From Bugula neritina (taxonomy: Eukaryota > Animalia > Bryozoa): a stretch of 64,000 bases of DNA. The position numbers and the translations under genes are program-made. The notes under the pieces are model-generated. The model had not been told where the DNA came from. It did no database searches and saw only the letters and a list, made by a program, of their open reading frames with translations. Where the stretch lies: assembly GCA_964035545.1 (NCBI GenBank), contig OZ037767.1:9682581-9746580 (forward strand), given 5' to 3'. Every line of letters starts with the position of its first letter. Position 1 is the stretch's first letter. Below are positions 1-64,000 of this stretch, piece by piece.

Positions 1-2990
1 AAGACAATTCTATTACTTCAATATCAAATGACTTGATAGACAGTTTATCACAAGACTTCAAGTATATCGAGATATTCGCAGTTAACGACAACCCACTTAT
101 TTGCTCGTGTAACAACCGTTTCAAAAACTGGATTGAATATTCACCTATAGTAATGTTACCCAAACAAATAACATGCACCCCACCCCAAGCCAGCAATACC
201 AATATTACCGTAAAAGTTATTGATCACACACCAGATCAATTCCACTGTTTCATTAAAACTCCTTTGGTGATCATTGGTGCTGTGTTAACTGGAATAGGTG
301 TTAGTTTAATCATAGCCCTTCCCTGCTACAGGTATCGCTGGTACATCAGTCATTGTAGCTTAGTATTGAAAGCTATGACAAAAAGAATTAAGGAAGTAAA
401 GTTTGAACAACAGTGTGAATATGATGCCCTGGTTTCATATGACAGGCAGAGTGAATCAGACACTCAGTGGGTGATACAGCAACTCATTCCTCATATAGAA
501 GGAAGTGAGAATATAAACGTGAGTAAAATTAACTTTCCAAATTGAATTACTTGATGAACAACATCTCCTAAGCCTAGGGCCACACTGTGCGTATTTTCGC
601 ATGCGAAAATTGAAATCACAAGTAACAAAGGTGTCCACTGTGCGCGTTGAGAAAACCTTCGCACTTGTCGCTCTGCATTCTCAACGCAAGTGCGAATCGT
701 CTCTGTCGTCGTCACCTAATTGGCTGATAGTTATTCAGCGAGCCCAACTTCTTTATTTTAGTGCTACATTCCAGTAAATTGCGTTTTATTGAAGGCGAGT
801 GCGATTTAAAAATGAAAGCTTTATTTATCACGCATCACTGACGTTACAGTGGACACCTTTGCTACTTGCGAATTCAATTTTCGCATGCGAAAATACGCAC
901 CGTGTGGCCCTAGGCTTACTCTAAATTCAAAATATATATTTGCAGAAGTTTAATATTGCTGGCTAACCACCTCCTTGATTAAGCTGTTTATTTCCCTTAC
1001 TTGCTTCTTCTTGGTTTTGTACCTCCCTTACCGTACTTTGACTATTTGCAATTACCATTTCCAATATATATACCTGCAAAGTTTTGTTTAGTAAAAAAAA
1101 GTAATTTACTAGTATATGCATGGCAGTCCTCACACAGGCTCTTGTTTTACCATGTTTTTATTTTGCGTTATAAGTAATGTGAAATGACAGGCAAAGTTAT
1201 TATGTAATATATTATGCCACCTACAAAGAAAAAACTCATGCAAGTTTATAGTCGCTATCCCTGTGAGAGCCCTTGATAGAAAGGGCTTTTTGTTAAATAT
1301 TGTTAAAGGCCTGACCTCACACTTGTGAGAATCACACGAAATTGTCTATTTGACACGAAAACACAAACGTTCGATCAAATTTGAAAAAATTCAAACAAAA
1401 TCGTCTTCGTTGGGTACACCTAGCGAAGACTATGGACAAAAATTCACAATTAACGATAAGCACCATTTGATTGGTCAATAGAATTTTAGCAACAGCAATT
1501 ATTTCATTTCTACCACATTTCTCTGTTTGGCAACTTTTTGCTGTTTGTATCTCATGCAAGACTCATTCACGGACTATTTATGATGTGTTTTGTCCGATGA
1601 GTGTGTGGCTGGTCATAATGAGAGGATAACTCACAAAAATTGTCACACGATTTTTGTGTAATTCTCACAAGTGTGAGGCCCAGGCCTTTTATTCAGATTT
1701 GGCGCGGTAGCAATTATAACTGGATGCTCTTCCTAGCATTACCAATGACCTTTGTCAGGTTCAAACCCAAGACTTTGGTTTACTAAGCCAAACACTCCAG
1801 CCCCAAACCCCTGCTCCCTCAATAAACTTTACCATAATTACAGTTAGTTACCTTCTAATATTTTCAATTCACTCTAGAAACTGAATCTGTTCATAACTGA
1901 TAGAGACTCAGAGCCTGGTGCCAACACATTCTGTGAGCTGTGTGGGACAGTACAGAAGAGCAGAAAGATAATCATTCTTCTCTCAAACTCATACCTCCTG
2001 AGTCCAACGTGTCTCTACCAAACTGAGTTTCTAGCAGGTAAAAATTGTTGGATTGCCGTAATATCATATATTAGATTATCACTGTAATAATTTTAGTAGT
2101 ATACTATTGCAACATTGTAATACATTTACCGTCATTGCTCTTGCAACTCATAATATCACTACTAAAATAGTGTGTTTAGTACTTTTGTACTGGTTATGCT
2201 GAGAGGAAATTATTAATAAATTCATTTCATAAACTTGTAAAATTAGTCATCACTCAAAAAGTCAGAAAAATAGCTTTATGCAGTTAATAAAACTCAATTG
2301 CTTTTCATTTATACTGAACACATTTTGGAAACTGCCTTTTGAAGGAACAAGGAAGTTGTCCATCCTACTTACCGTAGCACTTTTCTTATGCTAATTAAAG
2401 TAAGCTTAGACTGAAACTGGGAGCATATTTTTAGGTGCTAGTATGGAGGATAATGTGAACATTTATCAGCCAAACAGAATACTTGTACTAATTCTGGAAG
2501 AGCTCAATGAAGATATAATTAACTCACCAATGACCTCTCTACTGACTTCAAACACAAATGTGATCAATATTGTGAGTAAAAGTTCTTTGTGATTCATCAA
2601 ATTTTTTACGTAGCCGCAAACATGTAACACACTTCAAGCTAACTATTCAACTAAAAACTCAAACATTTTATGGAATAAAAACATACAGGCGTTTTTATAA
2701 ATGACAAATTAAAACAACATTTTACTAGAAAAAGCTATTTTTTGTTCTTGTTTACCATTATCACTAATGATTCTTTAAACATAAAGTATTAGTATGGATA
2801 TATTTTAAAGTACGAGTATAGTGAGAAGAAGATGCACAGAGTTTGGAAGAAGATAAGAAGCTTCATTTCTACACCTCATCTCTTTTATAAAAAGAGAAAA
2901 CGAAAGAAAGAAAATATGTTGGCTAAGAAAAATGCAATTTTAAAGAAAGGGATCCAAGTTGAAGAGCATGAAATTGAGCAGCTTCTGTAA
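1..2990 (+). CDS. Toll-like receptor, paralogue A (5'-truncated by window edge): last LRR/LRRCT, TM, TIR
   Basis: Exons <1-518, 1878-2037, 2435-2571, 2811-2990(TAA), all GT-AG with phases 0,1,0. LRRCT NPLICSCNNRFKNWI, TM PLVIIGAVLTGIGVSLIIALPC, TIR box1 CEYDALVSY, box2 LFITDRDSEPG, QKSRKIIILLSNSYL, box3-like RVWKKIRSFI. Confidence 0.9.
571..916. mobile_element. MITE family A, copy 1 (346 bp, ~70-bp TIRs) in TLR-A intron
   Basis: TIR AGCCTAGGGCCACACTGTGCGTATTTTCGCATGCGAAAATT...GGTGTCCACTGT with its inverted match at the right end; flanked by TA on both sides; two more copies in the window; non-coding. Confidence 0.9.
1250..1819 (-). mobile_element. tRNA-derived SINE, split by MITE B
   Basis: Pieces 1250-1304 and 1690-1819 align with the SINE copies at 8636-8833 and 32611-32800. 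Confidence 0.75.
1305..1689. mobile_element. MITE family B nested inside a SINE copy
   Basis: ~33-bp TIRs AAAGGCCTGACCTCACACTTGTGAGAATCACAC / GTGTAATTCTCACAAGTGTGAGGCCCAGGCCTTT; the flanks join into a continuous SINE. Confidence 0.78.
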
Positions 2991-4851
2991 AAATCAAAAC
3001 TGTTTACAAAATTTTAAATTTATAAGAAATATTGTCTTGTATGTTCTTAATATGTGAACTTGTCCCTGAATTGACATTATTGCATGAGCTATAACAAGTA
3101 GGTGTTACGATGGCTAGTTTACAGTCACACAGAATGAAAACATACTGCTATATCAGATTATAATTAGACTGTCATTTGTCGCTATTTTTCTACCAACAAG
3201 GAAGCTGACATTTTTTGACCGCTTGTATTTTTTATTCTAGGAATGCTGTCAAGATTTGTGTCTAATTTTTTTCAACCAATCACATGTCCTAGTGTTTTAT
3301 TTAAACTCCTGAATATTTTAAAATTTTTATTAACCTGGCGACTTGTCCATGGTAAGCCTGAAGCAGACCAATGTAAAGAACTGAAAACAAAATTGTTTAC
3401 TACATTATGCAAAACAACTAACTTGTTTTACTCTCAATAAACACTTGAAAGCCGCAACAAAAACAAAAAAGTTATACCTAACAATTAATAAACAAAACTA
3501 TAGTTAGGATAACATATCATATATTTATTGCTTCTGTTATAGGTAGTGTATTTTGCAATATTTGCACAAGTCTCAAATATACCAGTTGTGTACAAAATAG
3601 TACATAAATGGCTATATGCAGTTTAAATATTCATAATAGTATTTATCATTAATCAATTATCGAAGTGCATATAATAAGTTTTCACGTTATACAGTAGGGT
3701 GTATGAAAACAGGGCTGTCTTGCCATCAGTTTGTCATAAGGTCATGGTCAATCAGCTGTGTTTACACTGGAAACTTGATTATATCCTGTTTACTATTTGA
3801 GACTACTCCTAACTTAGACTCACTTCCACTACAGCCCATGAAGGGTGAAACAAATCCGAACTCTTAATAGTGTCTTCCTACATGTTTCACTTTTTAGCTA
3901 AAATTACTAATGCATTAAGCCCATATTTCAGCACTAGATGATATTTGAAAATGGTTATATTTTTATCATTAGGGTTCTGATGAAACTGATATAATTTAAT
4001 AGACCCAAAAACTATTGATAAATTCTATAACAACCCACACAAGTTTTGCTGACTTGCTGACTGTTAGATTTATCATTGTATTATAAATTAAAGAATTGTT
4101 TTCTCTTGTCTAAAAATAGCAAAACAACAGTCCACCAGATGTCTGACGATAAACAAGGAAGTATATATGATAATACATGACAGGATATACACAGTGAGAA
4201 AGTAGCATATTACTGCAGTATTGACAATAGCTATAATGCAGGTTATTGTACTAAGTTCTAGCTTCACCTAGAGTTTCAGCACCTATTTAGTGTATTATAC
4301 AACTGAATCTTGCATTATTTACTTGATATACATGACAGAAGTAAATTATAAGGTCACTATAAACGTTTTTCAGACGTCATTCACCTAAATAAGTTTAAAT
4401 ACTGTGAAAGAAAGAATCTGATTGGCTCACAAAGAGGAAGTAAATGATTAAATGAATTTACCTAACTAACACAGTAATAGTTTTCAACACAGTCATAAAG
4501 GCTGATCTGAAAAGTCTCTTTTGTGCTTACTTCGCTGCCATTGCTGCATAAATTGGATGAGCTTCATTCAACTTCAAAACAGTAAGTAATAAATTATTTG
4601 TAACAATTACTAAAAAGTATTACATAAGCAGAGCTGTTGTCATTTTTTAGTCGGTAAAGTTACTTTGCTTGTTTAAATTAATTATTAACTATAGTGTCTC
4701 AAAATCTAGCAATACAAACTCCATTACTCTTTTTTTTACTTCACTTCACTTACACAATTGACTCCTTCAGGAATTACCAGCATGTTTTATACAGCTATGC
4801 AACCATAGTTGAGGTATTAATCTCACATTTTCTACGCATTCATAAGTTTGT

Positions 4852-5030
4852 CAACTGTGAGGACCCCTCATAGCAAGGGTTTTTCTAAGAGACCTATATT
4901 TTCTCTTTCACAAAGGCGAAATTATGACTTGATGCTTTTCCTAATATTACCAATAAGCTTTACTGGAATCTAACCACTGATCTTGAGTTTACAAAGCCAG
5001 TCCTCTAATTACTACACTACAGCGCTGCTC
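4852..5030 (-). mobile_element. tRNA-derived SINE copy (old, diverged)
   Basis: CTGTGAGGACCCCT..AATTATGACTTGATGCTTTTCCTAATATTACCAAT..GTTTACAAAGCCAG..GCTGCTC is colinear with the family. Confidence 0.55.
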
Positions 5031-6212
5031 ATTTTTGTTAATACAATTGAAGTACCAACATAATTTGACATGATTCAGTATCCATGAATTATGTTCAAAG
5101 ATCAAACTTTTTAAAATGCTTCAATCATAGCTAATTGTGGTTATTTTCAAAACTTTCAGGTGCAAAACCAAATAATGACTACACGATAAAAACAGTTTCA
5201 GCTACTACATTAAATCTATAAAGAGAGGCACAAAAAATTTGTTCTAAAAAAGAATATTCACTTTTGCAGCCTGCATGCTTCGTTGACTGAATTGTGTTTT
5301 ACTATGAGTTGGTTTGCATTAACTTATTCCATTACAATTAATTGAAAAAACTGTTAGGCCCCAACAATCTTTCTTTACTCTAATCACCTATACTTTATGC
5401 AAAGATAGTAAATGAGTTTCAACGCTGAACGGTGTAAGAAATAGCTTCTCATCGCCACTGTATTAAAGCTATGCACGCAACAGGGAAGTAGCGATGGGTG
5501 AAGTCTCACTTAACTAAAGAGGAAGTTTAGGTATAGCAACCTAGGAAGCTCAGCCATCCTAAAAAACTATTAGTAATTACATTACCTAATAGTATATATA
5601 TTATATAGATGAATATATGTAGCAGTTAAATGTCAACAGCTATGAAAGTTCAAACACATGAAAAACTTGGCCATAACTGTTTTAAGGAAAGGATTTGGTC
5701 TGGAGTATTGCTGCAAACACACTATAGTCAAACAAAAAGCAAAAATTTAATTAGGGGAAGTTAATAGTTTATGTTGTGTTTTAAATTATAGAAATGTTTA
5801 TTGTAGCAGATTGAAAGAAAATAGCAAGGTGAAAAATGTTACATCATCAGTTATAAATGTGGTTGCAAGTAGTAAGTGCAAGTAGCAAGACACAAGTGAA
5901 TATATGCTGGGTTTTTATACCAATCAAAAAGGTTAGCTATTGTGTAGTACGCATAACGAGTGTGAGAAAAGCATAATATAGCTGGCATAACTGTGGTGAT
6001 ATATAAAAAGCTATAATGAATTAGAGAAAAGCTTTCCCAGCTCATGTAAAGTCCCAACAGTTTACATACAAGCTGTGCACCTATTATGTACCAAAGTGGT
6101 TGGATCAATTCAGAGTGAATTGACTCACTTGCTTATGACGTTGTTGCTTTCATTGTACAGATACTAAATAACATTTCTAGATTCTGTATTCAAACATTGT
6201 TTTGTTTTATAG

Positions 6213-9200
6213 ATGGAAGAGAGGCTCAACTATCAGATATGTTGGTTAATGTTACTCATTACAAGTGTCCTTGCTATGGACAAAATATGTCCCAATGAAG
6301 ATAGAATCTGTAAACTAGGCTTATGTAACATAACAGAGTGTGTGCAGTGCTCTGAAGGGACTGCCATATGTTCTACCAGTAATCCTAATGAATTTATACC
6401 CAAAGAGCTAGACCCCATCACTAGCCATCTTACCATTACATACTCTGGTCCACCAGTAGCACTAAGTGAGTCAGTATTTAGCCAGTTTCATAATATCAGA
6501 TCACTGACAATAACCGGAAGAAATATAACATCTGTGGCACCAAATACCTTTATCAAACAAACTGATATGAGTGTCATCAACGTAACCAGGACATCAATTT
6601 CTAAGCTGCCTACTCTGCTTTTCTCTTCAGAAAATCATATTGAAGAAATGTATTTGGCTCAAAATAAATTTAGCTATTTTCCAACAAATATGTTTGCCAA
6701 TATACCTAATGTTATGCAAATGGACTTTTCTTACAATCCTTTGGAATATTGCAACACTAATCCTACTTCAATTGGTAAAGAGTTCACAAAACTGACAAAA
6801 CTATTTTCCTTAACACTTCAAGGTTTTGGGACTAGCCATCAAGAATGTCAAAAAGTCAATGCCACTACGTTTTTTAGCCCTCTTAAAGCAATCACTGAGT
6901 TGGATCTCAGTGAGTCACACATTTTCTCTTCAGGTCCACAAATCCTTAAGCCACTTGAAAATTTACTTGCTTTGTACATCAATAACATCCCTTTGTATAG
7001 AAATTGCCCATCTGATGCGTCTACGCTATTTCAAAACTTGCCTACCCATCTAACAGAGATAGATATGAGATATTGGACAAGTGAGTTTCCAGCAAATGAA
7101 TCTTGTTTTCTTAATCACGGTACTTTAGTAGGACTTAAAAACCTTACCAAGCTTTCGATGGTAGATGTCCGATTCAGTGACAAAATATTCGGAAGCGTGT
7201 TGACTAAAGAAATATTTGAAGGTTTTAAAGATCTTGAAGTTTTATACCTCGCAGAATGCGGGATTTCATATATTGAAGAAAACACTTTTCAACCTTTGTC
7301 AAAGTTATCAACCTTAGACCTGAGCGGTAACTCTTTAGGAAAGAGACAACTCTTACTGTATGGCAAGGACGCATCCTCAAAAATAACAACTTTGAACCTT
7401 ATCGGCATGCGGATAAATTCAAATCTTACAAGTTTACTAGACAGTTTTCCACAATTAGGCACTTTGTATATGAATGACAATTCTTTAGACAATGTTCCGA
7501 TATTCTTAGAAAATAATGGTAAACGGGTATATAAAAAGACTCTAATAAGATTTCTCCATTTAGACAACAACCTAATTTCAAGTTTTTCAACAAAAGATGC
7601 AGCAAATCTTTGCAAGGTTATGCCAACCTTAGAAAGATTGTATTTAGAGAATAATAGACTTGTAAATATTATTGAAATGTGTACAACGTTGAAGATCCTC
7701 TCCTTAGCTAATAACTTCATTGGACTTATGCCAGCAAATAATTTTCGTGCTTTGTCTAAACTGACAAGCCTCGATCATCTTGACCTAACATATAACCAGA
7801 TTGAGTATATCCCAAGCTTCTTATTTAAAAGTATGCCTCGACTCAGCAGCTTGTTATTAGGAGGAAATAGACTCAGCACTCTGCCTGTTGAACTTCCAAA
7901 ACTGTGTCCACATCTTGCCGTACTCGATTTACAATCGAATTTCGTAACTTCTCTTGAAAATGCAGCAATAGACGGTTTCAAAAATTTGATTTATGTCTAT
8001 TTCCAAAACAACTCTCTAACAACTATTTCACAAGACTTTCTTAAAAATATTCCAAAAAGATATCCGAAACTTCAAATCATGGCAGTTAACCTCAACCCTT
8101 TTGTTTGCTCTTGTGATGATGACCTTAAAACATGGATCATGACTTCTCAAATAGTGATTTTACCAACAGAAATTAGATGTAGCCCTCCTGAGCTCAACAA
8201 CAAAAACATCACCAAAAAAATTATGGACTACATACCAAATAAATTCTACTGCTTTGTTAAAAAGCCTCTGGTTATATCGGCCATTGTTTTAGCAGCAACG
8301 TTTTCAAGTCTGATATTGGTGTTTGTGAGTTGCAAAAGTCGATCAATTGTCAGTCGTTGCCGACTAGTAATTAGTGCTACAGCTACAGAAATAAAGAAAT
8401 TGAAGTATGAGAAGCAATGTGACTACGATGCTCTAGTTTTATATGATGTACACAATGAGTCGCTGGTGCGCTGGGTGAATCAGCAGGTCATTCCTGGCAT
8501 AGCAAAACAGAATGAACAGTCAGAAGTAAGTTTACAACAAGTCTACATTAGTTATAATGAGTTTGATGTACTGCAAATTGTTATATGTCATGCAAAACTA
8601 TTATCATTTATAGTTATAAAACCTTACACAAGTTTATAGTCACCATTCCTGTGAGAAAACTCTTGATGAAAAGGGTTTTGGTTAAAATGAGCTAAGATTT
8701 ATTTAGATGAAGCACAAGAGCAATTATGACTGGATGCTCTTCCTAACATCACAAATGACCTTTATAGGGGCTCAAACCCATGACTTCGTGCTTGTGAAGC
8801 AAACGCTCTAACCCCTAGACCACGGCTGCTTCCTTGACATATGAATAACTGACCATGGCTGGTCGACCTTATCGCTTACAGTTATACATGTGGAAAAATA
8901 AAATTAATAATGGTTCTGTTTACTAACTATGTATGTTGTCAAAATCACTAGCACGAAATTTCTATGCAGCTTTGATTGTTGTAATGCATACTATTTTTTA
9001 CTTGACAAAAGCATATGACTTTTTAAATACTGCCTTTGCATGTAAATAAGAAATCAGAGAGTTGCTTTCTAGCTGTGAGTAACTGAAGCACTTCTTATGC
9101 AGGTACCAGAATTATTCATAGCTGATCCAGAATCTAGCAACAATAGAGGTGATCTACTTGAAGGTCTACAAAAGAGTAGAAAGATAATTCTTATTTTGAC

Positions 9201-9782
9201 CAACTCATATCTTTCCAGTCCAGTTTCCCGTAGTCATACAAGATTGATAAATGGTAAGAAGCATTACCATTCAACTATTTATCAAACGCACAGTTTGAAA
9301 AAAGTTCATGCATCGATTGTAAATTACTGTACAACATTCATGTTACAGACAACTCCAAAAATTCTAACCGACTACTAGTGATAATATTTGAGGAACTTAC
9401 TGATGAAATAACTTTGTCACCAGTTGCCACACTACTCACTGCTAACATGTCAACTGTCTTGGATATTGTAAGTATTTTTACTATTTCTATATATACCTTA
9501 TTATTATTGGTATATAAATTATAATTAAAACAGTGCTGATCACTTTAATATTTGTTTCAGATTTTGATGCTTCTTTAAGCCTGATTTTTATTACATTGCT
9601 TGTAAAAAAAATTTCAGAGTAACTGGCAGGACAGTAATGAAAAGATGGAAATAATCTGGAAAACAATAAATAACTTTCTACATAAACCTTCTCATTTAAC
9701 AAAGCACAAGAAAGCCAGGAGACCTCTTCATAGAGAGCACAACTCTTCACCGGAGACAGAGTTACTGCCATTATTGAGTTAG
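6213..9782 (+). CDS. Toll-like receptor, paralogue B (~915 aa; signal peptide, LRR ectodomain, LRRCT, TM, divergent TIR)
   Basis: Exons 6213-8525, 9103-9253, 9349-9467, 9618-9782(TAG); 2748 nt, divisible by 3; same intron positions and phases as paralogue A. Signal ICWLMLLITSVLA, many LxxLxLxxN repeats, LRRCT NPFVCSC, TM PLVISAIVLAATFSSLILVFVSC, TIR CDYDALVLY...QKSRKIILILTNSYL. An acceptor-like ttttatag immediately precedes the ATG, implying upstream 5'UTR exon(s). Confidence 0.92.
8636..8833 (-). mobile_element. tRNA-derived SINE, near full length (~200 bp)
   Basis: Minus strand: head with A-box-like TGGTCTAGGGG and B-box-like GGTTTGAGCCC, conserved core AGGAAGAGCATCCAGTCATAATTGCTC, tail ..TTCTCACAGGAATGGTGACTAT; multicopy. 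Confidence 0.82.
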
Positions 9783-12443
9783 CTTTAACATCATCACTCA
9801 AGTTTTGAGCTGACTTAATATGAAAACTGCTCGATTTTATAACCAAGTGGTGATAGTGTTAAAGTATTGTATAGTATATGCCATAATATATTATATACTA
9901 TAATCTATATACCATCTACTATAATATGCAATATATTATATATTATGCAGTATATAGTATCAATTATATAGTTTATAGGCCTTGAATTAGTAATAAGAAC
10001 TAGTGGTGGAACGGCACGAAACCTAACCCAGATGATGTGTGGCCCAAGACCAGTCTAGCTCAAGAAAAAACTTTACATAGTATATAGTATATAGTACATA
10101 ATATATCGCATATAGTACATAGTATATACTACAATTTATATACTATACGTATACTATATATTACATGCTATATACAGCATACTATATACTATATATTACA
10201 TATTATATACTATCATATATACTATATATACTAAGCGTTATAAAAGGTTGCATTGAAATAATATGCTATCTTTTATACAAATTTTACACATGATGTGTAT
10301 AGTTGCCATTTTGATTAGATGTATAAAATGTTTACATAAAGTTAATAAATTGGTTCAGCACTTTCACCCAAAATATTAAATAAACAGCAATTAGATCTTT
10401 ATCATTTCTAATGTACAAATATTAACTTAATATTGGATAGAAAAATATCAGTTTAATCTGGGAGAGTTAAAGGGTCTTATAGAAATATTGCATGAGAGGA
10501 CAATTTCAAGCCAATACGGTTTTAAAAAATGTGTCAAATTCAGAAAGTACCCAGCCCATGCTGTTTGGAAGTTGAGTTTAAATTCGAAGTTGTCGCTTCT
10601 TTGCTATATTACTTTTCGTGAAATTAACTTTGTTTGCAACGTAGGTGACTCCCCATTTGTTTTTTATTAAATGCACAGTTTTGCTACCAAAAAAACACTA
10701 AATAGCAATATCTAATTTATTTGCTATCTCAGAATTTTTAGAATTTTAGTTTTTACATTCATACAGTTTCAAAGCAAGAAAATTTGAATTGCTAGATACT
10801 TCGCAGAAAATGTGAAAATAAAACCACTGTAGTCTATTACTATCATGATTCATAAGCTAATTCAATAATAACTTCGATTCTGCTCATAGTATAGAGTTGT
10901 GCTCTCGATGAAAAGTTGGTAACTTTATATGTAGTAGTTGTCTTATCTATGCATGGCTTGGATAAATATTTGTTATGAGCAAGTATATATTATAATGGAG
11001 AACTTGAGAAAGTTCTGTGGTCTAATAAGGAATTGTAACAAGAGAAGTTGTGGCCTGTTGAAAATTTCAAATCCTAGTCTCAAACTTACGTTATTAAAAA
11101 TATAAGAACTTAGGCCATTGAAATATTACCTGCTATTTTACTTCTAAATGTTAAGTCATCAAACAAGCTTACAGAATCTCTTAAAGTGTTAAGTGACTGT
11201 CACTTTTGTGGGCTAAGCATGATTAAAACGTGATTAGAAATTTGATTGGTTCTGCTGCCAATTTAAAACTGGAGTGCTCTACAGCTGAACTACTTGAAAT
11301 GGCTGAATGTATACTTTATTTGATTATTTTCCAGGTCTATTAATATTGCGGAAAGGTTTGTGGATTTAATCTTTCAGTTAATCTTCTATATGGTTTAGAA
11401 ACTCTTGAAAAAAGCTTATCTGTGGCGGCTTTTCAACGTGTAATATGCATTATTAACCTTTAAGATGTTACATAATTATTTTTATAATCCGAAAAATCTT
11501 TACCTATAATAAGCTAGCCTCAAGTTGACCAAAATAAAAGTATTGGTGTAGACAGGGTGGTATATAGTTATTAAAGGGCTGCAAGTGTTGAAGAAAGTCG
11601 GATTAGACTCTGCTGTCTCATCTTAAGCTGACTTGTGAAGAGATTTTCAAAGTAACTGCTTGTCCAAATATATAGAATTCCTTACTGGAAAAACACTTCT
11701 ATTGGTTTGAAGTTACAATTCATGTGAATAAATACTTTGATGGCAATGGTAGACGATAGACTGAGTCCTAAATCATGCTAGAAACAATTTTGTTGGTGCT
11801 TTAGGGTGATCTAAAGACAATGACATTTGCTAATAGCTAGGTGAAGGGCTGTTGATTTTGCTGATCTTGGGTTCCTAGTTGTGGGTTTATATTTATGAGT
11901 TAGACATTTTATAAGAATCACTTTCATGCTGGACTTAGATGAGCCTTCTTAATTATATTGAATCAAGTCTGCATCAACAAAATCTTTCCTGAAATATTAG
12001 GATAGAAAACCATTATATAAAGTATTACCAGTATTATATTTCCAGTATTATACTCCTGTATATATAATTGTTAAATTATATTGTTTTATGTTTATCAATA
12101 CATAATGTTAATCATGGTTTTCTAAATTGCTTCTAGCACCTATGCTAGAAGTTGGAGGTAGTGGATACTATGTTGGGGTGTGCTGGAGCACAGAGGGTGT
12201 TGAGCAAATTGGCATTCTTCAATATATAAATACAATCCCGCTATCCGAACAAGACAAAGCGGAGATAGGTGAGAATATGTAAATACAATAAGACCAGTAG
12301 CGAATTCTACCAATAGCCTCAGCTCTTATACTAGAGTTATTTCAAGTTATATACATTCGTAGTTACTTCACACAAATATCCAGCAGAACATCTAGAAGTT
12401 TTCAACTCTGTAGACTATAACAGGACACATCATTATACAGCTA

Positions 12444-13045
12444 TGTAGCAAGCACCTGAGAAGTTTCTAAAAACTAAGCGCACAATGTAAGCTAAGCCGC
12501 TATGGCAGATTCATAAAACGCAAAAGATATTTACTTTAAAACAAAACTTTAAGACAAAACCATGGCCAGAGGAGTAATTTGACATGTTAAGGATCCTGTC
12601 AATATCCTTATTTTACCATTGACACTGAAATAGAGTGTAACAATATGTTGACAGGGGATTAAAATGCTGTTCCTTCAACTCTGTATTAAAATTTCAGAAA
12701 CATCGATTTTAATCAAAAAAGTGATATTGTTTGCTAGCATGTAGCAAGCACCTAAGATATTTTTAGAAACTAATTACATATAGTGTAGCACTGAGGATAT
12801 TAAATTTTATTCTTGACATCATGTATTTATCAGTTTAAAAAGAAATTAGAGTTCAGAACAAAACTGGCAACAGCAAAAACTTGGCATATTAAGGATCGTG
12901 TCAATATGCTTAATTTACCATATTGACACTGAAATAGAATGTAAAAATATGGCAGGTTATTAGAATGCTGTTCCTTCAACTCTATTTAAAATTCAGAAAT
13001 ATAGATTTTCATGGTCAAAAATCTGACATTTTTTGCTTGTGTGTA
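12444..13045. repeat. Diverged ~300-bp tandem duplication upstream of the GPCR
   Basis: Units start ATGTAGCAAGCACCT at ~12444 and ~12739 and share TTAAGGATC..GTCAATAT, TTGACACTGAAATAGA, AATGCTGTTCCTTCAACTCT. Confidence 0.8.
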
Positions 13046-13934
13046 GTAAATGCTGTAACCTACAACAGCAATATTATCTAATACTCTGTAATTAGTAAGC
13101 TATAGCACACTCTTTTCCCCCCTCTCCCCTTTCTCTCCCTCTTTCTCCCCCTCTTTCTCCCCCCCTCTCTCTCTCTCACTTTAAAATGTTATACTGTTGA
13201 CATAATACGCAATGACTCTGCGTACAAACCATCCTTGGACTTTTCTACAATTAGTGGCTGTTATTACTTGTTTTGATAACGCTATATATCACGTAGAGCA
13301 GATGGACAACGTTAATGAACTAAATAGACACACATTTGTGGAATGTATGCAGGCTATTACAGACTGATACCAGTATTACAAGTAGTTGCATGGCCTTGTA
13401 TATTAAATCTTTTTTTAAATAAAGTGCCAATTGAAGTTAGTTTATTTGAGTTAATATTTAATTTAAGTTTGCTAGAATGCAAACTTGGCATCTTACTTTA
13501 CAAACAAGCAGAGGTTTTTTGTATTATGTCATCTCGTGTTAGACAACAGACACCCCCATTGTACACATACTTCACATTTTATTGTTGCGTTCCTTTTACA
13601 TCATGAGATAACATATAGTGAATAATAATACTATAATTGTGACATGTGATATATGTGAATTGGCTTACACTGGGCGAGGAAGAAAGCTGATGTCGTGTGT
13701 AAATACTCTGTAAATGTCAAGAGATAATTACATTGGTTTAATTCCTTCTGCAGGGATTGTCAATGTCTTCATTAGCTGATGATGTAATTCATCCAATCAG
13801 ATGGGTTAATGAGATGAGTTGGTCTTATAATACACTACTCAGTTCATTGAGTGTTCAGTCCAGTGACACATACTGATTGATATACTGGAAGGTTCAACTT
13901 TTGCCAAGTGTACAGAATAACGCCTACTGGGGTG

Positions 13935-16900
13935 ATGGGCAACAATCAGATTATCATAGAATATTCACCAGCAGCAGATCTAGACGATCTTTCTCCTGGA
14001 TTTCGGACATTTTGTATCATATTTCAATCTATTTTGGCACTCAGTGGCAGTGCAGGAAACCTCTTAACAATACTCGCTGTGGTGATTTGTAAGAAGCTGA
14101 GAAGGACTCACAATGCTTATATTGCTCATCTAGCATTAGTAGACTTTTTTATTAGCAGCTTGCTCATACCTCTGAACATTGTAGGTCTGTACCGACGTAA
14201 GAGTCATGATGAGTCAGCAGCCTGCAAGGTGATAGCTGTGATATCTCTCATAGCACTCGTTCTCTCAGTCTTGAACCTGTTTATGGTTTCTTTAAACAGA
14301 TACATTCTTATCTGTAAAGGAATGTTCACCTATACAAAGATGTACAACAAAAAGACTGTTCCACTTTCCATACTCTTACTGTGGGGTTGGGCCATTCTAG
14401 TCGTGACTCCTATGTTAGCAGCAGACGGTGTGGGTTGGAGCCAGAAGACTCACTACTGCTTTTTCCGTAACTACTACTTCTTCAGTTACATTTATATAAC
14501 AGTTGGTTTGGCTCAGGCAGGAGTTGTCTTGCCTGCAGCTGCTACTTCTGTCTGCTATGTTATGATAATAAAGAAGCTGAGAACTACGGCCAGAAAGTTG
14601 GCTCCTAAGAACCCCAACAGCCTTGTTAAAGAGGTAGGTTTAACTATATTCTAGCTCTAATAACTTATCTCAAGTTGGTACTACTTTACTTCCGAAATAT
14701 TTTTACAAGAAATCAAACCATATTTTGCAACATGTCCACTTATCCACACAGAGATGCTATAACACGCTTGATCTGAAACTCCAATTTCAGATTAATAATT
14801 TTGGTTACAAGTCACTGCAGCTCAGAATCTGTTAAAAAACAGCTTTTTGCCTCAATGTAGATTAAATTAAAAATAGGGTTCATCATTAAAAGCTTTTAAA
14901 AAACAATTTAATTTAATTTTAAAGATCTTTGGAACCACTTAACGGCAAATTGAAATTGTGCCTGTTTTCTCCTTTAATTGTGCTAATTGATAGCCAGTTG
15001 AGTTGTTTAAATATCTGCTACCTAACCATATTATTATGTTAAAAAACTTGACTGGTAAAAATAGGCACCTTAAATTTTCTGGTTTTCATAATTTTAATTG
15101 TTAACTTTTCTAGTGGGAAACTAGTTTGAATATTGTATATTTTGAATTCAGCACTATATGCCTTCCATGCATCCTGTAAACCATCCTGTAAAGTATGTTT
15201 CTGTTAATAATGAATAGGCTCAGTTTTTACAGAAGTAGTAAATGTTAAGGTTTATGAGAATTTGTGAAAGCCAAGTCTATAAAAATATGTCCTAGCATTA
15301 TAAGCTAGCTACCTATAAAAAGTTGAGAAAATTCAGAGCAATATTTGGAAAATTGAGTTGTTAGAAACAGCTGAAAGCTAAATTAACAACTTTAAACTAC
15401 TTTTCTTGCAACATGCATTTATAAAGGCCAGTTTCATGTTTTTGGTATTTGTATGCTGCAGCACCTTTATTGGTGGAAATTTTTCATATTTGATTTCAAT
15501 TAAACAAGTAATGATTAACTTTGCACACTTGTAGCCTTTTTCAAAAAAATAGATAGACTTGTATTAAAAGATTTAAACTCTATTCATAGTCTTGAACTTG
15601 AACAGACCGTGCACTCGACTCCCGCTAGGCAAACTCTGTTTCCTGTTTTGTTGAAAGCTGCTAGTCATTGCTTTTAAAGGTTAAATAAGTAATCATAAGC
15701 ACAGTGTAACTCGAAGAGATTCAATACAGAGTGATAGCTATAGAGAACTTCCAATAGATTGTAAAGTTTAATTCTATATATAAAAGTCATTTCTATTGCA
15801 TTTCTTTCTAATAGTGTTGCACAGCATTGCATTGTGTACTTTCATGTAGTTAGTGTAGGGGTGGTCTAGGGGTTAGAACACTGGTTTAGTAAACACCAGG
15901 TCAATGGTTTGAATCTTAGTAGCCAGTGGTCCCTTTCTTTAGTTCTCTGAACTTTGTTAAACCAGTCATTTGATTCTTTCAATGTTCATAATTCATGATA
16001 TAAATTTAAATTTAACTTATAAAGGATATATTAAAATCAACTAGACATAAAATATGCTTTATCCAATTTATTATGGATTACTAATAACTAGACTCTAGAG
16101 CAAAGTGAGCTTTAGATGGTATTTTCAGATGGCTGAGTTAAAATACAGTCACATTAAACGAATGCATTAATCATGATGATGAAGTTAATCCTGTGAGTTG
16201 GTAGGTTTTGTTTTAACCCCATAAGTTGAAAATTAAGGTACACATTTCTATTACTCATAGCATGGATGCATGGTTAAAGTTACCGGGTTACTGTGTGCCT
16301 TACAGTATATATAGCACAATAGTTACAATATTTACAACACTCCACAATAAATATAACACTTTATAACAGCAGCAACACTCATAGTGTTTGTGCCTGTAAT
16401 TTTTCACAAAAGTAACATCTAAAGGCAATCAATTGCATAGCTCCAACAATTTAGCTGGGTTTTCATCTTCGAAGTAAAATTAACTCAGTTAAGTTTTCAT
16501 TGCTAATACACAAGTATGGCTAGTAACTGATGTGGTGAACTGGTACATGTTTTAGCCAGTGACATCTAGTGGCAGCAGTAACTACAATGTCACCGCCGCC
16601 TCGGATGACACGGCACAAGCGCCAGCAGGAAATGTAGATGATGTGGATGAAGATGACTTTGGCGAAGTTGAGCAGGTAGAAGTGAAGTCTGCAAACAGGA
16701 ACTCGTTAACTGGTATTTATTTGTATTCTTATGCACCTAGATTCAAACCATAAATCTCCAGCGTTCAAACTATCAATTTAACCGCATTATATCACAGGGG
16801 CTACAGGATTTCTAGCAACAAATGCTATTAATTATAGTGCTCTGTTTTATTTGCCGATAGCCGAGGCTTGGCTCCACTGGTTATTCTCCTATGAGTAACC

Positions 16901-17789
16901 TTCATCCAACCTAGACTTAATCACAATATTTTGGAAGACTAATCCCTTACAATTATGGCAGTCATGGAAGTGCCACAAACTTCTGCATTAGTACTTAAAT
17001 TACCACTAAAATGTTTTTACCAACCTTATACTTCTTATACAGTTTAAGTTAACCCAAACTGACCAAAAGATGTAGAAAAGTCTTCTGTTATAATATTTAT
17101 ATTATATTTTTTTGCATTGTGATTATCAGCAAGAATTTACATTATAAGTTACAACAAAAAACCATGGATGTAGTGACAGGTTAATTACAGATGTCAAACA
17201 AGCAAAAGACAAGACATTTTAGTATTAAAAAAGTGTAAGTTCTTGTAGTAACAAAATGGATTAGAAAAGTTTTCTCAAGCAGGCTAAGGACTTTTTCTCT
17301 ACTGCATGTGGCAAACGAGCAATTAATTACAACTCAATGCCTTTTCAATGGCCTTCACTGGAGATTCGAACCACTGACCTTGGGTTTACTAAGCTAGTGC
17401 CCAATTACTAGACCACCTCTGCTCCCTCTTATAGAGTAGTGTGTCAGATAAACCATCTTTGTAATATTTTAGCTAAGAGTAAAAAGAGAGAGAAGAATGA
17501 TGAGCATATTAAAAGACAAAGAGCAAAGCAAAGAGCACACAACAGAAGGGTTGGAGGGCTGATAATCATCTTCATGGTCTTCATGGTATGCTGGCTACCA
17601 ATCGCTGTCACATTCACCATAGACTATAAGCAGAGGCTACCAGGGTTGGTCTACGTCACATTAATCAGCGTGGCGTGGATCAATTCCAGCATTAACGTTT
17701 TCTTGTACGGTTACACTAACCCCACTTATAGACACGCATTCCGTTGCATCCTCAGATGCCGATTTTCAGAAATCAACAAACCCATATAA
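13935..17789 (+). CDS. Rhodopsin-family GPCR, melatonin-receptor/Moody/Tre1-like
   Basis: Exons 13935-14633, 16556-16712, 17473-17789 (phases 0,1). TM1 GN, TM2 LALVD, TM3 SLNRY (NRY variant of DRY), TM6 CWLP, TM7 NSSINVFLY, helix 8 YRHAF. First in-frame ATG (gtgATGg) lies downstream of an in-frame TGA at 13878. Confidence 0.88.
15858..15920 (+). mobile_element. SINE tRNA-like head fragment
   Basis: GTGGTCTAGGGGTTAGAACACTGGTTTAGTAAACACCAGGTCAATGGTTTGAATC matches the family head. Confidence 0.55.
17265..17426 (-). mobile_element. tRNA-derived SINE copy (diverged)
   Basis: GGCTAAGGACT..GAGCAATT..GATTCGAACCACTGACCTTGGGTTTACTAAGC..CTAGACCAC..GCTCCCT. Confidence 0.65.
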
Positions 17790-18439
17790 TAATTTTCTCC
17801 ACTTCCTGTTATACAGGTTTGTTAGTTCGGTGCTCATCTTAGCAATTATGAATGAAAAATATTGTGGTTTCACTTTCTGTATATTTTACATTATGTCCGA
17901 CCTGCATGCAACTTTCAGCTGTTGTCAAGTGTTATCATGTTAACTCAAAAGTTGCCCAATGTATATACAAGCATTTTTTATTTTAGCTAATTTTGAAAAT
18001 TTGTGCTGTATTGCTGATAAAAGCAATGGCATTGTTTGTAATACATCACATACTATGTTTTGGGATTTTAAAGTTATTAGCAGAACTGAATGACTATAAG
18101 CTATTTCTCATTTGCTGTAATTGGTATACAAAGTTAGAAAGCTTAAATAGAAATATATTATCTAATTTTGAAGTTAGTGATAAGTTTTTCATAATATATA
18201 AAAACATATCTTGTTGTAAAGTATTAGATGTTTTGCCATATCAAGTGTACATATAATCATAAAAAATATCAACATAGACCAAGTTCTAAAATGATTTTAT
18301 GTTATTATTATTATTATTATTGCTGTTGTAACATTTTCCTTATAAAACAAGTTGAAGGTTTTCTCACTTGTAACTCCATTAAAATATAATGATTTTTCAT
18401 ATGCTATTCAATTAGCAACTTCTTAGCAATTTCTTTTTA

Positions 18440-18745
<306 letters not shown>

Positions 18746-20702
18746 AGTTAACCTGGACTGTTATGCCAATAATTGCCGAAGGGCAGTCTCATAAAGTTAA
18801 CTGAGAATGCTGGTATAGAAGTTGGTTTCTTATGACATCATTATTTGGTATTCCTGACCCTGGCAGTCAGGGTATTAACCAGTCAAATTCTACATATTCC
18901 ACGCTGGTTAATATAGCTGCATGCTGCTATGCCATGATTAGGGCAAAGCACTGAAATAAATTATATGCATAATTCAGTGCATTTCTTAGTGTGCATTATT
19001 GTAGGGCAGTGCTAATTCCGAATAGCCATCTCAACTGAAACGAAAAACAAGCTAAACAGTTATATACTGGGAATAAAGTTTCCGGTTTTAAGTTGTAGCC
19101 TACTACAATAGAACTATAGGCTGTTCACCACCAAATATCCTAAACAAATGAGATTAATGCAAATAATCTTGGTTTACATCACTGCTTGAAATTAACTTTC
19201 AGCCTCATTTAGAGCTTGACTAAAGTTTGTTGATGCCAAGGTGCTGGATTAACCAAGCATAATGAGGCTTAAAGATGATACCACAAGGTAAAAAAGATCT
19301 AAAGATAGTAACCAGTTTATATTCTAATTGCATTTAAACGGCCTACTGAGTCGGGACAAAACAGACTGAGGTCTTTTGAAGTAAAGTAATATGTAGCACT
19401 TCTATGCCATACTAATAGTAAGAAGTGGTAAGGAAAGAACTCCTTCATCTATCATGGACTCTAGCAGAATGTAGTTGTTTTTGGCCTTAAATGTGAACAG
19501 CTTTGTAGCTACTTATTAAAAATCCCAAAAGGAAGACATTATTAAATGTTTTCCATAGTTGAGCAAAATCCTTGATATGGCACTAAGCAGTGTCCTTGGA
19601 GAGTTAATTCGATGAGTCATCGTGACAACTGTTGATGTGCATTGTTACCTCCACATGCCAAAGAGAGATGAGTGCATAAAATACAATTGATACTACCTGA
19701 GGCTATAACTAATTTTATAAATGGATTTCTTCCTGAACGCAGCAATGTATTGCGTAGATGAGTATTTCAATATATATATATATATATAATTATATATAAT
19801 GTATCATACATAGTAGCATACCTAGAGGCCAAAGAAGAGAAATAAATGTACTGCCTAAAAATGATCACTAAAATTCATTTCAATTAACATTATTTTTACT
19901 CTTTTTAAGGATTTTTACTGACGAGCAATGTCAAAATATTCTAGTTGTACTAAGTGAGTCCAATACACCCCCACTCCCAGGGTTATTTAAAAGTTTAACC
20001 ATATTTTATGCTAGTAGAACTGGATGTCTTTAATCTGTAAACTATGTATCCATTATGCTGGCCTGATAAGTTCATTCAGGTGCAGTAGTGGAAATGTTTA
20101 ATGATCTACATTCTTTTTTAATTTAAATGAATATGGTTTGGGGAGGGGTTGAAATTCTCGAGAGAACATAAAGTGTTTTATACATTTCTAATCAAGAACA
20201 CAGGCTTTGTTCAATTCCTTCCTTACTGCACCTACTTTGATAGCTACCATTAACCAACTGCAAACTCCATTAGGTAAATTCAACATGTTTGTGAGAGTAG
20301 AGAAGCTATAGCAACTGCCATATTTATGAGCAACTGATGAACCATGGATCTTAATTCGAAAACATAAATGTTGAAACTTGTTTGTGGAGATTTTTCTACC
20401 AGATTAGTCATTCACATCAGAATTCTCATGAATTGTGAGTATTAACAAGTAAACAAATAAACAATGACAGTGGGAGATGTTATGTATCATGAAACAGTGG
20501 AGTGATTCACTAAATCCTCCAGGGGTGGCCAGAAATGATTGTAGCCAAAAGACCAGGTTAACCCCCCACCTTACACCAGCTTGGTATGTCAAGATGACTT
20601 TCAACAACAGGTAGTTGAAATACTTGTTTATTTAACATTAAAATGTATCACTTTTATACAGATAACATTGAAAATACAAAATGATAATAAGGCATAGCAG
20701 TG

Positions 20703-23700
20703 TCAACGTTTAGCTTTCATAGTCTTGTTCTGAGCCATAAGAGAGGGTGTGGAGAGGGTGTCTACAGTAACCATACCGAACAAATAAGTGAAATGAACCT
20801 TCAGATGTCTGAGGTTACAGTGACTTTGACAGATGGCAACTAACACAGTCTCTTTACCTGAAACAACAAAAGCCATTATTATCACAATAAAATATTTCCT
20901 ACAAGAGAAGAAAAAGCTATTTATATGCTATGTCTGCTAATTAATTTATTATCAGATTCACATATTTTAAGCTTAACTTCAGCTTTCAGCTACTTATTAG
21001 CTAATGAATATTACGGAAAAAAGAAGTACAAAGTTTCTTGGCCTCGCGTGTGTATAACCTCTATTTATAGATGGTTTGCAGGCCACAGTATCACCAACAT
21101 TTAACTGCTGGTTCTAGTCAATAAATACTAAGAATAGTTTAATACAAACTGACCACCCACTCAGGTGTTTTGGAATAATATAACTGGACTCAAGGTAGAC
21201 AACTCCCGATTGTTCTGGTTTTTGTAGCAATAAATGTTACCTATAAACTAGAAGTGCATCTCCTCTTCACACAGGAAGCTCTACTTTAAGAGAGAATTTA
21301 TAACCTCTGATCTCAGCAATTATCAAGTGGAAAACAAATGAAAAAGGCAATAGTTTAAAGTTTCTAGTTTAAAAGCTACATTATGTCACTCAAATGCTTC
21401 TATTTATAGCATGGAAAAAGTTATTTATTGTAGTATAGTTATAGCTGTTTATAGCTTAGTTTTACATATTTATAGCAATCTATATAGCATAGTTATAGCG
21501 TGGTTAAATTTTATCGAATGATTGAAAGAACCTTTAGTATAGCATATACCAAAGGGAAGTGGAAGTCACAGGCCTAGAATTACTAATTTTCAAGTCAAGT
21601 TTTTAAGTCAAGTCAATATCTTGAGTCATCAAACCAACTTGAAGCGATAAGCAAGTCTTTGATCAAGTGAATGTACATTGGAACATATAAAAACAGGTTA
21701 TAGCAATCGATGTATAGCAAATTTGTGTAATAAAAATAAATCAGCACTTTTAGCTTTAGCTATGTTGAAATTAATATTCATCAATCATGACTAGATGAAG
21801 ATAAGATTAAAAATAACTGCAGTTATAGTAATAATGGTAAACCATCATCTGATCAAGACAGCAATTTAATCTCTCAAATAACATTAAAAATATAATTGAT
21901 GGCATAAATAACTCATTAAAAACTGTGATTTTCACCACCTAATGCTACCAATCCATAATAAATTTAGAAATTTACCCTAATGATTGATGCAAACGTTAAA
22001 AACACTAAATTAAAGAACTTGGCATTTAGATTTGCTCAAACTTTGAAGACTTGCAGTAATTCAAGTTAATTAGTTGAGCAAGTCAAGTCAATACCGGTAC
22101 TTAAGTTTCAAGCGCCTGTGAGCAATTAAGTCACAGTGAATTGAGCACAGCTCTGATGGACAGTCTGTAGCAACATATTTAATATTATAATTGTAATTCT
22201 AATTTAAATGTAAAATATAATTCTAATGTGGATGGATTCTAAATTGTAGCCACATAGTAATGCCCACCTTTGGCAGTGATGAAAGCTCTCATGGCCAGAA
22301 GGAAGGAATGCACTTTATTATCTGATGAGAGATTATCTCCATCTCCATAGCAAAGATTAATCATGTAACATAAGTCAGCTATTACTAGTGCCACTTTGTC
22401 ATTCCTGAATTAGAAAGATTAAAAAATATATTGCACTATAAAATACTGCAACATACATTAATATAACATACATATTACAATATAATATATTACAATACAA
22501 TATATTACAATGTATATAGTTTAATATATAAGTACAATATATTATAGTACATTATATTACAATATATAAAAATATAATAAATTATATTAAAATAAAAAAA
22601 AAACTCACTATCTCTGTGAGCTAAGGACTTATTTAAATGAGGCACAGGAGCAATTATGACTGGATGCTCTTCCTAACATCGCCAATGGCCTTTGTCTGGG
22701 CTCGAACCCATGACCTATGCAAACGCTCTAACCCCTAGACCACAATTATATTTTTATATATTGTAATGTATTAGGCTAAAAGATAATATAAAATGAAATA
22801 TATTATACCAAACATTATATTTCAATTCAAAATATTATTATAATATATTGTATTATAGTAATATAATATATTATGATATAACATTTAATGGAAGCACACC
22901 AACAACAAACATCTTCACTAGGAAACAGTAATAATGTTTTTGTTTACTAGTAATCTCACAGAGTTAGTGAATAGAGCTCAGTTGGCAACACAACAACTTT
23001 AGAGACATTGCACAATAAATACAGGAAGTGTGGGTTGATGAAATCTTATGTTGAAAAGGAAATCTTTTCTTTTAGTTAATACATTGCCTTTCAATATAAC
23101 AATACAATATAATTAAAATAAAGTTCATGCCAACCACGCATCAGTATAAAAATATACACTATGCAGATATACGCTCAACCCAACATGTGGATGTTAACGT
23201 TAGCAAAGCCAGTACAACTAATAATCCTATTGACTAAGAAGCTATAGCAAAGACTATTTATTTCAATAATAATTCCACTTTAAGCAACGATGAACTACTA
23301 CCAATAATCTACTTCACCACTTAATTGGCCTATAAGAATTATTGTCAGATATATAATTTATGTGCTACTCTAACAAGATAGTTAATGGGATACATCATCT
23401 TAACAGGGGAGATAAACCCTAAACTTTACAGAACTAGACTGTTGTAAACTTATTGAAAAATAAATACATTTTACTCCATCAAATCTAAAATCAATAAACA
23501 ATAATCTATATTCTATTCTAAATAAGTTGATATTTCAAGGTTACTTACTAATTCATGTGATAAATTTGATAAATAATTTACTACTAGCAGCAATGGTGTA
23601 CAACAACCCACAACGTATCACAAGGTACGTTGGCAGCAAGAGCCATTCATATAAGACCAACTGTAATTGTCTAGTTGTACATAAATTAAAGACTGGAGTT

Positions 23701-26700
23701 TTAAAATATCTTACACGTTTTTAAAGACATTTTTAAAAGAACATTAACAGATGAAGTTAGCATGAGTGAACAGTTCTACTGAGTATGAAAATTTCATTTC
23801 AGTATTCTGCTGCTAGAATAACCTACTTTAGTTTGATATATTTTAAAACCTTCAATACTTACTGTACTGATGAAGGCAACACGTGCAGTGATTCTAAGAC
23901 TGAAGAATCTCTCAACACATCTCTTGGAGTATAAACCTACAATGATTAACAGTAATACTAGCATACGAGTCACCATAATAACAGGAGTAATACTAGCATA
24001 TGAGTCATCATAATAACATCCGTAACACTAGCATATGAGTCACCATATTAACATAAGTAATACTAGCATATGAGTCACTATATTAATATGAGTAATAATA
24101 GCATGATTCAAATATTCCACTATCCCTGACACATTTATGCAGCATTAAAATATTCATACATATCTTCTTAGCCATCACCTACACACTGTTTGAGAATTGT
24201 ATGCTCAAAAAATTTATTCTATAAGAAATTCTGTGTTCATGTTGATGATGGTTCTGGTTGGCTCTGAAGTTTGTAGTATTATATTACTAATACTATTTAT
24301 TGATGACTTTCATTGCATGCTATTTTTAACCGCTGCAACGCAAAGTTTAATCACTAAGCTGGCTTGAAAGTTTTAACATAACTGATACTAACACCTGATT
24401 CATCATAGAAACATAAGAGCTTTTATTTTCCCCACATGATTCATTTAAATTTGACTAAAAAATTCACCATTTTAAGTAGCTAGCATGAATCATAGCATAT
24501 GCTTGTATAGTGAAAATTATGTGAACTGTATACAAGCACTTAAACATGTATTAAAATACAGGAAGCTAGCTATTAACTGCAGTGAACATTATTTTTTTAA
24601 TTGACATTAATTAACAAAACAAAAGCATAAAATCAGATATCTTGTCATGCAATAATTAGAAGCCACCTAAAACCTACTCAAGCGATAAAGTACATTTACT
24701 ATATAATACAAGGTATAATAATGCGTAGTATGCTAGAGTAACTGGTGTACCATATCATTGCATAATGTAATTTCTGATTGTTTCATATTTGAAACAAGAG
24801 CAACAGAGTTAAAAGAGACAGATAACGAGACTACAAGGGTGCATGTAACATGGGAGTGCAACTCTAAAAATTAATCCTTTAGATTGGATTTATGAGTCAA
24901 AATAGTTCATCTACAAAAAGCAATATGATGCAAACTAACCATATATCACTATAAAGTTAGAAACATTGTGTAAATTTGGCAATACTTATAACATAAGTTT
25001 TTGAAAAACATGCTTCATCATAATTCAAAATTTACAACACCGACTTTCCAGGTTCTGATCAAAACCGGAAAAAACTGGTTGGTAGGGGGGGGGGGGGGGT
25101 GCAGACCAACCTAAAAGTCAAACTGTAAATACTAGTGCAGCAGTCTAAAACAAAGAGAGCAGATTAGTTGGATATACAACAATCGACTCCAAATAGCACC
25201 ATGTTCACACGCACCTTTACAGTATATCTCTGTTTTTCAAGCAGTAACTGAAGACAGCGGACAAGAAGCTGCTGCCGATCAGCCGTCACTAACGCTGTCC
25301 GAGGTAAACTGGAGTTAGTCACATCTGTGATACCGAGATAAGCTTTACACTGACTAGCAGTAGGCATGTCCAACTTCAACAAGTCCATCTCTATGAAAGC
25401 ATTCTCAAAATCACTCCAACTAATCATAGCTTTGTGAACTGAGCCCATAGCCTGAGCAGCCCAGAGAGCTGAAGACTGGGCCTTTCGAACCAGTCCCGCT
25501 ATTTGCGCTGGAGTGAAGCTATCAGTTAGTAGTGCCAACCTATATATGAAAAATACCACATCTGGTTAGAGCAAGAATGCCATCCATCTGGGCATATCGC
25601 ATAAAGTAACAGCTGGAATATGGTAGAATTAAGATGGTGAGGTGTGAAGAAGTGAGAAGAGCAGAGCATGTAGATTGATAGTTTTCAGAATAGAAACTTC
25701 AAAACCACAACTTAGTAACCATACAAGCATCATTTCTGCTCACAAGTGTTTAAAGTTTCGACCAACACAGAACAAGGCTGATGGTTGTAAAATGGTCTGG
25801 CCTGTCACCCTAAACCAATGTAGAAAAAGAACTCTATATATTGTAACAGTACCTACAAAATGTTAAAATATGTAACCCGCGTTATTAGATAGTTAGTGAA
25901 GTGTATAGTTTTTGTTTCACATAGTCAGACTAGCTGTAGTTACTAAGGCTGTAGTCGAGAGTCATCTCCTTCACATAGTCTGCTTTAAGTAGCTTACACC
26001 CAGAAGACTAGGCAATAGTTGAGGTCGACATCTTGGGAATTCTGATGGTGAGAAACAAGAAACTTTGGCAGCGTCAGCATGCATGGGTTTTGATGCAGAA
26101 GATCTGTCTGACAACCTGGGACATTAGATGGCTAGAGACACGACAAACCCATTCACATGTCAACAACCGCATGTGACTGCTGGGAGTAGACAAAACATCA
26201 CCTTTGATATGGGCGATTACTCACTTAAAATAGCAGAAAGCAGCCGATTTGACAAAATCTTGATTAGATCCGATTAGCCTATCAATCACATAAAGTTCTT
26301 TCCAGCAACAGTTAATGATGGTTAATGTTAGATAAGGGTTATTGATGGTAATCATCTTTTGCGTGACTGAGCTATAAAACCTGTTAACTTAGTTGATGTC
26401 AATCTAATGGAGTACAACTACAATGAATGGGTGAAACGAAGTGAACGTTCACTCAAGTCCTCATATTCGTAGGTTAGGTTAGGCATGGCTGAAGGTCTGT
26501 AATAATATAACAAACTTTGCATGCGTTAATTCAAAATAGAAACAAATATAAAACAAAACCATGATTTATTGCTATCTGGTGTCGGTTGTTACGCGTAGCA
26601 TCCGTCCATCACGCAGTGATTATCAACAGTGGTCCCTAGAGACTTGCAAACAGGCAGTTTGGTCGGAAATGTACATTATATAAGACTGGAGTAACTCAAC

Positions 26701-29700
26701 TATATCACGGAGGTCAGGCAGAACAAGATTAATGAAATCATTGACTCAGCGTTATTATTTGTACGGTGTAATAATTGATTAAGAGCATGTTAAAGTTTTC
26801 TTTGTAGTTATCAGTTCATAAAGTGGCTGCAAACCAAGATTTCAAATAAACTATCAAATTTATGAAAAACCCTTTGGCTTACGCTAAAAGTACAGGTGAC
26901 ATGTGCACTTGAATAGTACTCACGGAGCAGGAAAACCGTTTGAAAATTTGTTAATGGTAATCAATATGTGATTTAATCGGGAGAGATTAACTAGACATAC
27001 CAAAGTAGAGAATTAACTAGCCTGTAGCTCCACTTGCACCAACGAGTTGACAAAATGGAGTTGGGCTTGTTGAAGGGCAAGCAAAAAAATGCAGCTGCCA
27101 ACAAATTTGAACTAAATAATTATATACTAAAGAGTGACCGTAACTCATTCTACCCTTCTCAATTCCATAATATATTCATCAGTAATTAGACTTCAATGTT
27201 TACCCTTTACTGCCATGTCCTGATCGGGTGGCGGTAAAATAACTGGACTTAATTAGAGACTGAAAAGTTAACGGATGGCATATTTTTTAGTCAGTTGCTA
27301 TGGGTATTCAAAATTTTCCACAATTGCCAAATATGGTAAACCTTAGACTATCCAAATTCCTCAAATATGTAAAAAAATTACTAATACAAACTTTTAAAGT
27401 TATTGTAAATATTCCTGTATTACATACACAAGCTTAAGAGAGTGAAAGACAACGAAGTTATACAAATTCGATATAATATACCTGTTGAAATCCACGTCGT
27501 CACCTAAACGACCTGAAGCCACCGCATCTTTTAGATGAACATTAAATATCTCTTGTCGCTCCGTCTGGTCAGGTAGTGCCATCTCAATCACCACCTCAAA
27601 CCTGCATTAGGAATCAGGCAGGTGTAAGACTAACAAGTAACTTAGACTAATGCATGTCGTGTCACTTGTCAAGTCTAGCAGCAGAGTACCTTGTCTTTGA
27701 TGCCATGTAGTGGCCAAGTTTTCATGATATACAAAGTAGTAAGTAACAAGTGGGATTCTTGTAGCACCCATCTTTCAAAACCTGTCAGTAAAACCCACCT
27801 GCCAGTGCATGTCAGTAAAACCCACCTGCCAGTGCATGTCAGTAAAACTCACCTGCCAATGTACGTCAGTAAAACCCACCTGCCAATGCATGTCAGTAAA
27901 ACCCACCTGCCAGTGCATGTCAGTAAAACCCACCTGCTAATGCATGTCAGTAAAACTCACCTGCCAGTGCATGTCAGTAAAACCCACCTGCCAGGTCTCA
28001 GAAGTGCTGGTTCCAGAAGCTCAAATCTGTTAGTTAAACCAATCACCAGCAAATTATTTATCGTTCTAAAAATAAAATAAAATAAAAACACATTATTTAC
28101 GAGATGCAAGTGAAAATTTGAGTCTATCAAAATGTTGAAAATACTGTTGACATATAATTATCCCCCATGCTTCACCTGCCATTAAACTAATAGACAGCTT
28201 ATTTCATCATTTGCTTTCATGGATTGTCTCTTGTTTGTCTCTATGTGTATTTTTATCTTCAAGTGTACCTAATAATTATTACTGCATAGTTGGTCAAGTT
28301 ACAACACTTTCTACGGGCTTCTTACTTATATGCATCCATACATGGTCTCTTTACCTATCACTAAAAGTTCTAATACACCAACCTGGCAGTGTATTGTGTG
28401 CTCCCACCTAGCATACCACCAGACCAACCACAGAAAGGGGAGGTTATTACTATACAATTTGAGGAGCTGACAGAATGGTGGCTACTAGTCTAGCCTCTTA
28501 CTGCTATGAATTTCAACTACAGCAAGCTAATGCTTTACAAGGACTTCCCCAATCTGAGTGACATACTAGGATGAAGAAAGGGACGTACCGTAACCCATCC
28601 AGTTTGGTGAGCAGTTGGTTAACCAGACTATCATAGACTAAAGATCCAAGATTGTTTACATCTCGCCCTCTAGGCTTACAAATAGCATCCAACTCATCGA
28701 GCACAATCACATGGAATGGACTACAATATAATCAACACTTAATGTTCTGTGACCAACAATAATGTCAGTAGAAAAAATTGTCTAATGAAAAAGAAAATCG
28801 CCATTTAAAAATTGGATCTAACTGTCACAAGTGCTAACTGACAATGCATTAAGTGATGATGGAACATTGAGAGTCTATTTACTACCCTGTAGAGAGGAAA
28901 GTCAAGTATTCAGCTACATAGATTAAACATGAACTCTGTGAGTTAGTTAATATATCAGAGTGAATATGAACAGAGAAGAGTTAATAATATATCAAAGTGA
29001 ATATGAACAGAGATGAGTTGATGATATATCAGAGTGAATATAAACATAGCCTAAGGGAGTTACTAATATATCATAGTGAATAAAAACATAAGGGAGTTCC
29101 TAATATATCAGAGTGAATATAAACATAACTGATATACTAAAGAAGAACATTTCTATTGACCTGTTGCTCCCCAGTTCCGCCCAATCCCTTTCAGCTCTTG
29201 CAAACAAAGCCCTCAAGTTGAATTCAGATTCGCCAACATATTTGTTTAGAATTTCTGGTGAACTAACCAACTGGACCTACAAGGTGAAATAGGCAAAGCT
29301 ATACACACTACATACTATATAGTGTAAACTGATAGTTGTTGGATAGCAAACCTTCTATATAAGTTGAGTGATATTTAAATACTTTCAACAAGAAAATATC
29401 AGGTTTTCATATTCCCATGAACTTGTATACAATCATGTTTTGATAATTCCCTGAATAATTAGAATCTATAGAAACTTACAAAAAGCAGTGCCAAAAATAT
29501 TACAAATGTATTGAGTTTGTAGTATATTTGTAAATACTTTTAACCCATGAATAAGATGCTACGATATTTCAGACAGAATTAAATTTTAACATAGAAGAAG
29601 AAAGCTGGGACAACCAAGTCATTGTTTAAAAGTTTTGAGATCACAAAAAGCTGCTAAAATATACTTACAAGAATGATTCTTTTCAACAAATTCAAATAAA

Positions 29701-32700
29701 CAAGCAAAAAATATCCATTATTTTTCCATTTCCTACTCATATAACAGACAAAACGACTATAAACTAGTGCATTGGTAGAAGTTCCACGATATTTGCAGAC
29801 GGGACAGAATATTACTTACTATGAACCCTCCCAACAAGAAGTGCATTCTGTTTTACAGAACATAACATTGGTGGTTCTTAGTAACATGCTACTTGAAATG
29901 TTCTTATGCAAGTAACTACTTGCTGGAATAGTAGCTGATGAACTGATAGTATTCCTTTAGGGCAGACAACTCCATAAACTTATACAGCACCATTCAGAGA
30001 ACAACTACAATTTTTCTAACTATCGACTAGTAACCAGACAAAACAAATTTCATGTAATTTGATTAGAAGATAGAGTTGGTCTTGCAAAACTGTTTTACTT
30101 AGCAAATTATACCAGATTTGCAGCAGCTAAATACATTCTAGTGCACCAATCAGTCAGAGAGTCTTGACTAAATGGCAGAATTTTATAAAAAAATTGTTTA
30201 TTTTCGATTTATCATTGCATTTGGAAATAATTTTATAAATTATTGTGACAGTCATAGACAAAACCAGCTACACTAGTTGTTGAGAAAACTATTTAATTTA
30301 CAAGACTATTTAATTTACGGGATGTAAACCTATGCATACGATTAAATCATTAGTAAAAATTAATTAAGAAAAAAATTATTTCTACGAATTAAAAACTATT
30401 AAAACACTCAGAAGTTTCATTATTGCGGTTACATACAGTTCATTATCTAAGGATTCTAATGCTATAGATTAAAGCATTAGAATGGGAGAGATATAAGTAG
30501 GCAGACCTGATGGGCAGTATGCACTATGAAATAAGATGGTCAAGAATAACAAGACAGTGGACAGCTGGACATCAGAAATCCTAAAATATGTTTGGACATT
30601 AGCTGCTCTGGTCAGTTATAACTCTGTCTTCCAGACTGATTGATTCGAAGATTTTTCTAAAGATTATCCGGATTGACCTGAACTCTAGAGTCTAATTATT
30701 ATGAGCTTTGAACGGAACACAAGTATTTAAAACATAGAGTTGTCTTTCTTACATTTAGGAAAGACAACTCTATATTTTGAAAACAGCCTGTAATTTGTAT
30801 TTTACATTGAGGAAAGATAGCTCTACAAATTGAGATCAAATTTCAATATAACAATCTACAGCATTTTACATGGTAGGCTTTACTTGGGAAGAAACAAGAT
30901 TTTTGTGAATATTTATAACTGAATATGAAGAAAATTTGAGGTAGCTTAAATTTCAAAATGTTCACCACATCATACTCATTAGAGTTTCGACATTTCTCGA
31001 ATAGTTTTGCAGAGTGAATTGTTATACTGTAGAATTGTATAATTATACCATACAACAATTATACTGTGTGACAAGTATGCTGCATATTTATACCATATGA
31101 TAATTATGCTGTATGAGATATATTCTGGAGATGGGAACTTACGTGGCCAGCATTCATAATGGATGCCACAGTGCGAGATAGGAGAGATTTTCCTGTACCA
31201 GGTGCACCATGTAACACCAAACCTCTGACATGAGACAGTCCTAGATCTCTCAGTATGTGGGAAGGTAAAGCTATAAACATGTTACAAGGTAAGATAAATC
31301 CACCGTAGAAATCATCAAAATGCAGTCAACTAAAAACAATTCAATTCTAAAATGAGTGTGCTATAGCAATAGCAAGGCTTCGAGGAAAAAAATAGCTCGT
31401 CTTGCCACTACAGCATTTATTAGACACATCAATATTATATTTTTTCCCACATTCAGATAGAAAGAGGTACATACAGCGTATAATAGCTGAGTATACAAGC
31501 TATGTTATACACTGCAAACATACTTCGTGTAAGGAATACTTTCTTGTAGATTTCCAAGGCTTGTCTCCCCATGCCACCAACTCCATACTTCTCTAAATTG
31601 TGAAACAGCTGAGCAAAATTAGGTACAGCCGTGAAGGAAACGAGAACATGGCTCTGAGTAGTGATAGCGAGATCCTCCTTTCTACAGCAATTGGAAGATC
31701 AGGTTGTAGTTATGAATAAGATGTATTATACAGAATATGTTACACCAGCTGGAGTCTAACCAGCCAGCTTTTTGTTGCTTCAATTCAGTGTTTTTGTTTT
31801 TAGATAAAAAGAAAAATGTATACATACATGTTTTTCAATCTAAACATTGCAAAAATGGATTGTCGGTGTGAAAGTACCAACATTGGAGAAATGGTATAGT
31901 AAAAAATCTAGTATAGTATAGTATAAACACATAAGCAACCTATTTACATTTCCTAGACTCACAAGTTAACATAAACTTAAGGTAACTGAAGGTACATACA
32001 TAAAACAATCATTGAAATAGCTAGTTTAATTTTCTCAATTTTTCATAAACAATAAATGTATATGTGACTCACTCACATTTTTACTGTAAGTACACTAGAA
32101 CAGCAAATATAGACAAGGGGCAGGCATCTACGTAGCCACCAATAGAAACATAGGGTAGTGTTAAGCTACATAGATGTTCATTAGAGCTAAAAAGCAGACA
32201 ACTCCAACGTTGTTGGGTGAGACACAGAAAAAGCCTGTTAATAGCTTGTATATACCCACACCTTTATTCTCACCCGACAGCCTCAAGTCTCACATTGTAG
32301 CTGCTGGCTTGTGTGATGAGTAGCGGTGATTTAACGAGGATGGTGCACTTTATTAACCAATCATTGACAACTTTTACTTCATCACATGATGCCGCTTGAC
32401 CAATAGAAATCTCAGAAACAACTGCTTTAATGTTCATGAATCCTGAGCCATGCAAGTGCAACACTGAGCCACCCAGGGCAGAGCAATTTTGGGTGAAGGC
32501 GGGAGGGTAGGAGTCCTTGCATCCAGTTACTGCGAGACAAAAGTGAGAGAAACTGATAAAGAATTGTCTTCTCAACATTATCTATGAGTGATTATTAACT
32601 GAGATATATAAGGAGCAGCAATGGTCTAGACTCTAGAGGTTAGGCCGCTGGCTTAGTAAACACAAGGCCAGTGGTTCAAACCCCAGCAAAGGCAATTGGT

Positions 32701-35160
32701 GATGTTAAAAAGAGCATTTAGTCATAATTGCTCCTGCGACACATACGAATAAATCCTTAACCTTTTTATCAGGGGTTCTCACAGATATAGTGACTATCAA
32801 CTCCGTCACAGTGACTGAGATATGGCCACTCACCTGCTGATAACATCACATGATTTTCATGATGCAACGGGCAGCCAGCCTGAGAAACTAAAGTTACATA
32901 GTATTCACAGAGGTGCGGGGAGAGACCTTCCCTAGCCCTGAGGTGCTCGTAGGGCAAACTTTCTTCAGTGTGAATCTCAACATGACTTGGACACTACAAG
33001 CAAGAGAAGATAATTACAAATATTTCTCTCTCAGATCATTATTCATTTACTATTACTATTTTCAACAATGAACTGTAGTGGGATTATTCTAAATATTATT
33101 TCAAATATATGAAACCTGAATATGGATGGAAGTAGTTCGATTTTTGTGTGGCATAGCCTCACATGGGGAGCCCTGGCTGAGCGTCACAATAATACCATCT
33201 CCAGGGAGGTTCTGAGACTTAGGCTTAGTAGACACATGGTGCCCTATAGAAGTGGGTGCCAAACCTACAAACGGAATAAATAATAGTCCAAACAGTAGAA
33301 AACAATATAATGTAATACTTGGGTTAAATTGGGCATTTTCAAACAAAAACAACTTTTACAGTATTTTGTGTTGCTGTTTTTCCAAATCATTTTACTCATG
33401 ACAACATAATACATATCAATTCATTAGTTTAGCAATATAAGTCCATATTACCGCTAGTTGCAAAAGAATGGAACGACTTACACACCTGGTACAGTAATAC
33501 AGCCGGCCGTATGTTTCTCTGCCCCGCATTCAACACTCTGCTCTACCAGACCAAAGGAAAGTTTAGCGCCTTCCGGTTTAGAGAGTGTCGTCTCTAGCAC
33601 TTGATCACATAGCTGGGCGAGGTTATATTCAGCCCCCACCTTTGACCTATATAATGTTTCACAGGCAGACCCGGCTACCTGGGGAGAAGTCAGCACCTAC
33701 AGCATAAGAAAAGACCTGTGTGTGTCAGCAAACCGGCTCAAACAGCAAATTCAGGCAAATGTACTCAACAGAAAGTTATAGTCTATGCATGATGTTTGTC
33801 AACACATGTGTTTTTAAATCTTATGGTTTTTGTCATCTAGAACTCATATACAAGACCTGAAACTTACTATGGGCAAATAAACTTTATGCTATGGGTAAAT
33901 GTTATAACATCAAATAAAGTTCACATTTTGTAGGATTATGATAAAAAAGTTTTATTGCTCACAGGACATGTTAGATAGGTGAGTAGTATAAAGAGTAAAA
34001 CCAGTATATTAAAAAAACATTAGCTATTTCACTGAAAGCTTTTTACAGCTTTTATATTTTATTTCAGCTTTTATATTGGTAGCAGCAGTAGGAATATCAT
34101 AAATAGGTTTATTGTGCACATGACATGTTAGATAACGTTTGCTTCTCATTTGCCATTGAAGCTTTGTCACCTAGTTTTGGTGCTGAGCTTTAGGTTTCTG
34201 AATTTCTGCATGACTGTTGTGAGCTTTGACTGGCACTTGCTTTTAAATTCCTCAAACTTAGTGGAGTAATCTGAAATATTTGCATGCTACTCTGCATTGT
34301 GTTGAACCAATTTCCTTTCCCTCTGCTGGGCTATAATCGTAACGCTTGTTAAGCTCCATAAAAGAAGTCTTTATCTGGTGCAAGCCTTCAGCATACCTGT
34401 TTCCTTTGTCTGTCAACCTTGCAATCGATTCTTCCGAAATTTTTTCTTGCCTACAGCTGGGCAGACACCAACTATTCCTACAGGACTCTAACTTTCCTAT
34501 TTCTCAAGCAGATAGTGCTCACAGCACAGTTTCATCAGATCCGTTGCATGTTGACTGCAATTAGTGAGCAACTGAGCAATTGCCACCTTGCCACTGCATC
34601 TAGTTTACTGGAAACCCCCCCCCCCTCAAACGCACCGAGTCATTAAATGGCTGGAAGACAAGCTGCTGAACCGGAAGAGACGTTTGCATTAAACTTCCTG
34701 TATGCCTGACATTTGGACGAGAGCTGAGCAGAGATAGCTTTGTCCAACCGTGTTAGGTATCACACTTACAACAATCAAAACTCACTCAATCACAACTCAA
34801 AGTTAACATTCACAGCTTCTGTAAAACACCCTCCAATACACATCCCACAGCTTGGTGGTTGATCTAAGTAAATGAATATTTTACGAATTGATCTCTGTTT
34901 AGCTTAATTTCCTAATTTTGAAACGTGATATCTTTTGCATTTGTTTAATTATTTTTTGATGCAATAGCCAATAGAGGAGGTGTTGTATTTTAGCATTGTT
35001 GTTAAACTCCCTCTCTTTACAACTCAACTAGTTAACATGTCCTGTGCATAATAAAACTTATTTCTCATAATCCAATGCAGCTAGTTTTCAGCTTAAATTT
35101 TTAACTTACCATAAAAATGAAATAGTTTAAAAATCCTCTTTTCAAGTTCTCAAGAACCAT
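20703..35160 (-). CDS. NSF-like AAA+ ATPase with predicted signal peptide, MRH-type lectin domain and IPT/TIG domain (~749 aa); not canonical NSF
   Basis: Exons on - strand: 35160-35110, 33696-33486, 33264-33116, 32993-32834, 32529-32274, 31681-31524, 31270-31143, 29276-29161, 28720-28589, 28065-27988, 27601-27482, 25539-25215, 23936-23863, 22404-22268, 20857-20703; 2250 nt, all GT-AG and phase-consistent. NSF D1 motifs: YGVGGM..EIYKKVFLTR, HVRGLVLHGAPGTGKS (Walker A), PEILNKYVGESE (pore loop), VIVLDELDAICKPRG (Walker B), VNQLLTKLDG, GLTNR, ALLRPGRFEV. The first exon and last three exons are less certain than the D1 core. Confidence 0.8.
22612..22744 (-). mobile_element. tRNA-derived SINE copy (partial)
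   Basis: GGAGCAATTATGACTGGATGCTCTTCCTAACATC core plus GGGCTCGAACCC (B box on - strand) and CCCCTAGACCA. Confidence 0.78.
23950..24105. repeat. ~34-bp minisatellite, ~4.5 copies (core AGTAATACTAGCATATGAGTCACCATAATAAC)
   Basis: Directly visible; abuts the acceptor of the 23936 exon. Confidence 0.85.
27784..27993. repeat. 27-bp minisatellite, ~8 copies, containing a 5' splice donor of the NSF-like gene
   Basis: Unit AAAACCCACCTGCCAGTGCATGTCAGT; minus strand reads GCAG|GTGGGT or GCAG|GTGAGT. Confidence 0.95.
28945..29130. repeat. ~35-bp degenerate minisatellite (core AATATATCAGAGTGAATAT), ~5 copies
   Basis: Directly visible. Confidence 0.8.
32611..32800 (+). mobile_element. tRNA-derived SINE, near full length
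   Basis: GGAGCAGCAATGGTCTAG...GGTTCAAACCCC...AAGAGCATTTAGTCATAATTGCTCCTG...GGGGTTCTCACAG; fills most of the intron between the MRH and IPT exons. Confidence 0.8.
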
Positions 35161-35599
35161 TCTTGAATCAATACTTCTTGAATCAGTATATAAATATTCT
35201 TACACTACGACATCAAAATGGCTAAAAAATAAAATAAAAATTACAAATAAGCTTGTAATTTAATGAAGGCTTAAAACATTAAGTTTGACTTTCATTTATT
35301 TACTTGTAGTTTTGGCAAAGCCAAAGGTATCGAATACCGATACTGATAGTAATACTTGGTATTACACTCATAGTCATTGTGATTAAATTTAAATTCAACT
35401 ACTACTAGTACTACTACTAGTACTAGAAAAATGACAACATATATAAAATCTATCATAAAGTGAATACCTGACTAGTATACTTTTTAGCATTTCAAATAAA
35501 GTAGACCACTGTGTTTTTCTACCTACCACTCCTACTAATAGTCATAACAATTGGCGTTAATCTGAAATCCTATTATAATTATCATTATGAAAACTTTAT

Positions 35600-36050
35600 C
35601 AATGATCATGAGTATCAAATTGTAATTGGCGGTGTAAACGTATTTCCATAGCCTACAGAAAAGGATCATTCGTAAAATTGTCGCACGTTTTCGGTCTAAT
35701 CGTAATCACAAAACAGAGAAACATTAATTGTTAAAAGAGGAAATAACTCTTTAAGAAAATAAAAGTTACTTTGATAGCTCATCAGCTATTGGGTATTCGT
35801 AATATTTGTCACCAATGAAATTGGCTAGTAGTAGATGTTGTTCTGGTTGCCTCGAAACCACAGGCATAGTCAAAAGCTTCACTTCTCGTGGGCACCAGCG
35901 ACTAATTTTAATGAAAAAGGTGAAAGACTCGAACTACGGTAATGCCAATGGTAGTGAATTTTGCTGCTGCCTTGAAAACACCCTAACGTGATTTGAGGTC
36001 TAACTGTGTTGTTGTAACGCGTGTAAACGTAGCTTGCAACAACTTATAAA
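35600..36050. promoter_or_regulatory. Putative bidirectional promoter (NSF-like gene / DZANK1) with X-box-like motif GTTGCCTCGAAAC (35846-35858) and CCAAT boxes
   Basis: Divergent ATGs at 35160 (-) and 36856 (+); locally more CpG; ATTGG/CCAAT motifs; X-box-like site. No TSS data. Confidence 0.45.
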
Positions 36051-36846
36051 GATATAAATTCAAACACTCGTATTTCAAGTTCAGCTTCAGTCTGAGTCTG
36101 GAAGTTTTAATTCATTTAAAACAAGTTCATCCAATACCATTCACTTTCAGTTTGAGTTTGTAATTGAACTTAGTCCTATAGTTATAGTAACAAACAATTC
36201 TGATTGTTTAAGATAAGTACAATTAACTTTAAAAGTAATTATTGTGAGTTTATGCTATAAGCACATGCTAAGCTATAATTAAATTCATATTTATGTTAAT
36301 ATTATTTTTATGATTATCATTATGATTATGACAAAATTTTGAGTTTGAACTCCTTATTTATTCTTTAACACTAACACTAGCAGTTGTACTTGCAGTTAAT
36401 AATTGAGTTACAAGTTGAAGTCTGAGTATCTATCGATTTTCAAAACATATTGAAGTTGGCGTTGGATTTCAATGTAATCTTGAAGCAAGATACTTTTCAG
36501 TAATTTGACTTTTATCCAGCACAAGTATCGTGATCATTGTCATTATTGATTATGATTATATTAATAATTATTCTGTAAATTGCAAGACTTTTGCTAACAG
36601 GCGTAACACCACCACCATTGTAACTATGACATTGCTAGCCATTAGAACCTGGTCAAAGTTAATATTTATCAATCTGAGCAATAATGAAATTTAACATTGA
36701 TGCAGTCCTATTTGGGACCTGTGAGCGCATTATGTATAAAGCTCTTCTTTGAATGTTTATGTAGTAAATTGGCACTTTATTATTCCATTATTTTTATGTC
36801 ATGTTAATGTTATGCAAGAACTTCATTTTAAGGTTGAAAAGATTAA

Positions 36847-44851
<8,005 letters not shown>

Positions 44852-45684
44852 AACTCAAATGATTACCTTTACTGATATTAATTATCACTTTATGTAGTTG
44901 CGTAGAAATACCTTTTTATGTAATAAGTTTGCTACAGTTTATAAATTTCCATGTTTATATTTAATTTAGTTTCCACTGAATATTCAAGTGACTGAAATTG
45001 TGTAAAGCGAATACACATAAATTTATTTATTAAAAGCAAAATTTGGAACTTCTAAGTAATCTGAAAGAAGTTGGTTACAGAAATTAGGTGGTTGAAAATT
45101 TAGATATTTTACGCAACCTTTTATAAAAACACAAAAAGTTATGAAAAAAAGAATATTATCAATTCTTGTTGTGGTTTTATATTCTGTTTGTATATCAGGA
45201 ATGATTTAACTTTTTTTTATTCTGCCAGTTTTAGTTTCTTTATATAAACTACTAAACTTTTATTTGTAGCACATAATTAGGTATTTAGGTTTAGTTAAAT
45301 AATCTGTAGTGAAGTTAAAATTAATTCTCTGATTTTAGTACAACTTTATTGTTAAAAGTATAGTGAGTGAATGATTTCAATTATTGTATACATGCTAAAA
45401 CTGTATTTTATCCACAATAAATTTATGTTGAAAAGCAGCATAAAAATTAGTAAAATTGAGATAGAACTGGTAATGCATAAAAATGACATTCAAAGATTCT
45501 ACTTGAGAATGAAAATAGCTGTACTTCAATACAAGGTAAAAGGTGATTTATAGATGAGGTAACTGGTTGGGTATACCACAGGTTAACATTTAAGCCAAGC
45601 TCAAGCAAACCACTGACTAGATAGACAATATCGAAACCTTAGTCAATTAATAAGTGCTCGCACAATACAGCAGCTGTAGTAGTA

Positions 45685-45890
45685 AGTGACCAATGAGCAC
45701 ACAGCACTGGCTGTCCAATGGAAATGCAGTTGTGACCGTCCAATGAACATGCAATGGTGACTGTCCAATGGAAATACAGGCGTGACTGTCCAATGGGAAT
45801 ACAGTAGTGACTGTCCAATGAGAATACAGTAGTGACTGTCCAATGAGAATACAGTAGTGACTGTCCAATGAGAATACAGTAGTGACTGTT
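45685..45890. repeat. 25-bp minisatellite (GTGACTGTCCAATGAGAATACAGTA), ~8 copies, in the MEMO1 3' UTR
   Basis: Directly visible; begins ~16 nt after the MEMO1 stop. Confidence 0.9.
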
Positions 45891-45905
45891 GATAGAGTAA
45901 TGACT

Positions 45906-48900
45906 CTACTCAAGTGTAAGAGATCCAGCAGCATAGCTAACAGATGAGTCATTCTGAGATGTACATTGATTAGACTGTGCATAGTGCAGGAACTCAAAAG
46001 CATACAAGGAGGGGTGGTCTCCTGGTAAGGCCTTCAATGACTCGACTGCCTAGAAAGGTGATACAAACTTATCTTAGGGTACGCAATAGTTTTTTTTATT
46101 AAACCAGCATTAGCAGCTAAAGATCATTTGTGCACTTGTTAGGCAGCATATTCAATATTGAGACATTTTCTTATGGGTTATTATAGGCAACGTTATATAC
46201 ATATAGCAACTCAATCAGCACTTGCGAGTCAATACCATCAACAAATGCATGTTAGAATGCATGTGGTGTTATTAAATCATCAACTATTAGAAAACACAAT
46301 ATTTAAAAAATTCAGTTATAAACTCTAAGCCTAGGGCCACACTGTGCGTATTTTGGCATGCGAAAATTTAAACCGCGAGTAGCAAAGGTGTCCACTGTAT
46401 GTGTTGAGAAAACATTCGCACTTGTCGCTCAGCATTCTGAACGCAAGTGCGAATCGTCTCTGTCGTCTTCACCTACTTGGTTGGTAGTTATTTAGCGAGC
46501 CCAATTATTTTATTTTAGTGCTACATTCCAGTAAATTGCGTTTTATTGAAAGCGAGTGCGATTTAAAAATGAAAACTTCATTCATCCGGCACTTGTAGCC
46601 ATAGCAACAAGGCGAGCAGTAAAGTCAAACGCAAATATTATTAGCTAGTAGTTTTCCGATCTCACTAACGCTACAGTGGACACCTTTGCTACTTGTGGTT
46701 TTAATTTTCGCATGCAAAAATATGCACAGTGTGGCCCTAGGCTAACAGACAACCAGTTTGATGGCTAAAAATCAAGCCTAGTTCTAACTATAATAATCGA
46801 CGCTACTTAACCAAGTTTTTGAAGAGCTGTTAACACTAGTCAACACCTGCCAAGACTAGTGAATACCTGTCAAAACTTGTTGAAATCTAAGTAATTATTG
46901 TGACACTAGGCTGAGAATACTCCAGTAGATGTTATTTACAGGAGTACCATAGATGAGGGGAGACTTACATTTAGTAATACTGCAATAGGGTGTCTTCCAC
47001 ATATAGTGTTGTTAGATTCTCTGAGATATTGGTAGAACCCTTCCGAGTCCAGAGATTCTATATGTTTCATGCCCTGAAGTTGGTAAAGAAAGTGAGAGCT
47101 GCATAAACATGCAAACAGTTGAGGAACAATCCATAGGAAAAAACATGAAGCAACTAATAAGTTTATGAAAATATATATAAAAAGAAGTTAGCAAAAGCCT
47201 TCTATTTAAATTCTAAGAGGTGTTCTAAATAATTATGGTATGAATTATTACTGCACAAGATAATTGCATAGGTTTCAGACAATAACCGTGTAGAACTGTA
47301 TAGAATATGTAGAACTGTATAGAATATGCAGAACTGTATAGAATATGTAGAACTGTATATAATATGTAGAACTGTATATAATATGTAGAACTGTATAGAA
47401 TATGCAGAACTGTATAGAATATGTAGAACTGTATAGAATATGTAGAACTGTATAGAATATGTAGAACTGTATAGAACGTGTGGAACTGCATAGTATGTGT
47501 AGAACTGTATAGAATGTGTAGAACTGTATAGAATGTGTAGAACTGTATAAAATATGTAGAACTGTATAGAATATGTAGAACTGTATAGAATGTGTAGAAC
47601 TGCCTAGAACGTGTAGAACTGTATAGAATGTGTAGAACTGTATAGAACGTGTAGAACTGTATAGAATATGTAGAACTGTATAAAATGTGTAGAACTGTAT
47701 AGAATGTGTAGAACTGTTTAGAACGTGTAGAACTGTATAGAACATGTAGAACTGTATAGAATATGTAGAACTGTATAGAATGTGTAAAACTGTATAGAAT
47801 ATGTAGAACTGTATAGAATGTGTAGAACTGTATAGAACGTGTAGAACTGTATAGGATGTGTAGAACTGTATAGAACGTGTAGAACTGTATAGGATATGTA
47901 GAACTGTATAGAATGTGTAGAACAGTATAGGATATAATACATAGTGTTGGCTACTTACTGCTTTGTCCAAGTTTTCAATATGCTGAGAAATAGTGCCATT
48001 CCTTTTGTCATAATGCTTATAACTGAACCTCTTCCCTATAGTTACATAATAACATATCATAATGTATAGATCTGAGAATCACAACCATAGCAAGATAGAG
48101 CTACAAGTAACACGGTGCTAGACACATAGCAGAGTGAGAGCAATCCATAGCAACTCCTGATCCTAATGATGGAAACAAAACAAATATAAACCAAGATACC
48201 TATTTAAATATTCGACAGAAAATCCACAATACAAAAAATGCTAGCTGGCATCGAACTATTAAAAAACAAAACGCGGGAATAATCATATGCTGATACTAGT
48301 ATAGTGTTAAGATGAGTAAAGTAGATATGCAAGTTTATTGGCTAAACTAGCTTCTCATTTCCAAATAATATAATGTGAGGCAAAAGCTATGAAAACGAAA
48401 CCAGAAGAGAACACAAGTGAAGGCTTACCCCAGTGACAAAAGTCCGAAGATATCACAAAGAAGTTTTCCTTATCAGCTAAATACTTTGAGAACAGCTGAC
48501 CGTAAAACTGCTCAGCTTTCCTGTTCAGATTTCCAACCAGCACTGGTACAATGGTGAAACTACAACTGCAATCACAGGCATCCATTACCAATACACGCTA
48601 ACTACTGTTTTATTACAGTCGCCATCCCCGTGAGAAAACCCCTGATGGAAGAAGTTTTGTTAAATCAGGCTAAGGACTTATTCAGATGGGGCACAGGAGC
48701 AATTATGACTGGATGCTCTTCCTAACACCACAATGACTATAGTACAAAGCAATAACTCAACATGTACGTGGAATATGCAAGCACACCCACCCCTCCATTA
48801 CTTTAGCTATGTATGGTAAGTGCATCTCAATTGAGTGTTCATCTTCGTCTGTGGTCTGTGACATCCACTCAAAGTTGCCAGTGCTATGCAATTCTTCAAT

Positions 48901-51277
48901 GAGACTGGTGTCCAACTTCAGGTTATACAGTGGCGTCTCGTACTCCTTAGTCCGGGACAACGCACAGCCCTGTGAGATACGCAAAATTTGTGTCAGGCAC
49001 AGCAACCAATGCATACAATAACTATAGTTTGGTGATGGAGCGAGTATACTATTTGTCTATTTTCAACATCATTAGCTGTACTGAGCAAATCTTTGGGGTT
49101 ATTGTCTAAACTGGTAATTTATTGTGCATATATGCGTGTGATACACGGGTATATGCATACAGTACACCTGTGCATGCATATAGCACATGTGTATATACAT
49201 ACACTACATGCACCTAGTATATGTGTATATACATATACTAGGTGCATGTATATACATATCTTAACATTTTATAGTAATAAAAACTGAGAAATACTATGAT
49301 ATTCTCACATATAAACATACTGACACATGACTCTAGTATCCAGTTAAAGGCACACACCCACAACCCTGTGGCTCTGAGATGAGCCATTATATGAATACAT
49401 TAAACAAAACAGTGTGGCACTTGTTGGCATCTGCCAGCAAGTGTTTTACCTGAAGTCTGTAATGATGGGAAGGGCCGAGGATAAAAACCCTCTTCACTTT
49501 CGATGGGACGATAACTCTGTAGGCATAAGCAGCAGTAGGACCAGAGTACGAGTAACCAGCGTGACTGAAATAGAACGACACGAAGAGATAAATCCCACGA
49601 GGGGGTAACTCCTGGTATTATTAAACTATTTTTAGTAAAAATTAGAATAGATATAATTACTACTGTATAATACAGGTCCTGGCCTTATATGACAATGATA
49701 TGATTTGGTAGAAGGCTAATCTTGACACTGCTATATTAGTGATGCTGCTATATTAGTGCTGCGTAGGATTTGTGCTGGCTTTGGTATCAATATTTCAATA
49801 TACGAGTATTTGTTTTTAGTTATGTTTTTGCTGATATTTTCACTACTGTGCACAATACAGCCTTAAAGTAGACAAAGCATCTTTAGGTGATGAGTGAACC
49901 CATTTAAAAATCACGTATTGCACTGAAAACACAAAAACAAAACATTAGTATAGAGAATACGGGGACTTTAGAATAGCATAATGGTTTATCAGCAGCTGAG
50001 TTTCAGCCTTCTAGATATATCTATTAACCGCACAGCACTAATTCAATATTTATAGTACGATACATACGGAGCTACAATTGCTCTCTGCTCTGGAACACTA
50101 GCAGAGTTCATTCCACCAGCTTGCTTCAGCCATTCATCTAACTGCCTATTTAAGGTATAACCTAAAATATATCACATGTAAACACTGGATTAGTAAGCAA
50201 CACCTTGTACAAAAAAACAACAACATTTTACATGAAACAACATGATACCCTAAAATTCACAAACAAATGAGACCAACAAAACACTCATGTGTACATGCAA
50301 CTGTATACCATTAAGGCATAATCACAGAAAATAAAATATTATAATGCTACTTTCAACATTCAAAATGTAAGATTTAATAAAATATGACAATCCCGTAAGC
50401 TAAACAACAATTACTCCCAGTACTTAGATGATGTTGAAGCTATTATCCTACATCTGATTGAAAACATACACTAATGAATGGTTCCTAAATACATATTATA
50501 ATTCTCAACAGTTTGAACCTGTCAAACTTTAGCAGCTAAATGTTTCATCAGTGATAATTTTGATTACAGTACATGACTCTTGATTGAAACCTTTTTAATT
50601 TTACAACAATAAATAACTGAATAATTATCAAGAAAGCACCATAAAAGTATATATTCTCTCCCAAAATAGTTAAAAGGCAATGATTTCTTTTAATATAGCA
50701 GTATTGGCCATTAGCTGATCCTGATAGCAGACAAGTTGTCAAATTCCATAAACAGATTTAATCATCAAACACATTTGATATATATGAATATATTAACAAT
50801 GGAAGATACTTATAAAGATTCAGCCAATTTGGTAAAAATTGATAAAAATTTACTGAAGTACTTAAAAAAAAAGCAATGGCCTAATAAATCAATTAAGACC
50901 CCTTAACCAGTGAACCACTGTCATATTTTTACAAACCTAGGAGGAGCTATCATCGGCAAATAAAGCAAGCTCATGAATTTATTGAAGATATGTGGGCAGA
51001 AAATATATTATGAACTCAATCTGCAAGGACAAACAACTCTGTGATTACATTAGCTTGTAGCCAAGATATTTTAAAAGATTTTCATAGAGCATAAATGTGA
51101 TGCCTTAAGCTTTTCAGTGCCAAAAGAAAACCTATAATATCAAATTTTCAACACTGAAAACCGAATAACTATACAATAAATAATTCAATAGTTCTTACCA
51201 TCCGATGTATACCAGCTACCAGCATGAGATGCAGCTCGATTCAGAGTGAAATTTGCACCTTGACTTGCTCTGGCCAT
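45906..51277 (-). CDS. MEMO1: Protein MEMO1 (mediator of ErbB2-driven cell motility)
   Basis: Exons 51277(or 51286)-51199, 50161-50068, 49564-49450, 48969-48791, 48565-48429, 48035-47959, 47073-46969, 46049-45906. Motifs [68 protein letters not shown]. Confidence 0.95.
46328..46743. mobile_element. MITE family A, copy 3 (416-bp long variant) in MEMO1 last intron
   Basis: Same TIRs; about 70 bp of extra internal sequence (~46580-46660); flanks read TAA|GCC...GGC|TAA. Confidence 0.88.
47290..47930. repeat. 19-bp minisatellite (GTAGAACTGTATAGAATAT), ~34 copies, in a MEMO1 intron
   Basis: Directly visible; explains the repetitive YTVLH ORFs. Confidence 0.97.
48615..48738 (-). mobile_element. 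tRNA-derived SINE copy lacking the tRNA head (5'-truncated)
   Basis: Tail and core match the family; ends after ..CTAACACCACAATGAC. Confidence 0.75.
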
Positions 51278-51689
51278 AGCTATCATATATATTATCAAAT
51301 TGAAGCATGTTTATTCATTATTGGAGATTAAACATAAGCATATAATTTGTAAAAAATCATTAAGAAATTACATATTTTTATGTTTTCTATTTTACATTTA
51401 CCATATTACAAGCCATTTAGTTGCTTGACTGTGCGTTCAAAATGTTGCTATTTTATTTTATTATATTGTATCCATCATCTAAGTACATTAATTTACTACT
51501 AGATACAATATGATCACTGTCATTGTGCTATAGTATTATAATTATGATAGTATTTAATATAATATAAATATGATAATTATGATATTCATATTAATAATAA
51601 TATTGATTGATTACAAGAAAATTAGTAATTACAAGCATATTTAATTTTATACTTGTAAATTGCAATTAATATTATACTATAACTATGTC

Positions 51690-51964
51690 TCAGTCTATTA
51701 TTATTAGTATTACTATTATTATTAGTACTATACTTATATTAATATTTATAATTGTAGTATTGGCTATTGCTAAGCCTAAGGCTAATGGCAATGCTAATAG
51801 TAATACTAATACTAATAGTAATACTAATAGGCATAGCAATACTAATAGTAATAGTAATAATAATACTATTAATAGCAGTATTACTATTACTATTACTATT
51901 AGTATTAGTATTACTATTAGTATTACTATTACTATTAGTATTACCAGTACTAGTAGTAGTAGTG

Positions 51965-52003
<39 letters not shown>

Positions 52004-52050
52004 TTAAATTAGTAATACTAATACTAATAGGAATAGTAATACTATCACTA
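51690..52050. repeat. Low-complexity trinucleotide region (TAT/TAA/TAC/TAG)n
   Basis: Directly visible; gives spurious poly-I/L/V/S ORFs on both strands. Confidence 0.9.
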
Positions 52051-55000
52051 TGAGTATGAATCAACAAAATGAAAATTACTTAATCTTATTGAGTTAGAGT
52101 AGGTCTTAAGTTAAACTTATAGTTAGTCATTTAATCATGATCATAATTAAAGTTAATGATTATCAAATCATTATTAACATTATGATTAATATAAATATTA
52201 TCATTATGATTATGATTATTCCTAATCCCACAGCTGACACTGACTGTGATACTGACTGTGAGTGTGACAGTGACTGTGAGTGCGACTCTTGAGACGCAAT
52301 TTCGATTACTTTCACTTCAAGTTGGAGCTTAACTTTGCTTTAACTTTTTATTTAAAAGCTCGTTTAAAAACTTGTAGAGTTTCCTTGCAATAATTTACTA
52401 TAGTATTTAGTTTGACTTGAACGATAATAATATAAAACAATTATTAGATTTACAGTGAGGCTTAGTGCAATAAATTGTTTTATAGGCAGCCCCAAGTTGG
52501 GGGTGATTGAGTTCAGTTGTTTGGAGTCTCATATTTGGAGTTAGGTCTCTCAACATCAAAAGTGAGAATCTCAAACTACTGCACTCCTTCACCCTTAACT
52601 TGAAGCTACTCATAGAACAATTTTAGTGGCAATACAATAAAATAGTATTACAATAAATATAGTACTGCATAGCTCAATACGCTCGCCGTTTCACAGGGAT
52701 TAATTTAGCGATTTATGCCAAGGCGCGAGAGGGGTTCCAGTCAATTAGCTCCGCCCACTTGTAGACAACTCGGCTAAGACGGTCCATTTTACTCATTCTA
52801 TCCCTGGTTATAAAGACTTCTGATTGCAACTATAATGGCCTTGCTGAGTGTCTTAGCTTACTACCATATTGGTTTATTATTCCGGTACAACTTCTACTGA
52901 TTCACTCCAGCGCTCCCTCAACTTTTTCGAAGTTCTCCCCAACAAACGAATAGCATACACAAAATATAAGAATTATTGTGGATACAGATACATTATAAAA
53001 ATAGAGCTAGGACTTGTATTTGTAAGATACAACTTTTTGCAGCTGGAAAATTAGAATGCATGCATATCAATGTATGTATATATTATACTTACACTACTTG
53101 TTTATATTTATAACATTACTAAACCAAATGCATAGTGTACTGGTTTCACTGGAGCAGAGCAGCTTATTTGTACCATTGACATAAAAACAACTACCAACTA
53201 CCAACTATTTTTGGATGATGGTAGATAATAGAAAATTATTATATTGAAAACTTGTTTTATAATGTATATTAGCACTTTCTTCTCCATGTAGTGATTTGGA
53301 TAAAATGATTTCCTGTGTAATCTTTCTGCAATCTTTTTGTCTAAAACCAATCCATATCAGCTATATGTTAAATATATGAAACATATAACTTATATTCATT
53401 TCACTACCATAACATTGATGCAATATTGACCACAGTGGACCATATTATAGGCCTATAAATAGATATTTTCCCTCTATATTAACTTACAGCTAGGAGTTAG
53501 AAATAACTAAACGGAGATGGATCTGGTGGAATGTTGCTAAATATTGTTGTAGTTTTGTGAACTATTATCAGTGGGGGGTTTTATTGTATGCTGAACTACT
53601 GGCTCACCCTATAACTACAAGGTTAGCGAGAGCTAGAGAACCGAAGTATGGTAGCGTTGAAAGAATGTCTATATTTTGGTCTAATTATAGGCCTACACTA
53701 GTAAAAAATATAAGCATTTAGGAAAGAATACACATAATAAAAATATAGTTACACAATAAACTAGTCTTATAGTTGATAGCTGTCCTGAGACTGGGCACCA
53801 GAAGGCGTTACTTATAACTGGAGGGTTCAGTCTGATTGGCTAGTGGGGTTCCGGCGGTAGTGCCTGTAATAAGTGGTGCGGTGCCGCATGGAAATGCAGT
53901 ATTTCACAATGTTAGCCTAGGAGCAGCATGTAGAGTTATTGTCTCTTGGAACTTTATAATTTAATACACTGCATCTTCTACTACAAATGTTAGTGGCATA
54001 GTGGTTGGGGAACAATACTTCCCATAGCCATTACACCATTTAGTGTTTTAGAAATAATTTGTAGCCAAGCTTATGCAACCAAATAGATTGTAGTATACAC
54101 ATTACACACATGTGTGTGCGCCGTATATACATTATGTACATGCGCATATATACAGATATTTACGAATATAAATATTTAATCTTGGTTGCGATCATAGGTT
54201 GACTTCCCTGTTGATTCAACTGTTTCATAGTGTTTCGGCAAAGGATAGCTAAAAGCAAGCATTGTCTGTTAGCTTTGCACTTTACCTTCTTGGTATTGCT
54301 TATACAATTTTATGAGCATTGTTTGATTTCCATTATTTCTTGTAAACATGTGTATTTTCTCTATCTGCTGTGTATAAAATATTATATTGAAATGTGCTTC
54401 ATTTCAAAGTTGAAATACAGCTGATAAGTAAACTTATTATTTATTGGCTGCTTGTTGCCATAGAAACTACAGAGCATGCCTAGTAGACTGTTATAGTAAT
54501 AGTAATCTATTCTGCATAACTAGCTAACACTACTATTTATGTTACCATTTCTAGTTACAGTTGCCAACTACCAAATACGAAGGGTTCTTCAGAGAAAATA
54601 TTCCAACATATTATTGCCAAACAAATAAATTTTATAATAAATACTGTGTACCACACCATACAACACAAAACACCTTCATATGAGCATTTTTCACAATAAT
54701 TTGATTTCAAGTATATTTACAAGCACTTCATGAAGAAATAATTGTCATCAGAAAAATGACTGTATTTTTAATAATCGACTAGAATGAGAAATTCTAAGTG
54801 ATGATTCTATAAGACTAGGCGTTTCTTGCATCATTATAACTTAAATGTAAAACTAAATAATATTGCATAGACACATACTCATATATGAACACAACTACTG
54901 TAAACAAAAATAAGCTCAGTCTGTTAAGTTAAAAGAAATAAAACAATATATATACTCTACATATATACTGTCTATATATAACGTATACATGTACTGCATA

Positions 55001-55191
55001 TATATGTACCACATATACATATACCGTATATATACACCATATAGATATGCCGTATATATACAGTGTATATAGACAGTATATATTTATTATAATTTTGAAA
55101 TAATACAAATAAAAAATGTATTTATGAGAACATATTTTCAGTTTGATATAAGCTAGAAGTGAGCAATTTGCAGATACTAGGCTTCAAGCTG

Positions 55192-58100
55192 TCATGACCA
55201 AGTCTTATCGTATGCATGCCATTCAGGAGGCGGCACAACAAACACACGGATACCTTTGAAGAAGAGAGATATGATACCCATATATGCGGTTCTTGGAACA
55301 CCATCCTACAGCAAAAATGTGAATCCCATCAAATTTTTAATTAAAAAGCTGTCATTCTGTATAAATCACAGTATTAAAGCAAAATTATGTTGTTATTTTT
55401 TCAACAGCTATAGTAATTTGTCACATCCATTGACAACTAAACTCAAAATGCAGCTTGTTATCATGTTGGTTAGAAGTGTGAAGTTCGAACAATACACATT
55501 CCAGTAATTTTAAAAACTGGCTCCGTTGATATAATTTGAAATAAAACTTATAAACAAGATGATTGTCACAGTGTGATCTCATTTCCAAAAGTTTGAAGCA
55601 AACTAATGGTTATCAGCTACAAAGCAGCAATAGAACAGCTGATGTGTCTAAAGGACAGTTATTCTGGCCAATAAACTATTTTTTTCCACAAATTTCAGCT
55701 GCTGGGATTTCATTTTAAGATAATAATTACAACTTAAAGATAAGCTAAGCATGATATAAAGATCAAAAAAGTCCTTAGCCAACTTACAAAGAACACTTTC
55801 TGTCAGGGGTTCGCAGACAGAGAGTAATTATTAACTCACTAGAGATATAAACTAGTTCAGGATATTGTGTTAAAAACGTAGAAAATAAAACAAATGTTAT
55901 TAGGTACCGGACATACCTTGAAGTCATTCATTATATCTAGGGCTTTGGCTATAACTTTAAACTCATTTTTGTTTTTATATAATATTCTGACTGCGAGGTG
56001 TGTTTTCGCTCGAGCTATCTCTTCAAATTGATTCAGAGCTATAAGTGGGGCTGCATTTACTTGATCTAGAAAAACTCGGTCATAGTTCTCCTGCAGAATA
56101 CAAGCATTTTACCATATATATATATATATAACTGAATGAATGAAACCAAATATTCTAAATTAAACTAGACTATCATAAACTCAATGACATATAAAATACA
56201 TGTTTTAATGCATTTGATTTTCAACTAGTTTAAAACAATTCTTATAAAACGGAAAATAGATAAGAAACAAAGAGAACACCTTTTCAATGCATATTTGCAA
56301 TCTAAAAAGTGACCACTCATATATTTATCCCACAACACATTTAGAAGGCACCTTTTTTAGATATGACAGATCTTTCTTAGTCCAGTCTACTTGCTTTCCA
56401 TTCAAATTGATGAACTTTAAATGATTTTTATAGAACTGTCCACTAAAACAGATAATATAAACATATTTATACTGACTGCAAGTAAGGTAGTACTTTGATA
56501 GTACTATGATAACACTGATGTAACACTAAGGTAACACTGAGGTGGTGCTAGGGTAACACTAAGTTAGAACTACCATAGTACTAAAGGAGTAATATGTTAA
56601 CACTGTTGTAGTGTTAAGGAAGCATTAATATGATGGTGTTAAGAGAGTAACACTGAAGCAGGGAGTACATAGCTACATACTGACTGACACCCTTCTCTCC
56701 AAAAGTGTGAGTTCTGGAAATTTCTGGTCGAATGCAAGAACGGTCATTTCTCTGCCCTTCTTGCCGTAGCCAATCATCCCAAAAGCTAAAGGTAGGTCAA
56801 TGTGTACCCATAAAATTATTATGTAGCAGGTCAATGTACACTCAAATTTATTATACTTTGTCAAAAACATACATTAACTTAGAAAAATGCTATAGCTAAA
56901 GAAAGTTACTCTATCGAAAGAGTGAAAAATATAATGATCTAATTCAGGATTGCTAAAAGCACTTTAGGTCACTTGATGCATATTGCAGAGTTGCCTTATT
57001 TCACTAAAGTAAACTATTAATACTGTTTTATGCTATCTTCAATATTTTAACAATGATGAAGACAATATCTGGCTTTCTTGGGCGAAACTCGAAAACCTGT
57101 CACAGTTTAGCCAAAATAGATCATAACCATTAGTGTAATGTTTAGAATATATGCTCCATTGGTTTAAATACACACAACTTATAAGCCTAATAGCTTGTGA
57201 ATCCCAAGAGTATATCAACAGCAATTGACTGGTGAGTTTTAAAAAAGATCCTGTGATATCATACACCGCATAAACTATACAGCTGGAACTTTGTGACACA
57301 AAAACACTTTTAAAAATAAACAAAAGAAAACAAAACATATATAACAGAATTGCATCATACCCTTTAGGCCATTTAACCCGTAGCTCCTCCCATAATGAGT
57401 TCAACATCATCCAACCCAAACCAGGGAAGAAGTCAGTTCGGTATAACAGCTCTAAAATAAACAGTATGCTGGATTACTTTATCATAATGATAAAATACAC
57501 AACTGAACCTTCATAGTTTACATATTACTACAACACTCCGGCTATGGTCATAAAGCAACATATTAACATCTTAAAATCTATATAAAATCAACATAGATTT
57601 AACATAATACCTGAACGATATCTACGTAGTATCCAAAGAGTACCTATATAATATTTACATAGTATCTATATAATATTTACATAGTATCTATATAATATAT
57701 ACTATGTATATATTATGTATATATTATATATAATGCAGATACTATGTATATATTATATATATATACTATGTATATATTATATAGATACCATGTATATATC
57801 ATATAGATACTATGTATATAGTATGTAGATACTATGTATATATTATATAGATACTATGTAAATATTATATATACGTAGCATTTATATAATATTTACACAG
57901 TATCTACATAATATATACATGCAGAGCATATTTTAAAATGTCATTATCAATCAGGTACCAGACTGGCTCTCATCAATATGTTTAGCTTCTCCGTTGTCAT
58001 TCCATGCGGACACACAGAACAGAGTACTATCTTCTCGAAGTAGAGCGTGTGTTGCTTCAAAATATTCAAAGAAATCTGGAGACACGTTTAAATCATCTAC

Positions 58101-61100
58101 AAAAATACACCAGCAGTAGTTCAAACATGCAGTCAGTTCTTTCCTGTAGTTGATACTGATATTATATGTATTATATGCACATTCAATGGTTACATAATAC
58201 ACACACATAAGACCATAATTTATAGAGACGAACTCAAAACACAATTATGAAATAGCAAATCTAAAGCAGCAAGTCAATATTGAGTACTTTTAGTATATTA
58301 TGGTGATTTACATCAAGTTAAGTAACTCTTTACTGTGATATTACGACTTACATTGAGTCTTAAAGCAACACTTTATAATGATTCGGTGAGTTATATTGCA
58401 TTTAGTAACTCTTTAGTATAGTATGTTGACTTATATTTACCCTCTACAATTATAACTGCTTCATATTTCATCTCATCAAACACCTGACCAAGGGCCCAGC
58501 CGTAATGTCTTGCTATCTTATAATAACCCTCCTGTTTTTTATCTTTTTTAGTGAGGTTTGGTATAGGTGAGAGATCAGGTTGCTGTAAAAGAGCCAGAAC
58601 ACAGTAGAGGTAAGTATACTATATCTGTATGTCAACACAGTAGAGGTAAGTATACTATATCTGTATGTCAACACAGTAGAGGTAAGTGTACTATATCTGT
58701 ATGTCAACACAATAGAGGTAAGTATACTATATCTGTATGTCAACACAGCAAAGGTAAGTATACTATATCTGTATGTCAACACAGTAGAGGTAAGTATACT
58801 ATATCTGTATGTCAACACAGTAGAGGTAAGTATACTATATCTGTATGTCAACACAGCAAAGGTAAGTATACTATATCTGTATGTCAACACAGTAGAGGTA
58901 AGTATACTATATCTGTATGTCAACACAGCAAAGGTAAGTATACTATATCTGTATGTCAACACAGTAGAGGTAAGTAAACTATATCTGTATGTCAACACAG
59001 TAGAGGTAAGTATACTATATCTGTATGTCAACACAGTAGAGGTAAGTAAACTATATCTGTATGTCAACACGGTAGAGGTAAGTATACTATATCTGTATGT
59101 CAATATAGTAAAAGTAAGTCATATGACGACACTAGCAAGTGAAACAGAGTACATGGCAGCTACCCCTTCCGTGAGTGATTCATTCATGAAACAATTAAAG
59201 TGAACTGCTATGCAATACTGAAGCTATTAAAATGAACAATAATGTGCCATATTAACACCATTTGGTAATGCATTGATGCATAATAAAACCACAAAAATTA
59301 TGCATCCAATGATTGCCTTGAGCAAAGTTATTAAATTCATCCAAATAATTTTCTAAAACATGCTGGTACAATGATGGTATATATTTCACACATGTAGCAG
59401 TGTACATAATAACTTAATAGTTGGATAAATAAGAGGTGGATGCATTATACCCACCTTAATGTGCCTATATATATGTTTATCATAGGCTTGTATAGCATTG
59501 CTCGTCTCTTCATGTCCACAATCTTGTGTTACTATGATAGGAAACTTTTCTTTGGAAGTCCTGTATCTATAAGTGGTTGCAGTCACATTTAAAGCTTAAA
59601 ACATTGCATTAAATTATTCATATATGTGATTATTGATATGCTAAATTGATATTTTATGCAAATACATAAAATATTACTATATCACAAAATAATGGAACAT
59701 GAGGATAGACACAACAGTCAAACATTTTGTTATAGTGATGTGAAAAGCTCAAAAAGACCAGAGAGAAATAATGATTTTAAAATTTCCTGCTGTACTGTTA
59801 TTTATGTTGCAATTAAGGACTCCTAAACTGGGAAAACTTTTAATAAACTATTTAATCTGCCAACATAATATTTTCAAGAGCAAAATGTATTAATAAGGTA
59901 ACTTTTTCTCACTTGTATTTAGCAAAACCTTCTTTGTAATATAGTGCACAGACAAACAACCCCCCCCTATTAAATCTAAACCATGCTGAAGAACTGCTTG
60001 CAAACAGTTTTCTTTCAACTTCCAACAAATCATCAGTCAACTAAATACATGCTTTAGTAAATTTTGCTGCTCAAAAACTGGTTATTGAGTATGACAGTTT
60101 AATGTCCACACAAATGCTTGAATTTTTTTTTGAATTTCAATCATGTTACTTCTGATTTGTATTATTTATATAACTTTACTCAAATCCTATCACATCACAA
60201 ATATCTTTGGAAACAATCAATATGTATTTTGGCATTTATTTGCATTTTCATATTGCTGTCTCAATATTGAAAATTATTTCTCTGAAGTCAAATAAAGATA
60301 ATGTAGAAATCGATATCCTATCAGTTTTTTCATTGTTTTGTGCAGGTCATGTAAAATGACGTCTGAGTTTTCTTTGATGACACTCATCAACTCTTAAGGA
60401 AATATTGTATGAAAATAAATGAGGCTGTGCAAGATCAAAGATTTTATACTCTTAAAGAGTATGCAGCAAAGGTTCCAGTATTCTTTGCTCAATAAATACT
60501 TTAAACTTAGTGCGATGGTGACTTTTACTTCATTACAGTGACTTGAAGTATACAACAAAATTGCAGTTAATACACTTCTTAAAAATAAGACATACCTAAG
60601 CCGCTATTAAACCCCATTTCTTTACCAATAAATAATAATTATGATACCCAGTGAAAAGGATGAAACTCACTGAATGTTATGAAACCTACTAACAGAGATG
60701 ACACTTTATAGTAGTAACAACATCTATTGATATTGATAACAAATGATAGCAGTAGTTACACCTGCTGATAGTGGTGATCCCTGCTGATAGTAATGACACC
60801 TGATGATAGTAATGACACCTGCCGATAGTAGTGACACATGCTGATAGTGGTGATACCTGCTGATTATGCTGACACATACAGATATTCAGACAATATGGCA
60901 CTTACTTGATGAGGTCTTCCAAAGCCTTAGTTATATATGTAGGTCTATTGCATGAGAAGATTAGTATAGGGAGCACCACATCTTTTTTCATCGTTTCATG
61001 GTCATCAGGTGTTTTAGATTTCTTAGCTGAAAAAACACTATTGCACAATTTATATTTAGAACTAATCAATTTGAAGAAAAACAAGGGGACCACTGAAAAG

Positions 61101-62116
61101 TATTGTCAAATTAGGCAAAATATAGCATATAAATAGATGAACTAAAAACTAGACCACTGATTGCAATTTAATTGAAATAGGCTATATGTGTTTTGTGATT
61201 ATAATTAGTAGCAACTAGCAGGTGACTTGCATTTATGGCTGCATCCATTTAGATTACAACTTACAAGTATAATTCCTGACTGAAGAACCTCCAGAAAGAA
61301 ATCAAGTCAACTACTTTATGTAGTAATTATAATATAGCAATCTAACTTAAGTGTAACTGACTACACACCCTCATCAAAATCAAGTTGAGACTTGACAAAC
61401 ATAAATAATCCAAGCAGAACATTAAGCTTGTTTTTTAGATCAAATGAAGACACGGCACATAAATATTGAAATCGATTTATATATTTAATAACATATTACA
61501 TTATTATATCACACAACGTGTGTACTAAAAAGTACTATATTGTACATATATATGTATATATGCAACCTTGTTTACCAGCTGCAACTGTATCTCACCTGAA
61601 GCAAGAATAAGATCTTTAATACTGTATATGTTACGCTGAATCTGAACCCTGTCTTTAACTTGCTGATCATTTAACTGTTTTAGTTCATTCACTTCTTCAA
61701 TCAAATTAGCCACTTGCTGAATAGAATTTAAATAAATGACATCAACATAATGAAACTTCAACATTATAAAATGATTTCAAAATTGAAAAATGACTTCAAC
61801 ATTATAAAAAAAACTCAAATGGTTAAACAATACCTAGTGGTTTTACAGAGTATAAAAAATGTTGACAAGACGAGCTTATACTTTTATTCAGTAAAAATAA
61901 TGTGATGACAGAAGACTTTTTTCCATAAGCTGTGGCTCTCTACTAACGTAGCACTTAGCACTGGCTAGGGAGTTCACCAACAGTGTAACTAAATTGTAAA
62001 TAAACCTTTTCTGTTGCCTTTCTCTGCGTGTAGGAGACCATCACCATGTTAGCAGCTAACAATAGGGTTCCAGCAGCACAAGCATAAATGAGAAGGCGTC
62101 TTAGTGCCAGCACCAT
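55192..62116 (-). CDS. MGAT1: Alpha-1,3-mannosyl-glycoprotein 2-beta-N-acetylglucosaminyltransferase (GnT-I, GT13 family)
   Basis: 11 exons: 62116-62006, 61716-61596, 61026-60906, 59566-59455, 58582-58441, 58096-57959, 57451-57361, 56785-56681, 56442-56352, 56090-55917, 55305-55192. Type II TM anchor, coiled stem, [81 protein letters not shown]. Confidence 0.95.
57625..57920. repeat. ~23-bp AT-rich minisatellite with an inverted internal block (foldback)
   Basis: Units ATTTACATAGTATCTATATAAT up to ~57700, reverse-complement units ATTATATAGATACTATGTA ~57700-57870, then forward units again. Confidence 0.75.
58599..59119. repeat. 36-bp minisatellite, 14 full copies plus a partial, in MGAT1 intron 4
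   Basis: Unit ACACAGTAGAGGTAAGTATACTATATCTGTATGTCA. Confidence 0.97.
60745..60875. repeat. 19-bp minisatellite (GATAGTAGTGACACCTGCT-like), ~6 copies
   Basis: Directly visible in an MGAT1 intron. Confidence 0.8.
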
Positions 62117-62120
62117 CTCG

Positions 62121-62134
62121 GTTGCTATGACAAC
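62121..62134. promoter_or_regulatory. RFX X-box-like palindrome GTTGCTATGACAAC just upstream of the MGAT1 ATG
   Basis: Matches X-box consensus GTNNYYATRGNAAC on the - strand (GTTGTCATAGCAAC). Confidence 0.4.
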
Positions 62135-63547
62135 AGTGACTTAATTCTTATTTGATATTCATGCTACAAAGAGATGACAGTCACTATTAATCCAACAGAT
62201 ATGAGGTCATTTAGCCTACAAACATAAACTAATAAACAACATCACGGTTAGTAGTTAGCCTACATAAAGCCAATGTTATTTAGGACCAGCATACATGTGG
62301 AATCTAAAGTCATGTGTGCTTTTGGAATTGCCATGCATATCCTATTTCATTCTGATAACATTTATTGCCTGCCTACTTGTCATAAGTTTAAGCACAAAAG
62401 TGCCTACAGTCAACTTGTACAAAGCTATTTGGAGACATTCAATGCTAGGCTTTGGCAAAACATGACCAGGTAATAGGTATATTATTGCCAGTATTAAAAA
62501 CTTCATATTTGGGACTATTGTGGCACAATAATTTCAACATTAGAACGAGCATGAATAGCAGTTGATGAAGCATGTTACTAAAATTGCAGCAGGTATTTGG
62601 TGACGAGGTTCAAGCCAAAGTTAACTATATTACATGTTTTATTAAAAATATGTGAATTAACTGAATAGTGGCTGACTATTTAGAGTCTGAGCCTCCACTA
62701 CCTTTGCTATTGGCAAATTATTGGGCCTCATCGTTGCCTCATTTTGAAAGAAGGCCCATATTTTCTACTTTCTTATTAAACTTATTGATAAAATGAAAAT
62801 TAAAAAAATTACTCACATCGATGAACTAAGACATCGGTGTGTAGCATCAGCACGATTTAAAGTATTACTATCACAAAAAGTTAATTATCACATTTATCAT
62901 CACCATAATTATATGTTTAATGAATGTGGTGGTGTCAAAAATAACTTAGTAACAGCATTATTAATACTGCAGTAAATGTACACAAAAGTCAAGAATATTC
63001 TATATGTCATAACAACAATGAACAATATTAATTAGAAATAAAAAATACACAAACTGAAAGTGAAACTTCAAATGAAAATCACTGACAATTTCAACTTGCT
63101 TTTAAAATTTGGTTTTATTTACAAATATCTTTGCCTGTCACTTTTACTTCAATGATTCAGATTGTCTTAGAATTTCGTGGAACATTTTTTTAACTAATAT
63201 TAGTATTAGCATCAAATAAATCATTGGCTCACACTATGAACATTACATTTACTATTGAGTATTAGTATTAGCATGAATTATAATTGTTTACTAAGCATCA
63301 GTGTAACTTTACTAGTTTGCAACCAATACTATAACGATTACTATTACTATTAGTAAACGTAATAATTATGATAGATCAATCATCATCATTTATCTATCAT
63401 TTGTAATTAAATAATAGTCATTAGATCATAATAAATATCAATGAGATTAAGCAAATAACTACAAGCTAAAAGTAAAAATCACAATACCAATAATTATTAA
63501 ATTTCATTTAGTTTTACTCATTACTATTACTATTAGTATTAGTAATG

Positions 63548-63774
63548 ATAAATCTCTTGTTTGACCACACTTAGAATATGCTGTTCCTGCATGGTCTCCT
63601 AGTTTGTTGAAGAACATCAAGTTTATTGATGGAGTTCAGAGAAGATTTACAAAATTAGTGTCATCAAATAAGGAGGAAGCCTATAATCTACGTAGGAGAA
63701 GACTTAAACTGGATACCTTAGAATTTAGAAGGATTAGATGTGACCTTATACAAACTTTTAAAATAATAAAAGGA

Positions 63775-63805
<31 letters not shown>

Positions 63806-64000
63806 CACTCTGCAAAATTTTTCACATTGTCAAATGTTGCACATACTAGATGTCACTCACTAAAGAAAGATCTGTAAACAGCATACAAGAACTAACATTA
63901 GAAAACATTTTTTCTCCCAAAGGGTAATTGATGTTTGGAACGCACTTCCCCAGGCAGCAATTGATGCTAACTCTGTACTTGCTTTTAAAACTCTATTAGT
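63548..64000 (+). mobile_element. 5'-truncated, decayed CR1/L2-type LINE (ORF2 C-terminal region)
   Basis: KSLV*PHLEYAVPAWSP..GVQRRFTKL..LEFRRIRCDLIQTFKIIKG..TRCHSLK..RKHFFSQRVIDVWNALP; contains a stop, frameshifts and an inserted (TA)n. Confidence 0.85.

What the first reader, a model, noticed from the sequence alone, without database searches (positions are those of the whole stretch)
20703..35160. Candidate secretory-pathway NSF paralogue: signal peptide + MRH lectin + IPT/TIG fused to an intact NSF-type AAA+ motor
Seen: 15 phase-consistent exons give ~749 aa. The 17-codon first exon splices in phase 0 to give MVLENLKRGFLNYFIFMVLTSPQVAG|SAC (basic n-region, hydrophobic h-region, small-residue cleavage site). 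Next come an 8-Cys domain ending RTTSIHIQC...CEYYVTLVSQAGCP, a 4-Cys domain GG.VLHLHGSGF..ISIG..C..V.V..IKCT, and an NSF-like D1 with intact Walker A GAPGTGKS, pore loop KYVGESE, Walker B VIVLDE, sensor 1 TNR and Arg finger RPGR. I see no TM segment between IPT and the ATPase, and there are N-glycosylation sequons (NRT, NCS, NSS, NLS). Established: NSF is a cytosolic hexamer whose N domain engages SNAP-SNARE complexes; MRH domains (CI/CD-MPR, OS-9, glucosidase II beta) are lumenal glycan readers; torsins are the best-known ER-lumenal AAA+ proteins. Inference: the NSF N domain has been replaced by a glycan-recognition module and the motor re-routed into the ER, Golgi or extracellular space, possibly as a glycoprotein-selective unfoldase or disaggregase. 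I do not recall this architecture being described.
Basis: partly seen in the sequence, partly recalled or inferred. Interest (0 to 1): 0.92.

Follow-up and report, generated by a model that had tools for sequence, protein, structure and literature searches.

The report
Secretory-pathway NSF-like motor with MRH head
This gene encodes a relative of NSF, the cytosolic motor that pulls membrane-fusion complexes apart, but with a secretion signal and a head from the sugar-receptor (MRH) family; the same design occurs in sponges, choanoflagellates and bryozoans, and may be a second kind of AAA+ motor working inside the secretory pathway, where only torsins were known.

Summary
The gene is real. Fifteen GT-AG exons give 749 aa. 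Contigs of an RNA-type run join exons 1-5, 6-7 and 7-8; the 5-6 joint was not among the joints listed. The layout (signal peptide, MRH, IPT, NSF-type ATPase, no TM helix) occurs on one chain in Watersipora (47% identical), Dysidea, Amphimedon and the choanoflagellate Diaphanoeca, and partially in Geodia and Bicosta. All are unnamed or filed as NSF. The MRH fold is confirmed (Z 14.8 to CI-MPR domains). D1 is NSF-type but lies outside canonical NSF, which this genome encodes separately. Two corrections: D2 has lost Walker A and B in bryozoans, so only D1 is intact; and the MRH lacks the Gln of the mannose-binding QREY tetrad in all members, so lectin activity is unproven. A lumenal site is inferred from hydrophobic N-termini, conserved cysteines (six new ones in bryozoan D2) and conserved sequons within the ATPase. 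Most likely it is an ER or early-secretory protein-threading ATPase. Location and function are untested.

The parts
35110..35160 (-). Exon 1 coding part, aa 1-17: n- and h-region of the putative signal peptide; 5' UTR upstream with an in-frame stop
   Evidence: joint to exon 2 seen in X1 contig
33486..33696 (-). Exon 2, aa 18-88: end of signal peptide (predicted cut near aa 26) and first half of the MRH domain; Ile84 stands at the signature Gln
33116..33264 (-). Exon 3, MRH aa 88-137, with Arg130 and sequon N129
32834..32993 (-). Exon 4, MRH aa 138-190, with Glu159 and Tyr168
32274..32529 (-). Exon 5, IPT/TIG domain aa 191-276, four Cys conserved across the family
   Evidence: Pfam TIG E 1.2e-4, over the cut-off
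31524..31681 (-). Exon 6: end of IPT, N-D1 linker (double Gly) and first D1 helix; no TM segment
   Evidence: joint 6>7
31143..31270 (-). Exon 7: D1 Walker A (31208-31185)
29161..29276 (-). Exon 8: D1 pore loop 1 with aromatic residue (29243-29223)
28589..28720 (-). Exon 9: D1 Walker B (28710-28693) and pore loop 2 with the family's two-residue insertion and Tyr
27988..28065 (-). Exon 10: sensor 1 (28034-28026) and arginine-finger motif
27482..27601 (-). Exon 11: D1 lid
25215..25539 (-). Exon 12: end of D1 lid, linker, start of degenerate D2 (P-loop lost; Cys584, Cys615, sequon N595 conserved in bryozoan-type loci)
23863..23936 (-). Exon 13: degenerate D2
   Evidence: alignment to Watersipora
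22268..22404 (-). Exon 14: degenerate D2, Walker B remnant, Cys665 and Cys671
20703..20857 (-). Exon 15: end of D2 remnant (Cys708, Cys712), stop codon; no KDEL/HDEL; AATAAA about 70 nt downstream

Best explanation
An old paralogue of NSF, present since at least the choanoflagellate-animal ancestor, in which the SNAP/SNARE-binding N domain was replaced by a signal peptide, an MRH domain of CI-MPR/ATG27 type and an IPT spacer. Shown: one chain, the folds, intact D1 catalytic and pore residues, no TM helix. Inferred: it enters the ER, is disulfide-bonded and N-glycosylated, and forms an NSF-like hexamer with its own arginine fingers, so it needs no LAP1/LULL1-type activator. The MRH heads dock a lumenal client through a pocket that keeps Arg/Glu/Tyr but not Gln, so the ligand is a non-classical glycan or a protein surface. 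D1 uses lumenal ATP to thread the client, unfolding it or taking a complex or aggregate apart. D2 binds nucleotide in sponges and choanoflagellates as in NSF; in bryozoans it is a nucleotide-free, probably disulfide-braced remnant. The most likely working site is the ER or early secretory lumen, where ATP is supplied.
For: One chain: RefSeq models in Watersipora and Dysidea, a Diaphanoeca transcriptome ORF, two intron-free Logan contigs, and two genomic loci where MRH, IPT and the start of D1 are a single open frame. MRH: all 13 PDB hits of the family profile are MRH proteins; AlphaFold2 model pLDDT 89.9; Foldseek E 7e-7 and VIA Z 14.8, rmsd 2.4 to CI-MPR domains, with unrelated folds at Z 3.7 or less. 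N-termini of all 7 taxa with a complete start reach KD(9) 2.1-3.4, against 7 of 135 cytosolic NSF/Cdc48 controls at 2.1 or more. All 19 Cys of the window protein are kept in Watersipora, including 6 of 6 in D2 where other residues are 43% identical; these six are absent from the NSF and sponge rows aligned. Sponge-type members share their own set of C-terminal Cys. Sequons inside the ATPase are conserved: N595 in three bryozoan-type loci, and an N-x-S/T before the D1 lid motif in most sponge-type members and in none of 132 canonical NSFs. The Asn-Phe-Ser that 131 of 132 canonical NSFs carry there is lost in all members checked. D1 Walker A/B, sensor 1, Arg finger and pore aromatic are kept from choanoflagellates to this genome. 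The ER imports ATP (PMC6113206, PMC12267056, abstracts).
Against: No experiment on location, glycosylation, oligomer state or ATPase activity. No SignalP was available, and this species' h-region is the weakest of the family (2.11). There is no KDEL/HDEL to keep it in the ER. The MRH is closer to post-Golgi receptors than to OS-9 (Z 14.8 against 10.2). QREY is incomplete. Watersipora has sensor-1 Asn>Glu, a pore-loop-2 deletion and loss of the MRH Arg, which points to relaxed constraint in bryozoans. Loss of the NSF sequon may simply be the ancestral Cdc48-family state (own knowledge). The NSF control set is vertebrate-heavy.
Confidence: 0.55

Rival explanations
1. Lumenal, but working after the ER: in the Golgi, endolysosome, food vacuole or secretory granule, or secreted. 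The MPR-like head acts in sorting or cargo release, or the motor loosens ingested or matrix proteins in these suspension feeders.
For: No ER-retention tail. Closest MRH structures are CI-MPR, CD-MPR, ELAPOR1 and ATG27-type clusters. All named carriers are suspension feeders (own knowledge).
Against: D1 catalytic residues are conserved across choanoflagellates, sponges and this genome, which needs a steady ATP supply. That is documented for the ER and doubtful for acidic or extracellular spaces (own knowledge). OS-9-type lectins also stay in the ER through partners without KDEL (own knowledge).
Confidence: 0.2
2. In bryozoans the protein is a decaying or non-catalytic scaffold or ligand-binding oligomer; the motor function survives only in sponges and choanoflagellates.
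For: D2 has lost both Walker motifs; the bryozoan stem is long (1.15 changes per site); Watersipora has sensor-1, pore-loop-2 and MRH Arg changes.
Against: The window's D1 and that of locus L012 keep every catalytic and pore residue. D1 is the best-conserved part between bryozoans (55% against 43-45%). The gene is single-copy, spliced and in a conserved head-to-head position.
Confidence: 0.12
3. A cytosolic NSF-like ATPase: the N-terminus is not a working signal peptide, or a downstream start is used, and it acts on SNARE-like or other cytosolic substrates.
For: All characterised NSFs are cytosolic (PMC5070193). The h-region here is modest. The ATPase needs ATP, which is abundant in the cytosol.
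Against: Hydrophobic N-termini in 7 of 7 complete members; 12 conserved Cys in two folds known from lumenal or extracellular proteins; new conserved Cys and sequons in the ATPase itself; no NSF N domain; canonical NSF is present in two copies.
Confidence: 0.08
4. Gene-model artefact: a secreted MRH-IPT gene ends at exon 5 (reading into intron 5 gives a stop followed by AATAAA) and lies next to a separate cytosolic ATPase gene.
For: The exon 5>6 joint was not among the joints listed for this species. The donor is followed by TGA and AATAAA.
Against: The high-depth contig ends exactly at the donor and intron 5 is at DNA depth. The fusion is one ORF in transcript-type contigs and RefSeq models, and one uninterrupted genomic frame in L022 and L023. 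Watersipora aligns over aa 19-749 at 47%.
Confidence: 0.02

Closest known systems
NSF / Sec18 (vesicle-fusing ATPase, Cdc48 family)
   Same: D1 is 42-47% identical with all catalytic motifs; D1+D2 order; NSF-type D2 in sponge and choanoflagellate members; all top 50 Foldseek hits of the full Watersipora model are NSF/Sec18.
   Different: No SNAP-binding N domain; signal peptide, MRH and IPT instead; two-residue pore-loop-2 insertion with Tyr; branches outside canonical NSF (97/93 support for NSF); D2 dead in bryozoans.
Torsins (ER-lumenal AAA+)
   Same: Signal peptide, lumenal AAA+, glycosylated and disulfide-containing. [quoted passage not shown]
   Different: Different AAA+ clade with a single ring and dependence on LAP1/LULL1. 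This family is classical-clade and two-ring in origin, keeps its own Arg finger and pore aromatic, and has MRH and IPT. Torsins are present separately in this genome (8 matches).
MRH proteins (CI-MPR, CD-MPR, ATG27, ELAPOR1, OS-9, XTP3-B, glucosidase II beta, GNPTG)
   Same: Same fold and Cys pattern; Arg, Glu and Tyr of the sugar pocket kept.
   Different: Gln of QREY replaced by a hydrophobic residue in all members; no TM or cytosolic sorting tail; fused to an ATPase. The 2026 survey of the M6P receptor system has no mention of AAA or ATPase (10.64898/2026.10.22.760878).
Periplastid-targeted Cdc48 of algae and apicomplexans with complex plastids
   Same: A Cdc48-family ATPase routed through the ER (PMC5070193).
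   Different: Keeps the Cdc48 N domain and ends in the periplastid compartment, a remnant cytosol (own knowledge); no MRH or IPT; unrelated lineages.

Membership tests
NSF/Sec18 (orthologue) | D1 groups with NSF rather than Cdc48/p97 | tested here: met
   Family plus NSF against Cdc48 D1/D2: 100/100
NSF/Sec18 (orthologue) | Falls inside the canonical NSF clade | tested here: inconclusive
   Best tree puts it outside (NSF clade 97/93), but the AU test does not reject grouping with animal NSF (p 0.31)
NSF/Sec18 (orthologue) | CDC48_N/CDC48_2-type N domain that binds SNAP-SNARE | tested here: not met
   N-terminal part is MRH + TIG; no such Pfam hit in any member
NSF/Sec18 (orthologue) | Catalytic D1 motifs (Walker A/B, sensor 1, Arg finger, aromatic pore loop) | tested here: met
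NSF/Sec18 (orthologue) | Nucleotide-binding D2 | tested here: not met
   Walker A and B lost here and in Watersipora; present in sponge and Diaphanoeca members
MRH (P-type lectin) domain | MRH beta-barrel fold with at least six conserved Cys | tested here: met
   Profile hits only to MRH proteins; Z 14.8; 8 Cys. The model is of the Watersipora orthologue.
MRH (mannose-binding subtype) | QREY tetrad | tested here: not met
   R130, E159, Y168 present; Gln position is Ile84 here and Ile or Leu in all members, by HMM alignment to CI-MPR repeats. Tetrad criterion as in 10.64898/2026.10.22.760878.
MRH (mannose-binding subtype) | Binds mannose or M6P glycans | not testable with these tools
   needs a glycan array
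IPT/TIG | Pfam PF01833 match over the curated cut-off | tested here: met
   22.5 bits against 20.9 for exon 5; up to 33.5 bits in homologues
Torsin | Torsin-type AAA+ domain | tested here: not met
   Only a sub-threshold P-loop match; the 8 torsin matches in the genome lie elsewhere
Secretory-pathway soluble protein | Cleavable signal peptide and no TM helix | tested here: inconclusive
   Hydropathy only; no SignalP/DeepTMHMM or experiment available

The most novel reading that the evidence does not exclude
A second, independently evolved family of AAA+ motors inside the secretory lumen: a self-activating NSF-derived threading machine with receptor-type MRH heads that unfolds or disaggregates lumenal glycoproteins. 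It was present in the choanoflagellate-animal ancestor (possibly earlier, as it branches outside all sampled NSFs) and was apparently lost in the model animals.
Probability: 0.4. Interest if true: 0.9.

Novelty: new variant of a known kind. Interest (0 to 1): 0.8.

Why it matters
Torsins are described as the only AAA+ ATPases of the ER lumen (PMC8889903), and NSF as mostly a singleton (PMC5070193). A conserved NSF paralogue built for the lumen would overturn the first statement and qualify the second. It would be a candidate protein-threading unfoldase in a compartment where I know of none (own knowledge). It gives a direct test of whether a classical AAA+ motor can run in an oxidising, glycosylating compartment. 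Database entries are mislabelled ('vesicle-fusing ATPase', 'peroxisomal biogenesis factor 6-like', 'uncharacterized'), which may explain why the family was missed. Choanoflagellate and sponge members are single ORFs that can be expressed.

Tried and rejected
Pfam on exons 2-4 alone, and on full homologues, did not reach an MRH-clan cut-off (best ATG27, E 0.004); the assignment comes from the family profile and the fold. The first word-based search with the Watersipora N-terminus returned only itself. A viral scan with the Diaphanoeca N-terminus found nothing (close relatives only). An ESM feature search of the IPT part gave no usable hit. The full-length AlphaFold model had low confidence in the N-terminal part, so I draw no conclusion on domain packing. 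The stronger-looking donor 4 nt downstream of exon 2 was rejected because the RNA contig uses 33486. A skipped TM exon was rejected: no homologue has one, and L022/L023 read straight through. Paper searches for the architecture and for the run accessions found nothing. Horizontal transfer was considered because of the patchy range. Intron positions shared between this gene and the sponge-type locus L017, and non-rejection of an animal clade (AU p 0.145), favour vertical descent with losses but do not prove it. As the operators required, the spliced window protein was never sent to a search or folding tool: it was searched exon by exon by reference, joined only inside local scripts, and database homologues stood in for full-length searches and folding.
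Full report
Observation. I rebuilt the model from the minus strand: 15 exons from 35160 to 20703, all introns GT-AG, 749 aa with no internal stop. An in-frame stop lies 14 codons before the ATG. The window lies on a 32-Mb contig of a 216-Mb animal assembly. The closest named relative is the bryozoan Watersipora, so the host is probably a cheilostome bryozoan; this is inference. The gene is single-copy.

Transcript evidence. Only two runs hold the locus. Run X1 (RNA guessed, with DNA, from a related individual) has an 889-nt contig at depth 168 that joins exons 1 to 5 at the modelled sites, and further joints 6>7 and 7>8. The joint between IPT and ATPase (32274>31681) was not among the rows shown. 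The contig ends exactly at that donor, the intron lies at DNA depth and exon 6 at transcript depth, which fits splicing and not termination. Exons 9-15 were not covered by my one call.

The fusion is conserved. A phmmer search with exon 5 found a 737-aa protein, Watersipora subatra XP_067942109, which aligns with the window model over aa 19-749 at 47%. Further searches gave the same layout in Dysidea avara XP_065883638-41, Amphimedon queenslandica (A0A1X7VB22, XP_019849982), Geodia barretti (partial), the loricate choanoflagellates Diaphanoeca grandis (complete transcriptome ORF) and Bicosta minor (partial), and two intron-free Logan contigs. In two genomic loci, MRH, IPT and the first D1 helix form one open frame of 367-400 codons. 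Other loci repeat the exon order, and L017 shares several intron positions with the window gene. No named member from cnidarians, molluscs, arthropods or vertebrates appeared, but the searches were word-limited and capped at 8000 candidates, so absence is not shown.

The head. A profile of the family's first domain matches only MRH proteins in the PDB (CI-MPR E 2e-7, XTP3-B 3e-7, OS-9, glucosidase II beta). An AlphaFold2 model of the Watersipora domain (pLDDT 89.9) matches CI-MPR and CD-MPR domains (Foldseek E 7e-7; VIA Z 14.8, rmsd 2.4 over 131 residues; unrelated folds at Z 3.7 or less) and ATG27/CIMR clusters. Of the QREY tetrad used to predict mannose binding (10.64898/2026.10.22.760878), Glu and Tyr are invariant and Arg is kept in all but Watersipora. 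The Gln position holds Ile or Leu throughout. In bryozoans a sequon (N129) sits beside the Arg. The pocket is therefore conserved but is not a classical mannose site. The next domain is IPT/TIG with four invariant Cys.

The motor. D1 groups with NSF against Cdc48 (100/100). In the best tree the family (89/70) is sister to all sampled canonical NSFs (97/93). A position next to animal NSF is not rejected (AU p 0.31), so its age beyond Choanozoa is open. The genome's canonical NSF is elsewhere, as a tandem pair on C5 with different D1 intron positions. Walker A/B, sensor 1, Arg finger and the pore aromatic are conserved, and pore loop 2 carries a family-specific insertion with Tyr. D2 has NSF-like Walker motifs in sponges and Diaphanoeca but has lost them here and in Watersipora. 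Watersipora also changed sensor 1 and shortened pore loop 2.

Is it lumenal? All seven taxa with a complete start have a hydrophobic N-terminus (KD 2.1-3.4; 7 of 135 cytosolic controls reach 2.1), and none has a TM helix or KDEL. The ATPase itself shows marks of an oxidising, glycosylating site. Six Cys in the bryozoan D2 remnant are all conserved at 43% background identity and are absent from NSF. Sponge-type members share another Cys set. A sequon at N595 is kept in three bryozoan-type loci. Sponge-type members keep an N-x-S/T before the lid motif that none of 132 NSFs has, and all members lack the Asn-Phe-Ser that 131 of 132 NSFs have there. Each sign is indirect; together they make a lumenal protein likely (about 0.85).

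Mechanism. Shown: one chain with MRH, IPT and a catalytically complete NSF-type D1. Inferred from NSF (PMC5070193): a hexamer in which D1 threads a client and D2 supports the ring. Inferred here: the MRH heads replace the N domain as client dock, and the work is done in the ER or early secretory lumen, which imports ATP (PMC6113206). I give this reading 0.55; a post-ER or secreted role 0.2; a non-catalytic role in bryozoans 0.12; a cytosolic protein 0.08; a gene-model artefact 0.02.

Comparison and novelty. It works like NSF in its motor, but it is not filed as an NSF orthologue because the N domain is absent. It resembles torsins in location only; torsins are called the only AAA+ ATPases of the ER lumen (PMC8889903) and occur separately in this genome. 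In keyword look-ups, the family survey of Cdc48/NSF (PMC5070193) mentions no sponge sequence and no such NSF branch; its ER-routed Cdc48 belongs to complex plastids. Verdict: a real, old, undescribed architecture built from known parts, with a probably new compartment for an NSF-type motor. The lectin and unfoldase claims are untested.

Noticed in passing
G000:C139 (L010:2727-4226); also C21, C34, C92, C96, C115, C194, C66: Small contigs carry intron-free AAA genes with in-frame TAA/TAG. In the C139 NSF the stops fall on conserved Glu positions (Walker B, lid motif), which suggests a cobiont with the peritrich-ciliate code (TAR = Glu) in the assembly.
   Followed up: partly
G000:C5:1863000-1882000 (L006-L008): Canonical NSF is a recent tandem pair (about 88-94% DNA identity); the second copy has His in place of the pore-loop Tyr.
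   Followed up: partly
window 36856-44900, + strand: A double-zinc-ribbon/ankyrin gene (DZANK1-like) starts head-to-head 1.7 kb from the ATG; the same arrangement is in locus L011 from another animal, suggesting a shared promoter.
   Followed up: partly
G000:C6:8505304-8529466 and C7:3632176-3668600: Eight torsin matches in two tandem clusters, an expansion.
   Followed up: no
window 1-9500, + strand: Two LRR receptor genes in tandem, Toll-like in appearance (808-aa open frame at 6213-8636).
   Followed up: no
window 13881-17786 (+), about 46900-49700 (-), about 55800-61800 (-): Other neighbours: a rhodopsin-family GPCR, a MEMO1-like gene and an MGAT1 (GNT-I) gene.
   Followed up: no
window 32630-32800 (intron 4): A very high-copy short repeat (summed depth 24,000-64,000), SINE-like; similar sequence appears near 22750-22610.
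   Followed up: no
window 27986-27780 (intron 10): Tandem repeat of about 27 nt whose unit includes the exon-10 end and donor sequence, giving several decoy donor sites.
   Followed up: no
window 34261-34503, - strand (intron 1): An 81-codon open stretch that looks by eye like a transposon Myb/SANT fragment; no Pfam hit.
   Followed up: partly
L016/L017: The sponge-type homologue lies head-to-head with a GIPC-like PDZ gene; the host could not be named.
   Followed up: no
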